Part shown: positions 1 to 60,117 of the stretch, piece by piece | Layout of the letters: every line of letters starts with the position of its first letter | Position numbering within the stretch: position 1 is the stretch's first letter | Origin: an uncultured Candidatus Competibacteraceae bacterium | GTDB lineage: Bacteria > Pseudomonadota > Gammaproteobacteria > Competibacterales > Competibacteraceae | Assembly: GCA_937960715.1 (NCBI GenBank) | Contig: CALGOO010000171.1 | Span: forward strand, 1 to 60,117 | Length of the DNA stretch: 60,117 nucleotides | Direction of reading: 5' to 3' | The notes under the pieces: model-generated | What the model was told of the DNA's origin: nothing | Databases searched by the model: none | Seen by the model: only the letters and a program-made list of their open reading frames with translations | Made by a program: the position numbers and the translations under genes

Positions 1-97
1 CGGTGCAGGATTCCAGCGCGGCTCGGGCGGCGGGACTGAGATGCTCCAACCCGCCGGGGCCGGTGCCGATAATGTAGAGTCGTCGAGTGAGAGGCAT
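1..97 (-). CDS. Tetrapyrrole methyltransferase, CobJ/CbiH-like (precorrin-3B C17-methyltransferase); runs off the window edge
   Basis: Manual translation from ATG at 97 gives MPLTRRLYIIGTGPGGLEHLSPAARAALESCT, the typical L-Y-x-x-G-x-G-P-G N-terminus of TP methylases. Not in the ORF track. Confidence 0.65.
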   Translation of the reverse strand, partial: MPLTRRLYIIGTGPGGLEHLSPAARAALESCT

Positions 98-102
98 GAA
101 GG

Positions 103-660
103 TTACATCGCGGTAAAGTGATTCCAGGGCGAATTCTGGCACACTTCCGCGAACCGTCCCCAGCTTTCGACATCCCGCCGCTCCAGCAACCGCCCGGCAA
201 ATTTCAGCGCCACCGCCAGATTCGCTTCGGCCGCCGCGCTCAACGGCTGGCCCAGCTCGAACCGTTCGCCGCGAATGGCCAGTTGAAACGCCGGTGGTGG
301 CGGGACGTGATTGATCTGCTGGTAAACGTGCAACACGGCGGCGGACGACAGGGCGTGGCTGGTGTAGCTGGTATCGCGCGCCGGCCGCAGGCGGGTGAAT
401 TGAAACGGCGGCGGGCAGGAGACGCTGGCGTCCACGAACAATGCCAGCGCTCGATTTTCCAAATCCACCGCGTGTTCGATCTGCAACTGAAAATCGGTGA
501 GCAGTTCGATGTCGTTCCAGTCACCGCGTTGCTCCCGCACCGCCGCCAGCCGTTCCAGAAACAGCGGCCCTAAGGCGTCATCGCCCCGGCTGGGATTGCC
601 GACGGCGAGAACCAACAAACAGGAACAACGCCCCTCAACGCGCGTCCCGGACAACTCCAT
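103..660 (-). CDS. hoxW: Hydrogenase maturation endopeptidase
   Basis: AVGNPSRGDDALG, VDA and SHAL motifs of the HycI/HoxW family; directly downstream of hoxH. Start uncertain (660 or a later TTG). Confidence 0.88.
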   Translation of the reverse strand: MELSGTRVEGRCSCLLVLAVGNPSRGDDALGPLFLERLAAVREQRGDWNDIELLTDFQLQIEHAVDLENRALALFVDASVSCPPPFQFTRLRPARDTSYTSHALSSAAVLHVYQQINHVPPPPAFQLAIRGERFELGQPLSAAAEANLAVALKFAGRLLERRDVESWGRFAEVCQNSPWNHFTAM

Positions 661-2125
661 CCACATCCCGCGTCAGAGAATCGACCACCGCCCCACTCTC
701 TTCCTCCACCAACTCCACATAAAGCGGCATCTGACCCAGGGCGTGGGTGGCGCAGGACAGGCAGGGATCGTAGGCCCGCACCGCAACCTCGATCTGGTTC
801 AGCAACGGCTCGGTCAGTTCCTTGCCGTCGAGATAGCGTTCCGCCACCTGGCGGATGGACTCGTTCATCGCCTGATTGTTGTTGGTGGTGGACACGATCA
901 GGTTGGCCTTCTCGATCAGTCCATCCTCGTTGATGCGGTAATGGTGGAACAGCGTGCCGCGCGGCGCTTCGATCACGCCAACGCCCTCGCGCGTCATCTC
1001 GCCGCACACCACCAGTTCGTCGCCGAAAATGTCCGGATCGAGCAGCAGTTCCTGGATCGCCTCGGCGGCGTGCAACAGCTCGATCATCCGCGCCCAGTGA
1101 TAGGCCAGGGTCAGGTGAACCGGCTGGCCCTCGCCCAGCGCGGCGAACTCGCGCCGTTCCGCTTCGGCCAGGGGCGTGGGAATGAAGTCGCAGTTGTTCA
1201 CCCGCGCCAGCGGACCCACCCGATACCAGCCTTTGTCCGGCCCCAACGAGTGGATAAACGGGAACTTCATGTAGCTCCATGGCTTGACCTGCTCGCGCAG
1301 CACCTGGGCATAGCGCCGGTAATCCAGATGATCGAACAGGATGTCGCCCCGGTCATTCCGGGCCCGTAGCCCACCGTGGTACAGGTCCAGCCCTCCATCA
1401 GTGCGAACCAGACCGAGGTAGTTGGAGTGAATGGTGGCGAAATGGGTGAAATAGCCGGGATTCAGGGCGTAGGCCTGCTTGATCAGCTTGAGGATATTGC
1501 GGCCCCACTGGATCATCAGATCGAGATCGGCCAACAGGTAGTTGCGCTCCTGCAAGGTCAACGCCTTGTTGACCCCGCCGGGCACGTTGCCGGAGCCATG
1601 CACCCGCTTGCCGGTGGTGATTTGGATCACCTCCTGGCCGTACTTGCGCAGTCGCACGCCCTGGCGGGCGATATCGGGAAAATCGGCCATGACGCCACCG
1701 ACGTTGCGGTGCGCGGCGGGATCGTCGAAATCGAACAGGAAATCCGGCGAGGCCAGATGGAAGAAATGCACCGCGTGCGATTGCAGGGTCTGGCCATAGT
1801 GCATCAGCCGACGGATCTTCTCGGCGGTCGGAGTGATTTGCGACGCTCCGACCAGTTGATCCACCGCCTTGGACGCCGCCAGGTTATGGCTGACCGGACA
1901 AATTCCGCACAGCCGCTGCACCACTACCGGCACCTCCCAGTACGGCCGGCCCTGGATGAACTTCTCGAAGCCGCGAAACTCGACGATATGCAACCGCGCC
2001 TGGCGGACGTGATGATCCCGATCCACCAGCAACGTGACCTTGCCGTGCCCCTCGACCCGACTGAGCGGGTCGATGGCGATCCGACGCAGATATTCCGGCT
2101 GGGCAGCCGTTTCCAAGGTGCTCAT
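635..2125 (-). CDS. hoxH: NAD-reducing [NiFe] hydrogenase large subunit (group 3d)
   Basis: RVEGHG, L1 motif RLCGIC, L2 motif DPCLSCATH followed by a cleavable C-terminal extension. Confidence 0.96.
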   Translation of the reverse strand: MSTLETAAQPEYLRRIAIDPLSRVEGHGKVTLLVDRDHHVRQARLHIVEFRGFEKFIQGRPYWEVPVVVQRLCGICPVSHNLAASKAVDQLVGASQITPTAEKIRRLMHYGQTLQSHAVHFFHLASPDFLFDFDDPAAHRNVGGVMADFPDIARQGVRLRKYGQEVIQITTGKRVHGSGNVPGGVNKALTLQERNYLLADLDLMIQWGRNILKLIKQAYALNPGYFTHFATIHSNYLGLVRTDGGLDLYHGGLRARNDRGDILFDHLDYRRYAQVLREQVKPWSYMKFPFIHSLGPDKGWYRVGPLARVNNCDFIPTPLAEAERREFAALGEGQPVHLTLAYHWARMIELLHAAEAIQELLLDPDIFGDELVVCGEMTREGVGVIEAPRGTLFHHYRINEDGLIEKANLIVSTTNNNQAMNESIRQVAERYLDGKELTEPLLNQIEVAVRAYDPCLSCATHALGQMPLYVELVEEESGAVVDSLTRDVDGVVRDAR

Positions 2126-2137
2126 GACGCGCCTCGC

Positions 2138-2680
2138 TCAATCATAGTGAATCTGGGTATAGGGCAGCGCGAGCGGCTGGCCCGACAGCAGTTGATTCAC
2201 GAAGGTCCAAATCGCGTCCGCCGACGGCGGGCAGCCCGGCAGGAAGTAGTCGATCTTCACCACTTCGTGCAGCGGATGCACCTGGTTCAGCAGCAACGGA
2301 ATTTCCGGATCGTTGGGAATCTGGGGATTGACCAGGCCGATCCCGCGCAGGTACGACTCCTCCAGGCATTCCTTGAGGTCGTACTGGTTGCGCATCGCCG
2401 GAACGCCGCCGTTCAGCGCGCAAGCACCGATGGCGACCAGAACCTTGCAATGCGCCCGAAACTCCATCAGCACATGGACGTTCTCGGCGTTGCAAACCCC
2501 ACCCTCGATCAGGCCCAAATCGCAGTTACCCAGTTCCTTGATGTCGGTCAGCGGACTGCGGTCCAGTTCCACCCGTTCGGCCAGCTCGAACAGCCGCTCA
2601 TCGAGATCGAGCAGCGACATATGGCAGCCAAAACAGCCGGCCAGTGAACAGGTAGCGATCTTCACCTTGGGTTCACTCAT
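2138..2680 (-). CDS. hoxY: [NiFe] hydrogenase small subunit
   Basis: MSEPKVKIATCSLAGCFGCH, GACA, PGCPP; ATG at 2680 overlaps the hoxU stop. Confidence 0.95.
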   Translation of the reverse strand: MSEPKVKIATCSLAGCFGCHMSLLDLDERLFELAERVELDRSPLTDIKELGNCDLGLIEGGVCNAENVHVLMEFRAHCKVLVAIGACALNGGVPAMRNQYDLKECLEESYLRGIGLVNPQIPNDPEIPLLLNQVHPLHEVVKIDYFLPGCPPSADAIWTFVNQLLSGQPLALPYTQIHYD

Positions 2681-3413
2681 GGCGGCGTCCCCCCTTGCTT
2701 TCCGCCAGCGTCGCCACATCGCCGACCACGCTGATCGGCTTGCGGTCGTAAAGCCGCTGGCCGATGGGAATCTCATAGCCGCGGTGCTTGGTCAAAATCG
2801 CTCCGGTCGGACAGACTTGCGCCGCTTTGTCGGTGACGCTGAAATCGGTCGCGCCGAGCTTGCCGGATGGGGTATTGACCACCAGATGAGCCTGGATACC
2901 TCGTCCCTGCACCGCGAAGATATTCTTGCCGTCCACGTCGCGACTGGCGCGCACGCACAGCTCGCACAGAATGCAGCGGTTGAAATCGATCACCGCCTCG
3001 GGATGGGAGGCGTCTACCGGCCGGCGCGGATAGAAGTGGGTGTAGTGCGGCGCCAGCATCCCGACGTAATAGGCCACCGCCTGTAATTGACACGCCCCGC
3101 TCTTCTCGCAGGCCGGACAGACGTGGTTGCCTTCCACGAACAGCATTTGCAGGATGCCACGCCGAATCTCGCGCAGTTCCCCGGTTTCGTTCTGCACCGC
3201 CTGGCCCACCGCCGCTGGGGTGGTGCAAGCCGCCTGCACCCGACCGTTGACCTTGACCAGGCAGACCCGGCAACTGCCGTGCGGGGCGAATTCCGGGTTG
3301 AAGCACAGATGCGGGATATAGACTCCAGCGGCCAGCGCGGCGGCCATGATGGTCTGGCCGTCCTGGAACGGCACCCGCCGCCCGTCCAGCGTGAAACTCC
3401 GGTCCGCGCTCAT
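2673..3413 (-). CDS. hoxU: Diaphorase Fe-S subunit (NuoG N-terminal-like)
   Basis: IPHLC...GSCRVC...AC 2Fe-2S motif, HVCPACEKSGACQLQ, RCILCELCVRA; ATG at 3413 overlaps the hoxF stop. Confidence 0.93.
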   Translation of the reverse strand: MSADRSFTLDGRRVPFQDGQTIMAAALAAGVYIPHLCFNPEFAPHGSCRVCLVKVNGRVQAACTTPAAVGQAVQNETGELREIRRGILQMLFVEGNHVCPACEKSGACQLQAVAYYVGMLAPHYTHFYPRRPVDASHPEAVIDFNRCILCELCVRASRDVDGKNIFAVQGRGIQAHLVVNTPSGKLGATDFSVTDKAAQVCPTGAILTKHRGYEIPIGQRLYDRKPISVVGDVATLAESKGGRRHE

Positions 3414-5227
3414 GGCATCGCCCCCAGTATCAATTCTTCCTCGCGCAAATAGGCGTCCGGGTCGCTGCGCCCCGTCAATTGCCGGGCCTGCTCCAGCGCC
3501 GCGTCCAGATCGAAAGCCGGCTCGAAGGCGGTGGACCGCAGCCGCCGTTCCCAAGCTTCCGGAAACTGCTCCAGACTGTCCAGCACCGGATTGGGCGCGG
3601 TCTGACCCAGCCCGCAATGACAGGCGACCTGCATGATCCGGCCCAGCTTGCGCATCTCTTCCAGGTCGTAACGGGTTCCATGGCCGGTGTGCATCTTGGT
3701 CACCAGATCACGCAGCAGCGAGGTGCCGACCCGGCAGGGCGTGCAGAAGCCGCAACTTTCATGGACGAAGAAATGAGCGAAATTGCGGACGCCATCGAGA
3801 ATGTCGCGCCGATGGCTGAACACCATGAACGAGCCGCCGGTCGCCAGATCCTCGAAGCAGATACGCCGGTCGAACTGGCGGGCGGAAATCATGTGCCCGG
3901 CCGGACCGGCCATCTGGATACCTTGCGCGTCCAGCGCCCCACAGTCTTCCAGCACCCGCCGCACCGTGACGCCGAACGGGTATTCGTAAATCCCCGGCCG
4001 CTCGCAGTCGCCGCTGAGGCTGAGCAGCTTGGTGCCCTTGGACTCCGCCGTGCCCCGGCTGGCGAACCAGGCGCCGCCCTCCACGGCGATCTTGGCGGCG
4101 GCGGCGAAGGTCTCGACGTTGTTGACCACGGTGGGCTGGTTCAAATAACCGTGCGTGGTCGGGAACGGTGGGCGGATGCGTGGCACCCCGTGCTTGCCCT
4201 CCAGCGATTCGATCAGCGCCGATTCCTCGCCGCAGACGTAAGCGCCCGCTCCAAGGTGAATGTCAATGTCAAAACCGAAGGTCGGATCGCCCAGGATAGC
4301 CTTGCCCAGCAAACCCACCTCGCGGCGACGTTGCAGGTGGGCTTGAAGCGATGGCAACAAGTAGCGGTACTCGCCGCGCAAGTACACGAAGCCCTGGCGG
4401 GCGCCGATGACCCGGCCGCACAGGGTCATGCCCTCGAACACCAGGTCGGCGAAATCCTGCATCAACACCCGGTCCTTGAAGGTGCCTGGCTCGCCCTCGT
4501 CGGCGTTGCAGACCACGTATTTCACCTCGCCCGGCGCGTTGCGGCAGGAAATCCACTTGGCCGCCGATTTGAACCCGGCGCCGCCCTGCCCGCGCAAACC
4601 GGACTTGACCATCTCTTCCAGGATCGCCTCCGGGCCACGCTTGAGCACCGCCCGCAGCGCCGAACCGTCGGCGAAATGCCGCCCCAGCAAGATATCGGCG
4701 CGGCGGATGTTGCTGATCACCTCGAAAAATTCACACGGCCATTGCGCCAGTGGGATTTGCCCATTCACCAGTTCGGCGATCCGATTCAGGCGCGGTTTGT
4801 CGAGGCGAGTGAGCGCATAACCGTTCACCAGCGCCGCCGGTCCCTGGTCGCACATACCGGTGCAGGACGTCGTACCGACTGTGACTACTCCATCGACGCG
4901 GGTTTTACCGACCTCGACGCCCAGCCGCTCGCAAAGGTAGTGCAACAGTTCGCGATTGCCGAGCATCCGGTCGGTGATGTTGTCGCTGAAGAGGAGGTCG
5001 TAGGAACCGCGCGGCGCGGTGTAAAGGAAGGAATAGAATTCGGCGACGCCGCGCACCTTGGCCGGGGAAATGTGGAGTTCCTCGGCGACCCGGTCCAAGG
5101 TCTCGGGCGACAGCCAGGTCAGGTGGTCTTGCACGTCGCGCAGGATTTGCAGCAGCCGGGTCGGCGTGCCGCCGTGGCGTTGGACGATTTCGCAAACCGT
5201 CTGGGCAGGTAAGTCGGATTCCGCCAT
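3410..5227 (-). CDS. hoxF: Diaphorase flavoprotein subunit (NuoE-like plus NuoF-like domains)
   Basis: SGLRGQGGAGF, NADEGEPGTFKDR, GAGAYVCGEES, ESCGFCTPCR, CHCGLG; 605 aa; GGAGG Shine-Dalgarno upstream. Confidence 0.95.
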   Translation of the reverse strand: MAESDLPAQTVCEIVQRHGGTPTRLLQILRDVQDHLTWLSPETLDRVAEELHISPAKVRGVAEFYSFLYTAPRGSYDLLFSDNITDRMLGNRELLHYLCERLGVEVGKTRVDGVVTVGTTSCTGMCDQGPAALVNGYALTRLDKPRLNRIAELVNGQIPLAQWPCEFFEVISNIRRADILLGRHFADGSALRAVLKRGPEAILEEMVKSGLRGQGGAGFKSAAKWISCRNAPGEVKYVVCNADEGEPGTFKDRVLMQDFADLVFEGMTLCGRVIGARQGFVYLRGEYRYLLPSLQAHLQRRREVGLLGKAILGDPTFGFDIDIHLGAGAYVCGEESALIESLEGKHGVPRIRPPFPTTHGYLNQPTVVNNVETFAAAAKIAVEGGAWFASRGTAESKGTKLLSLSGDCERPGIYEYPFGVTVRRVLEDCGALDAQGIQMAGPAGHMISARQFDRRICFEDLATGGSFMVFSHRRDILDGVRNFAHFFVHESCGFCTPCRVGTSLLRDLVTKMHTGHGTRYDLEEMRKLGRIMQVACHCGLGQTAPNPVLDSLEQFPEAWERRLRSTAFEPAFDLDAALEQARQLTGRSDPDAYLREEELILGAMP

Positions 5228-5549
5228 GGATCACCTCCATCGTCGATGGGCCAATCCGGCGTCGTGGAGCGCGGATGGCGATTTTTTCGAGCAGGCCGCT
5301 AAACCACAATTTTTTCAATCATAACCCAAATCAAGATAAAAATCTTTATTTCCTTATGGGTTAAGACCTAATCCAGCAGTGGCGTGGAACGTGGTGGGCC
5401 ATGTCGAATCCAACGATTTAGAAAAATCGTCCGCCCTTTCCCCAAACCGCCTCGCGGTAGCCTCGGCGCGATTGCGTTCTGGCGTTACCAGGGAATTGCG
5501 GGCAGAATTTTGATTTCCCGCGACCCACTACCGGAGGCGAGACGCTCCC

Positions 5550-6815
5550 ATGCCGAGCCCACATTCGAAATCCATCCGCTGGCTACTGCTCGGATGGTTG
5601 GCCACCAGCGCCGCGCAGGCGGCGTTCTATCCCCTGCCGCCCCCGGACACCGACGTCATCGGACAAGTCAAGGTGATGTACGCCACCAAGGACGACACCC
5701 TGCTCGACATCGCCCGCCGCTATAGCCTGGGTTATGACGAAATCGTTCACGCCAACCCGGGCGTGGACCGCTGGGCGCCTGGCGAAGGCACGCCCATCGT
5801 CCTGCCGACCCGCTACATTCTGCCCACCACCCCACGCGAGGGCATCGTCCTCAACATCGCGGAGATGCGGCTGTACTACTACCCGAAGACCAACGCCGGC
5901 GAGGAGCGGGTGGTGTACACGTATCCGGTCAGCATCGGCCGGATGGACTGGAAGACACCGATGGGTTTGACCAAGGTGGTCGCCAAGGAAGTCGATCCGG
6001 CATGGCGACCGCCAGCCTCGATCAAGGCCGAACACGCCGCCGAGGGCGACATCCTGCCGGACGTGATTCCCGGCGGCCCCGACAATCCGCTGGGGCGTTA
6101 CGCCATGCGCTTGGGCGTGCCCGGTTATCTGATCCACAGCACCAACAAACCTTTCGGCATCGGCATGCGAGTGACGCACGGTTGCGTGCGGATGTACCCG
6201 GAAGACATCGAACGTCTGTTCGGCATGGTGCCGGTCGGTACGCCGGTGCGGTTGGTCGATCAACCGGTGAAGGTCGGGCGGCTGAACGGCCAATTGATGG
6301 TCGAGTCGCACGCGCCGCTGGAAGAAGACAACCTGCCGATCAAGGTGACCCTTGAGCAGGCCCACCAGGCGGTCATCGCCAAGACCGGCCCCGACATGGC
6401 CGGCGTGGATCAGGCCACGCTGGAACTGGCGGTGGAACAATTCAGCGGCATTCCCGTGCCGATTTCCGCGCCGGTTTCGCATCCGGTCACCCAACCCACC
6501 GGGCCAGCGCCAGGGCAATCCGCCTCCGAAGCGCCCGTCGCCAACCGAGCGCCGACTCCCTACCCACCCCCCACGGCTTACAGCCCTCCTCCCAGCCCGG
6601 TTTACCGACCCGCGCCGCCCGGAGCCGCCCCCGGCAACTCAGCAGCGGATTACCGATCTCCTTATTCTTACTCGCCGGACGCGCCGCCGCCCGTTTCCCG
6701 ACCCGCGCCCGTCTATCCCGCGCCCTACCCCTACTCCACCCCGCCCGCGGCTCGACCGTCCGCGCGCGACGAGATTCGCGAACCGCCAACTCTCTCGCCG
6801 CCCAGCCGGTTGTAA
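5550..6815 (+). CDS. L,D-transpeptidase, ErfK/YcfS/YnhG family, with LysM domain and Pro-rich tail
   Basis: Signal peptide; LysM-like DTLLDIARRY...ANPGVD; PGGPDNPLG; catalytic region IHST...THGCVRM. Confidence 0.92.
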   Translation: MPSPHSKSIRWLLLGWLATSAAQAAFYPLPPPDTDVIGQVKVMYATKDDTLLDIARRYSLGYDEIVHANPGVDRWAPGEGTPIVLPTRYILPTTPREGIVLNIAEMRLYYYPKTNAGEERVVYTYPVSIGRMDWKTPMGLTKVVAKEVDPAWRPPASIKAEHAAEGDILPDVIPGGPDNPLGRYAMRLGVPGYLIHSTNKPFGIGMRVTHGCVRMYPEDIERLFGMVPVGTPVRLVDQPVKVGRLNGQLMVESHAPLEEDNLPIKVTLEQAHQAVIAKTGPDMAGVDQATLELAVEQFSGIPVPISAPVSHPVTQPTGPAPGQSASEAPVANRAPTPYPPPTAYSPPPSPVYRPAPPGAAPGNSAADYRSPYSYSPDAPPPVSRPAPVYPAPYPYSTPPAARPSARDEIREPPTLSPPSRL

Positions 6816-6822
6816 CGCCCAC

Positions 6823-6851
6823 AAAAAAACCCCGTTCGCACGGGGTTTTTT
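6823..6851. terminator. Bidirectional rho-independent terminator
   Basis: AAAAAAACCCCG-TTCGCA-CGGGGTTTTTT between convergent genes. Confidence 0.85.
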
Positions 6852-6872
6852 ACCGCCCTTAAAAAGTCGGGC

Positions 6873-7094
6873 TTACTTGTACATCGACTTTTTGAACATG
6901 CGGTTAATCTTTTCCTCGGTCGCCATGCTCATGGACTTGGCGTCGTTGGCGGTATCCAGGGCATTGCGCGCCATGGCCTTGGCTTCGTTGGCATCATTCT
7001 GCACTTTTTGCAAATCACTGGTGCTGGCGCAACCCACGGTCAAACCGGCGATCAGGGCCAGCGCGGAAAGCTTGGTGACGGTCTTGAGGGACAT
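6873..7094 (-). CDS. Lpp/OprI-family alanine-zipper outer-membrane lipoprotein
   Basis: 73 aa; lipobox TVGC; heptad Ala/Asn coiled coil; ends KINRMFKKSMYK with a terminal Lys; AAGGAG Shine-Dalgarno. Confidence 0.85.
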   Translation of the reverse strand: MSLKTVTKLSALALIAGLTVGCASTSDLQKVQNDANEAKAMARNALDTANDAKSMSMATEEKINRMFKKSMYK

Positions 7095-7240
7095 CTTCAA
7101 CTCCTTAAACATCATTACATGACAAACACAAAGGTGCTGACTAGCGACTCTGTCGCTAAAGCACAACCAAGTTGCAACAACACAACAAGACCATTATATA
7201 ACGAAACCGAAGTTCACGGACAATGGCGAAAACACCGCGA

Positions 7241-7849
7241 TCAGCGTATTTCGACCCGCATGCCTTTTCTGACCCATGGTCTGAGCGCCTCGATCTGATG
7301 GTTGTCCAGCGCCACGCAGCCGCTGGTCCAGTTGATGCCCGCGTTGTGAACCCGTGGATCGCCCATCCCCACCCCATGAATACCGATCTGCCCACCCAGC
7401 GGCGTGTCCTGTGGCGGGGTATAGCCATGGGTCCAGGCGGCGCGGATGCGCTCGTAGGTGGCGCGGTCGATCCGATGTTCCCGCAACGCCCGCTCCGCGT
7501 AGTCGGGATTGGGATAATCGAGGCCGATAAAGGTCTTAAACCGGCTCTGATCGTTGATCCAACCAATCCGGAACACTCCGGTCGGCGTCCGGTTGTCGCC
7601 GCGCCGAGACTTGACGCCGGCCCCGCTGCTGCCCAAGGCAATCGGGCGAAATACCTTGATCGGTTGCTGGCCCTGCATGATGCTCAACGTATCCGCCTTG
7701 GTGTCCACCAGCAGCCAGGGCTCGCGCAACGACGCGAACTGATTCGCCAACGGGGGCGGCGCCGATTCCTGAAGGTCGTTCGGGGCGCAGGCGCTGATCA
7801 ACCAGGCCAGCAGCCCAAGCAACACAACCCGTTTACCGAACTTCCACAT
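7241..7849 (-). CDS. YkuD/L,D-transpeptidase-family lipoprotein, YafK/DpaA-like
   Basis: Lipobox LISAC; GDNRTPTG, LDYPN, GGQIGIHG...WTSGCVALDN motifs. Confidence 0.8.
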   Translation of the reverse strand: MWKFGKRVVLLGLLAWLISACAPNDLQESAPPPLANQFASLREPWLLVDTKADTLSIMQGQQPIKVFRPIALGSSGAGVKSRRGDNRTPTGVFRIGWINDQSRFKTFIGLDYPNPDYAERALREHRIDRATYERIRAAWTHGYTPPQDTPLGGQIGIHGVGMGDPRVHNAGINWTSGCVALDNHQIEALRPWVRKGMRVEIR

Positions 7850-7941
7850 ACCGGTCCTCACGCCTCTTGCTGTTTTACTCAAGGTAAATTTATAGGCAGC
7901 CCGCACGATGACGCAAGCCCATTCCCCAAGCTCGCTCGCGG

Positions 7942-8394
7942 TTAGAACCGGGGCTCCAACGCCACCTGGCTCAGCAGCGAGTTGCCGACGAAGCAATTTT
8001 CCTTGGCCTTGCGGTGCAATTGCCGCACCGTATCCTCATCGGGAATCGTCGCGCCGCCGAACGTCACCTGGGGGCGCAGCGTCATCCGGGCGACCATGAG
8101 CTTGCCCTTCTCGTTCTTGCCGAGTTCGGCCACCGGTTCGTCCTCGTAGCGATCCACCACCAGTTTCCTGAGCGCGGCGATGGAGAGAAAGGTCAGCATG
8201 TGGCAACTGGACAGCGCCGCCAGCAACGCCTCCTCGGGGTTGCTCATCTCGGGATTGCCGGAATAGTCCGGCGCGGACGAGCCGCGCACGGTCTGCCCGC
8301 CGGCCAATCGCCAGACATGGTCGCGGCTGAAGGTTTTCACGTCAAAATCCGGCGTGGAGCGTTGCCAGCTCAAGCCAATGGAAAAACTGGACAT
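7942..8394 (-). CDS. OsmC/Ohr family protein
   Basis: NPEEALLAALSSCHMLTF and second cysteine in ENCFVGNS. Confidence 0.9.
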   Translation of the reverse strand: MSSFSIGLSWQRSTPDFDVKTFSRDHVWRLAGGQTVRGSSAPDYSGNPEMSNPEEALLAALSSCHMLTFLSIAALRKLVVDRYEDEPVAELGKNEKGKLMVARMTLRPQVTFGGATIPDEDTVRQLHRKAKENCFVGNSLLSQVALEPRF

Positions 8395-8457
8395 GATGCA
8401 TTCCTCATGGGGATGGACAAGGAAAATCCACGAGGTCGTCGACCCGTGGAACCCGCG

Positions 8458-8760
8458 TCAACGGCTGGTCGGTGGCAGCGCCTCCAACGCCGCCGACGCG
8501 CAAACGTCGCCGCGCAATGTCTGCTCCAACCGGGCGATGCGCTTGCGTAACTCGTCGTTCACCGCTTCCCGCTGGGCCAATAACGCCGCGCCATCCACGG
8601 CGCGGACGCCGAATCCCGCCCCGCTCATCAGCCAGCCGACGGCCAGCCCGCACAGCAGAATCGCCAGCGCCGCCAAACCCCAGGCCCAGGCCCGCTGGTG
8701 GCGCGGAATGGCCGTCTCGGCGGCGTAAACCGTGAATTGCTCCTGTTCCTGTCGATTCAT
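8458..8760 (-). CDS. Small membrane protein (TM helix plus coiled coil), srfA-associated
   Basis: 100 aa; hydrophobic helix WAWGLAALAILLCGLAVGWL then a coiled coil ending in GDVC; GAGGA Shine-Dalgarno right after the srfA-like stop. Confidence 0.65.
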   Translation of the reverse strand: MNRQEQEQFTVYAAETAIPRHQRAWAWGLAALAILLCGLAVGWLMSGAGFGVRAVDGAALLAQREAVNDELRKRIARLEQTLRGDVCASAALEALPPTSR

Positions 8761-8770
8761 GCCGGATTCC

Positions 8771-10870
8771 TCAGCGCTCGACGGTGAAGGTCGTGACCGG
8801 CGTCATCGCATTGGGCCGGACCGTACCCTTGAATACCGACTCCTGGCCGCCCCGGATCAGGCGCACCTGAAACGGCGTCTCTCGGGGGTTCTGCTCGTCC
8901 TTGCGCGGCGCGTAACGCACGGCGATTTCGTAGCTTCCCGGCGTGGTCCGACCCGCTGGCCAGAAAGCATTCTCCACCGGCCGGTCGCTGAGCGCGCCGC
9001 GCGTGGCATTGGCGTCCACATCCAGAGTGCCGCCGCATGCGGCTGGATTGCGGTAATCCAGTTGCTGGCCGGATGGGCAGCGCACCACCAAGTCGAGATC
9101 GCCTGGACCGTTCCACAACAGCGTCGCGGTGATTTCACCGGTCGTCGCGCCGGTCTCGGTCATGCGGTTCGTAAATTCCCGGCGTTCCTCGGCGGTTGGC
9201 TCGGCCTTGACCGGCGGCTCCGTCAAGGCGGGTGGTTCGGCCTTCCTGATCGGCGGTTCGGTTCGAGCGAGCGGCTCGGTCTTGACCGGCGGTTCAGCCT
9301 GGGGTCGTGGCGGTTGGCGGGTCGGCGCATCCGCCACCGGCGCACGCCCAACCAAAACCTCTTCCAAGGTTCGCGTGGGCGATTTCGTTTCCGGCGAAGC
9401 GCGAGATTCCAGCCTCGACAATGGTGGGCTGACGCTGTCCGAAGGATCGATGGCGCTCACTGGCGGCATGGCTGTCGGCGACACGGCATGGTCCGGCGTG
9501 ATGGGTGTTGCCGTCGCTGGAACCGCGGGGGCGACGGGCGGCGCCATGCCGGGGGTAGTCGCCGCGCGGGCGGCAGTTGGCGCATCCACGGTTGGAATTG
9601 CCACAGAGTGGTTGGAGGGGGCGGTGACCGCCGGTTCACGCGAGCCATTCCCGCTCGCGACCGCGACCGCGGATTGAGCTGGAGCCGCGCGGCCCTGGCC
9701 GGATTCCCGAATCGCGGGAACGGCGGTGTCCGCTCTGGCGGCCGGCAACGGACACTGACCACGTCGCTCGGCGAGTTGCGTCAACAAACTTTCCAGCCGG
9801 CTCCGCAATTCCGCCTCGGTGTGCTGGGCCTGGGCCAAGACGCGCTCCAGGTCGGCGTCCAGGACGGACTTCGATTCCTGACCCGACGCGGAAAATGGCG
9901 CTGGCCACCCCATCCCCCACCGGAACGCCGCGATCACGGCCAGCAATACGGCCAGCGCGAACACGCTCCAAAAATACCGGGAACCGACCACCACGTAACG
10001 CCATTGGGTTCCGGATTCGAACTCAGACCCGGATTTGGGCTCCACCGCCGCATCGAGCGGTGCCGCGGCCGACCTAGGGGTTTCGGATTCGGATTGAGAA
10101 TCCTGTGATGCTGGGGACACGACCGCCGCTGGTGGGGGCTTGGATTCCGACGGCAGTTCCGGCGGCGATTCCGACAGGGTCGGAGACGAGGCCGGCTCTG
10201 GGGGTGGAATCGGTTCCGGTGGCGGTTCCTGCGCCGGGGTGGGCCATGGCGCGACCGGCGGCGATTCGGTCAACGGCGGCGGCTCGGTTCCGGACTCCGG
10301 CGCGGCGGCCCGTTCGGGCATGGCGATTTCCGGTATCACCACATCGCGTGCTGGTTCAGCCGGTTTCGACGCAGCCGGCGGAACCAGCGGGCTTCGCGCC
10401 GGCTCCGCCAGCGTCTCCCAGGGTCGATCCGGGGTGAAGCCCCAGCGGATCATCACCGGTCGTCCCTCGACCAAAAACAGTTCGGTTTCGGCTGGCGTGC
10501 TCAGGGCCACCCGCAACATCGCCCCCAATTGCGCCCGGCGGGCTTCCTTTGAAGCGGCGTAACGCTCCGCCACCTCCCGCCCACGGTCCAACAGGTCGTG
10601 GACTTGAGCAAGTAGCGGCTGGCGCTGTTCCTCGGGCAGATCGCCCAGCGCCGCTGGCGGATGATCGGGATCGCCTTCGGTATACCAGTCGATCCGGTCG
10701 TTGACGCGATCCACCACCGGTTCGGCCAATAGCGCCGCCGCCTCCGATCCCAGCTCACTGGCCAGCACCGCCCGAATCTGCGGGTACAGGGCGTGCAGTG
10801 GCTGACCAAAGCCGCCGGTCTCGCGCATCCCCGCGAAGGATCCACTGCTGAGAAGAATCTGTTCCACCAT
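8771..10870 (-). CDS. srfA: SrfA-like protein with Pro-rich linkers, TM helix and C-terminal YfaP/DUF2135-like domain
   Basis: N-terminus LLSSG...GGFGQPL...QIR...DRIDWY...PVMIRWGF resembles SrfA; C-terminus TLLWNGPGDLDL...GGTLDVDAN...VENAFW resembles YfaP. Confidence 0.7.
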   Translation of the reverse strand: MVEQILLSSGSFAGMRETGGFGQPLHALYPQIRAVLASELGSEAAALLAEPVVDRVNDRIDWYTEGDPDHPPAALGDLPEEQRQPLLAQVHDLLDRGREVAERYAASKEARRAQLGAMLRVALSTPAETELFLVEGRPVMIRWGFTPDRPWETLAEPARSPLVPPAASKPAEPARDVVIPEIAMPERAAAPESGTEPPPLTESPPVAPWPTPAQEPPPEPIPPPEPASSPTLSESPPELPSESKPPPAAVVSPASQDSQSESETPRSAAAPLDAAVEPKSGSEFESGTQWRYVVVGSRYFWSVFALAVLLAVIAAFRWGMGWPAPFSASGQESKSVLDADLERVLAQAQHTEAELRSRLESLLTQLAERRGQCPLPAARADTAVPAIRESGQGRAAPAQSAVAVASGNGSREPAVTAPSNHSVAIPTVDAPTAARAATTPGMAPPVAPAVPATATPITPDHAVSPTAMPPVSAIDPSDSVSPPLSRLESRASPETKSPTRTLEEVLVGRAPVADAPTRQPPRPQAEPPVKTEPLARTEPPIRKAEPPALTEPPVKAEPTAEERREFTNRMTETGATTGEITATLLWNGPGDLDLVVRCPSGQQLDYRNPAACGGTLDVDANATRGALSDRPVENAFWPAGRTTPGSYEIAVRYAPRKDEQNPRETPFQVRLIRGGQESVFKGTVRPNAMTPVTTFTVER

Positions 10871-10917
10871 GCCCGCCGCGCCTCGCTAGGTTCCTGAATC
10901 CCGAACGACTTCCCAAT

Positions 10918-11397
10918 TCAACGCGCCGAGGCGCTTGATCGGCTTGGCGGAGCCACCGCGTCGGCCGGCTCGGTCAGGGCAATATCGACACCACCGCCAC
11001 CCAGGGTCAGATCAAGGCCATACTGTACGTTCTGCAAATACAGCATGACGCCCTTCTCGTTGCGCAACACGGCGTTGCCGCCACCCTGCACCACGGTCAA
11101 CCCACCCTCGACCACGATATAGCGTCCGGGGAAATCAGCCAGTTCTCGCAGGCGGTAGACCTGACCGAGAGCATCCACGCTGGCGATGCCCAGCGTCGCC
11201 GCCTTGATCCCGGAAACGGTGAACGGATATTTTCGCCCCTGGAATTCCAGCGCGCCCTGCCCCCACTGATAGCCGAACACCAGCCCGATCGCCGTGCTGG
11301 AAAACGCCAGGCGAGCGTCTGGTCGCCGATCCTGGGCCAGGGCCGTACCCGCTCCGGCAATCAGCGCCATCATCAAAACCATTTGCATGAATCGCAT
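10918..11397 (-). CDS. Exported protein, EipA/DUF1134-like
   Basis: Signal peptide then GYQWGQGALEFQG...YPF...VYRLRELADFPGRY...LRNEKGV pattern. Confidence 0.6.
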   Translation of the reverse strand: MRFMQMVLMMALIAGAGTALAQDRRPDARLAFSSTAIGLVFGYQWGQGALEFQGRKYPFTVSGIKAATLGIASVDALGQVYRLRELADFPGRYIVVEGGLTVVQGGGNAVLRNEKGVMLYLQNVQYGLDLTLGGGGVDIALTEPADAVAPPSRSSASAR

Positions 11398-11420
11398 CGG
11401 TTTCTCTCCCCAGATGAAGC

Positions 11421-12473
11421 TCAGGCTGCCGGGATCGAATACCGGGGCCATTCAAACTGATTCAGCAACATCTTTTCCAGTTCGCGGGTCAAGTCCACCT
11501 TCGGACCGCCACCCTTGACGCCGCTGCGCGAACAACTGTCCAACGGCCAGACGCCCACTTTTTCGTCAAGATTGACTTCCTTCCACTTGGGGTGGCCGGT
11601 CTGCCGGAGCACATCGATGTTGGCGCGAATGGCCTGGCCCAGTTTCGCCAACTGCTCACAGCGCTGGGCGAAATAGGGACTCCGCTTGCCGGAAAAGTCG
11701 AAGCTCATCAGCACCGCCTTGACCGCGATGGTCGATACGTCGCCGCTCAACCACTCGTAATCGACCGGGCCGATCCGGGCGGGCTGATATTCGCGCAGCA
11801 TCCGCGGATCGTCCAGCGGCACGAAATGGACGTTCGCCAGCATGGGCGCGAATTCCGGCTTGGTGATCAGGTTGCCCACCTTGGTGAACAGGCTGACCGG
11901 CTTGCCCGCCACGTAGAACGTCGCGTCGGCCTCGCCCTTGAGCACGGCGGTCACGCCCTGCAACGGCGGCAAATGGATCAGTTCGGCGGGTTTGACCCCG
12001 GTCAGTTGCAGCAGATTCATCGCGGTCAGCCAGGTGCCGCTGCCCTGCTCGCCCACCACCACCCGCTTGCCCTGCAAGCCGTCGAACGAAGTAACGGTCT
12101 TGTTGGCGAACAAATGGACCTCTTCGTTGTAGAACGGGAAGATCAGCCGCAACCGGCTGGCAACCTGGCGCGTTTCCGGGTTTTCGGAGCGGCTGAGGAA
12201 ACCCAGCACATCCGACTGGACGATGCCGAAGGTCGCGTTCTCCTTGCTGTTGATGCGCTTGATGTTGTCGATCGAACCCTGGGAGTCCTTGACCAGGATA
12301 TCCAGGCCGACGGTCTTGGCCACTCCGGCGATATCGTTGCCAAACTTGATGTAGGTGCCGGTCTGAGAACCGGTGACCATGCCGATTTGCCTGGCGTCGG
12401 CGTCGTCGGCGCGCGCCGACGTCGGTCCACAGCACAGTAACAGTAACAAGCCGCTGATCAACAGACGATTCAT
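11421..12473 (-). CDS. TAXI-family TRAP-type solute-binding protein
   Basis: Signal peptide; TGSQTGTY, SQGSIDNI, GIVQSD, YNEEVH, GEQGSGT motifs. Confidence 0.85.
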   Translation of the reverse strand: MNRLLISGLLLLLCCGPTSARADDADARQIGMVTGSQTGTYIKFGNDIAGVAKTVGLDILVKDSQGSIDNIKRINSKENATFGIVQSDVLGFLSRSENPETRQVASRLRLIFPFYNEEVHLFANKTVTSFDGLQGKRVVVGEQGSGTWLTAMNLLQLTGVKPAELIHLPPLQGVTAVLKGEADATFYVAGKPVSLFTKVGNLITKPEFAPMLANVHFVPLDDPRMLREYQPARIGPVDYEWLSGDVSTIAVKAVLMSFDFSGKRSPYFAQRCEQLAKLGQAIRANIDVLRQTGHPKWKEVNLDEKVGVWPLDSCSRSGVKGGGPKVDLTRELEKMLLNQFEWPRYSIPAA

Positions 12474-12535
12474 ACAGATACTCCTCGCGGTAAGTCGCGA
12501 TGCGGGAATCGGTTCGCTTCCGATGATTTACGTAT

Positions 12536-14014
12536 TCAAGGCGATGACTTGGGTCGACGCAACCCTTTCTCCAATTCCCGTAAGGTTGGATCGAATTGCG
12601 ATTTCAGTTCATCCTCCAGACTGCGTCCGGAGCCGCCTGGCTGGATGGGCGGAGCCGGCGGCGATTTCAGCGGAGCTTGGGGGGCCGGCGCGACCGGCGG
12701 CGGAGCGGGCGTTCGCTCGGGCGCGGGCGGTTGCCTTGGCGTAACCGGCGCGGGGGCCGGCGGCGGGGTCGAAACCGGCGGCGGAGCGGGCGTTCGCTCG
12801 GGCGCGGGCGGTTGCCTTGGCGTAACCGGCGCGGGAGCCGGCGGCGGGGTCGAAACTGGCGGCGGAGCGGGCGTTCGCTCGGGCGCGGGCGACTCCGGCG
12901 CGGGGATCGGCTCCGGCGCGGGCGCCGGGACTGGCGCGGGGATCGGTTCCGGCGCCGGTTTCGGTTCCGGCGCCGGTTTCGGTTCCGGTGCCGGTTTCGG
13001 CTCGGGGGCGCGGTGGATGCTGGTTGGAGCACCCGTCGGCGACGCGGCCATGGGAGCATTGCCGGAGCGCTGACCGAACCACCACCAGCCTCCCAGCGCC
13101 GCCAGCGCCGCCAGCAGGATCAGTCCGGTCGACAGCCCGAAACCCCCTCCAGGTCGTTCCTCGCCAGCCGCCTCGACGGGAACGGGCGGTCGCTCCGAAA
13201 GCGACGCGGGACGGCGGGATGACGCTGTAACCGTTGGCGGCTCTTCGCCCGGACCCGGCGCGACAAGGGGCGGCGGTGGAGACGGGACGACCGTTGGCTG
13301 GTCATCATCCACGGTCGGTGGAACCAGACGCCCCGACACCTTGCGGGTCGGTTCCGCGACCGGGGGACGCGGACTTGAAACCGGCGGCCGTGCCCGCCCC
13401 TCCGTCACCACCCGCGTCGGCCCCTCCTGGCTCGAATGCGATTCCCGCACCCGGTGCCCCACGACCTGGGTCGGCGCAGCGCCAGGGCCCGCCACCGTCG
13501 GATCGGCGCCAATTTCCGGAATCGCCACGTCCGGAATCGGCAAATCCGCCTGGCTCACCTCCGGCGACTCGACCGTCGGCATGGCGTCGGGTTCCGGTTC
13601 CGGGCGCGGTTTCGGGGCCGCATCCACCCGCGTGCCGCTAACCACCCGCCGCTCGCCACCGGCGGCGCCCTCTTCCAGTTCCAGCTCCAGGGGCCAGACG
13701 AAGGTCACGGCGACAGTATCCGACAACCCCTGCCCGCGCACCCCCAGGGTGTACGGCCTGTTCTCCAGTTGGAACGCCAGATCGGGATGGACGATGAATT
13801 TCAGCGCGTCTCCGCTGTACCACGCTTCATCGGGTTGCAACCAGCATTCCGCGCCCTGCCAGCCGTCCGAACCGAGATGGTTGGCGGCAAAACCGTGGCG
13901 GCTGAGCGTGAACTCGAAGGTCTCCAGCCCGCGCGGCAATCCGTTGAGGGTAATGATGGCGTGTCCCAGCGGACGAGCGGGGTCTTCCGAAACACGAACC
14001 GATAGGGTGGCCAT
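12536..14014 (-). CDS. Proline-rich single-pass membrane protein of unknown function
   Basis: ATG at 14014 with GGAGGA Shine-Dalgarno; beta-rich N-terminal domain, TM helix GLILLAALAALGGWWWF, Pro-rich repeats. Confidence 0.75.
   Translation of the reverse strand: MATLSVRVSEDPARPLGHAIITLNGLPRGLETFEFTLSRHGFAANHLGSDGWQGAECWLQPDEAWYSGDALKFIVHPDLAFQLENRPYTLGVRGQGLSDTVAVTFVWPLELELEEGAAGGERRVVSGTRVDAAPKPRPEPEPDAMPTVESPEVSQADLPIPDVAIPEIGADPTVAGPGAAPTQVVGHRVRESHSSQEGPTRVVTEGRARPPVSSPRPPVAEPTRKVSGRLVPPTVDDDQPTVVPSPPPPLVAPGPGEEPPTVTASSRRPASLSERPPVPVEAAGEERPGGGFGLSTGLILLAALAALGGWWWFGQRSGNAPMAASPTGAPTSIHRAPEPKPAPEPKPAPEPKPAPEPIPAPVPAPAPEPIPAPESPAPERTPAPPPVSTPPPAPAPVTPRQPPAPERTPAPPPVSTPPPAPAPVTPRQPPAPERTPAPPPVAPAPQAPLKSPPAPPIQPGGSGRSLEDELKSQFDPTLRELEKGLRRPKSSP
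12693..13005. repeat. In-frame tandem repeats: 81-bp unit (about 2.4 copies) and 18-bp unit (about 4 copies)
   Basis: CGGAGCGGGCGTTCGCTCGG recurs at 12701, 12782 and 12863 (encodes APERTPAPPPVSTPPPAPAPVTPRQPP); APEPKP x3 plus APEPIP follows in coordinates. Confidence 0.9.
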
Positions 14015-14189
14015 CCAACATCCTCCAGGATTCTTATGGGTTAGATTGTAAACGAAGCGTGGAGGAACCGCATGGCCCACGGCCGGACCGGAAGTCGTGG
14101 CGACGGTCCCGGCGCGATCCGCTATATCGCGCCCGAACTTTCTGATAGGGTTATCAAAAATCAGCCCTTCCGATGGAGCTTTCCGATCC

Positions 14190-15314
14190 ATGACCTGTGA
14201 CCTCCTCTCCCTCGCGGCACCCGGCGTGCGCACCCTGCAACCCTATCAGCCCGGCAAACCGGAAAGCGAGCTGCGCCGGGAATACGGCCTGAGCGATATC
14301 GTCAAGCTGGCGTCCAACGAAAATCCGCTCGGCCCCAGCCCCCGGGCGCTGACCGCGATCCGCGACGCCCTAAGCGGCTTGGCCCGCTATCCCGACGGCA
14401 ACGGCTTCGAACTCAAGGCCGCGCTGTCGGCCAAACTCGGCTTGTCCACGGCGACGCTGACCTTGGGCAATGGCTCCAACGACGTGCTGGAACTGGTGGC
14501 GCGGGCGTTCCTGACCCCGGAGCATGAAGCGGTGTTTTCCGAACACGCCTTCGCGGTCTATCCCATCGTCACCCAGGCCATCGGCGCGACCGCCCGCGTC
14601 GCCAAGGCCAATCCGCCCGATCACGCCATGCCTTACGGTCACGATCCAGCGGCCCTGCTGGCGCTGATCAACGACCGCACCCGCGTCGTATTCGTCGCCA
14701 ACCCCAACAACCCGACCGGCACCTGGTTGAAAACGGGGGAACTGGAAGCGTTTCTGGAAGCGATTCCCGAATCGGTCATCGCGGTAGTGGACGAAGCCTA
14801 TTTCGAATACGTCGAGGCCGACGCGGATTGCCCCAACGCCCTGCGCTGGCTCGACCGCTTCCCCAATCTCGTCGTGACCCGCACCTTCTCCAAGGCTTAC
14901 GGACTGGCCGGACTGCGGGTCGGCTACGCGATCTCGCATCCCCAGGTGGCGGATTTGCTCAACCGGGTTCGCGAGCCGTTCAACGTCAACAGCCTGGCGC
15001 TGGTCGCGGCGGCGGCGGCGCTGGACGATTTCGGGCATCTGGAACGGAGCCGGGCGGTCAACCGGGCCGGGATGGAGCAGTTGCGGAACGCCTGCCGCCA
15101 ACTGGGATTGCCCGGGTTGCCCTCGGTCGGCAATTTCCTGTGCGTGGATGTCGGCCGGCCCGGGCGGGACGTGTTTCTGGAACTGCTCAAGCGCGGCGTC
15201 ATCACCCGGCCGGTGGACAACTACGGCCTGCCCCGCTTCCTGCGCATCAGCATCGGCGCCGAGGCGGAAAACGCCCGCTTCATCGAGACGCTGACCGACG
15301 TGTTGAAGGGTTGA
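14190..15314 (+). CDS. hisC: Histidinol-phosphate aminotransferase
   Basis: PYQPGKP, KLASNENP, NPNNPTG, DEAY, PLP-lysine motif RTFSKAYGLAGLRVGY. Confidence 0.95.
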   Translation: MTCDLLSLAAPGVRTLQPYQPGKPESELRREYGLSDIVKLASNENPLGPSPRALTAIRDALSGLARYPDGNGFELKAALSAKLGLSTATLTLGNGSNDVLELVARAFLTPEHEAVFSEHAFAVYPIVTQAIGATARVAKANPPDHAMPYGHDPAALLALINDRTRVVFVANPNNPTGTWLKTGELEAFLEAIPESVIAVVDEAYFEYVEADADCPNALRWLDRFPNLVVTRTFSKAYGLAGLRVGYAISHPQVADLLNRVREPFNVNSLALVAAAAALDDFGHLERSRAVNRAGMEQLRNACRQLGLPGLPSVGNFLCVDVGRPGRDVFLELLKRGVITRPVDNYGLPRFLRISIGAEAENARFIETLTDVLKG

Positions 15315-15315
15315 C

Positions 15316-16194
15316 ATGACCGCGACGCAACCCCTGATCCGTCGTCTGTGCGTCATCGGCGTCGGCCTGATCGGCGGCTCGTTGGCCCGCGCCCTGCGCG
15401 AGCAGGGCGAAGTCGCCGAAGTGGTCGGCTCCGGCCGCAACGAGGACAACCTGCGCGCGGCGATTCGCCTGGGCGTGGTGGACCGTTACGACACCGATCC
15501 CGCCCGCGCGGTCGTCGACGCCGACGTGGTGGTGGTAGCCGTACCGCTGGGCGCCATCGAATCCGTGTTGCGCGCCATCGTCCCGCGCCTGGCGACCGAC
15601 GCGGTGGTCACCGACGTGGGCAGCGCCAAGGGCAGCGTGGTGGCCGACGTGGAGCGGGTTTACGGTCACATCCCCCCCCACTTCGTGCCCGGCCATCCCA
15701 TCGCCGGCACTGAGAAGAGCGGGGTCGAAGCCTCGTTCGCGACTCTGTTCCAGCGCCGGCGAGTGATCCTGACGCCGCTGGCGGAAACCGCCGCCGCCGC
15801 CCATCGCCTGATCAAACGGATGTGGGAATTGACCGGGGCCGAGGTGGTGGACATGGGCGTGCGCCATCACGACGCGGTGCTGGCGGCGACCAGCCATCTG
15901 CCGCACATGCTGGCCTACACCCTGGTCGATACCCTGGCTCGCCTGGACGACCGGGCTGAAATCTTCCGTTACGCCGCCGGCGGTTTTCGGGATTTCACCC
16001 GCATCGCCTCCAGCGACCCGACGATGTGGGGTGACATCTGCGCCGCCAACCGCGAGCAATTGCTGGAAATGATCGCGTTGTTCAGCGCCGATCTGGCGCG
16101 GCTGGCCGAAGCGATCCGCGCCGACGACCGCGCCGCGATTCTCGCCGTCTTCCAGCGGGCCAAGCGCGCCCGCGACAACCTCTATCTGGATTGA
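15316..16194 (+). CDS. tyrA: Prephenate/cyclohexadienyl dehydrogenase
   Basis: GVGLIGGS Rossmann motif, DVGSAK, HPIAGTE, SHLPH, GGFRDFTRIA. Confidence 0.93.
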   Translation: MTATQPLIRRLCVIGVGLIGGSLARALREQGEVAEVVGSGRNEDNLRAAIRLGVVDRYDTDPARAVVDADVVVVAVPLGAIESVLRAIVPRLATDAVVTDVGSAKGSVVADVERVYGHIPPHFVPGHPIAGTEKSGVEASFATLFQRRRVILTPLAETAAAAHRLIKRMWELTGAEVVDMGVRHHDAVLAATSHLPHMLAYTLVDTLARLDDRAEIFRYAAGGFRDFTRIASSDPTMWGDICAANREQLLEMIALFSADLARLAEAIRADDRAAILAVFQRAKRARDNLYLD

Positions 16195-16235
16195 TGGAGA
16201 GCGTGGCATCACCGACCCGAAGGGGAGAGTGGGTA

Positions 16236-18452
16236 TCATCCGTACATGGCCTGAACGGCGCGGTGATTCGGGCGCACCGGTGTGGGCGTCTCGTCGCCGC
16301 GTTCCTTGATCGCCACCTCGGCGGTCAGGCACCGATAGAACTCGCGGGCGCTGGGAGTTTCATCCCATAGCTCGTACTGGCGGACCACGGCGGCCACGTC
16401 GCCCGGCGCGAGGCGGTCGAGCCGCAGCACGGCCTCCTTGCAAACCGCCACCTCGGCCAAATCGCCGCCCAGCCGGGCGAACTCCTGCGCGAACAGCCCC
16501 CAGCGCTGGCCGGGCTTGAGCCAGTCGAAGCGGATCTTCCACGGGAAGCGGCGCAGGCTGGCGGCGTCCAGGCTCTCCATCAAGTTGGTGGTAGCGATGA
16601 AGATTCCGTCGAACGCCTCCATCTGGGTCAGCAGTTCGTTGACCTGGGTCACTTCCCAGGAGCGATGCGCGCCGCGTCGGTCGCGCAGGAAGGAATCGGC
16701 CTCGTCCAGCACCAGCACCGCATCGCGCTGGCGGGCGTCGTCGAACATCGCGGCGATGCTTTTTTCCGTCTGGCCGACATACATGTCCAGCAGGTCGGAG
16801 GCGCGCTTGACCAGCAACGGCTTCTCCAGCGTGTCGGCGATATGGCGGGCCAGTTCCGATTTGCCGGTGCCGGCGGGGCCGTGGAAGCAGAAGGTGCCGT
16901 GCGGGCGGCGCTGCAACGCTGCAATCAGCCTGGGAATATCCTGATCGACGTTGAGGAAACGCAGGTCGTAGCCGGTCGGGACGTGGTTGCGCGCCGGCGC
17001 CCGCTTCTGCCGGAGCAGGGTCGCCGAGCGGTCGAGCGCCTGCCGCACCAGCGACCGATTCGCTTCCAGATCGCCGTTGCCGGCGTGGCGGGCCAGCTTG
17101 GCGGCCCGCTCCAGTTGCGCCGGGGTCAGATGTTCGTGGGCGGCGATCCGCGCCAGCCAGTCGTCCTCCCCGGCCCAGTCGCCCAGATGGTGGCGGGCGA
17201 TCTCGATCCGCACCGCCTGCGGCGGCACGGTGAAGCGAATGGCGTAGTCGAACCGGCGCAGATAGGCCCGGTTCATCGAATCGGCGTCGTTGGTCAGCCA
17301 CAGCGCCGGCACCGGGTTGTTTTCCAGGGTGCGGTTGATCCACGCCTTGCCGGCGGTGGCGTTGTCGCCCTCCCCGCCGAACAGCCGGGCGAAGGGATTG
17401 CGCTCGAACACGTCCTCGACCTCGTCGAACAGCAGCAGGGCGTTGTCGCGCCGGGCCAGCAGACGCTGGCCCAGATTGAAGGCGCGCAACCGCCGCTCGC
17501 CCCGGATCGGATCGCCGTCCTCGTTGGCGTAATCCACCTCGTACAGGTCCGCGCCCACCGCCGCGGCCAGCACGGCGGCGAATTCGGTCTTGCCCACGCC
17601 CGGCGGGCCGTACAGCAGCAGGTTGGTGCCGGGAATCCGGCGGTCGAGCGCCGCCCGCAACAGCCCGACCGCCGCCGCCGTGTCCTGGCTCAGATGGGGA
17701 AAATGGGCCAGGGTCAGGGTGCGCCGGGGCGAGCGCTTGAGGAAGCGGGCCATCAGCGTCTCGGCGTCGGCGTGCGGCGTGAACAGGATGTTCGGCAAAT
17801 CTTTCCACACGTCGAGCTTGTCCTCCAGATCGACGCTGTGCGCGGCGATTTCGACCAGCCCCGTGGTGATGAGCGTGCTGGTGGGACTCAGGGCCGCGCG
17901 GATGTCGTCCTGGGGGAGGCCGGTCAACCGCGCCAACAGCTTGTGCAGAAACGGCGTGCTCGTGCTCTGTGATTGTTGGGCGATGGCATTCTGGAAGGTG
18001 CGATCCCCTCGCAGAAACACAGCGAAACAGAGCACGGCCAGTTCGACTTCGCTCAGCCCGAGCAGCCCGGCGAGCAGATTCATGTTACGCACCAGCGGCA
18101 AATCCGGGTTCAGGGTGATTTGCGCCAGTTCCGCGCGCCGCTGCCGGAGCCGCTGGAGCAAGCGCTCCGCTGACTGAGATCGCCCGCGCGGGTCCTCGTC
18201 CTCTTCTTCTCTCTCGTCCGGCTCGGCGTCATCGCCTTCGGCCAGGCCGGTCAGGGCCATGAATTCGTCGTTGTCCCAGCAGCGATGGTGATGAAAGGGG
18301 TGGCGGCGGCGTCCGGTGCGCACCCAGCCCAGCAACAGGGCCAGATCAATCAGCCAGCGGCCCAGCACGGCGCGATAGGCGACGGTGTCGTCGTCGTCCA
18401 GCGTGGTGAGGGTGGCGACGGGGTTGGCGTGCAAAAAACGGGGTAGAGTCAT
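16236..18452 (-). CDS. Double-module AAA+ ATPase (CDC48/SpoVK-like) with uncharacterised N-terminal domain
   Basis: Walker A/B pairs GPPGVGKT / LLFDEVE and GPAGTGKS / LVLDEAD; pore loop MYVG; second regions of homology AYLRRF and ASLRRF. Confidence 0.9.
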   Translation of the reverse strand: MTLPRFLHANPVATLTTLDDDDTVAYRAVLGRWLIDLALLLGWVRTGRRRHPFHHHRCWDNDEFMALTGLAEGDDAEPDEREEEDEDPRGRSQSAERLLQRLRQRRAELAQITLNPDLPLVRNMNLLAGLLGLSEVELAVLCFAVFLRGDRTFQNAIAQQSQSTSTPFLHKLLARLTGLPQDDIRAALSPTSTLITTGLVEIAAHSVDLEDKLDVWKDLPNILFTPHADAETLMARFLKRSPRRTLTLAHFPHLSQDTAAAVGLLRAALDRRIPGTNLLLYGPPGVGKTEFAAVLAAAVGADLYEVDYANEDGDPIRGERRLRAFNLGQRLLARRDNALLLFDEVEDVFERNPFARLFGGEGDNATAGKAWINRTLENNPVPALWLTNDADSMNRAYLRRFDYAIRFTVPPQAVRIEIARHHLGDWAGEDDWLARIAAHEHLTPAQLERAAKLARHAGNGDLEANRSLVRQALDRSATLLRQKRAPARNHVPTGYDLRFLNVDQDIPRLIAALQRRPHGTFCFHGPAGTGKSELARHIADTLEKPLLVKRASDLLDMYVGQTEKSIAAMFDDARQRDAVLVLDEADSFLRDRRGAHRSWEVTQVNELLTQMEAFDGIFIATTNLMESLDAASLRRFPWKIRFDWLKPGQRWGLFAQEFARLGGDLAEVAVCKEAVLRLDRLAPGDVAAVVRQYELWDETPSAREFYRCLTAEVAIKERGDETPTPVRPNHRAVQAMYG

Positions 18453-18485
18453 GAGGCGCTCCGATCAGGTTGGTGAACGGAGCGG

Positions 18486-18520
18486 AGCATACGGCGGATA
18501 TCCGACAGGATGCGTCGGCT
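18486..18520 (-). promoter_or_regulatory. Putative WYL-dependent promoter/operator of the AAA+ ATPase
   Basis: Minus strand reads AGCCGAC-GCATCCT-GTCGG-ATATCCGCCG-TATGCT: palindrome CCGAC-N7-GTCGG plus TGTCGG-N10-TANNNT. Confidence 0.7.
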
Positions 18521-18601
18521 GGGTTGCGGCGGCACGGTTGAGGAAGGAACAGAGAATCAGACGCCGGACAGCACGCCCGTTACGGGTCGGTCATGAGGCG
18601 G

Positions 18602-19012
18602 TCATGGTGAATTCAGCCAGTTTTCCACGGTCAGGCCAGGAACCCGGCCAAACTCGCGGACGTTGTGGGTCACCATGATCGCCCCCAGCGCCAAGGCGTG
18701 GGCCGCAATCAGCGTATCCAGAGGTCCAATCGGCGTGCCCCGGGCTTGTAACTGGGCGCGGAGCGAGCCGTAGGCGGCAGCGGCGGGCGCGTCGAAGGGG
18801 GCGATTTCAAAGGTCGCGAGGAACAGCTCCAGCTTGGCGAGGTTGATCGCGCGGCGTTGGCTGGCGGCGATGCCGAAGCGCAATTCAGCCAGCGTGATGG
18901 CAGACAGCGCGATTTCGCCCTGTTGCCGACCGTCCAGGCGTCGCAGAATCGCCTCGAAGCCCGGACGCTGGTTGAGCAGGTAGATGCAGATATTGGTGTC
19001 GAGCAGCACCAT
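18602..19012 (-). CDS. vapC: PIN-domain toxin
   Basis: LLDTNICIY, SAITLAEL, PIGPLDTLIAAHA, VTHNVREFGRVPGLTVENW. Confidence 0.95.
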   Translation of the reverse strand: MVLLDTNICIYLLNQRPGFEAILRRLDGRQQGEIALSAITLAELRFGIAASQRRAINLAKLELFLATFEIAPFDAPAAAAYGSLRAQLQARGTPIGPLDTLIAAHALALGAIMVTHNVREFGRVPGLTVENWLNSP

Positions 19013-19018
19013 GCCGGT

Positions 19019-19246
19019 TCAACCAAAATCCCGTGGCTGATCGATTTCCGGTTGCTGGCGTTCCAGATCCAGCGGACCGATTTCGTCGAGCAGCGCCTTC
19101 AGATCCTGATAAGCATAGATTTTTGGCAGCAGGATGACGGCGTTACCGACCTTTTTGATCACGACCTCGTCGCCTTCAAACCGGAATTCCTTGGGGAGGC
19201 GCACGGCTTGACTGTTGCCGTTGGTAAACAGGCGGGCGGTTTGCAT
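19019..19246 (-). CDS. vapB: AbrB/SpoVT-fold antitoxin
   Basis: [21 protein letters not shown]; immediately upstream of vapC. Confidence 0.95.
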
Positions 19247-19264
19247 GGCAAGTTCTCGGAATGA

Positions 19265-19285
19265 ATGTACATCCCAAGTATATAC
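19265..19285 (-). promoter_or_regulatory. vapBC -10 element and probable autoregulatory operator
   Basis: Two short palindromes, ATGTACAT and GTATATAC, 5 bp apart, overlapping a minus-strand TATACT. Confidence 0.5.
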
Positions 19286-19492
19286 CTTTCGGTTCGTAGC
19301 TGTCCTGCGGCACGGCGCGGCGCCCGTCGAACCTTATATTCATCACTGCAGCGCAACCTGCCGCAGCAACCGCTTGCTTAGTGTGGATTTTCCTGTGATA
19401 GGGACCTGATGAGTCAATAGGCGCCACACAAAACCGCATGAAACACAATCAGGATGCGTCGGCTGAGTTCCGGGGACACACGCGACGATGGT

Positions 19493-19527
19493 ATCCGACG
19501 CAACTGGTCGCAAAGCCAGCGTATTCT
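19493..19527 (+). promoter_or_regulatory. Putative WYL-dependent promoter/operator of the hypothetical + WYL operon
   Basis: ATCCGAC-GCAACTG-GTCGC-AAAGCCAGCG-TATTCT; same architecture and N10 spacing as the site at 18486-18520. Confidence 0.7.
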
Positions 19528-19594
19528 TGTATCCGATAGCGGGCGACCGCCAAACACCGCCCGCGCCCAACTTCCCCACCCGAAGGACATCGCC

Positions 19595-20011
19595 ATGCCC
19601 CGTAAATCGACGCTGGACCCCCAAGTCAAGGCCCTGCTGGACAACCTCAATCTCGACGACGGCGGCGAGGAACTGCTCGCCGAACCCACCGAGGATACCA
19701 CTCAGCACCTGCACACCCTGTACGAACGCCTGACCAATGGTCGGGAGCGGACATTGCGCCCCGGGCAGATGGTCACATGGAAGCCGGGACTGAAGAATCG
19801 TCGCTTCCCAGCGTATGGTCAGCCGGCCATTGTGGTCGAACGGCTCACGATTCCGATTCTTGATCACGAAGCTGAGGCCGGGTCTCCGTATTATCGCGAG
19901 CCACTGGATGTGCTGTTGGGCATCTTGCGCCGGGACGGTGATTTTCTCGTCTACCATTTTGACAGTCGCCGCTTCCAACCGTACCAGGCAGACGAAACCG
20001 GAAGTCGTTAG
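19595..20011 (+). CDS. Hypothetical protein (138 aa), possibly SH3-like barrel
   Basis: AAGGA Shine-Dalgarno, ATG at 19595; LRPGQMVTWKPGLKN...DSRRFQPY; lies between the promoter and the WYL gene. Confidence 0.75.
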   Translation: MPRKSTLDPQVKALLDNLNLDDGGEELLAEPTEDTTQHLHTLYERLTNGRERTLRPGQMVTWKPGLKNRRFPAYGQPAIVVERLTIPILDHEAEAGSPYYREPLDVLLGILRRDGDFLVYHFDSRRFQPYQADETGSR

Positions 20012-20080
20012 CGGTCGTTGTCAGCGCCCGGACGTTCGGCGCAAACGCCCGCTCTCCCCCGCCCCATCAGGGAACCGCTG

Positions 20081-21181
20081 ATGAAAGAAGACGCCATCAC
20101 CACGTTCAACCGCCGCCTGCGCATTCTGGCGATGTTCAAGGGCAGCGAGCCGCTCACGACGCAAATGATTTTCAAACGGTTGCAGGGGACCGCCGAGGAA
20201 ATGGACGAGCGCTCGGTGCAACGGGTCCTGGCGCTGCTGGGCGAGGCCGGTTTTCTGGAAACGGTCAATCTCGATGCCAAGCCGTTGCAGTGGCGTTGGC
20301 CCAAGGGGCGAAAGTTCATGGCTCTGCCCCGGCTGTCGGATCAGGAGGTGCTGGCGTTTCGGCTGCTGGAGCTGTTTCTGAAACCGCTGTTACCCCGCGA
20401 GTCCTACCGGGCGCTACGGCCCTACTTCGAGACCGCTCGCGGTGAACTCAACGACATGCCGTTCTGGGCGCCGGTCAAGAACTGGGAGGCGAAGGTGCGA
20501 GTGGTGCCGCCGGCGCAACCGCTGTTGCCGCCGGAGCCGCCGCCCGGACTGACTGGGGAGACCGCCCGCCAGGACTGGGAACGCCAGCAGGAACAGACGC
20601 GAGCGGCGCTCCTGGAAGCCCTGTTCGAGAACCGGCAGTGCGCGGTCGAGTACCAGCAGCTCTGGCGGGACGAACCGGCGCGCTGGACGCTGCATCCTCT
20701 CGCGTACCTGCAACGCGGACCGGCGTTCTATCTGCTCTGCACCATCGCCGAGTACGCCGACGTGCGGCAACTGGCCGTGCACCGGATGCTGTCGGCCATG
20801 GTGCTGGACCGGAAAGCGAGCAAACCGGCGGGCTTCGACGTGGATCGGGAAGTGGAGCGCAGTCAAGGCATGGGCGGTAGCGGCGAACCGCTGCGACTGG
20901 TGGCCCGGTTCTGGAAACGCGCCGGACTACATTTGCTGGAAACCCGCCTGGCCACCGATCAGGTGGCGGAGGACGAGGGCGACGACCATTTCCGGCTCAC
21001 CGCCACCGTCAACGACACCGCGCAACTGCGCTGGTGGCTATTGTCGTTCGGCTCCAAGGTGGAGGTGCTGGAACCCACTGAGCTGCGGGAGGAAATGGCG
21101 ACTCAGGCGTATTGGATGAATCGGATGTATGCGAGGTCGAGTTCGCCACCAGAGAGCGCAATCATTATGGAGCGGTCATGA
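20081..21181 (+). CDS. WYL-domain transcriptional regulator (wHTH-WYL-WCX)
   Basis: HTH ERSVQRVLALL; WYL core LHPLAYLQRGPAFYLLC...RQLAVHRM; WCX LRWWLLSFGSKVEVLEPTELRE. Confidence 0.92.
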   Translation: MKEDAITTFNRRLRILAMFKGSEPLTTQMIFKRLQGTAEEMDERSVQRVLALLGEAGFLETVNLDAKPLQWRWPKGRKFMALPRLSDQEVLAFRLLELFLKPLLPRESYRALRPYFETARGELNDMPFWAPVKNWEAKVRVVPPAQPLLPPEPPPGLTGETARQDWERQQEQTRAALLEALFENRQCAVEYQQLWRDEPARWTLHPLAYLQRGPAFYLLCTIAEYADVRQLAVHRMLSAMVLDRKASKPAGFDVDREVERSQGMGGSGEPLRLVARFWKRAGLHLLETRLATDQVAEDEGDDHFRLTATVNDTAQLRWWLLSFGSKVEVLEPTELREEMATQAYWMNRMYARSSSPPESAIIMERS

Positions 21182-21246
21182 GGCGGTCGTGGCGAATTCA
21201 GCCGGTTTTCCACCGCCAGGCCCGGAACTCGGCCAAACTTGCCGAC
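21173..21246 (-). pseudogene. Degenerate duplicate of the vapC 3' end
   Basis: Aligns to 18588-18661; translates VGKFGRVPGLAVENRLNSPR versus VapC VREFGRVPGLTVENWLNSP-stop. Confidence 0.8.
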
Positions 21247-21273
21247 ATGAGTGGATCGCCACGACCGCTTCAC

Positions 21274-21804
21274 TCACCCCTTGATCGGTTCCATCACCGC
21301 GTCCAGGTTCAGGTCGTCGCAAAAATCCAGAAATTCCTCGCGCAACAAGGCGATGTGGGTATTGGCGGGGACACCGATGGCCAGGTTGACCGAGAACATC
21401 GGCGTGCCGGTATGCGGCGCGCTGTAGCTCTTGGTGACCATGTCCTCGATGTTGATCGAGCGGCTGGCGAAGAAGCCGGCCAGATGATGGACGATGCCCG
21501 GTTGATTGACCGCCACCACCTCCACCGCGTAGGGCAGCGCGTCGCCCACCGGCGGGCGGTTCTCGGTGCGCTTGGCGACGATGGTCAGGCCCAGAGTCTG
21601 CTCCAGCCGCTTGAACTGCATTTCCAGCTTGGTCAGGGTATTCCAGTTGCCTTGCACCAGCAGCAGGATGGCGAATTCGCCGCCCAGCACGGTCATGCGA
21701 CTGTCCACGATCCCGCAATCGCAGTCCAGGATCACGCGGGACAGTTCGTTGACCAGACCGGGGCGATCTTCACCCAGGGCGGAGACGACCAGATAATTTT
21801 TCAC
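21274..21804 (-). CDS. gcvR: Glycine cleavage system regulator (two ACT domains)
   Basis: LVVSALGEDRPG, IVDSRMTVLGGEFA, NQPGIVH, LREEFLDFCDDLNLDA. Confidence 0.92.
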   Translation of the reverse strand: MKNYLVVSALGEDRPGLVNELSRVILDCDCGIVDSRMTVLGGEFAILLLVQGNWNTLTKLEMQFKRLEQTLGLTIVAKRTENRPPVGDALPYAVEVVAVNQPGIVHHLAGFFASRSINIEDMVTKSYSAPHTGTPMFSVNLAIGVPANTHIALLREEFLDFCDDLNLDAVMEPIKG

Positions 21805-22035
21805 GGATGGAGTTTCCTAAACGGGCCAGGGAACGGGAATCGCACCGCGCCAGTGTACCGCCATCCAACCGGGGTGAAAACCGCCCCGCTCACCGCCCAT
21901 CCGTTTGAGCTAACGCCGCGCGGGGGTGTGGGGGGGCGGGCAAGAACAGGGGTACTCAAAATCCCGCTCAAGGAAAGCCATGCGCGATTGTGGAATATTC
22001 TGTAGTAAGGGCATCGGGTTATCCGGGGTGGCGTT

Positions 22036-22044
22036 TGCTAGAAT
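22036..22044 (+). promoter_or_regulatory. Extended -10 promoter
   Basis: TG-C-TAGAAT ending 7 nt before the ATG at 22051. Confidence 0.4.
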
Positions 22045-22050
22045 CCCTTC

Positions 22051-23007
22051 ATGGCCACCGGGCCGGAGAACGCCGCCGCCATGAAGACCGACAAGCAGAT
22101 TCACGCCCTGCTGGCGTCCAGCCCGGAGGCATTCCGCTTCCTGACCGACGGGATCGAGTTGAACGGTCCCTATCAAGGCCGCTCGGTGGTCTTCAAGGAC
22201 CTGGAACGGCGGGCCGACCACGTGTTCGAAGCCGATGACGGCAAGGGACCCACCTACCTCATCGAGGTCCAGGCCCAGCACACCGGCGATGTCTACGACC
22301 GGCTGGTGCTGGAACTCCTGCTGTACCGCCGCGCCCACCCGGAACGCACCGTCCAAGGTCAGGTCATTTTCCTCACTGCGAGCTGCGACGAACCGGACTG
22401 GCCATGGGCCGAATGGGTCGGGCGAGGGCCGCTGCGCAAGCCGGTCTATCTGGACCAGGTGCTGGAAAAGGCCCGGCAACACCACCCCGATCACCCCCTG
22501 CTGGCGGTCTTTTTACCGTGGTTCGCCCGCGATGCGGAACTGGCGCAACAGGCCCCGCTGGCTTGGCGACGGCTGGAAGCGCTCACCGAACCCGGCGCCG
22601 CGGTCCTGCTCGACGTGTTCATGTCCTGGATGATGGAGCGATTTAAAGGTCAAACCTACGAGGAGGTTCTCCGCATGTTACAAGTACTCACTCCCCTGGA
22701 AGAAACCCGCGCTTATAAGGAACTGGTCGCTATCGGTATCGAGAAGGGTAAAAAGGAAGGCCGCGAGGAAGGTAAAAAGGAAGGTAAAAAGGAAGGTAAA
22801 AAGGAAGGTCAGGCTGAAGGTGAAAAATGGGGTCGCCAGAAAGAAGCGCGGGCGCTGCTGACCAAGCAACTTCGCCGGCGGTTTGGCCAGTTACCCCGCT
22901 GGGCCAGCGCCCGTCTGCGCCAGGCAGACACACAGCAACTGGAAACCTGGGCCGAGAACATCTTCGATGCCAAGGAGTTGACGGATTTGCTCGGCCCAAA
23001 GCCTTGA
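22051..23007 (+). CDS. Rpn-family PD-(D/E)XK nuclease (DUF2887-like) with C-terminal DUF4351-like domain
   Basis: MKTDK...FKDLERRADHVF...IEVQ; GxxE repeats; QLRRRFG...LETWAENIFDAKEL. Start is 22051 or 22081. Confidence 0.85.
   Translation: MATGPENAAAMKTDKQIHALLASSPEAFRFLTDGIELNGPYQGRSVVFKDLERRADHVFEADDGKGPTYLIEVQAQHTGDVYDRLVLELLLYRRAHPERTVQGQVIFLTASCDEPDWPWAEWVGRGPLRKPVYLDQVLEKARQHHPDHPLLAVFLPWFARDAELAQQAPLAWRRLEALTEPGAAVLLDVFMSWMMERFKGQTYEEVLRMLQVLTPLEETRAYKELVAIGIEKGKKEGREEGKKEGKKEGKKEGQAEGEKWGRQKEARALLTKQLRRRFGQLPRWASARLRQADTQQLETWAENIFDAKELTDLLGPKP
22675..23007 (+). CDS. Putative internally translated Rpn small antitoxin (110 aa, in frame)
   Basis: AGGAGG at 22661-22666, 8-nt spacer, in-frame ATG at 22675. 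Confidence 0.6.
   Translation: MLQVLTPLEETRAYKELVAIGIEKGKKEGREEGKKEGKKEGKKEGQAEGEKWGRQKEARALLTKQLRRRFGQLPRWASARLRQADTQQLETWAENIFDAKELTDLLGPKP
22747..22830 (+). repeat. 12-bp tandem repeats encoding GKKE/GxxE
   Basis: GGTAAAAAGGAA occurs four times plus degenerate copies. Confidence 0.9.
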
Positions 23008-25265
23008 TCGCCCCGACCAAGGAAACCGATGCCCGCATCCTGATCGACGATCAGTTGCGCGCGGCGGGCTGGAATCCGGCCGACAAGTCGCAGGTGTTGA
23101 CCGAGGTCAAGACCTCGGGCTGCTGGCATGGCGTGGCCGAACCGGAATCGCAAAGTACCGTTCTCTCGACTCAAGACGGCGACGCCATTCCCACCGGACG
23201 GGCCGATTACGTCCTGCTGGATTCGCGCGGCAGGCCGCTGGCCGTCATCGAATCCAAGCGGCAGGCCATCCAGCCGTATGTGGCAAAACAGCAGGCGCTG
23301 CCTTACGCCAAACAGATCGGCGCCCCCTTCATCTTCTTGACCAACGGCGAACTGATCTACTTCTGGGATTATCGGAACGACGACGCACGCATCGTCCAGT
23401 CGTTTTTCTCGCGCCGGGACTTGGAACGCCTGGTCCACATGCGCGGCACCCGCCAGCCGCTGGCCACGGTCCCCATCCCGGACACCTATTTCCGCCAGGG
23501 CGAAACCCGATGGCTGCGCCCCTATCAAACCGAGGCCATGCAGGCCCTCGACCGCACGGTGGAACTCGGCAAGCGCCGCTTCCTCATCGAATTGCCCACC
23601 GGCTGCGGCAAAACCGATTTGATCGCGCTTTACCTCAAGCGCCTGATCGAAGCCGGCCACGCCGAACGGGTTTTGTTTCTGGTCGACCGCGATCAACTGG
23701 CCAAGCAGGCCATCGAAGCCATTCAGGACCTGTTGCCGGGACATTCGAGCTATTGGCTCAAGTCCGGCATGGTTCGCCAGGAACAACAAATCACTGTGTG
23801 CCTGCTGCAAACCATGATCGGCCGCTACCCCGAGTTCACCAGCGGCTACTTCGACGTGGTGGTCGCCGACGAATGTCACCGCTCGATTTACGGCGCCTGG
23901 CAGACGGCGCTCATCTACTTCGATGCCCTGCACATCGGCCTCACCGCGACACCGGCCCTGTATATCGAGCGCAATACGTTCCAGTTCTACCACTGCAAGG
24001 ACGATACGCCCGACTACTCGTACTCTATCCAGCAGGCGTTCCAGGACAGGTTTCTCGCGCCCTACCGTTTCGCCACCGGCATCACCACGCTGGTGTCCGA
24101 GGGGGCCGACGTGGACGAAGAACATTACGACCCTGCCGAGTTCGAGCGCCAATGGACCAACGAGGCGAGCAATCGGCTGATGATGGCGGAGTTCGACCGC
24201 CTCGCCTGGGAAAATTACCGGGAACTGGCTCCCGGCCAGAAAATCGGCCCCGGCAAGGCGGTGATCTTCGCCATCACCAAACATCACGCCGCCCGATTAA
24301 CCCAGTATTTGAACGAACTGCACCCCGAATATCAGGGGCGCTACGCCGAGGTCATCACTTCGGATGTCGCCAACCCCGACGACCTGATCCGCTGTTTCAA
24401 GCGGGAAGAGTTGCCGATGATCGCGGTCAGCGTCGGGATGCTCGACACCGGTTTCGATTGCCGGGAAATCCTGCATCTGGTGATGTGTCGCCGTGTGCGC
24501 AGCCCGATTCTCTACCAGCAAATGCGGGGTCGCGGCACCCGCCCGGCGCCGCACATCGATAAACGGAAGTTCGTCATTTACGATTTCTTCCGCAATCATG
24601 AGTATTTCAACGACTCGGACACCGACATCTTCTCTGGCGGCGACAGCGGCCACGCACGCAAACCTCAGCCCGTCAAGGCCAAGACCGCCCGCGAGTTGAT
24701 CGAACTGGGGTTGGAAGACGAATGGCTCGATGCCGTTCATTACATCGAAATCGGCCCCGACGGCGAGCGGGTGGACAAGCGTGATTACGTCACCGACTGG
24801 GAGCGGGCCATCCGCCAGCAGGCCGACCGCGATCCGATTCTCGCCAAGGTCAAGGCCGGCGAGGCGCTCACCGACGCGGAAGAAACCGAACTGGCGCGGC
24901 GCTTGAACCAGCCCGAATGTTATTTCAACGAAGACAACCTGCGCCGCGCCTATCGCAATCCGGGCGGCAATCTGGTGGACTTCATCCGCGCCGCCCTGGG
25001 AATGCTGAAACTCAAGAGCCGCGAAGAGCGCGTCGAGGACAATTTCCGCGCCTGGCTGGTGGCCAAGAATCTCGCCCCGGCGCAGGCACAGTATTTGGCG
25101 CTGCTCAAGAATCGGGGCCTGGTCAAGGGTCGGGTCTCGCTGGACGATCTTTTTAACCCGCCGCTCTCCATCCTGAACGCGGCCAACATCGGCATCGAAC
25201 TGTTTGGCGAGGAGGGTCTCAAGGCCGTGATGGATGAAATCAACCAGGCCGTGCTGGTGGCGTGA
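23004..25265 (+). CDS. hsdR: Type I restriction endonuclease subunit R (short, EcoAI/EcoEI-like)
   Basis: GRADYVL...IESK nuclease motif; PTGCGKT, DECH, GLTATP, MLDTGFD, QMRGRGTR; probable TTG start overlapping the rpn stop. Confidence 0.92.
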   Translation: MIAPTKETDARILIDDQLRAAGWNPADKSQVLTEVKTSGCWHGVAEPESQSTVLSTQDGDAIPTGRADYVLLDSRGRPLAVIESKRQAIQPYVAKQQALPYAKQIGAPFIFLTNGELIYFWDYRNDDARIVQSFFSRRDLERLVHMRGTRQPLATVPIPDTYFRQGETRWLRPYQTEAMQALDRTVELGKRRFLIELPTGCGKTDLIALYLKRLIEAGHAERVLFLVDRDQLAKQAIEAIQDLLPGHSSYWLKSGMVRQEQQITVCLLQTMIGRYPEFTSGYFDVVVADECHRSIYGAWQTALIYFDALHIGLTATPALYIERNTFQFYHCKDDTPDYSYSIQQAFQDRFLAPYRFATGITTLVSEGADVDEEHYDPAEFERQWTNEASNRLMMAEFDRLAWENYRELAPGQKIGPGKAVIFAITKHHAARLTQYLNELHPEYQGRYAEVITSDVANPDDLIRCFKREELPMIAVSVGMLDTGFDCREILHLVMCRRVRSPILYQQMRGRGTRPAPHIDKRKFVIYDFFRNHEYFNDSDTDIFSGGDSGHARKPQPVKAKTARELIELGLEDEWLDAVHYIEIGPDGERVDKRDYVTDWERAIRQQADRDPILAKVKAGEALTDAEETELARRLNQPECYFNEDNLRRAYRNPGGNLVDFIRAALGMLKLKSREERVEDNFRAWLVAKNLAPAQAQYLALLKNRGLVKGRVSLDDLFNPPLSILNAANIGIELFGEEGLKAVMDEINQAVLVA

Positions 25266-25270
25266 ATAGA

Positions 25271-25420
25271 CCCCCCACCCCAACCCTCCCCCACAAGGGG
25301 GGAGGGAGTCTTATTGGCTCCCCCTCCATCAAGGCCACGATCAACGAGGCCGCGCGAGGTGGCGGGAAGGAGTCTTGTTGGCTCTCCCTCCCCTCCGTGG
25401 GAGGGAGTTGGAGGGAGGGG
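25271..25420. repeat. REP-like C-rich/G-rich palindromic element
   Basis: Hairpin CCCTCCCCC-ACAAG-GGGGGAGGG, an inverted degenerate copy at 25384-25420, and internal direct repeat GGAGTCTTRTTGGCTC. Confidence 0.65.
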
Positions 25421-25446
25421 CGAACGATGACAACCAAGGCAACAAC

Positions 25447-27090
25447 GTGAATCCACAACTGCGCCGCAAGCTCGATCACATCACCGACACCCTCTGGGCC
25501 GGTGGCGTGACCAATCCGGTGACTTATATCGAGCAGATTTCCTACCTCATCTTCCTGAAACTGCTGGACGAGGAGGAATCCGACCGCGAGCTGCGCATCC
25601 GCCTGGGCGCGACGGGCGGCAACGCCAAACTGCTGTTCCCGGCGCAGGCCGAGCGTTATCGCTGGAACAAATGGCGCTTCAAGAGCGGCAACGCGCTGCG
25701 CGATTTCATCCGCGATGAGGTATTTCCCTACATGGCCTCGCTCGCCAGGGACGAGCCGGAAGTGGCGGAATATTTCCGCGATGCGGTGCTGGAGATCGTC
25801 GATCCCAACGTGCTCAAGCAGGTCATCGACGAACTCGACGGTTTTGAATTCCGCAAGCTCGGGCCGGACGTGAAGGGCGACATCTTTGAATACCTGCTGG
25901 TGCATCTCGGTTCCAGCGCGCTCAACGGCCAGTTTCGCACCCCGCGCCAGATTCGCGCCTTTATGGTCGAGATGGTCGATCCCGACCTCGGCGATGCCCT
26001 TTTTGATCCTGCCTGCGGCACGGCGGGTTTCCTGATCGATGCGGTGGATTTCCTGCTCGCCAAGTATTCCGATCACATCAGCGAATACCCGATTTACGGC
26101 GAGGACTGGCTGGACAAGAAGGGCAAGACGGTCGCCGAACTCAAGGCCGAGAACCCGCGCTTGCAGACTTATCGCAAGGGCGCGGGGGAAAAGATTCCGG
26201 AGTGGGCGTTGCTGGAAAGCGCGATTTACGGGACCGATGTGTCGCGCCAGATGGTGCGGATCAGCATGATGAATCTGGTGCTGCACGGTATCCGTCACGC
26301 ACGGCTCAAGCGCGCCAATTCGCTATCCGACATGGGCGGACTATCCGAGGACGATCTGCGCCGCCGCTACCAGGTGATCCTGGCTAATCCGCCGTTTGCC
26401 GGTCAGTTGCCCAAGGATTCGATCCGCGCCGACCTGCCCACCCACAGCAAGAAAAGCGAGTTGCTGTTTTTGTCGCTGATGATGCTGCACCTCGCTCCCG
26501 GCGGGCGCTGCGCGGTGGTCGTGCCCGAAGGGCTGCTGTTCGGCTCCACCGGCGCGCACGTCGATCTGCGCAAGAAGCTGATCAACGACTTTGATCTGCT
26601 GGCGGTGGTGAGCCTGCCGGCGGGTGTGTTCAAGCCTTACGCGGGCGTCAAAACCGCCGTACTGGTGTTTCGCCGGCCTGCTTCCACGAGCGCCGCCCGG
26701 CTGGATAAAGTCTGGTTCTACGAGGTGCGGAACGACGGTTACGACCCGGACAAGGTCGCGGGCGGCGGTCGCGTGGAAACGCCGGACAAGAGCGACATTC
26801 CCGACCTGCTCGCCCAGTGGAAAACCTACAAGGCCGGCGGCTTCAAAACCCCGCCGGGACTGGAAGCGAACAGCTTGTTACCGCACGGCAGCGCAGAACC
26901 GAGTTGCTGGTGGACCACGAAGGAGAAGCTCATTGAGGCGGATTACAACCTCGGCGCCGGGCAGTGGAAGCCGCGCGTGGCGGAGAAAGTCAGCGATGAA
27001 GACCCGTGTGAGTTGGTGAAGGAAGTTCTCGCCGATTACCGGCATGTGGTGGCGGGACTGGAAAAGCTGTTGGCGGAGTTAGAGGAATGA
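25447..27090 (+). CDS. hsdM: Type I R-M N6-adenine methyltransferase subunit M
   Basis: WAGGVTNP...IEQISYLIF, GQFRTPR, DPACGTAGFL, NPPF; GTG start at 25447. Confidence 0.95.
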   Translation: MNPQLRRKLDHITDTLWAGGVTNPVTYIEQISYLIFLKLLDEEESDRELRIRLGATGGNAKLLFPAQAERYRWNKWRFKSGNALRDFIRDEVFPYMASLARDEPEVAEYFRDAVLEIVDPNVLKQVIDELDGFEFRKLGPDVKGDIFEYLLVHLGSSALNGQFRTPRQIRAFMVEMVDPDLGDALFDPACGTAGFLIDAVDFLLAKYSDHISEYPIYGEDWLDKKGKTVAELKAENPRLQTYRKGAGEKIPEWALLESAIYGTDVSRQMVRISMMNLVLHGIRHARLKRANSLSDMGGLSEDDLRRRYQVILANPPFAGQLPKDSIRADLPTHSKKSELLFLSLMMLHLAPGGRCAVVVPEGLLFGSTGAHVDLRKKLINDFDLLAVVSLPAGVFKPYAGVKTAVLVFRRPASTSAARLDKVWFYEVRNDGYDPDKVAGGGRVETPDKSDIPDLLAQWKTYKAGGFKTPPGLEANSLLPHGSAEPSCWWTTKEKLIEADYNLGAGQWKPRVAEKVSDEDPCELVKEVLADYRHVVAGLEKLLAELEE

Positions 27091-28379
27091 GGTGGTTGCA
27101 GACAACTATAGGTGAAATCTGCTTGCCAACCGTGCAAATAGATCCCACTCGAAAGGGCACAGAAAGCTTTCGCTATATAGACATCGCAGGTATTGATCGA
27201 GAGCAAAAAACTATTTTCCGTGCTGATCCTAGCCCATGCGAGTCTGCACCCAGTCGTGCCCGAAAGCTTGTCCAAGCTGGAGATGTCTTGGTCTCTACTG
27301 TTCGCCCTAATCTAAATGCGGTTGCACTCGTACCTGAAGAGCTTGATGGTGAAATCGCCTCAACTGGCTTTTCCGTGCTTCGTGCAAATCAAAAACTCGT
27401 TAATCCTCACTATTTGTTTTATCGGGTACAGCACCAAGAGTTTGTTGCCTGCCTAGTGGCAAACGCTACGGGCGCAAGTTATCCCGCCGTAACGGATGGT
27501 GTAGTTCGACGTGTTTTCTTACCCTTGCCGTCCCTGAAGGAGCAAGCCCGCATCGTCGAAATTCTCGACGAAGCCGACCGGTTGCGCCGACTGCGCCGTG
27601 TGGCCGACTCCAAAGCCACCCGCATTCTACCTGCGCTGTTTCTCAAGATGTTTGGCGATCCTGAAACTAATTTGAAAAACTTTCCGGTTGTAAAATTGGG
27701 AACCATGATTGAGGATGGTCCACAAAATGGACTCTATAAACCGAGTTCAGCCTATGGTAAAGGCGTCCGAATCCTGAGAATAGATGGTTTTTATTCCGGT
27801 CAAATAACCGATATTTCGGTCTTAAAACGCTTGGAAATTCGCCCTAATGAAATCGCAAAATATGGCCTCCATGAAAATGATATCGTCATAAATCGTGTGA
27901 ATAGTGAAGAATATCTAGGAAAATCGGCAATCATTCCTAAACTCGATGAATCAGTTGTCTTTGAATCGAATATGATGCGGCTTTCAGTCGATTTGACACA
28001 AATAGATCCACTCTTCTTGATCGCACATCTCCAGACGCCATTCACGAAAAAAGAAATTCTCCAAAAAGCAAAAAGAGCCATTAACCAAGCAAGTATCAAT
28101 CAGCAGGACATTCGAGCATTATCTATTCTCAAACCTCCGATAGAATTGCAAATTCGTTTTGCCTCAATTGTCCAAGGAGCCAACGCAACGCTTTCAGTAA
28201 TGGCAGCTACCATAGGTAAACTGGATCATCTTTTCGATCTTCTTCTACATCAAGCCTTCTCCGGCCAACTCACCGCCAAGTGGCGCGAAGCGCACAGCAA
28301 AGAACTGCTGGCCGAAATGGAGCAGCAGGCCCGGCTGCTGAACCTGCCGCTTCCGAAAGAATTGGAACTTGCCCCATGA
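27087..28379 (+). CDS. hsdS: Type I R-M specificity subunit S
   Basis: Two TRDs with conserved PLPSLKEQARI and PPIELQIRF segments and central MFGDP; ATGA overlap with hsdM. Confidence 0.93.
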   Translation: MRWLQTTIGEICLPTVQIDPTRKGTESFRYIDIAGIDREQKTIFRADPSPCESAPSRARKLVQAGDVLVSTVRPNLNAVALVPEELDGEIASTGFSVLRANQKLVNPHYLFYRVQHQEFVACLVANATGASYPAVTDGVVRRVFLPLPSLKEQARIVEILDEADRLRRLRRVADSKATRILPALFLKMFGDPETNLKNFPVVKLGTMIEDGPQNGLYKPSSAYGKGVRILRIDGFYSGQITDISVLKRLEIRPNEIAKYGLHENDIVINRVNSEEYLGKSAIIPKLDESVVFESNMMRLSVDLTQIDPLFLIAHLQTPFTKKEILQKAKRAINQASINQQDIRALSILKPPIELQIRFASIVQGANATLSVMAATIGKLDHLFDLLLHQAFSGQLTAKWREAHSKELLAEMEQQARLLNLPLPKELELAP

Positions 28380-29470
28380 GCGCAAAGGTACCGGCGCACT
28401 ACACCGCCTTGCTGAGCGACATCAAGCAGCGCATCCGCCATGCCCAGACGCGGGCGGTGCTGGCGGTCAACGCCGAACTGATCCGCCTCTACTGGGAGAT
28501 CGGCGCTCTGATCGACGCCCGACAGAAACAGGAAGGCTGGGGCGCGGCGGTGATTCCCCGCCTGGCGGCCGATCTGCACAACGATCTGCCGGAAGAGAAG
28601 GGCTTTTCCGAGCGCAACATCAAACGCATGTTGGCGTTTTACCGCGAATATCCGGCGCTTGAATTAGCGCCACCGGCGGTGGCATTCCCACAGGCCAGCG
28701 CAGAAGTGCCACAGCCTGTGGCACTTTTTACGCCGGAGATGGTGCTGGCACTGCCCTGGGGGCACCACGCAGTGCTGATGGAAAAGATCAAGGATGCCGC
28801 CACCCGCCAGTGGTACATGCGCGCCTCGGTCGAAAACGGCTGGAGCCGCAATATCCTGCTGATGCAAATTGAATCGGCGGCACACACGCGGCAAGGCGCG
28901 GCCGCCAGCAATTTTGCGCTGCGCCTGCCGGCGCCCGATTCCGACCTGGTGCAGCAAACCCTGAAGGACCCATATCTGTTCGATTTTCTGACACTGCAAG
29001 AGCCTTTCCACGAACGGGAATTGGAAACCGGCCTCATCGCCCATCTGGAAAAATTTCTGCTCGAACTCGGTCGGGGTTTTGCTTTCGTGGGACGGCAATA
29101 CCACTTGGACATTGGCGAGCAGGATTTCTACATCGACCTGCTGTTCTATCACCTCAAGCTGCGCCGCTACGTGGTGATCGAACTCAAGCGCGGCGCTTTC
29201 AAACCGGAATACGCCGGCAAGATAAACTTCTATTGCAACGTAGTAGACGACCATCTGCGCCACGGCGATGACAAGCCGACCATCGGCCTGATTCTATGCC
29301 AGCAACCCAACCGCGTGTTGGCCGAGTATGCGCTGCGCGGCATGGATAAACCCATCGGCGTATCGAGTTTCGAGCTGACCCGCGCCCTGCCCGAAACTTT
29401 ACAATCCAGCCTGCCCAGTATCGAGGACATCGAGCGCGAGTTGGGCGATGTCAACGGAGATACCTCGTGA
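28376..29470 (+). CDS. YhcG/DUF1016-family PD-(D/E)XK nuclease
   Basis: AVNAELIRLYWEIG, GFSERN, KDPYLFDFL, LLELGRGFAFVGRQ, IDLLFYH, VIELK. Confidence 0.93.
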   Translation: MSAKVPAHYTALLSDIKQRIRHAQTRAVLAVNAELIRLYWEIGALIDARQKQEGWGAAVIPRLAADLHNDLPEEKGFSERNIKRMLAFYREYPALELAPPAVAFPQASAEVPQPVALFTPEMVLALPWGHHAVLMEKIKDAATRQWYMRASVENGWSRNILLMQIESAAHTRQGAAASNFALRLPAPDSDLVQQTLKDPYLFDFLTLQEPFHERELETGLIAHLEKFLLELGRGFAFVGRQYHLDIGEQDFYIDLLFYHLKLRRYVVIELKRGAFKPEYAGKINFYCNVVDDHLRHGDDKPTIGLILCQQPNRVLAEYALRGMDKPIGVSSFELTRALPETLQSSLPSIEDIERELGDVNGDTS

Positions 29471-31161
29471 GCCGCCGCCTCACCGCCCTGCGCGTCGGCA
29501 ACTTCAAGGCGTTTGCCAATACCCAGCGCATCCCGCTCAAGCCCATCACCCTGATCTTCGGCCCCAACAGCGCCGGCAAATCCAGCTTCATTCACAGCCT
29601 GGCGCTGGCCCACGAAGCGCAATTTGGCCGCGACAAGCGCAGCCTCGCCCGCCTCGATGTCCATCACACCGATATCGGGGGCAGCAGCATCGATCTCGGC
29701 GGTTTTCGCCAATATATCCATCGTGGCCAAGCCAACCGCCGGGTCGAATGGGGCGCGGAATTGGCGGTCGCCAGCTTCGGCGGACGTCTCGCACAACTGC
29801 TCGCACCGGTGAACACGATTACGGTGACGCTCTGCCTGGGCATTGAACTAGACGATCAGGACCGCCCCAAACCGGGCGCCGCGCCGAAGGTGGAAGCCAT
29901 CGAGATCAGCGCCGACAGCGCCGAACTGCTGCGCATGAGCCGCCGACGTTCCGACGCTCACGGCAGCCTCCTGCGCCTGGACCGTCTGGATGCCGCTCAT
30001 CCCGTTTTCCGGCAGGTGCTCAAGGCCATCGTCGAATCCGCCACCACCTCCGAAGAGATGCGCCCGGAAGACTTCGAGGGCGCCAACACGGCCATCGCCG
30101 ACCTGCTGCCCGAGTTGCAAGTCCGCGTCGAACAGTTTTTCCCGACCGCCGTGGAACTGCCCAAGGCTGAAGGCGCGGAACTCTCGCCCGTCAGCCTGCT
30201 GTTCCCGATCAGCAAGGGCAATCGGCGCGAAGACATCGCCCAAGCCGTGCGTTTCTATCTGCCCCGCACGATCAACGACCTCGTCAAGGGACTTTCCGAC
30301 GTGCTGGCCGATGAACTCAAACACCTTCAGTATCTCGGCCCCCTGCGCTCCTTCCCGCCCCGCCACCTCGCCTTTGCCGAGCACGAAGACGCCAACTGGT
30401 ACGCCGGGGGCGGCTATGCGTGGGACGTGGTGCGGCGCGATGACCAAGTGCGCGAAGTGGTGAACGGCTGGTTGGGTTCCGACAAACTGAAGACGCCCTA
30501 CAAGCTCGTCGTGCGTTCGCTTTTCGGTATGGATACCATCGAAGAGGTTATTGAGTCTCGATTGGAAGAGATCGAAAAAAGTGAACTTGACTTCATGCCT
30601 GGTGATTTTCAGGAAAATCCTGCTGCTTACCCTCAAATTGGTCTTCCGTATCTCAGGGATCATCAAAAATCTCTTGAGAAAACGATTGCGGCTTTTCAAG
30701 AAGAACCGGGCAGATTGCTGAGTGAGCTAGTCCTGATTGATAAGCGTATTAACACGGTCGTCACTCACCGAGACGTGGGTATTGGCATCTCTCAAGTTCT
30801 TCCCGTTCTGGTCATGGCCTACGGTTCACAGGGTAAGCTGATCGCCATGGAACAACCGGAAATCCACCTCCATCCGGCATTGCAAGCGGAATTGGGCGAT
30901 GTCTTTATCGAAGCCGCACTCGGCGAGCGCCAAAACACTTTCATTCTGGAAACCCACAGCGAGCATTTGATTTTGCGATTAATGCGCAGAATCCGTGAGG
31001 GAAAGATCCATCCGGACGATGTCGGGGTGGTATTCGTCGAACCGTCGAGTCATGGGAGCCGATTGATCGAATTGCGCCTGGATGAAGAGGGTGATTTCAT
31101 CGACGAGTGGCCTGGAGGCTTTTTCGAGGAGTCCTTCCACGAGAAATTCGCGGGGCGCTGA
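29467..31161 (+). CDS. ABC-type ATPase (AAA_15/AAA_21) with C-terminal DUF3696
   Basis: NFKAF, GPNSAGKSS, DVGIGISQVLP, EQPEIHLHP, ETHSEH, DEWPGGFF. Confidence 0.9.
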   Translation: MSRRLTALRVGNFKAFANTQRIPLKPITLIFGPNSAGKSSFIHSLALAHEAQFGRDKRSLARLDVHHTDIGGSSIDLGGFRQYIHRGQANRRVEWGAELAVASFGGRLAQLLAPVNTITVTLCLGIELDDQDRPKPGAAPKVEAIEISADSAELLRMSRRRSDAHGSLLRLDRLDAAHPVFRQVLKAIVESATTSEEMRPEDFEGANTAIADLLPELQVRVEQFFPTAVELPKAEGAELSPVSLLFPISKGNRREDIAQAVRFYLPRTINDLVKGLSDVLADELKHLQYLGPLRSFPPRHLAFAEHEDANWYAGGGYAWDVVRRDDQVREVVNGWLGSDKLKTPYKLVVRSLFGMDTIEEVIESRLEEIEKSELDFMPGDFQENPAAYPQIGLPYLRDHQKSLEKTIAAFQEEPGRLLSELVLIDKRINTVVTHRDVGIGISQVLPVLVMAYGSQGKLIAMEQPEIHLHPALQAELGDVFIEAALGERQNTFILETHSEHLILRLMRRIREGKIHPDDVGVVFVEPSSHGSRLIELRLDEEGDFIDEWPGGFFEESFHEKFAGR

Positions 31162-31163
31162 AG

Positions 31164-32177
31164 ATGCTTGTTCCATTTGTCATTGATGTTGACAGCCTTG
31201 CTCCTGATCCCGGATGGACGCCGGCGCAGCTTCAGACCTGCCATCAGTCCCTACTCGATGTTTGGCAACGCATTGGAATTCTCAAGCACGATACTGATCG
31301 CTTTGAAACTTCGCGCCTTCAACAGGCCGTCCAGCAGTTGCCCCAAAAGATTCGGCCGCAATGGCTCGCCATGCTTCAGCGTAATCTTCTGCTGGCTTGC
31401 GGTAATGGTTGGGACGGAAATGTCACCCCAAACAGTATCAACCAACTCGATGGTATTGCGCAGGTCGCTTTGGTCGATGACACACGCGCCGAAGTGGATT
31501 TTGGACTCTCCGAAGAGGTGTTGTCTTCCCCAGCCCAAGGCATCCCGAATGTGGAGGTTTGCAGAATCCTGGCGGCAGCGCACGCAAAGACTTTCCGGGA
31601 TGCGCTCGCCAGATCGACCGCCCACATCGAACCGAAAGAAACATTCAGGGATATTTGGACGCAACGTTTCAAATCGCTGGCTTGCGCGCCCATCAAGCGC
31701 GTTGTCATCGTCGATCGGTTCGTGATCGGACAACTATTCAATCCGCCGCACCAGCAGCTTTCTGGATTGGACCGCTTTTTGAGGCTGTTGGACGCGGACG
31801 CCAGTGGGCCTCGGCATGTCACTCTTTACTCTTCATGGGCAGATCTTCCGAGAGCAACCGGGATAGCTGAAATAGAAGCCGAAATTAACCTGGCGATGAA
31901 CCGGTTGCAGCACAGAAATATCAAGCAATTGAAAGTAGTGATGCTCCCAAACGCGATCTTTGGCGATGTCGCCCATGACCGCTTTATCCGATTCGAAAGG
32001 GTGGTCTGGGATATCGGATTGGGGTTGAAAGTCTTCGAAGGAGCCTTTGCAGCCGAACGGTCTTCGGCTACGTTCAAGGCAGAGAAAGTTGCAGTGGATA
32101 GTTACAAAAAGGTAGAAGCGGAACTTGCGCGACATCCGCAAGCAAAATCTTGGGTTCTCCCATCCCCACTGGGCTAA
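31164..32177 (+). CDS. Hypothetical protein with C-terminal PLD-like (MIT_C-type) motif
   Basis: ATG 2 nt after the ATPase stop; VVIVDRF and HDRFIRF...IGLGLKVF. Confidence 0.65.
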   Translation: MLVPFVIDVDSLAPDPGWTPAQLQTCHQSLLDVWQRIGILKHDTDRFETSRLQQAVQQLPQKIRPQWLAMLQRNLLLACGNGWDGNVTPNSINQLDGIAQVALVDDTRAEVDFGLSEEVLSSPAQGIPNVEVCRILAAAHAKTFRDALARSTAHIEPKETFRDIWTQRFKSLACAPIKRVVIVDRFVIGQLFNPPHQQLSGLDRFLRLLDADASGPRHVTLYSSWADLPRATGIAEIEAEINLAMNRLQHRNIKQLKVVMLPNAIFGDVAHDRFIRFERVVWDIGLGLKVFEGAFAAERSSATFKAEKVAVDSYKKVEAELARHPQAKSWVLPSPLG

Positions 32178-32184
32178 CATCGAC

Positions 32185-32250
32185 CTGCGCTAAGCCGACG
32201 CCGAGCGACTGGAACCCTGGGCGAAAACCATCCTCGACGCAAAGAGTTGA
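32185..32250 (+). pseudogene. Degenerate remnant of an rpn/DUF4351 3' end
   Basis: Translates LR*ADAERLEPWAKTILDAKS* versus Rpn LRQADTQQLETWAENIFDAKEL (22915-22980). Confidence 0.72.
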
Positions 32251-32394
32251 TCAACTCGCCCGGATCAAGGCCGAACTGATTCAGCGATTTTCGCCCCTAT
32301 TGCAACAGATTTGCCAGCAGATAGATCATGTGCTTTATGTCCTTATACCATTTCCTGTTAGGTTTTGTTTTTTCAGGGGTCAAAAACTGTTCCA

Positions 32395-32469
32395 TTCGTC
32401 ATACCCGCGAAAGCGGGTATCCAGTGGTTCGGTGGCTGACTGGATTCCCGCCTTCGCGGGAATGACGAA
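32395..32469. repeat. REP doublet (REPIN-like; GTCATTCCCGCG...GCGGGAATCC class)
   Basis: TTCGTCATACCCGCGAAAGCGGGTATCCAGT-spacer-ACTGGATTCCCGCCTTCGCGGGAATGACGAA inverted pair. Confidence 0.8.
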
Positions 32470-32779
32470 AATCTATTCAGAATTAGTATTACGTCGTCAT
32501 GATGAAGAGACAGAACGGCCTCCTCGACATCTGGTGAAGGACAGCTATCAGGCGCATGGGGAGCGATTGGCCGGTGCATCGAGTCACCCCCGCTCACAAT
32601 AATCATGGGAACCGACAGGTGGCGAGACCGCTCCCAGGGCAATCGCCCCATGTGTTTTTATCAATATTTATCAAATATTTGAAAAATACAGGCAGGGTGC
32701 GTTGACAAATCAATATTCAGTTAAACCAATTTCTTACACTGACACAGCCCGATTGCCCTGGGACCGCCCCGGCGGGCGC

Positions 32780-32808
32780 TTGTCAAGCCCGCCCGGTCAC
32801 CGTACCAT
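32780..32808 (+). promoter_or_regulatory. Putative sigma70 promoter of dapA
   Basis: TTGTCA-N17-TACCAT ending about 35 nt upstream of the ATG. Confidence 0.5.
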
Positions 32809-32842
32809 GCGGCGATTGCGGGTACACCGGGAGCATAAGATC

Positions 32843-33715
32843 ATGTTTCGTGGCAGTATGGTGGCGGTGGTAACGCCGATGAAGGAAGACGGGGCGCTGG
32901 ATTTCGAGGCGCTGGCGCGGTTGGTGGAGTTTCACATCGAAAATGGCACCGACGCCATCATTTCCGTCGGCACCACCGGCGAGTCGGCGACCGTGGATTT
33001 CGAGGAGCACATCCAGGTCGTACGCCGGGTGGTGGAACTGGTCAGGAACCGGATTCCGGTCATCGCCGGCACCGGCGCCAATTCGACCGCCGAAGCCCTG
33101 CATCTGACCCAGCGCGCCATGGAGGCCGGGGCCGACGCCTGCCTCCTGGTGACTCCGTATTACAACAAGCCGACCCAGGAAGGACTGTACCGGCATTACC
33201 ATCTCATCGCCGACAGCGTGGCGATTCCGCAGATTCTCTACAACGTGCCGGGCCGCACCGCCTGCGATCTGAAGCCGGAAACGGTGGAGCGGCTGGCCGA
33301 TATTCCCAACATCGTCGGCATCAAGGAAGCCAGCACGCTGGAACGCATTCAGGACCTGGTGCGCCGCCTGGGCGACCGCATGGACGTCTACAGCGGCGAC
33401 GACGGTATCGCCGCCGAAGCCATGCTCGGCGGGGCCAAGGGGGTGATTTCGGTGACGGCCAACGTCGCTCCACGCCTGATGCGCGAGATGGCCGCCGCCG
33501 CGCTGGCTGGCGACCGCGCCCAAACCGAGGCCATCAACGCGCGGCTGGTCGGCTTGCACCAGGCGCTGTTTCTCGAATCCAATCCCATCCCGGTGAAATG
33601 GGCGGTCCATCAGTTGGGCCTGATTCCGCCGGGCATTCGCCTGCCGCTGACACCGCTGTCCGAGTCTTGCCAGTCGGCGGTGCGCGCGGCGATGCAACAG
33701 GCCGGAGTGATCTGA
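32843..33715 (+). CDS. dapA: 4-hydroxy-tetrahydrodipicolinate synthase
   Basis: GTTGES, PYYNKP, YNVPGRT, GIKEA, ESNPIPVK. Confidence 0.97.
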   Translation: MFRGSMVAVVTPMKEDGALDFEALARLVEFHIENGTDAIISVGTTGESATVDFEEHIQVVRRVVELVRNRIPVIAGTGANSTAEALHLTQRAMEAGADACLLVTPYYNKPTQEGLYRHYHLIADSVAIPQILYNVPGRTACDLKPETVERLADIPNIVGIKEASTLERIQDLVRRLGDRMDVYSGDDGIAAEAMLGGAKGVISVTANVAPRLMREMAAAALAGDRAQTEAINARLVGLHQALFLESNPIPVKWAVHQLGLIPPGIRLPLTPLSESCQSAVRAAMQQAGVI

Positions 33716-33721
33716 CCCGCC

Positions 33722-34906
33722 ATGACGATACGTCTTTCCTCTCCCCTGCGGCGCGCGGCGCCGCTCGCCGCCGCGCTGACGACGCTGACCGCCTGCTCCA
33801 CGACCTTCGATACCCTGTTGCCCGACCGACGGCCGGATTATCGCCAGAGCAAGCCGGGACAGACGCTTGCAGTGCCGCCGGACCTGACCTCGTCCACCAT
33901 CGACGACACGCTGGTGGTGCCGGAGATCAACCCGGCCGGCTCGGCCAGCCTGTCGGCCTACGCGGGCGAGCGCGGCGATTCGCGGCAACCGCAAGCCAGG
34001 AAAGCCGAAACGGTGTTGCCGCCGCAGACCGGCATCACTTTGGAGCAGGACGGCAACCAGCGCTGGCTGCGGATCGCGGCCCCGGCCGATCAGGTCTGGC
34101 CCAAGGTACGGGAATTCTGGATCAGCAACGGTTTTGCCCTGAAGCGCGATGATCCGACCATCGGCATCATGGAAACCGACTGGGTGGAAAACCGCGCGGA
34201 CATTCCCCAGGACGGCGTGCGCGCCATCCTGAAAAAATATTTGGACGTTCTCTATTCATCGCCTACTCGCGACCGGTTTCGCACCCGGCTGGAACGGAGC
34301 GCCGACGGTCAGAGCACCGAGGTCTACCTGACCCACTCCGGGGTGGAAGAAATCGCGATGGGCGGCGCCAGCGCCAGTTCCACCAATACCTACATCTGGC
34401 AGCGGCGGCCCTCGGATCCCGAACTGGAAGCCGAGATGCTCAATCGGCTGACGGTTTATCTGGGCGCGTCGGAGAAACGCGCCGAAGCCCAAAAGGCCAA
34501 GGCGGGGACAACCCCGGCCGGGCCGCGCGTGCGGCTGGTCGAGCAGGGTGGCGAGAGCCAACTGGTGATCGGCGAAGACTATTCCCGCGCCTGGCGACTG
34601 GTGGGGCTGGCCTTGGACGGCGGCAATTACGCGGTCGAGGAGCAGAACCGTGGCCAGGGGTTGTACGTGGTCGAGTATCGCGATCCCGAACAGGAAAACC
34701 AGAAACCAGGAGACGAAGGGTGGTTGTCCAAGCTGGCGTTCTGGCGAAGCAAGCCGGACGCGCCGCCGCCGGGAACTCGTTACCGGGTTCGGTTGGCGGG
34801 CCAGGGCCAGCAAACGGTCGTGGTCGTGCGCAACGCCAGCGATCAGCCGGATAACTCGCCCGGCGCCCGGCAGGTGCTGGAAACCTTGCGGACGGTGATC
34901 AAGTAA
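33722..34906 (+). CDS. bamC: Outer membrane protein assembly lipoprotein
   Basis: Lipobox LTAC, LAVPPDL, GIMETDW, RDRFRTRLE; canonical position after dapA. Confidence 0.9.
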   Translation: MTIRLSSPLRRAAPLAAALTTLTACSTTFDTLLPDRRPDYRQSKPGQTLAVPPDLTSSTIDDTLVVPEINPAGSASLSAYAGERGDSRQPQARKAETVLPPQTGITLEQDGNQRWLRIAAPADQVWPKVREFWISNGFALKRDDPTIGIMETDWVENRADIPQDGVRAILKKYLDVLYSSPTRDRFRTRLERSADGQSTEVYLTHSGVEEIAMGGASASSTNTYIWQRRPSDPELEAEMLNRLTVYLGASEKRAEAQKAKAGTTPAGPRVRLVEQGGESQLVIGEDYSRAWRLVGLALDGGNYAVEEQNRGQGLYVVEYRDPEQENQKPGDEGWLSKLAFWRSKPDAPPPGTRYRVRLAGQGQQTVVVVRNASDQPDNSPGARQVLETLRTVIK

Positions 34907-34912
34907 ACCGCG

Positions 34913-34947
34913 CTGGGCCGCGTCGGCGTTCGGTCGGCGCGGCCCAG
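34913..34947 (+). terminator. Long GC-rich hairpin after bamC (terminator or mRNA stabiliser)
   Basis: CTGGGCCGCGTCGGC-GTTCG-GTCGGCGCGGCCCAG; no clear U-tract. Confidence 0.4.
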
Positions 34948-34996
34948 TCGCGCGATCTTCCTTCCTCCCCTTTCGTCGCTGGATTTTCCTTTACTG

Positions 34997-36796
34997 GTGA
35001 GCGCGCGTATCCAGCGGTTGCCGCCGCAATTGGTCAGCCAAATCGCCGCCGGCGAGGTAGTCGAGCGCCCGGCCTCGGTGGTCAAGGAGTTGCTGGAAAA
35101 CAGCCTGGACGCCGACGCGACGCGAATCACGGTCGAAGTGGAACAAGGCGGCGTTCGGCTGATTCGGGTGCGCGACAACGGCATCGGCATTCATCCCGAC
35201 GACCTGGCCCTGGCGTTGAGCCGTCACGCCACCAGCAAGATCGCCAGTTTCGACGATCTCCAACAGGTCACCAGCCTCGGCTTTCGCGGCGAGGCCCTGC
35301 CCAGCATCGCCTCGGTGGCGCGGTTGACTCTGACCTCCCGGGTTTCCGGCCAAGAGACGGGTTGGCGCGTCACCGGCGACGGCGGCGACACGGTTGGCGA
35401 GCCGTTGCCGGCGCCGCATCCGGTCGGAACCACGGTGGAAGCCCGCGACCTGTTCTTCAACGTTCCGGCCCGCCGCAAGTTCCTGCGCGGCGAGCGGACC
35501 GAATTCGGCCATATCGAGGACAATCTCATCCGACTGGCGCTGAGTCGGTTCGAAGTCGGTTTCGGGCTGTGGCACAACCAGCGGGCGACGCTGGACCTGG
35601 AGCCCGCCACGAGCGACGCAGACCGAACCCGGCGGGTGGCGGAGTTGCTCGGCCGCGAGTTCGCCGCCGCCAGCGTGTTCCTGGACCGCGCCGACGCCGG
35701 ATTGCGGCTGTGGGGCTGGCTTGGGCTGCCGACGGTCGCCCGCGCCCAGCCGGACCAGCAGTATTTCTTCGTCAACGGCCGGCCGGTGCGGGACCGGACC
35801 CTCGCCCACGCCGTGCGGCTGGCCTTTCAAGACGTGCTCCCCCAGGGCCGCCATCCGATGCTCGCGCTGCATCTGGAGCTGGAGCCAACGGCGCTAGACA
35901 TCAACGTCCATCCCGCCAAGCAGGAAGTACGATTTCGAGAGTCGGCCCTGATCCACGCCTTCATCCGTCAAGGCGTACAGACGGCGCTGGCGGAAGCGCG
36001 ACCCGGCGTTGCCCCGGCCCCGACCATTCGGCCCGGCCAACGACCGTGGCCGGCGAGCGGATTCGGCGGTGGATCGGGCGGTGGGGTCGAGGTTCGGCAA
36101 CCCGGCTTGCCGCTGGCGGTGAACGAACGGCTGGCGGCGTATGGCCAGCTTCACGCCCCTCGGCTGGAGGTTGAGTCCACCCCCGTCGCCCCGCCGGACG
36201 AGGTCGCCGAACCGCCACCGCTCGGCTACGCGCTGGCGCAATTGCACGGTTGTTACGTGTTGGCCGAGAACCCCGCCGGGCTGGTGGTGGTGGACACGCA
36301 CGCCGCCCATGAACGCATCTTGTACGAGCGGCTAAAAGCGGCGCTGGCCCAAGGCGGCGTCAAAACCCAGGCTCTGCTGGTTCCGGTGGCGGTCGCGGTC
36401 GGGCCGCGCGAACGCCAGTGGATCGAGGAGCACGGCGCGCTGTTCGCCCAGGCCGGGCTGGACGTGGCGGCGCTGGGGCCGGAAACCGTGGCGGTGCGAC
36501 AGATCCCGGCGCTGCTGGCTGGACTGGACATTGCCGGGCTGGTGCGCGACCTGCTGGCCGATCTGGCGGCGCGCGAGAACAGCGACCGGGCGGAGCGGGC
36601 CGTGTTGGACGTGCTGGCCCGCCTGGCCTGTCACGGCGCGGTGCGCGCCAACCGGCCGCTCAATTTGCTGGAAATGAACGCCCTGCTGCGCGACATGGAG
36701 CGAACCGACCGGAGTGGCCAATGCAGTCACGGCCGACCCACCTGGACGCAACTGACATTGGCCGAGCTGGATCGGCTGTTTCGGCGCGGGCGCTGA
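34997..36796 (+). CDS. mutL: DNA mismatch repair protein
   Basis: IAAGEVVERPASVVKELLENSLDA, GFRGEAL, DTHAAHERILYE, CSHGRPT. Confidence 0.97.
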   Translation: MSARIQRLPPQLVSQIAAGEVVERPASVVKELLENSLDADATRITVEVEQGGVRLIRVRDNGIGIHPDDLALALSRHATSKIASFDDLQQVTSLGFRGEALPSIASVARLTLTSRVSGQETGWRVTGDGGDTVGEPLPAPHPVGTTVEARDLFFNVPARRKFLRGERTEFGHIEDNLIRLALSRFEVGFGLWHNQRATLDLEPATSDADRTRRVAELLGREFAAASVFLDRADAGLRLWGWLGLPTVARAQPDQQYFFVNGRPVRDRTLAHAVRLAFQDVLPQGRHPMLALHLELEPTALDINVHPAKQEVRFRESALIHAFIRQGVQTALAEARPGVAPAPTIRPGQRPWPASGFGGGSGGGVEVRQPGLPLAVNERLAAYGQLHAPRLEVESTPVAPPDEVAEPPPLGYALAQLHGCYVLAENPAGLVVVDTHAAHERILYERLKAALAQGGVKTQALLVPVAVAVGPRERQWIEEHGALFAQAGLDVAALGPETVAVRQIPALLAGLDIAGLVRDLLADLAARENSDRAERAVLDVLARLACHGAVRANRPLNLLEMNALLRDMERTDRSGQCSHGRPTWTQLTLAELDRLFRRGR

Positions 36797-36805
36797 CGGC
36801 GGACC

Positions 36806-37777
36806 ATGACCAAGGTTCCCGATTCGCGCCCACCCGTGCTGTGCCTGATGGGACCGACCGCGGCGGGCAAGACCGCGCTGGCGGTCGATCTGGTCCAGCG
36901 GTTGCCGTTCGCTATCGTCAGCGTGGACTCGGCGCTGGTCTACCGGGAAATGGACATCGGCACCGCCAAGCCCGACGCCGAGACCCGACGCCTTGCGCCC
37001 CATCGCCTGGTGGATATCCTCGACCCAGCGGAACCCTACTCCGCCGGCCGGTTTCGCGCCGACGCCCTGCGCGAGATCGCCGCCATTCAGGCGGCGGGCC
37101 AGGCGCCGTTGCTGGTGGGGGGGACCATGCTCTACTTCCGGGCGCTGGAACGCGGGCTGGCGAAATTGCCCTCCGCCGACCCTACCCTCCGCGCCCGGTT
37201 GGTGGCGGAGTTGACCGAGCAGGGCAGCGCGGCCCTGCACGCCCGGCTGGCGCAGATTGACCCAGCGGCGGCGGTCCGCATCCATCCCCATGATCCGCAA
37301 CGGATTCAGCGCGCGCTCGAAGTTTACGAACTCACCGGTCGGCCGCTGACGGAACTTTGCGCGCAATCGCGCAACGAATCCTTGCCGTTTCGCGCCATCA
37401 AGCTGATCGTGGCGCCGGCGGATCGGGGCGTGTTGCACGCGCGCATCGAGCGCCGATTCAAGATGATGTTGGAACAGGGATTCGTCGCCGAGGTCGAGCG
37501 TCTACGCGCCCGTGGCGATCTGGATCCAAACCTGCCCTCGATGCGAGCGGTGGGCTACCGGCAAGTCTGGGCCTATCTGGATGGCGCGCTGGACCACGCA
37601 GCCATGGTGGAGCGTGGCATCGTGGCTACCCGCCAGTTCGCCAAGCGGCAATTGACCTGGCTGCGCGCGGAATCCCAAGCCATCTGGTTGGATGGCGTCG
37701 AAAACCGCCTGCTGGATCGAGTCGTCGTCCACCTGCGCGAGCAGGGGGTTTTTCCGAACACGCCAAAATGCTTATGA
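36806..37777 (+). CDS. miaA: tRNA dimethylallyltransferase
   Basis: GPTAAGKT, SVDSALVY, DIGTAKP, VGGTMLY, KRQLTW. Confidence 0.97.
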   Translation: MTKVPDSRPPVLCLMGPTAAGKTALAVDLVQRLPFAIVSVDSALVYREMDIGTAKPDAETRRLAPHRLVDILDPAEPYSAGRFRADALREIAAIQAAGQAPLLVGGTMLYFRALERGLAKLPSADPTLRARLVAELTEQGSAALHARLAQIDPAAAVRIHPHDPQRIQRALEVYELTGRPLTELCAQSRNESLPFRAIKLIVAPADRGVLHARIERRFKMMLEQGFVAEVERLRARGDLDPNLPSMRAVGYRQVWAYLDGALDHAAMVERGIVATRQFAKRQLTWLRAESQAIWLDGVENRLLDRVVVHLREQGVFPNTPKCL

Positions 37778-38018
37778 TAAAATGTAACCGCTTTCGGTCG
37801 ACCGCCTCCACTCACGCGGTGGCGGTCCATCCCGCGATCTTCGATAATCCCACGGGCCACACATCATGGGAAGTGATGAGCCGGTCGTCCGGCGGAACGC
37901 CCTGGGAAGCAGGCGCGCGTTTTGTGGCGCGCCATTCGTTTCCTTGAATTTTTAGCGAGCATTCTCGCGTTCGTTAGTTGATGGTTTTTTCCAAGCCTCA
38001 TAAAAACAGGGGAGAATC

Positions 38019-38276
38019 ATGATGGCAAAAGGTCATTCCCTCCAGGAACCGTTCCTGAACGCCCTGCGCAAGGAGCGGATTCCGGTTTCGGTCTATCTGG
38101 TCAACGGCATCAAGTTGCAGGGTCAGATCGAATCCTTCGACCAGTTCGTCGTGCTGCTCAAGAACAGCGTCAGCCAGATGATCTACAAGCACGCCATTTC
38201 CACGGTGGTGCCAGTACGCAACGTGCGGCTGAATCTGGCGATGGACGACAGCGGCGCAGGCGGCGAGCAGTCCTGA
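38019..38276 (+). CDS. hfq: RNA chaperone Hfq
   Basis: [12 protein letters not shown]...NGIKLQG...[10 protein letters not shown]. Confidence 0.98.
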
Positions 38277-38293
38277 CGGGCGCAAGCGTAGGG

Positions 38294-39610
38294 GTGGGAG
38301 GCGGTTTGTTCGAACGTCCGCGCGGGGGCGAGCGCGCCGTTCTGGTGCGTTTGCTGCTGAATGGGGCCGAGGAATCCCAGGACACCGCCGAATTTCAAGA
38401 GCTGGCCGCATCGGCGGGCGTGGCCCTGATCACTGGCCGCCGACAGACTCCCGATCCACGCCTGTTCGTCGGCGGCGGCAAGGCCGAGGAAATCCGCGCG
38501 GCGGTCGAGGCGCACGGGGCGGAACTGGCTCTGTTCGATCATGCCCTGTCGCCCAGCCAGGAGCGCAATCTGGAAGCCCTGCTGAAATGCCGCGTGGTGG
38601 ACCGCACGGGTCTGATCCTGGATATCTTCGCCCAGCGGGCGCGCAGCTTCGAAGGCAAGCTTCAGGTGGAGCTGGCGCAATTGCGTCATCTGTCCAGCCG
38701 GCTGGTGCGCGGCTGGACTCACCTGGAACGGCAGCGCGGCGGCATCGGCCTGCGCGGTCCCGGCGAAACCCAGTTGGAAACCGACCGGCGGCTGCTGAGC
38801 GACCGCATCCGACAGATTCGCCTGCGGCTGGAGCGGGTCGAGCGCCAGCGCGAGCAGGGGCGGCGGGCGCGCCGCAAGGCCGACTTGCCGACCGTTTCGC
38901 TGGTGGGCTATACCAACGCCGGGAAATCCACCCTGTTCAACGCCTTGACCCAGGCGAACGTGTACGCGGCCGACCAGTTGTTCGCCACCCTGGACCCGAC
39001 CTTGCGCCGACTGGAGTTACCGGGCGCGGAGCCGGTGGTGCTGGCCGATACGGTGGGCTTCATCAATCGCCTGCCCCACGAACTGGTGGCGGCGTTTCGC
39101 GCCACCCTGCGAGAAACCCGCGAGGCCAGTTTGCTGTTGCAGGTGATCGACGCCAGCCACCCCGACCGGGACGCGGTGATCGCGCGGGTCGAGACGGTCC
39201 TGGCGGAAATCGGCGCGGACGAAGCGCCACAACTGCGGGTGTTCAACAAGATCGATCTCAGCGGCGAACCGCCCCGGCTGGAACGCGACGCCGAGGGCCA
39301 GGCGCGCGCCGTGTGGCTGTCGGCGACAACCGGCGCGGGTCTCGACCTGTTGCTGGCGGCGCTGACCGAACGTCTGCGTGGCGACGCCGTGCATGGCTGG
39401 TTGAGCTTGCCGCCGAGGGCGGCCCGACTACGGGCCAAGCTGTTCAGTCTGGGCGCGGTGGTGGCCGAACGCGCCGGCCCGGAGGGCGAATGGCTGGTCG
39501 AGGTGCGCACGTCACGTGGTAATCTGGAGTGGCTGCGCCGCCGGGAAGGGTTGCGGATGGAGTGGGTGCGTTCGGGTTTTGAAATCCCGGTGGTATCAAC
39601 GGTGATCTGA
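38294..39610 (+). CDS. hflX: Ribosome-splitting GTPase
   Basis: GPGETQLE, GYTNAGKS, FATLDPT, DTVGFI, NKID. Start may be the TTG at 38306. Confidence 0.96.
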   Translation: MGGGLFERPRGGERAVLVRLLLNGAEESQDTAEFQELAASAGVALITGRRQTPDPRLFVGGGKAEEIRAAVEAHGAELALFDHALSPSQERNLEALLKCRVVDRTGLILDIFAQRARSFEGKLQVELAQLRHLSSRLVRGWTHLERQRGGIGLRGPGETQLETDRRLLSDRIRQIRLRLERVERQREQGRRARRKADLPTVSLVGYTNAGKSTLFNALTQANVYAADQLFATLDPTLRRLELPGAEPVVLADTVGFINRLPHELVAAFRATLRETREASLLLQVIDASHPDRDAVIARVETVLAEIGADEAPQLRVFNKIDLSGEPPRLERDAEGQARAVWLSATTGAGLDLLLAALTERLRGDAVHGWLSLPPRAARLRAKLFSLGAVVAERAGPEGEWLVEVRTSRGNLEWLRRREGLRMEWVRSGFEIPVVSTVI

Positions 39611-39628
39611 CGAGGTTGGGGTACCGAC

Positions 39629-40930
39629 ATGGCTTGGAATGAACCCGGTGGCGGCAATCGCGATCCCTGGAGTGGCGGGGGGCGCGAGCAGGGGCCGCCC
39701 GATCTGGATGAAGTCGTCCGCAAGCTGTCGGACAAGTTCGGCGCCCTGCTGGGGGGGCGGCGCGGTGGCAACGGCGGCGGCTCGGGCGGTTCAGGCTCTG
39801 GCTTCGCCGGCATCGGCTTGATCGTCGGCGTCATCGCCGTGATCGGCTGGCTGATCGCCAGTATCTATATCGTGAACGAAGGCGAACGCGGCGTGGTGCT
39901 GCGGTTTGGCCAATATCTGAAAACCACCCTGCCTGGCCCGCACCTGCGGCTGTTCCCCATCGACCGGGTGGAAATCGTGAATCTTGAACAGCGCCGATTC
40001 CGGGAGATTGGCTATCGCTCCGGCGCGGGTGGCGCACGCCAGCCCGCGGTGCGCACGGTGCCCAAGGAAGCGCTGATGCTGACCCAGGACGAGAACATCG
40101 TCGATGTGCGGCTGGCGGTGCAGTATCAAATCAGCGATCCCTACGCCTATCTGTTCAACGTGCTCGATCCGGAGAACGTGCTGGTGCATGTGGTCGAAAG
40201 CGCCGCCCGTGAAACCATCGGCAAGAGCACCATGGACTTCGTGTTGACCGAGGGTCGCAGCAGTATCGTGGCCGACATCAAGACCCTGGCGCAGCGCATT
40301 CTGGACAGCTACGGCCCCGATCCAAAACGGCCGGCCGGGGCCGCGACGCCCGGAAAGAAGGAGGAATCGCCGCTTCCGGGCAGGGGCGCCGGTCTGCAAA
40401 TCGTGACCGTCGTGCTTCAGGACGCCCAGCCGCCCGAGGAGGTGCAGGACGCCTTCGCCGACGCCATCAAGGCGCGCGAGGACGAGCAGCGGTTGAAGAA
40501 CGAGGCCGAGGCTTATGCCAACGAAGTGATTCCCCGCGCCCGCGGTCAAGCGGCGCGACGGTTGCAGGAAGCGTCGGCCTACAAGGAACAGGCCATCGCC
40601 GAGGCCCAGGGCGAGGCCAGCCGATTCGAGCAATTGCTGGCGGCCTATGAGAAGGCGCCGGAGGTGACCCGCGAACGGCTGTATCTGGAAACCCTGGAAA
40701 CGGTGCTGGCGCGATCCAGCAAGGTGCTGGTGGACGTGAAGGGAACCAACAATCTGTTGTACCTGCCGCTGGATCGTCTGTTCAAGCCCAGAGAAGGGGC
40801 AGAGACGCGCGCCGCGCGGATAGACGGCGTCTCGCCGGTCGAACCGTTGCCGGCCACTTCGACCACGGCCGACGATAATGCGGCGGCCAGCCGCTTGCGT
40901 GACATGAACCGTAATCGGGAGGTGCGCTGA
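39629..40930 (+). CDS. hflK: FtsH protease modulator HflK
   Basis: MAWNEPG...GPPDLDE, MLTQDENIV, APEVTRERLYLE. Confidence 0.96.
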   Translation: MAWNEPGGGNRDPWSGGGREQGPPDLDEVVRKLSDKFGALLGGRRGGNGGGSGGSGSGFAGIGLIVGVIAVIGWLIASIYIVNEGERGVVLRFGQYLKTTLPGPHLRLFPIDRVEIVNLEQRRFREIGYRSGAGGARQPAVRTVPKEALMLTQDENIVDVRLAVQYQISDPYAYLFNVLDPENVLVHVVESAARETIGKSTMDFVLTEGRSSIVADIKTLAQRILDSYGPDPKRPAGAATPGKKEESPLPGRGAGLQIVTVVLQDAQPPEEVQDAFADAIKAREDEQRLKNEAEAYANEVIPRARGQAARRLQEASAYKEQAIAEAQGEASRFEQLLAAYEKAPEVTRERLYLETLETVLARSSKVLVDVKGTNNLLYLPLDRLFKPREGAETRAARIDGVSPVEPLPATSTTADDNAAASRLRDMNRNREVR

Positions 40931-41811
40931 TGGCCCTGTCGCGATGGCCGATGTCTCGTAACGTATCGTTGGGCGCGCTGGGCGCCGTGGTGGCGTTGCT
41001 GGCCATGTCCGTGTTCACGGTGGACGAAACCCAAACCGCCATCCGTTTTCAGTTGGGCGAGATCGTCCAGGCCAACCATGAACCGGGCCTGCACTGGAAA
41101 TGGCCGCTGATCAACAACATCCGCAAGTTCGACCGGCGGTTGCAAACCCTGGACACCGAGCCGGAACGATTCCTGACCGCCGAGAAGAAGAACGTAATCG
41201 TGGATTCCTTCGCCATGTGGCGGATCGAGGATGTGCGCCAGTTCTACACCCGAGTTGGCGGCGACCCGGCCCAGGCCAATGTGCGGCTTGACCAAATCGT
41301 CAAGGACGGCCTGCGCAGCGAGTTCAGCAAGCGCACGATTCAGGAGGTGGTGTCGGGCGACCGTGACCAGATCATGGAAACCCTGAGTCGCCTGCTTCGC
41401 GAGCAGGCCACGCAATTGGGCATCGCCGCGGTGGATGTGCGCATCAAGCGTATCGACCTGCCGCCGGACGTGAGCAACTCGGTGTTCAGCCGGATGAAGG
41501 CCGAGCGATTGCGGGTCGCCAAGGATTTCCGCTCGCGCGGCGGCGAAGCGGCCGAGCGCATCCGCGCCGACGCCGACCGGCAAAGCACGGTCCTGCTGGC
41601 CGAAGCCTATCGCGACGCCGAGCGCCAGCGCGGCGAGGGCGACGCCCAAGCCACCGACATCTACGCCCAGGCCTACGGCAAGAATCGGGATTTCTACAGC
41701 TTCCACCGCAGCCTGGCGGCCTATCGGCAGAGCTTCAGTTCCAGGGACGACGTGCTGGTCATGCAGCCGGAAGGCTCCCAGTTCTTCCGTTTCTTCAATC
41801 AGTCGCAATGA
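40930..41811 (+). CDS. hflC: FtsH protease modulator HflC
   Basis: SPFH domain, FLTAEKK, DVRIKRIDLP, RMKAER. Start may be 40951. Confidence 0.96.
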   Translation: MALSRWPMSRNVSLGALGAVVALLAMSVFTVDETQTAIRFQLGEIVQANHEPGLHWKWPLINNIRKFDRRLQTLDTEPERFLTAEKKNVIVDSFAMWRIEDVRQFYTRVGGDPAQANVRLDQIVKDGLRSEFSKRTIQEVVSGDRDQIMETLSRLLREQATQLGIAAVDVRIKRIDLPPDVSNSVFSRMKAERLRVAKDFRSRGGEAAERIRADADRQSTVLLAEAYRDAERQRGEGDAQATDIYAQAYGKNRDFYSFHRSLAAYRQSFSSRDDVLVMQPEGSQFFRFFNQSQ

Positions 41812-41865
41812 CCCGGACAGCTTGTCAGACAGACGATGGCGCCGCGCCGCCGACCGAACATCGCC

Positions 41866-42051
41866 ATGTGGGATGAACTGCTGGCGGCGTTCGGGTTGAT
41901 GCTGGTGCTGGAAGGTATCCTGCCGTTTCTCAACCCCGGCGCCCTGCGTCAGACGTTGCTGCGTCTGGCTCAACTGGAGGATCGGACGTTGCGGTTCGCC
42001 GGTCTGGCCAGCATGGCGTTGGGATTGCTGGTGCTGTATTTTTTCCGCTGA
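41866..42051 (+). CDS. DUF2065 (YjeT) small membrane protein
   Basis: GLMLVLEGILPFLNP...LRFAGL; conserved position after hflC. Confidence 0.88.
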   Translation: MWDELLAAFGLMLVLEGILPFLNPGALRQTLLRLAQLEDRTLRFAGLASMALGLLVLYFFR

Positions 42052-42106
42052 AGCTTTTCGTGAATTCGCTCGTCGCCCGCCTTTGCCGATTTACCCACCG
42101 CCCGCC

Positions 42107-43300
42107 ATGACCGCCGAAGACCGCTGGCTGTTGCCCGAAGGCATCGAGGAAATCCTGCCCCCCGCCGCCGGTCGGCTGGAGCAGTTGCGCCGTGGCCTGC
42201 TCGACCTTTACGCCAGATGGGGTTACGAGCTGGTGATTCCACCATTGATCGAATTTCTGGAATCGCTGCTGACCGGCACGGGTAACGATCTCGAACTGCA
42301 GACCTTCAAGCTGACCGACCAGATCAGCGGCCGGATGATGGGGGTGCGCGCCGACATGACTCCACAGGTGGCGCGGATCGATGCCCATCTGCTGAAACGC
42401 GACGGACCCGTCCGGCTGTGCTACATGGGCACGGTGTTGCGCACCCGCGCCGACGGCTTCGGCGGTTCCCGCAGCCCCTATCAGGCCGGGGTGGAGCTGT
42501 ACGGCCACCGCGGCCATGAAAGCGACCTGGAAGTGCTGACGCTGATGCTGGAAACCCTGGCGGCGGCGGGCATCGATGGCGCGCATCTCGATTTGGCGCA
42601 TGTGACGATCTTTCGCGAACTGGCGCGACGGGCAGGTCTGGACCGGGAGCGCGAAGCGCTGCTGTTCGAAGCCCTGCAACGCAAGGCGCTGCCGGAGATT
42701 CGTCAGCAACTGGCCGCCTGGGCGCCGCCAGCGCCGCACGGTGAACTGCTGTTGGCGCTGGCCGAGCTGAACGGCGGGCCGGAGGTGCTGGATGAGGCCG
42801 AATTCCGCCTGGCGGCGGCAGGCGAAGGCATCCGCGCGGCGCTGGCCACCCTGCGGCGGTTGATCGCTGCCTTGCGGCGACAGTGGCCAGCATTGCCGAT
42901 TCATGTGGATCTGGCGGAGCTGCGGGGCTACCACTACCACACAGGCGTGGTGTTCGCCGCTTACGTGCCGGGGCAGGGGCAGGCGGTGGCGCAGGGCGGG
43001 CGTTACGACGAGATCGGTCAAGTGTTCGGCCGCGCCCGGCCAGCGACCGGTTTCAGCACCGATCTGGCGACCCTGCTGCTCCTGGGTTCGACGCCGGGTG
43101 CGGTGAGTGGGGGTATCCATGCGCCAGCGGTCCCTGACATCGACCTGGATCGGCGCGTGGCCGAGTTGCGCGGCCGGGGCGAACGAGTGGTTCGGGAACT
43201 GCCGGGCGCGACGGCGGCGCCAGAAGATTTGGGCTGTGATCGCCGACTGGCTTGGCGGGAGGGAGAATGGCGCGTGATCCCGCTGGCGGTGGTCGCCTGA
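42107..43300 (+). CDS. hisZ: ATP phosphoribosyltransferase regulatory subunit
   Basis: WLLPEG, RADMTPQVARIDAH, YHYHTGVVF, GGRYD; precedes purA. Confidence 0.95.
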   Translation: MTAEDRWLLPEGIEEILPPAAGRLEQLRRGLLDLYARWGYELVIPPLIEFLESLLTGTGNDLELQTFKLTDQISGRMMGVRADMTPQVARIDAHLLKRDGPVRLCYMGTVLRTRADGFGGSRSPYQAGVELYGHRGHESDLEVLTLMLETLAAAGIDGAHLDLAHVTIFRELARRAGLDREREALLFEALQRKALPEIRQQLAAWAPPAPHGELLLALAELNGGPEVLDEAEFRLAAAGEGIRAALATLRRLIAALRRQWPALPIHVDLAELRGYHYHTGVVFAAYVPGQGQAVAQGGRYDEIGQVFGRARPATGFSTDLATLLLLGSTPGAVSGGIHAPAVPDIDLDRRVAELRGRGERVVRELPGATAAPEDLGCDRRLAWREGEWRVIPLAVVA

Positions 43301-43317
43301 GTTGGAACATCGACTAA

Positions 43318-44631
<1,314 letters not shown>

Positions 44632-44689
44632 GCAACGTTCGGTGACCCTGTCGGGGAGACCAAAATCAACCTACGAAACCTAAAAACTG

Positions 44690-45235
44690 TCAGGCTGGAT
44701 CGGCATTGCCGGTTTTCTTGCGGCCACTTGCCTTGGGCTTCGTTGCCGGAATATCTGGCTCCGCTACCTCAGTCCTTTGTTTCAAATCATGAAAATTCAT
44801 GGTCGGCAACGTGACGGGGCCAGCCAACATGCGCGAAGTAACGGTCAGCACCTGTTCGCGCACCGCGGCCCACAGTAACGAAGCCCCATTCACCGCCGCC
44901 AGATCCTCTGGCGGTGCCAGTTTTTCGGCACCTTTGGGTACCACCACCACACCACGCACGTCGACCTCGATGAGGTAGGGGCAAAACTTGCGTTCAGGGG
45001 CCTGATCCGACGGCTGGTTGTTCACCATGACTTTCAGTGTTACGAGAAACAGTCGCCCTCGCTCGTGATCGGGGTCGATCTCGCCGATGCCAAACTCAGT
45101 GTTGATCTCGACCCCATCGAAAATAAAGATTGTCGTGAAGGGATTGAGGGGTTCCCTAGGAGCGTGCCTCTCATCGATTTGAACCGATACCTTCTTGAAA
45201 AACAACTGCAATAACTGGATCGGAGCAAGCTTCAC
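44690..45235 (-). CDS. SecB-like chaperone of a TAC module
   Basis: SecB-like strand pattern (IQLLQLFFKKVSV; YLIEVDVRGVV) and helix VNGASLLWAAVREQVLTVTSRM...GPVTLPTMNF; GTGA overlap with the antitoxin stop. Confidence 0.8.
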   Translation of the reverse strand: MKLAPIQLLQLFFKKVSVQIDERHAPREPLNPFTTIFIFDGVEINTEFGIGEIDPDHERGRLFLVTLKVMVNNQPSDQAPERKFCPYLIEVDVRGVVVVPKGAEKLAPPEDLAAVNGASLLWAAVREQVLTVTSRMLAGPVTLPTMNFHDLKQRTEVAEPDIPATKPKASGRKKTGNADPA

Positions 45236-45891
45236 GATGCAACTACCTCAAGCAATTCATCCGAATCATTGCAAGCCACAGTTGCTTCAAGCCTGCTTGT
45301 GTATTTGATTACCCCCTCTAGTTGCTGCGTAATGCCTACGCGCTGTTCAATCGACAGCTCCGGCCGCATGGTTTGCTTTCGCGTCACAGAATGATGCGGC
45401 ATCTGGATCGGTCGCAACTTCACGCGCTGCTCATCTTCGCAGCGTTCGGTCCACAGCGGCAAATCCACCCCTGCCTTGTCAGCCAGCCATTTCATGGCAT
45501 CGGCTTTCTCAATTGCCAAGGTCATCAGTAGAGTCGTGCTTTCATCCGGGTAACTGGTTTCGGACTCGTAGCGGGAAAATGCGATCTTACCCTTGCCAAA
45601 GATGCGGGAAGCCTGCTGTTGCGTCAGGCCATAGCGCTTGCGTAGCGCGAGGATTTCCTCGCCCATGAGCAGCTTGCCGTAGTGCGCCTTGCGGGCGGCC
45701 AACGCACGCAGGTTTTCCTTGTGCTGTGACGCCTTGGTGGTCGCCTCTTCGCAAACGTCACAAACCGAGGTTTGCAACGGCACCTCGACACGCTTGCCAT
45801 TGGGTTCAAAAACGCGGATGCGCTGCGCGGCCACAAGGTGGCCCTTGCGGCACACCGGGCACAGCCCAAAATCTTCCGTCGCTTTCATCAT
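45232..45891 (-). CDS. MqsA-family antitoxin (Zn ribbon plus XRE HTH) with C-terminal extension
   Basis: CPVC...CDVC; ILALRKRYGLTQQQASRIFGKGKIAFSRYE; tail of about 65 aa beyond the HTH. Confidence 0.88.
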   Translation of the reverse strand: MMKATEDFGLCPVCRKGHLVAAQRIRVFEPNGKRVEVPLQTSVCDVCEEATTKASQHKENLRALAARKAHYGKLLMGEEILALRKRYGLTQQQASRIFGKGKIAFSRYESETSYPDESTTLLMTLAIEKADAMKWLADKAGVDLPLWTERCEDEQRVKLRPIQMPHHSVTRKQTMRPELSIEQRVGITQQLEGVIKYTSRLEATVACNDSDELLEVVAS

Positions 45892-45904
45892 GATCTCTTT
45901 CCCC

Positions 45905-46327
45905 TCAGCGAGAGCTGTGGCACGAAACCAACACCAGACTGAGTTGGCCATCCTCTGTCACGGAAAACTTCATGTACACCTCAAGACCACGCGGATTTCG
46001 CTCGCACCGTTCGCAGTCGTAGGGCAAGCGGTAAACATCGCAGGGGTACATCGCCCCGCCTTTGGTCTGACACCACTCCGCTTTCTTAAAATCCCTTGAT
46101 TTCAGACAGATCAGCATGCGCAGGACATCAGCAAAGCTCCACTGCCAGTTTTGCAGATCCTGCTCGCAGCGATCCTTGGCCACCCAAACCTCATCCTCTC
46201 CCAAGGTGCCATCCGACACCAACGCTTGCAGGACAACCAAATCAAGCAACGGTTTGTGACCGATTAACCGCTGCTTGTTGGTCGGTGGAATGAGCAAACT
46301 GCGGTCTCGTTTCCATAGACCAGACAT
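45905..46327 (-). CDS. MqsR-like RNase toxin
   Basis: KPLLDL...L-x-x-x-DFKK...DVY...VYMKF...LVSCH pattern; upstream of the mqsA-like gene. Confidence 0.7.
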   Translation of the reverse strand: MSGLWKRDRSLLIPPTNKQRLIGHKPLLDLVVLQALVSDGTLGEDEVWVAKDRCEQDLQNWQWSFADVLRMLICLKSRDFKKAEWCQTKGGAMYPCDVYRLPYDCERCERNPRGLEVYMKFSVTEDGQLSLVLVSCHSSR

Positions 46328-46332
46328 TCAGT

Positions 46333-46374
46333 TTATCACCATGATAAGTTTAGGTCTGAAATTTCCGCTTTCAA
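46333..46374 (-). promoter_or_regulatory. Sigma70 promoter and palindromic operator of the TAC operon
   Basis: Minus strand TTGAAA-N16-TAAACT abutting the palindrome TTATCA-N3-TGATAA. Confidence 0.6.
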
Positions 46375-46524
46375 GCCCGCCAGTCAAGCAGGGCTTTTCC
46401 GCCAACCGAAATAATCACTTCCAGTATACACTCCATCCCACCTTAACCCCCTCCCCGCCAGGAGTTTTTCGACAGTCCCTGAAAAGCGCGTGGTGTCCTA
46501 TCAGGCCGAGAAAGCCATCTCGCC

Positions 46525-47706
46525 CTATCGGGGCAACTGCTCCAGGCTGTCCAGCACCGCCCGTGGTTCGAGCTTGCCCTTGAAGAACAGTACCGGGCCG
46601 GGAATGTCCCGGAAATCGTCCGCGCCGACGTTCAACCGTTCCGAGACAGCGACGATGAGATCGGGCATGGCGGCGCGGCGCAGCTTGTCCAGCTTGCGGC
46701 GCAGATAATCCGGGTGCCAGAACCCCATGATTTCGACATGCGCCACCCGGCCATCGGGATGGCGCAGGGCGAAGTCGGGCACGAACACCGTCCCCTTCAA
46801 ATCCACGATTTCCACTTCCCGCTCCAGCGTCCACGGCGTTCCCAGCTTTTCCCAGCGGCGGGCGAAGCTTTCCTCCAGCAGGCTGTCGTAGGCGGGCGGC
46901 GCGGCGGTCAACGGCTTAAGCGGCGATTGCGCATCGAGCCGGTAGCTCAGTTCCTGCCCGTCCCGCTGTAATACCGCCTCCATCTCCCAGCGGCTGACTC
47001 GCAGCAGCGCCGGCAGGAACAGCGCCATTTGCAGACCGTACTTGCGGGTCTGCTTGAACAGGCTGGCGGGCCCGTCCACGTAGATTTGATAGCCGTCGTC
47101 CAGGTTGCCCTCGACCGCATACATCAGGCCGTGGAATTTGAGATGTTGAAACAGCCGGCGGTATTCGCCGGGGACGTTGCGGTGGGCGGTGAGGCGCAGA
47201 CACAGCGCCGAGTACAGCAGACCCTGGGCCTGGGCCAGGTTGTAGCGGTCCACCAGTTGATCCGGGGTGAAGTCCGGCAACGCGGTCAGCAGATGGTTTT
47301 CCGGCAGGTCGGCGTACAACGCCTCGCGCAGGGTTTCCGTTTCGAGTCGATAGCGCGGCGTCACGGCTTCGAGCACCTCCCGCGCCTGAGTTTCGCCATA
47401 AACGCCGCGTTCGGTCGCCAGGGTGAAGACTTCGCGCCGCAACGCTTCCGGCTCCAGTTCGCCGGTGGCCAGGGTGAATTCGGCGGCGTTCAGGGCCAGA
47501 TGGGCGAAGCCGCGCACGATGCGGTAATCGGGCGAATCGCCTTCCAGCGCCCGCAGGGCCGTTTGCAACTCGCCGCGCGTGCGGTGCTGATGCTCGCGGA
47601 TCAGGCTCAGCACCTGCTCGGCCCAGACGTATTGTTCCCGCCGCAGAAAGCGGGGATGGACCTGGGCGCCGCGCTTGTGGGAGAAGAGGAGATCGGAGGG
47701 CAGCAT
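46525..47706 (-). CDS. DUF790 (Bax1-like) nuclease
   Basis: MLPSDLL, YNLAQAQGLL, DGPASLF...KYG, YDSLLEESF, PDF...EIMGFWHPDYL. Confidence 0.9.
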   Translation of the reverse strand: MLPSDLLFSHKRGAQVHPRFLRREQYVWAEQVLSLIREHQHRTRGELQTALRALEGDSPDYRIVRGFAHLALNAAEFTLATGELEPEALRREVFTLATERGVYGETQAREVLEAVTPRYRLETETLREALYADLPENHLLTALPDFTPDQLVDRYNLAQAQGLLYSALCLRLTAHRNVPGEYRRLFQHLKFHGLMYAVEGNLDDGYQIYVDGPASLFKQTRKYGLQMALFLPALLRVSRWEMEAVLQRDGQELSYRLDAQSPLKPLTAAPPAYDSLLEESFARRWEKLGTPWTLEREVEIVDLKGTVFVPDFALRHPDGRVAHVEIMGFWHPDYLRRKLDKLRRAAMPDLIVAVSERLNVGADDFRDIPGPVLFFKGKLEPRAVLDSLEQLPR

Positions 47707-49214
47707 CAGCGGTCGGGCTTGTGGCCGGTAGACCGTTCCGGGTCGAACAGCGCCAGCGTGGCTTCGATCCGCTCCGCTTTGCGGCTGGCGTCCGGCGGCG
47801 TTCGCCGCCGGTCGGCGACCCGCTCTTCGCGGGTTTCGCGGGCGATGACTTCGTACAGCACCGCCTGCTTGCCATGGCCGCGCCGCAGGATGCGGCCCAA
47901 CCGCTGCACGAATTCCCGCGCCGAGGCGCTGCCGGACAGGATCACGCCAATCGAAGCGTCCGGCATGTCCACCCCTTCGTTGAGCACGTTGCTGGTGGCG
48001 ATGGCGGCGTAGGCGCCGGACTTGAAGCGGTCGAGAATGTCCTGTCGCTCCTTGATCACGGTCTGGTGGGTCAGGCAGGGGATCAGAAAGCGTTGCGAGA
48101 CTTCGTAGGCGGTGGCGTTGTCCTCGGTGAAGATCACCGTCCTGGCGCCCGGATGATTGGCCAGGATCATGCCCAAGGCCCGCAGCTTGGCGGGGGTGGC
48201 GTGGGCGATGCGGCGAGCGTCGCGGTGGGCGCGCATGGCGCGGCGGCCCTCGACGCTGCGGGCCGACAGCATCACGAACCGGTTCCAGCCTTCCAGCGTG
48301 CTCAATCCCAAACGGTTGGCCTGCAAAAAGGCGTTGCGCTCGTCCAGGGCTTGTTGATACGCGGCCCGCTCGGCGGGCGACAAATCCACATGCACCGGCC
48401 GCACCTGGAAATCCGCCAGCACATCGCCGGCCAGTTGCTCCGGGCGCTTGCGGTAGACGATGGGACCGATCAATTCCGGCAAATCGGCATCCTTGCCATC
48501 GCTACGTTCGGGTGTAGCGGTCAACCCCAGCCGATAGGGCGCGAGCGCAAATTCGGCGATGACCCGGTAAAACTCCGAGGGTAGATGATGCGCCTCGTCG
48601 AAGATCAGCAGGCCGAAGCGGTCGCCCAACCGCTCGATGTGGCGGGCGGCGGAGTCGTAGGTCGCGATCGTCAGCGGTTGCGGTTCGTGGTAGCCGCCGC
48701 CGATCAGGCCGATCTCCTGATCGGGAAACGCCGCCCGCAGTAGCGCGTACCACTGCTGCATCAGGTCCAGGGTCGGGACCATGATCAAGCCGTCGCGCCG
48801 CGCCCAGCATAGCGCCAGCAACCCGACCAGGGTCTTGCCGGCCCCGGTCGGCAGCACCACCACGCCGCGCCCCTTCGCCGCCTGCCAGGCCGCGAGCGCT
48901 TCCTGTTGATGGGGATAAGGCGTCATTTCCAGCGCGCAGGCCAACTGCCGAACCTGGTAGCGCGGTGCCTTGTTGCGGGCCAGTTCACCCTTCAGCGGGC
49001 CGATGATGTCGCCGTAGCGGTGGGCGGGCGCGCGGTAGGCGTCCACCCGGGGGTCGTAGCAGAACCAGGTTTCCAGCCCGGCCGGCAGTTCGGCCACGCC
49101 TTCCAGCAACAGTGTGCCTCGGTCGAAGCGAAGCTGGCGCTCCGCGTCGTCGCGGCCGGTGCGGTACAGACCAGCGGTGTCCTTGGTCCGGTGCTTCATA
49201 TCCATATCCGCCAT
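47706..49214 (-). CDS. XPB/Rad25-like SF2 helicase
   Basis: LPTGAGKT, DEAHH, GLTATPER, LNEGVD, QRLGRILR; stop/start overlap with DUF790. Confidence 0.9.
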   Translation of the reverse strand: MADMDMKHRTKDTAGLYRTGRDDAERQLRFDRGTLLLEGVAELPAGLETWFCYDPRVDAYRAPAHRYGDIIGPLKGELARNKAPRYQVRQLACALEMTPYPHQQEALAAWQAAKGRGVVVLPTGAGKTLVGLLALCWARRDGLIMVPTLDLMQQWYALLRAAFPDQEIGLIGGGYHEPQPLTIATYDSAARHIERLGDRFGLLIFDEAHHLPSEFYRVIAEFALAPYRLGLTATPERSDGKDADLPELIGPIVYRKRPEQLAGDVLADFQVRPVHVDLSPAERAAYQQALDERNAFLQANRLGLSTLEGWNRFVMLSARSVEGRRAMRAHRDARRIAHATPAKLRALGMILANHPGARTVIFTEDNATAYEVSQRFLIPCLTHQTVIKERQDILDRFKSGAYAAIATSNVLNEGVDMPDASIGVILSGSASAREFVQRLGRILRRGHGKQAVLYEVIARETREERVADRRRTPPDASRKAERIEATLALFDPERSTGHKPDR

Positions 49215-50284
49215 AATCGCTCCCGAACGGTTGCGCCGTGCCAGTCGGTTTCCAGCCGTTCATCCTCGACTTCGGCCAGCGGCAATGCGGCGCGATAGTG
49301 GCTTTCCGCCGCGCGCTCGGTTACCCGCATGGAAGACGGCGCGGAACCGGCGTGGGCCAACTCACCGTAATCATCGTCCACCGCCGGCCCTCCCAGCGCC
49401 GCCCGCACCCGGCCCAGCGCCAGATCGCCCAGCAGCAGCACGCTCTCGAAGCATTCGTTTTCCAGCGGTTGACGCGACAGCGCGGCGTCGATCTCCGCCC
49501 AGCGTCCCGCCAGCGCGAGCACTCGCAACGCTTCCCGCCGCGCGCCGAAATCGCGGTTGCCCTCATGGACGGCCGCCAGTAAATCCAGGGCCCGTTCGAC
49601 CGGTGCGGCGGTGCCAGGATCGAGTGTCCGCCGCGCCCGCCAGTCCAGCAACCGCGCCCGTTGGACCAATTGCCACTCCAGCGCCTGGGCTGGATGAAGT
49701 CCGACAAGGGTTTCGGTCAATCGCGCCAATTCGTCCATCGCGCGGCGGCGGAAGGCGACACGGCACAGTGCCCAGAGATGCGTGGATGCGGTCAGGCGGG
49801 GATATTCGTCACGCCAGCCGGCCCAGGCGCGGGAATGCCAGTCCCAGGCAGCGGTGAAATCGCCCTGGCGCAACGCCAACTCACCCTCCAAAAAATCCAG
49901 CGGCGCGGACCATGGCCGCCGCAGGTCCGCCAGCAACCGCCGGCCCTGATCGAGCACCACGCGGCAAAAGCCGGCGGACTTGTGATCGAGACTGATATGC
50001 ACGATGGCGATCAGCGCGCTGAAGACATCGGCGGGATCGGCGGTCGCGGCCCGTTCGCTGGCCGCCTGTAACAAAGCCACCAGCGCCAGATCGTCCTCGC
50101 CGGCCTGGCGCAAGCTGTAGCCTTCCCACAGCAGCGCCCGCGTCCGCTCGCCGACCCGACCCAACGCCTCGGCCCGCTCCGCCACCTGGCGCTCCAGCCG
50201 GGCCGCCCGGCCATAATCCCCGACGACGCGAGACTGGCGGGCCTGGGCGCGCAGCGAATCGAGCGTCCGTCGGTCGGCGATCAT
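49196..50284 (-). CDS. Hypothetical all-helical (TPR-like) protein
   Basis: 362-aa ORF co-oriented between cnoX and the helicase; TPR-like helices such as EGELALRQGDFTAAW. Confidence 0.6.
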   Translation of the reverse strand: MIADRRTLDSLRAQARQSRVVGDYGRAARLERQVAERAEALGRVGERTRALLWEGYSLRQAGEDDLALVALLQAASERAATADPADVFSALIAIVHISLDHKSAGFCRVVLDQGRRLLADLRRPWSAPLDFLEGELALRQGDFTAAWDWHSRAWAGWRDEYPRLTASTHLWALCRVAFRRRAMDELARLTETLVGLHPAQALEWQLVQRARLLDWRARRTLDPGTAAPVERALDLLAAVHEGNRDFGARREALRVLALAGRWAEIDAALSRQPLENECFESVLLLGDLALGRVRAALGGPAVDDDYGELAHAGSAPSSMRVTERAAESHYRAALPLAEVEDERLETDWHGATVRERLWRIWI

Positions 50285-50324
50285 CGCCGGGGCGCGCGCC
50301 GCGTCGCCGGAGGTCGAGCGGCGG

Positions 50325-51188
50325 TCAATGCAACAACGAGAACATCCGCCGCCGGTAGGTGGCCACCAGCGGATCCTGGTTGCCAAGCATCTCGAACAGC
50401 ATGATCAGACCCTTGCGGCCCGCGCCGTCCTCGAACTGGGGATGACGCCGCAGGATGTCCATGAATTGCTCCAGCGCCGCCTCGTAGTCGCCGGCCAGCA
50501 CGTAGCGGGCCGCCAGTTGTCGGCGGGAAACGCAATCATCCGGCTGCGCCCGCACCTGCGTCTCCAACGTGGCCAGGTCCGGCGCGCCCTGGACCAGATC
50601 GGCGAATTGCAGCCGCGCCAGCAAGCCGCTGGCCGGTTGCCGATCGCGCTCCTCCGCTGGCAGGCTCTGCAACAGCGTCCGCGCCTCCTCGCCCCGATCC
50701 AGTTGGATGAGCTTGTCGGCCAGCGCCACCTTCAATTCGCCGCGATCCGGCTCCTGCTTCAGCGCCTCGCGCAACAGCTCGACGGCCTGCTTCTGGCGGC
50801 CATGCTCCCAAAGCGCGTTGACCTGTTCCAGAATCTGGTCGGCGGGACCGGCGCGCAATTGATCGATCACCGCGCGATAGGCCGATTCCGGCTGCACCCC
50901 AACCATTTGATCCACGATTTGCCCCTGCCAGACCACCATCACCGTCGGCAGGCTGCGGACCCGGAAATGGCTGGCCAGGCCCTGCTCGGCGTCGGCGTTG
51001 ACCTTGGCCAGAACGAAACCGCCCCGGTATTCCTGGGCCAGCCTGGTCAGCAGGGGGGTGAGCGTCCGGCAGGGCTGGCACCAGTCGGCCCAGAAATCCA
51101 CCAGCACCGGCACGCGTTGGGAGTTTTCCACCACCACCGCGGCAAAGTTGTGTTGATTCACGTCAAAAACGTAGGGCGATTCACTCAT
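50325..51188 (-). CDS. cnoX: Thioredoxin-TPR chaperedoxin (YbbN/CnoX)
   Basis: PVLVDFWADWCQPC thioredoxin domain, TPR region, C-terminal YRRRMFSLLH. Confidence 0.92.
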   Translation of the reverse strand: MSESPYVFDVNQHNFAAVVVENSQRVPVLVDFWADWCQPCRTLTPLLTRLAQEYRGGFVLAKVNADAEQGLASHFRVRSLPTVMVVWQGQIVDQMVGVQPESAYRAVIDQLRAGPADQILEQVNALWEHGRQKQAVELLREALKQEPDRGELKVALADKLIQLDRGEEARTLLQSLPAEERDRQPASGLLARLQFADLVQGAPDLATLETQVRAQPDDCVSRRQLAARYVLAGDYEAALEQFMDILRRHPQFEDGAGRKGLIMLFEMLGNQDPLVATYRRRMFSLLH

Positions 51189-51296
51189 CGTTGAAGATCC
51201 GCAAGGGCCGCGCCGGGCGGCGATGACATTCGGCGATGACCCGGAAATGGAGGCGCTGGCCGGGTTTTCAACGGGCAGGGCCGGGAACGTTCGGAA

Positions 51297-51620
51297 TCAG
51301 CGCTGGAGATATTGCAGCTTGTCGGGCTTGCCGTCCCAGGCGGCGGCGTCGGGCGGCGGATCCTTCTTGGCGGTGATCACCGGCCATTGCCTGGCCAGTT
51401 CGGCGTTGAGGGCCAGGAACCGTTCCTGGCCCGCCGGCACGTCGTCCTCGGCGAAAATCGCGCGGGCCGGGCATTCCGGCTCGCACAGGGTGCAATCGAT
51501 GCACTCGTCGGGATCGATGACCAGAAAGTTCGGTCCCTCGTGAAAGCAGTCCACCGGACACACTTCCACACAGTCGGTGTACTTGCACTTGATGCAATTT
51601 TCGGTGACGACGAACGTCAT
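51297..51620 (-). CDS. fdxA: 7Fe ferredoxin
   Basis: [26 protein letters not shown]...[12 protein letters not shown]. Confidence 0.96.
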
Positions 51621-51783
51621 GGAGAGTCCCCTGAAAGGCTGGAAAGCATGAAGCACGCTATCTTGACTACCCGCATCGTCATGTGAGGCGGGAACTTCCG
51701 GAAACGAGGAAGCGCGCTATCTTAACCGCGATCCTCCGGTTTGGGCAGGTCATGCTGGCGTGCGCCCTCGCTGCGGCAAACCC

Positions 51784-54402
51784 CTAACCGGCGGCGGACC
51801 GCAGCCGCGCCAACAGTTCACCCAGCCGGCGATTGGCGACGAGATCGACTTCCGCGCCGTCGCGGGTCCGGGCGTTGCGCTCCACCAGGTCCAGGAAGCC
51901 GCGAATCCAGTCGGTGTAGTAATCCTGGTCGTAACTGGAGGGTTGTTCGCCCAGTTGCGGACCGCCGCGCGGCACCGTCCGAGGCGGAAACACCGGCCGG
52001 GGACCCGTTTCCAGCGCCAGCGTCGGCCGCTGCTCCAGCGCCAGGACGTCATACCCCAGGAAGTCCACGTAACCATTGAGCAGGTTGGTGGTCAACCGGG
52101 CCGGCAACGCCACGATCTGTTCGAATTTCATGCGAAAACCGGTTACCTGGCGCACCAGCGCTTCGATGCGCTCCTCCAGTTTCAAGCGCTGCGCGCCGGC
52201 GATCAACTCCTTGACGAACTCGGCCATGGCGGCTTCCGGCACCCGATAATAATCGCACAGCGACTTGTTGCCGCTCAGATCGTGCAAATCCCGCATCCAT
52301 TCCGCCACCGCCTCGCGGGCGAACAGCGCGGCGTCGTCCCGGCGGGGCGCCTCGGTCGGTTCACCCGTCGACGGGGCTCCCAACCCCAGCAACGCCTTCA
52401 TCTTGCCGGTATCCACCACCGCGCCGATGGTCGGGGCGCCGATCGCCTGCTTCTCGTCCGGCAACCGGGTCTCGATCCGGTAATAGATACCTTCCAGTTC
52501 GTCGCTGTCGGCCTGCAACGCGCGCAGCAATTCGCCGAAACGCTGCTCGCCGGCGCAGTCGATCAGACTGCCGGCCACCTGCCGCGCCGCCGCCCGGCGC
52601 TTTTCCAACTCCCGCTCCGGGTTGTCGCTGACGTAGTAATGGGCCATGCGCTCGATCATCTGTTCGCTCAGCCGCGCCACCTGCCCGGCCAGTTGCTGGT
52701 GCTTGAGTTCGGGATTGCACAGCGGGCGCAGGCTCTCGGCCAGATAGCCGACGCCGCCGTCGTTGAGGGCGAAACCGGCCTCCCAGGCTTGTTCGGGATT
52801 CTGGAAATGGGCGCTGGCGGCGGCATCCTTCAGAAACGCCTGTCGGAACTGCTCGATCCGCTTGCGCTCGCCGGGCCGGACGTTCAACTCCTGGCCGTTC
52901 TCGTCGTAGTCGAAGATGTTCTTGGCCTTGAAGTTGGGATTGCGCAGCCAGAAGCTGTTGCGGAACGGCCCCTGGGCGTCCCACTGGTGGGGCCAGTCGT
53001 GTTGCTTGCCGAAGAAGTTGAGTAGCGAACTTTCCAGCCGGGTGATCCAGCGGCTTTCCGGCGAGCGCTCGCCCGCCTTCTCCTCGAACTCCATGTCGAA
53101 CTTGGTCAGCACCAGAAACAGCGCGGTCGGCTGTTGCGACCGCTGTTCCGGGGTCGCGCCGTGGGTGGACACGATCCAGTCGAACACCATCTCCGGCAGG
53201 GTCTTGACCTCCTGATTGCTGGGGCCGATGCACAGCAACATGCTGGTCAGTTCCTGCTCGGCGCAGTACCGCTCGAACAGATAGGCCACCTTGCCCCGCA
53301 GGAACAGGCTCCACAGGGCGTCCGCGCCTTGCAAAAAGGTCGGCAAGTCCTTGATCTGCTCGCGGGAACGGGCACCGGGGAAGTCGAGCAGATCGGTATG
53401 CTGGAAGAAGTCCCAGGGCTGCTCGTTGATGACGATGCGCAACTCGGCGATCAGCGCCGTCACCTCGTTGCGCGGCAGGGTCACCCGCGCGCCGCCGCTG
53501 CCGATCAGAGCCAGCGTTCCGCCGCCGCCGGTTCCCAGGCCCTTGAGGGTCTGCACGTCGATGATGCTCTGCTCGCGGGGAAGCAGCGCCTCCAGCCCGG
53601 CGCTGGCGTCGGCGGCGAAACCCAGTCCCTGCAAGCCGGTGTAAAGCCGGACATAAAGCTGGCCGAACGCCTCCACCCCGCCCCAGATCACGCCAAACAG
53701 CTTGGCGCGGTCCTGAATTCGCAGCCGGGGGGCCAGTTGCGCGGCCTGTTCCCAGTAGCCGTGCCGCAACAGACGCACCCGCTCCTGGCCTTTGAAGTAA
53801 CGCTCGAAATAGGCTTGCAGGTCGTAAACGTCCTCGGCGGTCAGTGGGTCCACCGGCTGCGGTTGCGCCGCCGGGGCGAGCGCGGTCAGCAGTTCGGTCA
53901 ACTGGGCCTGGGTCAACGCTACGTCGTCGCTGTGGTCGCAGTCGGCGTAGTAGGTGTTGCCGAGAATCTTGACCAGATCGGTTTGGGTCAGCAGCCGCAT
54001 TTGCACCGGGGCGGCGGACGTGGCGCCCGCGGCCGGCTGCAGGGTGAAGCGGGTCACCAGGCCGGTGGATTCGCGCCCGCCTTCCGGGTTGATGTCGCGG
54101 ATGAAGTCGATGTCCTGGCCAGCGAAATCGGCCAGCAGCGGTGCGTTGCCCTTGCGGGCCAGGGCCGAGATCAGATAGGACTTGCCGGACTGGCTGGGAC
54201 CGAACACGCCGACGCACATCGGCCGTTGCGCCGCCTGGTCCAGCCGGCGGGCCTGGGCGGCGAGCCGGCGGAATTCCTTGGTCAGCCCGGCCTTTTCCTG
54301 GCGGACCCGCTCGGCGTTGTCGTCCAGCCAGGTCAGGAATTCGGCGCCGACCTGTTCCAGGGTGCGGCAAGTATTGCTGAGGGTGGCGTCGGTGGCGGTC
54401 AT
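51784..54402 (-). CDS. srfC: SrfC-family protein (P-loop GTPase-like)
   Basis: GVFGPSQSGKSYLIS, INPEGGRESTGLVTRF, DLLDFPGARSR, LRGKVAYLFERY, TKFD; 872 aa. Confidence 0.88.
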   Translation of the reverse strand: MTATDATLSNTCRTLEQVGAEFLTWLDDNAERVRQEKAGLTKEFRRLAAQARRLDQAAQRPMCVGVFGPSQSGKSYLISALARKGNAPLLADFAGQDIDFIRDINPEGGRESTGLVTRFTLQPAAGATSAAPVQMRLLTQTDLVKILGNTYYADCDHSDDVALTQAQLTELLTALAPAAQPQPVDPLTAEDVYDLQAYFERYFKGQERVRLLRHGYWEQAAQLAPRLRIQDRAKLFGVIWGGVEAFGQLYVRLYTGLQGLGFAADASAGLEALLPREQSIIDVQTLKGLGTGGGGTLALIGSGGARVTLPRNEVTALIAELRIVINEQPWDFFQHTDLLDFPGARSREQIKDLPTFLQGADALWSLFLRGKVAYLFERYCAEQELTSMLLCIGPSNQEVKTLPEMVFDWIVSTHGATPEQRSQQPTALFLVLTKFDMEFEEKAGERSPESRWITRLESSLLNFFGKQHDWPHQWDAQGPFRNSFWLRNPNFKAKNIFDYDENGQELNVRPGERKRIEQFRQAFLKDAAASAHFQNPEQAWEAGFALNDGGVGYLAESLRPLCNPELKHQQLAGQVARLSEQMIERMAHYYVSDNPERELEKRRAAARQVAGSLIDCAGEQRFGELLRALQADSDELEGIYYRIETRLPDEKQAIGAPTIGAVVDTGKMKALLGLGAPSTGEPTEAPRRDDAALFAREAVAEWMRDLHDLSGNKSLCDYYRVPEAAMAEFVKELIAGAQRLKLEERIEALVRQVTGFRMKFEQIVALPARLTTNLLNGYVDFLGYDVLALEQRPTLALETGPRPVFPPRTVPRGGPQLGEQPSSYDQDYYTDWIRGFLDLVERNARTRDGAEVDLVANRRLGELLARLRSAAG

Positions 54403-54422
54403 GGCGAATTCGCTGGCGATGG

Positions 54423-56147
54423 TTAACGGGGCGTTCGAGACATTGTAGCGCAGCCGGACGGGTCGATTGAGCGTGATGCCAGGTCGTCGTCGACCGTGTC
54501 TCGGCAGGTTTCGTCCACGAATCGGGCCAGGTGATCGCCAATCAGGGAATAGGGCAGCAGCACCTCGTTGGCGCCGCTGGTTTTCAGGACTTCCACCTCA
54601 TGCGCCGAATCCGCCGTGGCGACGATGACCGCATTCGGCGCCAAGGCCCGACAAGTGGTCACGATAGCTTGGTTACTGGTGCCCTTGAGCATCATATCGG
54701 GAATGGTGGACAGGATGATTTCCGCGGTGGCGACATGGGCGTGTTCCAGGGTGTCCCGACTGCTGATATCGCCAAACAGTCCCTTGATATTTCGGTCGCC
54801 CAATTCCTTCAACACTTCCAGATTGAAGTCGATCACCAGAATCTTCCGCAAGAGTTCCGGGTTAGTGATCTCCAGTTGCTCGATAAAAGCTCTGGCTCCA
54901 CGATGATAGCCCAGCAGCACTACCGGATAATGATCGTATTCATCCTCCGTCACGGATTCCCTGACCTTGTGGTGAAAACCCATTCTGGTGAGCCATTGGT
55001 CGAACGCCAGGTAGGCCTGGTGATTGCCATTGATGAAATAGCTGGACAGGACCGAGGTAAACGCCATCGCATAGATGATCAGCGACATCATGCGTTGGTC
55101 GATGTGACCGTAACCCACGCCCAATGCCGCCACCACCAGGGAAAACTCACTGATCTGGGAAAGATTCAGGCTGGCGGTAAAACTGGTTCGTCGCCCGCTG
55201 CCGGCAAGGGAAAGCAGCGGATAGATGATCAAGAAGCGGGATGCGATGACGAACAGGACGATGACGACGGCTATGCTCAACAGGGCAACGTCCGGAACCG
55301 GGATCTTCATGCCGATGGAGAGGAAAAACAGGGTCAGAAAAAAATCGCGCAGCGGGAGGACCTTGGCCGTGACATGGATGCTGTACGGAAAGGTCGAGAT
55401 GGCCGCCCCGGCGATCAGGGCGCCCATTTCCATGGAAAGGCCGATCCAGGCCGCCAGGCCCGCCATCAACGCGCACCAGGCAACCGACATGGCCACGACC
55501 ATTTCCGGTGTGTCCGCGATCTTTGCGAAGACCCACTCCAGCAAATACTTGCTGAGGAGAAAGCCCATCGCCAAGAGCGCCAGGCTCTTACCCAGCGCCA
55601 TGACGACGAGCATCAGCCGGGGATCGGTGAGATGCGGCTGCAAGGCCAGAATCAGGATCGCCCACAGGTCCTGGAAGATGAGAATTCCCAGGGTGATTCG
55701 ACCGGGCAGGGTATCCAGTTCAAACTTGTCATACAGGAGCTTGACGACAATGGCGGTGCTGCTCAAGGCGCAGAACATCGCCAAGTAAAGGGCCTCGATG
55801 CGGCCTTGACCCAGGTCGTAGCCCAACAGCATGAAGAATCCCACGCCCATCAATATCGAGAGGGGAAATTGACCGATGCCGGGATAAAGCAATTGCCGTC
55901 CCGACGACAGCAAATGGGAGGGATTGAGTTCCAGGCCGATGATGAACAGCAGCAGGATCAGGCCGAGTTCGGAAATGACTTCAATATCCGCTGGATCGGA
56001 TACCAGCCCGAGGCCAATTTCGGGTCCGATCACCGCGCCGGCGACCAGATACCCCAGAATCACCGGCTGGCGGAAGAACTGGAAGGTAAAGCCCAGCACC
56101 GTGGCCGCCAGGATGGCAATACCGATTTGAGGAAGAATGCCGTGCAT
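54423..56147 (-). CDS. Cation:proton antiporter (CPA2/Kef-like) with TrkA-N domain
   Basis: QPVILGYLVAG, LLFIIGLE, SSTAIVVK, LIFQD, LRDFF, QISEFS; C-terminal LGYHRGA/GD domain. Confidence 0.9.
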   Translation of the reverse strand: MHGILPQIGIAILAATVLGFTFQFFRQPVILGYLVAGAVIGPEIGLGLVSDPADIEVISELGLILLLFIIGLELNPSHLLSSGRQLLYPGIGQFPLSILMGVGFFMLLGYDLGQGRIEALYLAMFCALSSTAIVVKLLYDKFELDTLPGRITLGILIFQDLWAILILALQPHLTDPRLMLVVMALGKSLALLAMGFLLSKYLLEWVFAKIADTPEMVVAMSVAWCALMAGLAAWIGLSMEMGALIAGAAISTFPYSIHVTAKVLPLRDFFLTLFFLSIGMKIPVPDVALLSIAVVIVLFVIASRFLIIYPLLSLAGSGRRTSFTASLNLSQISEFSLVVAALGVGYGHIDQRMMSLIIYAMAFTSVLSSYFINGNHQAYLAFDQWLTRMGFHHKVRESVTEDEYDHYPVVLLGYHRGARAFIEQLEITNPELLRKILVIDFNLEVLKELGDRNIKGLFGDISSRDTLEHAHVATAEIILSTIPDMMLKGTSNQAIVTTCRALAPNAVIVATADSAHEVEVLKTSGANEVLLPYSLIGDHLARFVDETCRDTVDDDLASRSIDPSGCATMSRTPR

Positions 56148-56244
56148 GAGAGCCTATGCGAAAAATATGGGTCAAATGAAATAGTCACGAAAAAAACACA
56201 ACGGTTTACCACTTAGAGCCATACCCTGATTCCTGTATGGGCTC

Positions 56245-56865
56245 TTAAATTTTTTGCAATATTCCGAGTATCACCGTGAATAGTTCCTCTAAATCTTCCG
56301 GGACCCGATAGGTATGCAAATCTCGATGGATGCTTTTTTCTTTTCTGTTCAGAATTCCAAAACGCCAAAGCTCGCCGATGCTAACCGCGCCATAAATTGA
56401 ACCTGGTGATTTTGGCTCCCTGTACATATCCAACGCTATCATTTCGGCTATAAGCTGATTGAATCCCTTGTCAATATCCCCCTTTTTGGCTTCAATGACG
56501 ATGATCTCCTGATCGGAGTAAACCAAATAATCGAGCGATCCACTCAGTCTATTGTCAACGTCAATCTGGTATTCGACATTGATTTTCGCTTTTGCACCGC
56601 GGATGATCTCCCACAAAACTGGAGCAATCATGAAATCCCTTTTCGCCATCTCGGAATCCAGGGTAATCTTTGGCAAGATTTCATAGAAATTTTCCCGCAA
56701 GACCATTATCGATTTTTTATCCACATTCGTTGCAGCCGGTAGATCAAGGATTTTGGTTGCAAACGAGTAACCAAAGGCGTTAGCGATCTCTTCGGTCGTA
56801 TTGGTAAAATAAAAGTAATCACTGAACGTATATTTTTTCTCTTCCTTAAAGATCACTTTGCCCAT
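56245..56865 (-). CDS. AT-rich hypothetical protein, restriction-endonuclease-like PD-(D/E)XK fold
   Basis: LDYLV...IVIEAKK...GFNQL...YGAVSIGELWRF; much lower GC than the flanks. Confidence 0.7.
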   Translation of the reverse strand: MGKVIFKEEKKYTFSDYFYFTNTTEEIANAFGYSFATKILDLPAATNVDKKSIMVLRENFYEILPKITLDSEMAKRDFMIAPVLWEIIRGAKAKINVEYQIDVDNRLSGSLDYLVYSDQEIIVIEAKKGDIDKGFNQLIAEMIALDMYREPKSPGSIYGAVSIGELWRFGILNRKEKSIHRDLHTYRVPEDLEELFTVILGILQKI

Positions 56866-56998
56866 ATTTTCATCTCCAGACAGGGTATTTGCGCATTCAC
56901 CGCATTCATTCAGCCATCTCTCCTTCCACCAATGGATAACCCTTGGAAAAATTCAAAACCCAACCCGTCTCCCACAGGCGGGCGAGAGAAGTGAATGG

Positions 56999-57637
56999 TT
57001 ACACGCCCCCGAACACCCAAATCCCGGCCAGCGCCGCGCCGAGCAAAACCAGGGCCGCGATGCGCAGCACTCGCCGCTGGCGGTCATACGCCGTCCGATC
57101 CACTACCTTGCCCAGCAGCGGGACGCCGTCGGGTTGCAGCGCGACCAGTTCGTTGCCCGGCTTCAGTTCCCGACAATGAACCTGGACCTCGATTTCCCGG
57201 CGTGGCGGCGGACTCCAGCGAAACGACGGATTGATCAGCGCATGAGCCGGATCCGTCGGCGAGCGGCTCGCCAATGGGTGCAGCATGGTCAGCACGCCGT
57301 CGCGGCCAGCCCGTTCGATGGGCGCCAACCGAAAGGCTTGCGGCGCGCAATCCCGCAGCAGTTGGTCAGCGGTGTTCAGGGAACGCGCCAACCGGTGATC
57401 CAGATACCACATCAACCCACCCAGCAACGCCACGATCGGCAACATCAGCAGGCCGATCAACCCCAGCAACAGCAGGTTCGTGCCATCCTGGCTGGTGAAG
57501 GCGATCGCCATCTCGAACAGCAGCGTGCCCGCCACGGTCAGGAACAGCAGCAGGCTCAGCAACCGCAACCGCCGACGATGGACGGCAGCCAGCTTTTGCA
57601 GGCTGGGATGCAGGGGAGTGGTGGGAGTGACGGTCAT
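56999..57637 (-). CDS. Hypothetical membrane protein (three TM helices)
   Basis: Two N-terminal and one C-terminal hydrophobic helices; starts 14 nt after the srfB stop. Confidence 0.65.
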   Translation of the reverse strand: MTVTPTTPLHPSLQKLAAVHRRRLRLLSLLLFLTVAGTLLFEMAIAFTSQDGTNLLLLGLIGLLMLPIVALLGGLMWYLDHRLARSLNTADQLLRDCAPQAFRLAPIERAGRDGVLTMLHPLASRSPTDPAHALINPSFRWSPPPRREIEVQVHCRELKPGNELVALQPDGVPLLGKVVDRTAYDRQRRVLRIAALVLLGAALAGIWVFGGV

Positions 57638-57651
57638 GAGGAGCGTCCTGG

Positions 57652-60117
57652 TCAGCCGCCCGACCGAGCGGAGATGGAAAAAATGCCGGTGTCCAGCCAG
57701 TAGCCGTACTCGTCCTTGAGAGTCTGCAATTTGAGCAGCACCACGCCGCCCGGTTGCTGGTTGCCGTCGGCGTCGGCCACGTCGGTCACCTTGAAATCCA
57801 GGTCCACGTTTTCATCGGTGGAGCGTTCCAGCGTGACCTTGAGCGGCAACGCCCTGGCGCGAGCGTCCTGCGGGCGGGCGAAGGTGATTCGGTACAGCGG
57901 CGTGGCCGGCCAGCGCTCCACGCCCAGTTGCCGAAACCCCAGGAACACCGGCGCGTAGAAATCGAAGGTCGCCTCCGGCAGCTGGGTCTTGCGATCCTCC
58001 AGTTCCAGGTTGGCGAACAGCACATTGTCCTGTTTCAACCGGCCGGTCTGCTCCAACACCCCGACGAAGCGGGCGGTGGATTTCATGCCCAGTTCGCGGC
58101 TGCGCAGATTGAACTTGTACAACTGCCCTTCCGACAGCGCGCAGACCATCGCGCCGACCGCCGCCGTGGTCTTGGGATCGGTCAAGCGCCCGCTGACCGA
58201 GCGGAACGGGTACCAGTCGCCCACCCGATAAGCGTGCAGACTGACGATGCGATCCGGCGGCGTGGGCAGCTTGGCCAGGATCGCCGCCCGGACCGCCGGC
58301 AACCGGCAGGGTCGACCGGAAATCAGCAGATAGTCGCAGTCGTACAGGTACACCACCTCGCATAGATCGCTCAGCACCTGACCCAGAATGCGGCGCACCG
58401 TGGTGTCCAGCGCCAGCATGGTGGTGGCGAACGCGACTTCGGCCAGCTTGAATCCCTGGCTACCGTCGACGCGCACCGCTTCTTCCAGAAACGCCACCAC
58501 CTGCTCATGCGGTCCCGCGCCAGGCGGATAGACATCGGCGAGCTTCAGGGTCACGGCTTCGTTGCCGGTGCTGAGATCGGCGTTCTCGTAGCGGCGCAGC
58601 AGTTCCAGCGCCAGCGGCAAGGCGACCTGGTTGGCGAACTGGCGGCGCAACACCCGGTCGCGCTCGGCCTGATCACCGCGGTTGGCGCCCAGCAGCCGGG
58701 CCAGTAGTTCCTCCGAATTGGCCGCGCCGCTCTGGCGGATGGCGTCCAGCAGCGCCGGCAGCACGTTGCGCTCGATCAGCCCGCACAACACGTCGTCGCC
58801 GGCGATGTTGAAGCCCTCGCGGAATTCCTGGGTCGGCTTGACCGCCGTGCCGCCTTCCAACTGATAGGTGGTGACGATCAAATCGGTGGTGCCGCCGCCG
58901 ATGTCGATGCTGGCCAGCCGCAAACAGGGCAGTTCGCCGTAACCCTCGCGCGTCCGGCCAAAGACTTGAAACAACAGCGAGGCGTCGCCCTGGAAGTTGT
59001 GCTTGATCTCGTTGTACAGGAACACGATCTGGGTGCCGGTGGCCTCGTCCCATTGCAGGAACGGCTCCGGGGCTTGGCTCTCGTCCAGCCCCAGCGCGCG
59101 CCAGGTCAAGCGAATGGCGGTTCCGACCCGCCGGGCGAACAGCTTGCGCTCGGCCAGCGGCATGGCGGTCGGCAGGGTCAGGATGACCCGTCGCAGTCGG
59201 CGCGGGGCCTCGGAATAGACCCGCTCGTAGCGGCGGGCCGGCGAATTGGCCTGGACGAAAGCTTGCAGCAACACCTCGGCGACGAAGAAGCTCATCAGCG
59301 AGCCGCGAGCGAACAGGGCGGTCACGGCGGGTGGCTCGCCAGCGGCCAGTTCCTCGCCATCCTCGCGCAAATGGCCGACAAACGGGCCGGTGGTGACCGG
59401 GCCGCTGTCGCCGGCGCTGGCTGGACCGGGGTTGAAGCGCCACGGATGGTGACGCGGGTCCGTATCCCACAGATAACGCTTGGGGCCGGACAAGCCGGTG
59501 TTGCCCTCCGCGCCGTGACTGAACCAGGACAGCGCCTGGGCCTCGAAACCGACCCGAGTCACCGTCGGCCACAGAAACGCGCTGGCCCGCCCGCTGCGGC
59601 GCGACAACTTCTCGTCGCCGAACGCGCCGCGCACGAACTCGATCCGGCTGGGAAAGGGTTCGTCGTAGACCCGTTCGGGATGGCTCAAGTCGCGCAGCTC
59701 CAGCCGGTAGCTGTCGTTCATGTCCACCGGGGCGTCGCCGCTGGTTTCCATCAGGATTCCGCAGGTGCGGGAATTGCCGATGTCCAGCACCAGGTCCACG
59801 TCCACCGGCTGGTTGAGCCGGGCGGTCGGCCCCTCGTCGACGAAGGTAAAGCGCAGGCGCGGTGGCTGGATCGCCCGGCGCAGCAGGGTCAGGACGGTCA
59901 GATACGCGGCGACCGCGTCCGGACTCTTGCGCAATTCGACTTCGTCCACCCGGCGCGGAGCGCGACGACGCAGTTCGAAGGCGTGGAACCGCTGAAAGAG
60001 CCATTCCCGCGCCCATTCCTGTTCCAGGAACCAGGTCGTATCCACCTCGGTGTCGGTCAGGGCGAATTCCTCGCCGGACTGCATGTCCAGCGGGCTGGGC
60101 GCGAGATAGGGTCGGCC
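57652..60117 (-). CDS. srfB: SrfB-family protein, 5'-partial at the window edge
   Basis: VDLVLDIGNSRTCG, TGLSGPKRYLWD, WDEAT, SIDIGGGTTDL, FREGF, DPKTTAAVGAM, YWLDTG; frame open to 60117. Confidence 0.9.
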   Translation of the reverse strand, partial: GRPYLAPSPLDMQSGEEFALTDTEVDTTWFLEQEWAREWLFQRFHAFELRRRAPRRVDEVELRKSPDAVAAYLTVLTLLRRAIQPPRLRFTFVDEGPTARLNQPVDVDLVLDIGNSRTCGILMETSGDAPVDMNDSYRLELRDLSHPERVYDEPFPSRIEFVRGAFGDEKLSRRSGRASAFLWPTVTRVGFEAQALSWFSHGAEGNTGLSGPKRYLWDTDPRHHPWRFNPGPASAGDSGPVTTGPFVGHLREDGEELAAGEPPAVTALFARGSLMSFFVAEVLLQAFVQANSPARRYERVYSEAPRRLRRVILTLPTAMPLAERKLFARRVGTAIRLTWRALGLDESQAPEPFLQWDEATGTQIVFLYNEIKHNFQGDASLLFQVFGRTREGYGELPCLRLASIDIGGGTTDLIVTTYQLEGGTAVKPTQEFREGFNIAGDDVLCGLIERNVLPALLDAIRQSGAANSEELLARLLGANRGDQAERDRVLRRQFANQVALPLALELLRRYENADLSTGNEAVTLKLADVYPPGAGPHEQVVAFLEEAVRVDGSQGFKLAEVAFATTMLALDTTVRRILGQVLSDLCEVVYLYDCDYLLISGRPCRLPAVRAAILAKLPTPPDRIVSLHAYRVGDWYPFRSVSGRLTDPKTTAAVGAMVCALSEGQLYKFNLRSRELGMKSTARFVGVLEQTGRLKQDNVLFANLELEDRKTQLPEATFDFYAPVFLGFRQLGVERWPATPLYRITFARPQDARARALPLKVTLERSTDENVDLDFKVTDVADADGNQQPGGVVLLKLQTLKDEYGYWLDTGIFSISARSGG

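Follow-up and report, generated by a model that had tools for sequence, protein, structure and literature searches.

Sites of the WYL regulator DriD of Caulobacter crescentus stand at one fixed distance from the −10 element, in promoters devoid of a −35 element; in the accessible text of PMC13004042, DriD is not autoregulated, and at its divergent promoter a single box serves a single direction. That text prints two DriD promoter sequences, which read as box, 11 nt and CAnnnT, the −10 element being our own assignment. For DdaA of Acinetobacter, the available part of PMC12392091 gives the consensus CGWCA-N5-TGWCG. Before its transfer into the Moraxellaceae, DdaA is presented there as having putatively regulated neighbouring genes of unknown function, and it is described as self-regulated in basal lineages; ddaA is reported not to be induced in A. 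baumannii. According to an excerpt of PMC13010146, DdaA depends on residues R47, R51, Y173 and Y200 to bind promoters and to sense damage. The mycobacterial PafBC is a heterodimer that acts by sigma adaptation at a non-palindromic site, in promoters of the form tGTCgg(N10)tA(N3)T (excerpts of PMC8635444). SiwR of Mycobacterium smegmatis is described in the accessible part of PMC10693628 as a homodimeric WYL activator of adjacent genes, with an imperfect palindrome and a −26 element. BrxR and CapW are named as repressors in the portion of PMC13004042 available.

We analyzed a window of 60,117 nucleotides from an uncultured Candidatus Competibacteraceae bacterium (contig CALGOO010000171.1), where two promoter motifs lie close to a gene encoding a wHTH-WYL-WCX protein. 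Judged from sequence, the two motifs are conserved promoters of the DdaA/DriD class, carried by an accessory module. The reading that we favor, with a probability of about 0.8, is that a WYL dimer sensing single-stranded DNA (ssDNA) binds the two boxes and recruits the sigma-70 RNA polymerase, leftward for a double-AAA ATPase gene and rightward for orf138 and probably for the WYL gene itself. If it works like DriD and DdaA, the homodimer would bind ssDNA in its WYL/WCX pocket. R44 and R48 would let the two wHTH domains read the two half-sites, and the dimer, once bound, would help the sigma-70 polymerase onto a promoter without a −35 element. The left promoter would drive the ATPase, and the right promoter orf138 and, across the 69 nt that follow it, the WYL gene, which would create a positive feedback. 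Binding, activation, the ssDNA trigger, the co-transcription of orf138 with the WYL gene and the start sites, predicted near 18479 (minus strand) and 19534 (plus strand), are what we infer.

Sequence and layout of the two promoters

The initial annotation had described one motif on each strand, and both were read in the sequence exactly as claimed (Table 1). Each is made of a 15-bp pseudo-palindrome CGAC-N7-GTCG with a GC-rich center, followed by 11 nt and by the hexamer TATNCT. The end of the left motif is separated by 33 nt from the start codon of the ATPase gene, and that of the right motif by 67 nt from the start of orf138. The consensus proposed for the pair occurs exactly twice in the 4.11-Mb genome, and the claimed absence of a canonical −35 element is borne out, the best match to TTGACA at a spacing of 15-20 nt being 2/6 for both promoters. 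A TG extension was looked for in the two promoters and is absent from both, and a sigma-70 scan detected neither of them. The pair of boxes forms the longest inverted repeat within 16000-21400. The bare 15-mer CGAC-N7-GTCG occurs 354 times genome-wide; in the window it is found 5 times versus 2.64 expected, a value reached in 11 of 100 shuffles and thus not above chance. Because the bare 15-mer is so common, the case rests on the combination of the box, the fixed spacing, the −10 element and their conservation.

Table 1. Promoter elements, genes and gene remnants of the module (window coordinates).
Feature	Position	Strand	Description
Left promoter	18486..18518	minus	CCGAC-GCATCCT-GTCGG, 10 nt, TATGCT (18518 to 18486)
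Left 15-bp box CGAC-N7-GTCG	18517-18503	minus	11 nt to −10 TATGCT (18491-18486)
Right promoter	19495..19527	plus	CCGAC-GCAACTG-GTCGC, 10 nt, TATTCT
Right 15-bp box	19496-19510	plus	11 nt to −10 TATTCT (19522-19527)
Double-AAA ATPase, 738 aa	16236..18452	minus	Pfam AAA, two stretches, E 2e-38; first gene of the left promoter
WYL 3′-end-like remnant	18564..18601	plus	part of the 98-nt repeat
vapC-type PIN toxin gene	18602..19012	minus	Pfam PIN, E 3e-23; passenger between the boxes
vapB-type antitoxin gene (MazE/AbrB fold)	19019..19246	minus	Pfam MazE_antitoxin, E 2e-10
Broken third box	19450..19462	minus	only the first half present; no second half or −10
orf138, 138 aa	19595..20011	plus	no Pfam, NCBIfam or PADLOC family
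wHTH-WYL-WCX regulator, 366 aa	20081..21181	plus	Pfam WYL and WCX; DdaA family
vapC 3′-end remnant	21178..21246	minus	adjoins the 3′ side of the WYL gene

The layout is that of DriD promoters in the accessible texts (PMC10853764, PMC13004042), with CGAC-N7-GTCG, 11 nt to the −10 element and no −35 element. The distance from the site to the −10 element is also the same as that of PafBC in the excerpts available (PMC8635444). The initial annotation had called the motif a DriD/PafBC hybrid. Since DriD and PafBC sites share one distance to the −10 element, and the printed DriD promoters already combine the box with 11 nt, the supposed hybrid is an ordinary DriD-class promoter. A PafBC-type system was rejected: PafBC is a heterodimer at a non-palindromic site, whereas a single WYL gene faces a box of two halves here, and there is no adjacent WYL pair, the other WYL gene of the genome being split and on a different contig. 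The SiwR system, as described, resembles the present one as a homodimeric WYL activator of adjacent genes working through an imperfect palindrome, and differs from it in lineage, in site and in its DinB-family targets.

The boxes fit the DdaA consensus at 9 and 8 of its 10 positions. Position 5 is a consistent variant, being G in 50 of 52 sites (the search pattern allowed G or A).

Relation of the regulator to DdaA and DriD

The WYL protein is 28% identical, over residues 7-337 (E 1e-42), to a chromosomal WYL protein of Acinetobacter baumannii (334 aa), which carries no annotation and which we have taken as DdaA from its length of 334 aa and its R47/R51. The homology extends over the full length and keeps the helix arginines, the ssDNA tyrosines and the A-x-H-R strand. 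R44, R48, Y191 and Y217 align with the four DdaA residues named above; among 32 homologues, Y191 and Y217 are invariant and A232 is nearly so. A232 would correspond to the DdaA-family alanine that replaces one WYL arginine, if the column is assigned correctly. These comparisons place the protein as a probable member of the DdaA family. The closest characterised regulator appears to be DdaA, which the initial annotation had not named. In the tree, a group of 27 rows including DdaA stands apart from three DriD-like alphaproteobacterial rows with a support of 89/99, short of strong support, on long branches and with DriD itself not among the rows.

DriD provides the closest solved structure and, as here, is encoded by a single wHTH-WYL-WCX gene. 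Similarity to DriD is, however, detected over WYL/WCX only. The recognition helix reads RSVQR instead of RTAER (Arg37-Glu40-Arg41 of DriD), Glu40 being replaced by Gln. The box centers are GC-rich and not AT-rich as given for DriD in the available part of PMC10853764, and a box here heads the putative WYL operon. An orthologue of DriD is ruled out by the Gln at the place of Glu40, the GC-rich centers and the box heading the putative WYL operon.

The WYL protein could bind the boxes and repress, as BrxR and CapW do, the promoters being released on nucleic-acid sensing. The box overlaps the place where a −35 element would lie, a type I restriction-modification cluster lies near this accessory locus, and BrxR and CapW are also WYL regulators that control their own operons in accessory or defence regions. 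Island repressors typically regulate themselves. Repression is nevertheless very unlikely because there is no −35 element to block (best match 2/6); the rigid 11-nt spacing, seen in the accessible DriD sequences, is an activator geometry. The protein also resembles DdaA and DriD much more closely than the repressor structures: a profile of the 32 homologues matched DriD with E 2e-16 and PafBC with 9e-13, versus 0.07-0.4 for 7qfz and 7tb5/9c5g. The entry 9c5g is labelled CapW, and we take 7qfz to be BrxR and 7tb5 to be CapW. Membership of the BrxR/CapW class was rejected, the clade not being matched and no operator covering a complete sigma-70 promoter (no −35). By the activation that we favor, some WYL genes on islands may encode activators and not the repressors usually assumed.

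The window carries the only intact WYL gene of the genome. A second DdaA-like WYL gene, with a box of its own, lies on another contig (G000:C242:43500-44545) and is split between two frames in the assembly. Its box faces a small divergent gene that resembles membrane-protein genes, and the same layout is present with an intact gene in genome G080. It is scarcely credible that another regulator, such as this second one, reads the boxes of the window, since the C242 gene is split and the box tracks with orthologues of the window's WYL gene across the family.

Conservation of the layout and anatomy of the locus

The strict pattern gave 58 matches in 31 of 88 family genomes, versus one match for the reversed control. 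When the spacing was left free between 6 and 16 nt, 58 of 70 distinct cores had 11 nt (hand counts), and the reversed control gave 44 matches summed over all 11 spacings (hand count). The layout was also recovered at loci chosen by protein and not by motif. Orthologues of the AAA gene (at least 64% identity) had box, 11 nt and −10 element at 28-36 nt before the start in 24 of 27 loci, which are all 24 that could be assessed (two of the others are at contig ends, and one has a split gene). For loci found via the WYL protein, the layout was present in all 12 distinct AAA upstream regions. At these loci, the outer bases of the box are 96-97% conserved, the 11-nt spacer 58-62%, and −10 positions 2 and 6 are 100% conserved. 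Conservation is highest at the half-sites and at −10 positions 1, 2 and 6, and is reduced in the spacer. Orthologues of orf138 showed a direct match in 16 of 20 distinct upstream regions. The motif is thus conserved upstream of orthologues, beside a WYL protein of the activator clade, and in this the reading of a WYL-activator promoter in the initial annotation is supported.

The strict box is present in 21 of 24 genomes with a close WYL orthologue versus 10 of 64 without, in genomes that are kin and not independent. In the ten genomes with a box and no close WYL orthologue detected, most assemblies are fragmented. Since the genomes are related and many family matches descend from one ancestor, the counts show conservation and not independent origins. 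At three loci from two genera, the recognition helix reads xSLVLR or PTLVLR instead of RSVQR and the left box ends in GTCC and not GTCG. This co-change weakly suggests that the box and the protein are partners, and it offers natural variants of helix and box for studying how the site is read.

The two boxes are 976 nt apart, and the vapBC pair and a broken third box, both overlooked in the initial annotation, lie between them. A relative with an intact third box (L002) has 83 nt extra at 19449/19450, containing the missing half and the −10 element; alignment with L002 shows the same 83 nt missing from the window and from the relative L003. Because L002 holds the rest of the box and its −10 element in these 83 nt, the right box natively pairs, back to back, with the broken box at 19450-19462. 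The "twin divergent promoters" of the initial annotation therefore do not stand as a pair: the left motif is the ATPase gene's own promoter and not the native divergent mate of the right box. In three relatives (L009, L010 and L011), the box of the ATPase gene directly adjoins that of orf138, back to back with it, and two contigs of RNA run X2, which come from relatives and show neither strand, start nor level, join 18518-18522 to 19489-19493 with 20-26 letters between.

A promoter scan found that vapB has its own sigma-70-like site at 19306-19277. A 30-nt direct repeat that includes a box flanks vapBC, and a 98-nt repeat (18564-18661 with 21149-21246, 81% identity) contains the WYL and vapC 3′ ends. 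The WYL and vapC remnants in this repeat suggest a tandem duplication and a deletion; in the relatives L001 and L012, a complete vapC or vapBC occupies the position of the window's vapC remnant. The boxes themselves could likewise be recombination junctions or relics of tandem duplication and not regulatory sites, as might be read from the direct repeat, the remnants and the frequent location of boxes at module borders in relatives. This is highly improbable: conservation follows the half-sites and the −10 positions and dips in the spacer, and the distance to the start codon is fixed for each target gene. Among the window gene calls, looked over in part, no recognisable recombinase lies beside the module.

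The gap of 69 nt between orf138 and the WYL gene raises the question of whether the latter belongs to the induced transcript. The boxes could activate only the AAA gene and orf138, the WYL gene being expressed constitutively from a weak promoter of its own, as driD is. The gap is consistent with this, as are the lack of self-regulation of DriD and of induction of ddaA in the accessible texts cited above. We consider such an arrangement unlikely because orf138 directly precedes the WYL gene in 13 of 14 related loci (the other contig starts inside the WYL gene) and because neither a terminator-like nor a sigma-70-like site was found in the gap. In addition, a WYL homologue on a Citrobacter plasmid has box, 11 nt and CATACT ahead of its own gene, and basal DdaA homologues are reported as self-regulated in the available text (PMC12392091). 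The right box thus likely heads an operon that includes the WYL gene.

Related modules are found at differing sites, beside gcvR-dapA, beside prfA-hemA and on a plasmid, and the WYL gene is patchily distributed across the family. Because the sites vary and the distribution is patchy, the module is an accessory unit. It is a mobile one with a local regulon, and not the global damage regulator of the cell. In the window, the left end of the module abuts tyrA (15316-16236), on which the ATPase gene converges; no aroA-like gene follows tyrA within the window. Between gcvR and dapA, an insertion at 22051-31161 carries a DUF2887 gene, type I restriction-modification genes, a YhcG/PDC-S02-like gene and an AAA_15 ATPase gene; it is missing at the same site in the relatives L004 and L008.

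Outside the family, homologues of the ATPase on distant plasmids have a WYL gene nearby in 9 of the 13 loci inspected of 21 records, which span gamma-, beta- and alphaproteobacteria and Desulfobacterota. The strict layout stands directly before the ATPase in 2 of these 13 loci, and looser matches are present in four more. Exact cores are enriched at 11 nt (5 versus 0-2), an enrichment that disappears when one mismatch is allowed. The neighbours of these distant loci (nucleases, Sir2, ADP-ribosylglycohydrolase and helicases) point, by guilt by association, to defence or to a damage response. The 11-nt spacing recurs in the boxes of DdaA-like WYL genes carried by Citrobacter and Marinobacter plasmids (L088:6850; L087:6928 and 8446), and one of these boxes stands ahead of the WYL operon itself. 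At three loci (L003:2465-5814, L010 and L013), two genes lie 3′ of the WYL gene, the second being weakly ZacB-like (E 1e-8). Near WYL-AAA in Pantoea, Rhodoferax and Desulfosarcina plasmids, a similar gene pair precedes a gene annotated as a helicase or phospholipase D.

Putative target genes and extent of the regulon

A weight-matrix scan of the genome gave scores of 36 and 33 to the two sites; elsewhere scores were at most 20, which is the level of the shifted-spacing controls. A genome-wide regulon was rejected, with 2 strong sites in 4.1 Mb and as many weak matches at shifted spacings as at 11 nt. A third strict match, on contig C131, lies inside the reading frame of a repeat protein. The type I restriction-modification genes at 22-31 kb were discarded as targets, no window site reaching 14 besides the two. 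Pattern scans of metagenomes and viral contigs yielded at least 128 loci, and one of the 128 listed has a WYL match; most of the matches listed are either chance matches or belong to a repeated low-GC element whose reading frames resemble reverse transcriptases. The "searchable regulon" anticipated by the initial annotation hence shrinks to two strong sites in this genome, and the search works within the family only.

This local regulon distinguishes the module from DdaA of the Acinetobacter type, as do its patchy, mobile distribution and its targets, namely the AAA ATPase, an SH3-like protein, DUF2779 and a glycosyltransferase copy. The box was absent before all 30 recA genes of the family whose upstream regions were scanned (one region was only 42 nt long), and it was not found before the recA of the genome itself. 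The latter (G000:C149:10210-12078) has an in-frame, intein-like insert within an open frame of 729 aa; recA is likewise split at profile position 198 in about ten other family genomes. A likeness to DdaA lies in the host: LexA was detected neither in this genome nor in any of the 16 genomes of its genus, and 13 of 88 family genomes passed the LexA cut-off. The LexA DNA-binding domain was found in 0/16 genomes of genus g1, 0/9 of genus g10, 0/12 of genus g11 and 0/12 of genus g29.

The ATPase shows a weak winged-helix match at its N-terminus (WHD, E 2.4e-5, below the cut-off). It was rejected as IetA of the IetAS defence system, with 117.5 bits versus a cut-off of 510 and a likeness limited to the AAA core; its flanks are tyrA and vapC and not the S8 peptidase expected of IetAS. 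The model of orf138 displays an SH3/KOW-like barrel at residues about 47-131 (pLDDT 79). A wide structure search gave a best Z of 6.6 (rmsd 2.3, 59 aligned residues), tied among SH3/KOW-type folds and within the range usual for unrelated SH3-like barrels, and Foldseek returned no match at E 0.001. The protein has 227 homologues; besides two family members, it is found in 2 of 400 genomes of the class, and the one inspected is without a box.

Further genes headed by the box in relatives are DUF2779 genes, a PP2C gene, a dual-specificity-phosphatase-like gene, unnamed genes of 145 and 159 aa and a TIGR03013 glycosyltransferase gene; one plasmid carries five boxes in 10 kb. The glycosyltransferase was surveyed in its best 30 loci. 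All eight copies with at least 62% identity to the plasmid copy have a box 37-41 nt before the start, versus none in 21 of the 22 copies at 53-58%, the remaining one having a poor match. The genome of the window has no such glycosyltransferase gene at E 1e-40.

Literature searches on WYL with AAA ATPases and on island activators returned no title or abstract on the module, and no paper was found that pairs WYL with DUF2779 or Competibacter with WYL. This set of targets was not found in print by a search that misses most subscription papers. The switch is already known; its target genes here are undescribed, and they make the value of the locus: the accessible text on DdaA leaves the targets of the local homologues open (PMC12392091), and the box gives a defined, testable list. 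This list is led by the double-AAA ATPase and by the accessory glycosyltransferase copy, which has the box whereas the resident copies are without it.

A broader reading, which we find doubtful, is that LexA-less, glycogen-accumulating Competibacteraceae possess a dedicated programme against stress or phages, run by a mobile ssDNA sensor that amplifies itself. Under one and the same box, this programme would comprise the ATPase, its SH3-like partner, a DUF2779 protein with a PP2C phosphatase and the duplicated glycosyltransferase, and would remodel the cell surface. If true, the local stage proposed to have preceded the global role of DdaA would survive here, and the sensing of damaged or foreign DNA would lead to changes of the cell surface.

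The accessory TIGR03013 paralogue, of the exopolysaccharide-priming type (L045:12151-13530 and L275-L282), is often followed by a dual-specificity-phosphatase-like gene. At another locus (L047:8646-12635), an open frame of 1330 aa under a box fuses a DUF2779 protein, a PP2C-like part and further sequence.

Follow-up and report, generated by a model that had tools for sequence, protein, structure and literature searches.

A sensor-less gene pair encoding an ABC ATPase and a PLD-type effector in a Candidatus Competibacteraceae restriction-modification island, a likely two-gene variant of the Menshen/HEC-03 defence family

The Menshen system comprises NsnA (ParB-DUF262 plus ParBDB), encoded directly upstream of the ATPase (PMC12065111), the ATPase NsnB with a DUF3696 domain, and NsnC, in which an inPIN domain is joined to a PB-PLD1 domain with an HDR motif (Li et al. 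2025, PMC12065111). For Menshen, AlphaFold3 predicted contact between NsnB and NsnC via the DUF3696 tail and the PIN-like domain; no NsnA contact was found, and the route of NsnA signalling is still open (PMC12065111). HEC-03 is a sensor-less pair that reportedly defends, needs both genes, and is toxic on induction (10.1101/2024.01.29.577857).

In the window, i.e. the whole 60,117-nucleotide stretch of DNA analyzed here, an ATPase gene and an effector gene close an hsdR-hsdM-hsdS-yhcG operon on an island (Table 1). We consider it fairly probable that this pair represents a Menshen/HEC-03 ATPase plus effector without the sensor, likely directed against phage, in which the DUF3696 tail holds a predicted PLD nuclease until infection. 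The points counted for this reading are the folds, the conserved catalytic-type residues, the strict pairing, the absence of NsnA, the mobile R-M island, and the modular exchange; we infer that the effector C-domain is a nuclease and that the pair has a role in defence.

Table 1. Features of the island and of the gene pair (positions in the window)
Feature	Position	Strand	Remarks
Island in gcvR-dapA spacer	21889..32762		10.9 kb; 9-bp ACCGCCCCG at both junctions
Rpn/DUF2887-DUF4351 family gene	22051..23007	+	First gene of the island
hsdR	22827..25265	+	EcoEI-like type I restriction subunit; Pfam/PADLOC
hsdM	25447..27090	+	Pfam/PADLOC
hsdS	27087..28379	+	47% GC
yhcG/DUF1016 PD-(D/E)xK gene	28373..29470	+	PADLOC PDC-S02
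ABC ATPase	29467..31161	+	564 aa; GTG start, TGA stop; NsnB-type (Pfam AAA_15/AAA_21, PADLOC, alignment of 22 cognate ATPases, Foldseek)
Partner effector	31164..32177	+	337 aa; ATG start 31164
Effector N-domain, aa 1-150	31164..31613	+	PIN-like fold (moderate support); predicted to dock the DUF3696 tail
Effector C-domain, aa 151-337	31614..32177	+	MITD1/MIT_C-type PLD fold (PB-PLD1-like); predicted nuclease

The gcvR-dapA spacer, which holds the island in the window, measures 154-181 bp in all 14 same-genus genomes that have both genes on one contig (16 genomes searched). The true start of hsdR lies probably about 60 codons further in, and yhcG, inserted here between hsdS and the ATPase gene, is optional and missing at this position in most relatives. 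The original prediction described an ATPase followed 2 nt later by a 337-aa partner, and the ORF coordinates agree: the ATPase ORF start overlaps the yhcG stop codon, and the ATPase stop and the effector ATG are separated by a two-base gap (tight translational coupling); both reading frames are intact. RNA-library contigs from 4 runs in 3 studies partly cover each gene, and the junction is bridged by two of these contigs; transcription cannot be shown by contigs. The effector was found in one of the 16 same-genus genomes and in none of the 400 genomes of a phylum sample, and such a patchy spread is typical of defence genes. No relative was found in the viral contigs scanned; among plasmids, the window effector as query gave no match, and distant family members as queries gave one Azospirillum record. 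A deletion allele that destroys both genes is known (L020, run X16).

The ATPase carries a Walker A motif (GPNSAGKS), a Q-loop arginine (R294), a Walker B motif (IAMEQ), and an H-loop (ETHSE); the alignment of cognate ATPases places the GIG signature at G438-I-G440 and the Walker B pair at E462-Q463. Its variable regions, Insert-1 and Insert-2, span residues of about 86-285 and 352-420, respectively, and residues 513-564 form the DUF3696 tail. DUF3696 scores 21.3 bits in the window ATPase (Pfam cut-off, 22 bits), and 7 of the 11 cognate ATPases scanned pass the cut-off, which upholds the earlier labelling as a DUF3696 ABC-ATPase. The likeness to the Menshen ATPase noted at that time was borne out as well: the NsnB hallmarks are present, and the PADLOC models PDC-M55A (2e-46), HEC-03B (8e-44), and NsnB (4e-41) are matched, with weaker matches to AriA (7e-20) and PtuA (0.04); Foldseek matches are to Rad50/GajA/OLD.

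The ATPase gene lies directly upstream of the effector gene in 38 of 45 retrieved loci (the 45 include at least 4 duplicates), in line with the two-gene system proposed at the outset; the other seven comprise four loci without upstream sequence, two remnants, and one with only 365 bp of upstream sequence, which lack an ATPase match. The effector family comprises 397 clusters at 50% identity. The effector alone gave no meaningful match against Pfam, NCBIfam, and PADLOC, and since its family has no model of its own there, the pair has been overlooked by Pfam, NCBIfam, and PADLOC 2.0.

A DUF262 gene had been reported as absent, and NsnA (DUF262) was indeed found upstream of the ATPase gene in none of 21 non-redundant loci whose upstream gene could be read; these span several families, and nearly all of this gene context comes from the nearer part of the effector family, the distant half being represented by one locus (L052). 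The whole window contains no DUF262 gene (the gene before the ATPase gene is yhcG), PF03235 gave no match in the host genome (97.8% complete; the same search was positive in 7 of 14 controls), and a true NsnA as query among 56 sources matched only itself. It is very improbable that the pair is an inactive or decaying remnant of a three-gene Menshen operon after loss of nsnA: both proteins match Menshen components, 4 of 125 effector homologues weakly match a PADLOC NsnC model (best 4e-5), and the deletion allele would fit such decay, but NsnA is missing from all of the informative loci, the frames are intact and the catalytic residues invariant, and in a 24-row tree the window ATPase falls within a 15-row group (100/99) of PLD-partner ATPases that is separate from the Menshen ATPase (one row) and the HEC-03 ATPases (three rows) of this tree. 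The PADLOC NsnC model PDLC03880 matched nothing in 400 genomes of the class, in a search whose control likewise gave no signal.

The genes directly upstream of the ATPase gene in the 21 loci are hsdS (10), yhcG (3), an RtcR-type sigma-54 activator (5), and unclassified genes (2); in the remaining locus, R-M genes are followed by Kiwa/TIR/Argonaute-like inserts. A dedicated PrrC-like guard of the type I R-M system, for which the R-M enzyme or the sigma-54 activator would replace NsnA as sensor and which would fire on restriction inhibition, is consistent with the 14 of 21 informative loci that lie directly behind hsdS or an hsdS-linked insert, and with the more distant PLD-type pairs behind hsdS in Methylocella and Azotobacter plasmids. 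We regard this explanation as unlikely: R-M is not obligatory for the pair, being absent directly upstream in seven of the 21 loci as well as in L052 and L054. Furthermore, the free insertion of yhcG, Kiwa, and TIR/Argonaute-like genes between hsdS and the ATPase gene suggests an insertion hotspot rather than an R-M partner.

For the effector N-domain, an AF2 model (pLDDT 92.9) was used, in which the best matches over residues 1-150 include the PIN domains of SMG5 (Z 5.7), RRP44 (5.1), EST1A (4.8), and Utp24 (4.7), with a range of Z 4.5-5.7 for PIN-domain matches; Li et al. give Z 5.8 for the reference PIN-like domain of NsnC (PMC12065111). A PIN-like fold of this domain has moderate support. 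Profile comparison (hhalign) with HEC-03 PIN, VapC, and true NsnC gave probabilities under 1% and is uninformative, and the ESM Atlas matches, under 0.9, serve as leads only. The acids D8 and D105/D106 are partly conserved in the family, so this PIN-like domain may not be inactive.

The motifs VxIxDxF and HDRFI...IGxGLxxF named in the original prediction are found in the C-domain as V180-x-I182-x-D184-x-F186, H271-D-R-F-I275, and I284-G-x-G-L-x-x-F291. They are not due to chance, since 125 homologues, some with as little as about 22% identity, keep them (D184 in 124, H271 in 116, R273 in 125, G287 in 124). The acidic motif reads D184-R185-F186; in place of the canonical HxKxxxxD motif, the C-domain reads H271-D-R273-F-I-R-F-E278; of the 125 family members, 64 have D, 37 have G, and 15 have E at position 278. 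The MIT_C/PLD fold proposed for this half is corroborated by the match of the family profile to MITD1 (4A5Z; E 3.3e-5), by MITD1 as the top-ranked Foldseek match, and by structural Z scores of about 10 (SauUSI 10.8, MITD1 9.9, NucT 9.2). Pfam MIT_C is matched by 20 of the 125 family members; 29 of 30 ESM Atlas matches are unnamed clusters, and one has MIT_C on 13% of its members.

In a defence pair, such a PLD domain could also serve in membrane or lipid binding, in other phosphodiester cleavage, or as a scaffold; human MITD1 has been suggested to act in such a way. The degenerate HKD motif points in this direction, as do the top structural match, MITD1, a membrane-binding PLD fold by the title of a paper, the lipid PLDs, which at Z about 10 are level with the nucleases, and E. 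coli DruE, whose related PLD domains are dispensable for defence (10.64898/2026.05.12.722862). A non-nuclease role nevertheless appears quite improbable, as D184, H271, and R273 hardly vary in a family with about 25% overall identity, the secondary structure of the effector model has no signal and no membrane segment, and P. aeruginosa DruE uses this motif set for catalysis (10.64898/2026.05.13.724313). This protein has two MITD1-like PLD domains (D1917-R1918-Y1919 plus H1999-x-R2001); mutants in the DRY/HxR motifs lost defence fully or in part, and ssDNA was no longer degraded by the D1740A mutant (10.64898/2026.05.13.724313).

Insert-1 and Insert-2, as well as the tail plus effector, are exchanged as modules. 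For Insert-1, the pairs L004/L021 and L033/L035 have 94-97% identical sequences flanking a non-homologous block inside the ATPase gene. For the tail plus effector, three genomes (G461, G863, G465) share ATPase DNA with the window at 83-90% identity as far as nt 30998 (codon 511), beyond which a different tail and a different PLD-type effector follow; this alternative effector group aligns to the family C-domain (hhalign 81%, E 1e-5). The ATPase and effector trees did not differ significantly in an AU test for incongruence (p-AU 0.098). It is hardly credible that the pair is a toxin-antitoxin-like addiction module stabilizing the island, or is directed against plasmids rather than phage: the tight translational coupling, the mobile, patchy distribution, the deletion taking both genes together, and the toxicity of HEC-03 on induction (10.1101/2024.01.29.577857) would fit, but the rapid exchange of ATPase inserts better fits the sensing of changing invaders, and Menshen and HEC-03, the relatives that have been tested, act against phage.

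For the preferred reading, i.e. a sensor-less anti-phage pair, the following mechanism may be proposed. By analogy with the AlphaFold3 prediction for Menshen, an ATPase oligomer would bind the PIN-like domain of the effector via the DUF3696 tail. The trigger would be sensed by the ATPase, most likely via the exchangeable Insert-1; as in PARIS and PrrC, it might perhaps be an abnormal DNA structure or else a phage protein that counters restriction or mimics DNA. ATP turnover would then release or rearrange the effector, two single-motif PLD domains would build one active site, and nucleic acid, most likely single-stranded DNA, would be degraded; in this way the pair would be an abortive back-up for the type I R-M system that usually precedes it.

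A broader and rather doubtful reading is that DUF3696 ATPases represent a sensor-free, mix-and-match immune platform, whose inserts swap independently of the tail plus effector, and of which the present branch has a stand-alone MITD1-type PLD nuclease with ATPase-gated dimerization. The ATPase inserts would set what is sensed and the tail-plus-effector cassette what is destroyed, a swapping that may be likened to that of recognition domains in HsdS; if true, an enzymatic activity of the human MITD1 fold would have its simplest model in this branch. If the pair defends alone, the ATPase-effector core of Menshen works without NsnA, which would bear on the open point of how NsnA signals (Li et al.). 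The 2026 Druantia preprints disagree on whether MITD1-type PLD domains are nucleases, and the pair gives a small test case with a single such domain; the natural crossovers (Insert-1, Insert-2, tail plus effector) supply ready-made pairs with which sensing and effector specificity can be mapped.

Compared with named systems, the pair resembles Menshen in the Q-loop arginine, the GxG signature, the non-canonical Walker B motif, and the DUF3696 tail of an ABC ATPase, in the frequent link to type I R-M, and, by the description of NsnC inPIN plus PB-PLD1 by Li et al. (PMC12065111), in an effector with a putative PIN-like N-domain and a MIT_C-like C-domain with an acid after beta-2 and an HDR motif. 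It differs from Menshen in the absence of NsnA, in Walker B (EQ versus EN in NsnB), in the size of the ATPase (564 aa with big variable inserts versus about 345-376 aa for NsnB), and in that the window effector itself matches no PADLOC NsnC model. With HEC-03 it shares the two-gene arrangement without a sensor gene, the ATPase type (E 8e-44), and the embedding in other defence loci; the HEC-03 partner, however, is a lone VapC-like PIN protein of about 160-177 aa, compared with the 337-aa PIN-like plus PLD protein here, and the HEC-03 PIN model matches true partners at 2e-24 (L056, L058) but not the window effector. The PADLOC candidate PDC-M55 is the best ATPase match (E 2e-46), and its partner models gave no match among the 125 effector homologues at E 0.1. 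PARIS, Septu, and PrrC likewise have a nuclease partner controlled by an ABC ATPase, often as R-M back-up, but their effectors are TOPRIM, HNH or, in PrrC, HEPN, unlike the PLD effector here, and their ATPase matches are far weaker. Comparable PLD domains occur in the anti-phage proteins DruE of Druantia (a C-terminal, MITD1-like pair, with DRY and HxR motifs; 10.64898/2026.05.13.724313, PMC13192584, 10.64898/2026.05.12.722862), with ssDNA nuclease activity known for P. aeruginosa DruE (10.64898/2026.05.13.724313), and BrxL (HKD/HRD variants; PMC12839542); there the PLD domain is fused to a helicase or an AAA+ ATPase, whereas in the window just one such domain is carried by a protein of its own, next to an ABC ATPase. 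The literature searched gave no description of an ATPase-PLD pair lacking NsnA; the Li and Payne supplements may bear on novelty, as may the ABC ATPase classification of Krishnan et al. 2020, which perhaps already includes a dyad of this kind. The original suggestion of a possibly undescribed system thus stands for the two-gene arrangement only and not for the parts, both of which match described Menshen components. Since the pair matches the last two Menshen parts minus the DNA-sensor gene, it probably belongs, judged from sequence, to a known defence family as a putative two-gene variant, rather than being a new kind of system.

The two adjacent genes of the original prediction were located as open reading frames at the end of a type I restriction-modification (R-M) island (see table). 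The best PADLOC matches of the ATPase were PDC-M55A (2e-46), HEC-03B (8e-44) and the Menshen ATPase NsnB (4e-41), with AriA and GajA far behind; its DUF3696 tail scored 21.3 bits where the cut-off is 22. NsnB is an ABC ATPase with DUF3696, Q-to-R and SGG-to-GxG replacements and a Walker B EN (Li et al. 2025, PMC12065111), and R294, GIG and EQ of the window ATPase align with these positions, which bears out the proposed Menshen-like ATPase; Walker B reads EQ in the window and EN in NsnB. For the effector, searches of Pfam, PADLOC and NCBIfam gave no meaningful match, and its expected motifs were located at residues 180-186, 271-275 and 284-291.

Features of the gene pair and its surroundings (window coordinates)
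Feature	Position	Description
WYL-WCX regulator and 185-aa protein	19454-21181	just beyond island edge; 185-aa protein without assigned function
Insert	about 21889-32762	ACCGCCCCG at both junctions
Gene run		rpn-hsdR-hsdM-hsdS-yhcG-ATPase-effector; pair at its end
ABC ATPase	29467-31161	564 aa; AAA_15, AAA_21 domains
Effector	31164-32177	337 aa; ORF starts two bases after ATPase ORF
Repeat	32395-32470	palindromic, REP-like; 3' of effector
Deletion (in two other contigs)	29722-31275	1,552 bp; most of ATPase and first 37 effector codons gone

Effector relatives numbered 172 when clustered at 90% and 397 when clustered at 50%; among 125 aligned sequences, D184 (124/125), H271 (116/125), R273 (125/125) and G287 (124/125) are conserved. 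The family profile matched the C-terminal domain of human MITD1 (E 3.3e-5), and 20 of the 125 members matched Pfam MIT_C (E up to 0.01). MITD1 was also the top Foldseek match of the AF2 model (pLDDT 92.9), which over residues about 151-333 aligned with SauUSI (Z 10.8, rmsd 3.4, 147 aligned), MITD1 (Z 9.9, rmsd 3.1, 134 aligned) and NucT (Z 9.2, rmsd 3.5, 146 aligned), lipid PLDs scoring level with nucleases. Leading structural matches over residues 1-150 include the PIN domains of SMG5 (Z 5.7, rmsd 3.8, 99 aligned), RRP44, EST1A, SSO1118 and Utp24; a few non-PIN folds score like these, and profile comparison of the N-domain with PIN proteins gave under 1%. Because of these Z scores and profile matches, the PLD fold that had been proposed for the C-terminal half is predicted firmly, and the PIN domain of the N-terminal half with moderate confidence.

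A non-nuclease effector, which the lipid PLDs would suit and the near-invariant D184, H271 and R273 would not, is quite unlikely; the effector would instead degrade nucleic acid, its single-motif PLD domain dimerising as in Nuc and Zucchini. DruE, by contrast, uses two PLD domains, which are MITD1-like, carry D1917-R1918-Y1919 and H1999-x-R2001 and are required for defence, and its D1740A variant lost ssDNA degradation (10.64898/2026.05.13.724313). By eye, D184-R185-F/Y186 and H271-x-R273 of the effector correspond to this pattern. Cleavage by DruE is supported by a second preprint (PMC13192584), and the PLD domains of E. coli DruE are described as dispensable in a third (10.64898/2026.05.12.722862).

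Conservation of the pair was examined in 18 genome and at least 27 metagenome loci: among the matches listed, the ATPase lies directly 5' of the effector in 38 of 45, and the other seven lack upstream sequence (L036, L039, L041, L046), have only 365 bp of it (L018) or are remnants (L017, L020). Decay from a former Menshen operon is very improbable for the window pair, both reading frames of which are intact. After removal of duplicates (L022, L034, L042, L043) and of loci in which no upstream gene could be read, 21 of the loci listed remained, mostly from Proteobacteria, not independent and from the nearer part of the effector family; the gene before the ATPase was hsdS (10), an RtcR-type sigma-54 activator (5, two with a small gene in between), yhcG (3), Argonaute-like (1) or unclassified (2), and DUF262 in none. 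A guard that depends on R-M, as the hsdS neighbours might suggest and the seven of these loci with no R-M genes directly before the ATPase would not, is unlikely; preferred is abortive defence that would form a layer behind R-M.

The Argonaute-like gene follows hsdMS-Kiwa-TIR, has no Pfam match and was called from its position behind the TIR gene; in L013 (1886-6339), Kiwa (KwaB match), a TIR gene and a 510-aa Argonaute-like ORF lie between hsdS and ATPase, and these inserts mark this gap as a defence insertion site. The RtcR-type activator leads the operon, 5' of hsdR or immediately 5' of the ATPase, in L003, L004, L006, L009, L014, L016, L024, L027 and L038; the window island has none and is led by an Rpn/DUF2887 gene. 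A recurring 169-aa ORF replaces yhcG before the ATPase in L065 (minus strand, 3210-3719), L069 and L020 (207-716); it has no Pfam match, and its SRGYYAGYH stretch is reminiscent of HEPN proteins. L009 carries a second, distant ATPase-partner pair (13674-16668) 4.7 kb downstream of the first; the partner in this second pair shows an IVDRYP...HMR pattern and matches the effector profile weakly.

The gcvR-dapA distance is 11,038 bp in the window versus 154-181 bp in all 14 same-genus genomes (of 16 searched) with both genes on one contig. The effector was found in 1/16 genus genomes, 1/72 family genomes and 0/400 phylum-sample genomes. The predicted absence of DUF262 held, with no PF03235 match in the host genome (97.8% complete). 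In G412 and G405, unlike G413, the WYL-WCX regulator and 185-aa protein sit at this position too. In four RNA-library runs, coverage of the REP-like repeat is very deep and has many loose ends, which fits a multicopy repeat.

True NsnA, searched against 56 sources, matched only itself, and a distant family member on an Azospirillum plasmid (E 2e-52 to the effector profile) is without NsnA. Twelve of 38 plasmid matches of the ATPase were read, comprising one complete Menshen, three HEC-03-like loci, four with PLD-type partners and four with other partners; no DUF262 was seen in annotation or ORFs of the 11 non-Menshen loci. An addiction module, which the patchy distribution would suit and the exchange of ATPase inserts would suit less well, is very improbable. 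The 24-row ATPase tree, with a single Menshen row, places the window ATPase inside a 15-row group (support 100/99) in which every partner is at least weakly PLD-type; the ATPase of L052 also has a PLD partner but branches outside this group.

ATPases of G461, G863 and G465 share 77-83% protein identity with the window ATPase; DNA identity runs to window nt 30998 (codon 511), exactly the start of DUF3696, beyond which tail and partner both differ (partner about 310 aa in G461/G863, shorter in G465). The switch is also seen in a partial copy in G408. BLAST found no significant match between alternative partner and window effector; the partner group, with a DP...HxR pattern, aligns to the effector-family C-domain at 81% probability. 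Such a crossover site is expected if tail and effector form a cognate binding pair. Homology also breaks at Insert-2 (codons 352-420) in two of the three genomes, and a block in Insert-1 is replaced in L004/L021 and L033/L035 between flanks 94-97% identical. GC3 in the window drops from about 0.8 to 0.3-0.65 past ATPase codon 360 and is 0.47-0.68 in the effector, consistent with a mosaic origin; a formal tree test gave no significant incongruence (p-AU 0.098). The deletion listed in the table occurs identically in metagenome contig L020 (652-1867) and an RNA-library contig of run X16.

Beside the folds, motifs, gene pairing, NsnA absence, island insertion and modular exchange established here, we consider it probable that the ATPase would bind the PLD effector through its DUF3696 tail, sense the trigger through its inserts and gate release of the effector by ATP, for nucleic-acid degradation in abortive defence behind R-M.

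In Menshen, NsnC combines an inactive PIN domain with one of 15 effectors; PB-PLD1 among these resembles MIT_C, with an HDR motif and, following beta-2, an acidic residue, and the PIN-like domain is predicted to be sandwiched by two DUF3696 tails, without predicted NsnA contact (PMC12065111). That survey began from DUF262, so loci without NsnA lay outside it (Li et al., PMC12065111). HEC-03 is an ATPase-PIN pair that defends and requires both genes (Payne et al., 10.1101/2024.01.29.577857); in PADLOC (PDLC04147/PDLC04148), HEC-03A denotes the PIN protein and HEC-03B the ATPase, whereas the preprint has these names the other way round. Behind HEC-03-like pairs (L056, L057, L058, L073), an annotated RNA ligase family gene is next in three plasmids and an ORF of similar appearance in a single genome of the family, which suggests a toxin-and-repair arrangement with a third gene. 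Membership of the window pair was ruled out for Menshen, as it has no NsnA, and for HEC-03, as its effector does not qualify as the HEC-03 partner. The suggestion of a possibly undescribed system holds for the sensor-less ATPase-PLD pair, of which no printed description was found in the literature searched (Krishnan et al. 2020 and two supplement sets lay beyond the search), but not for its core, which would work like NsnB-NsnC and like HEC-03; the present analysis contributes the mapping of the empty site, the crossover of tail plus effector, the exchanges in Insert-1 and the precedent from DruE.
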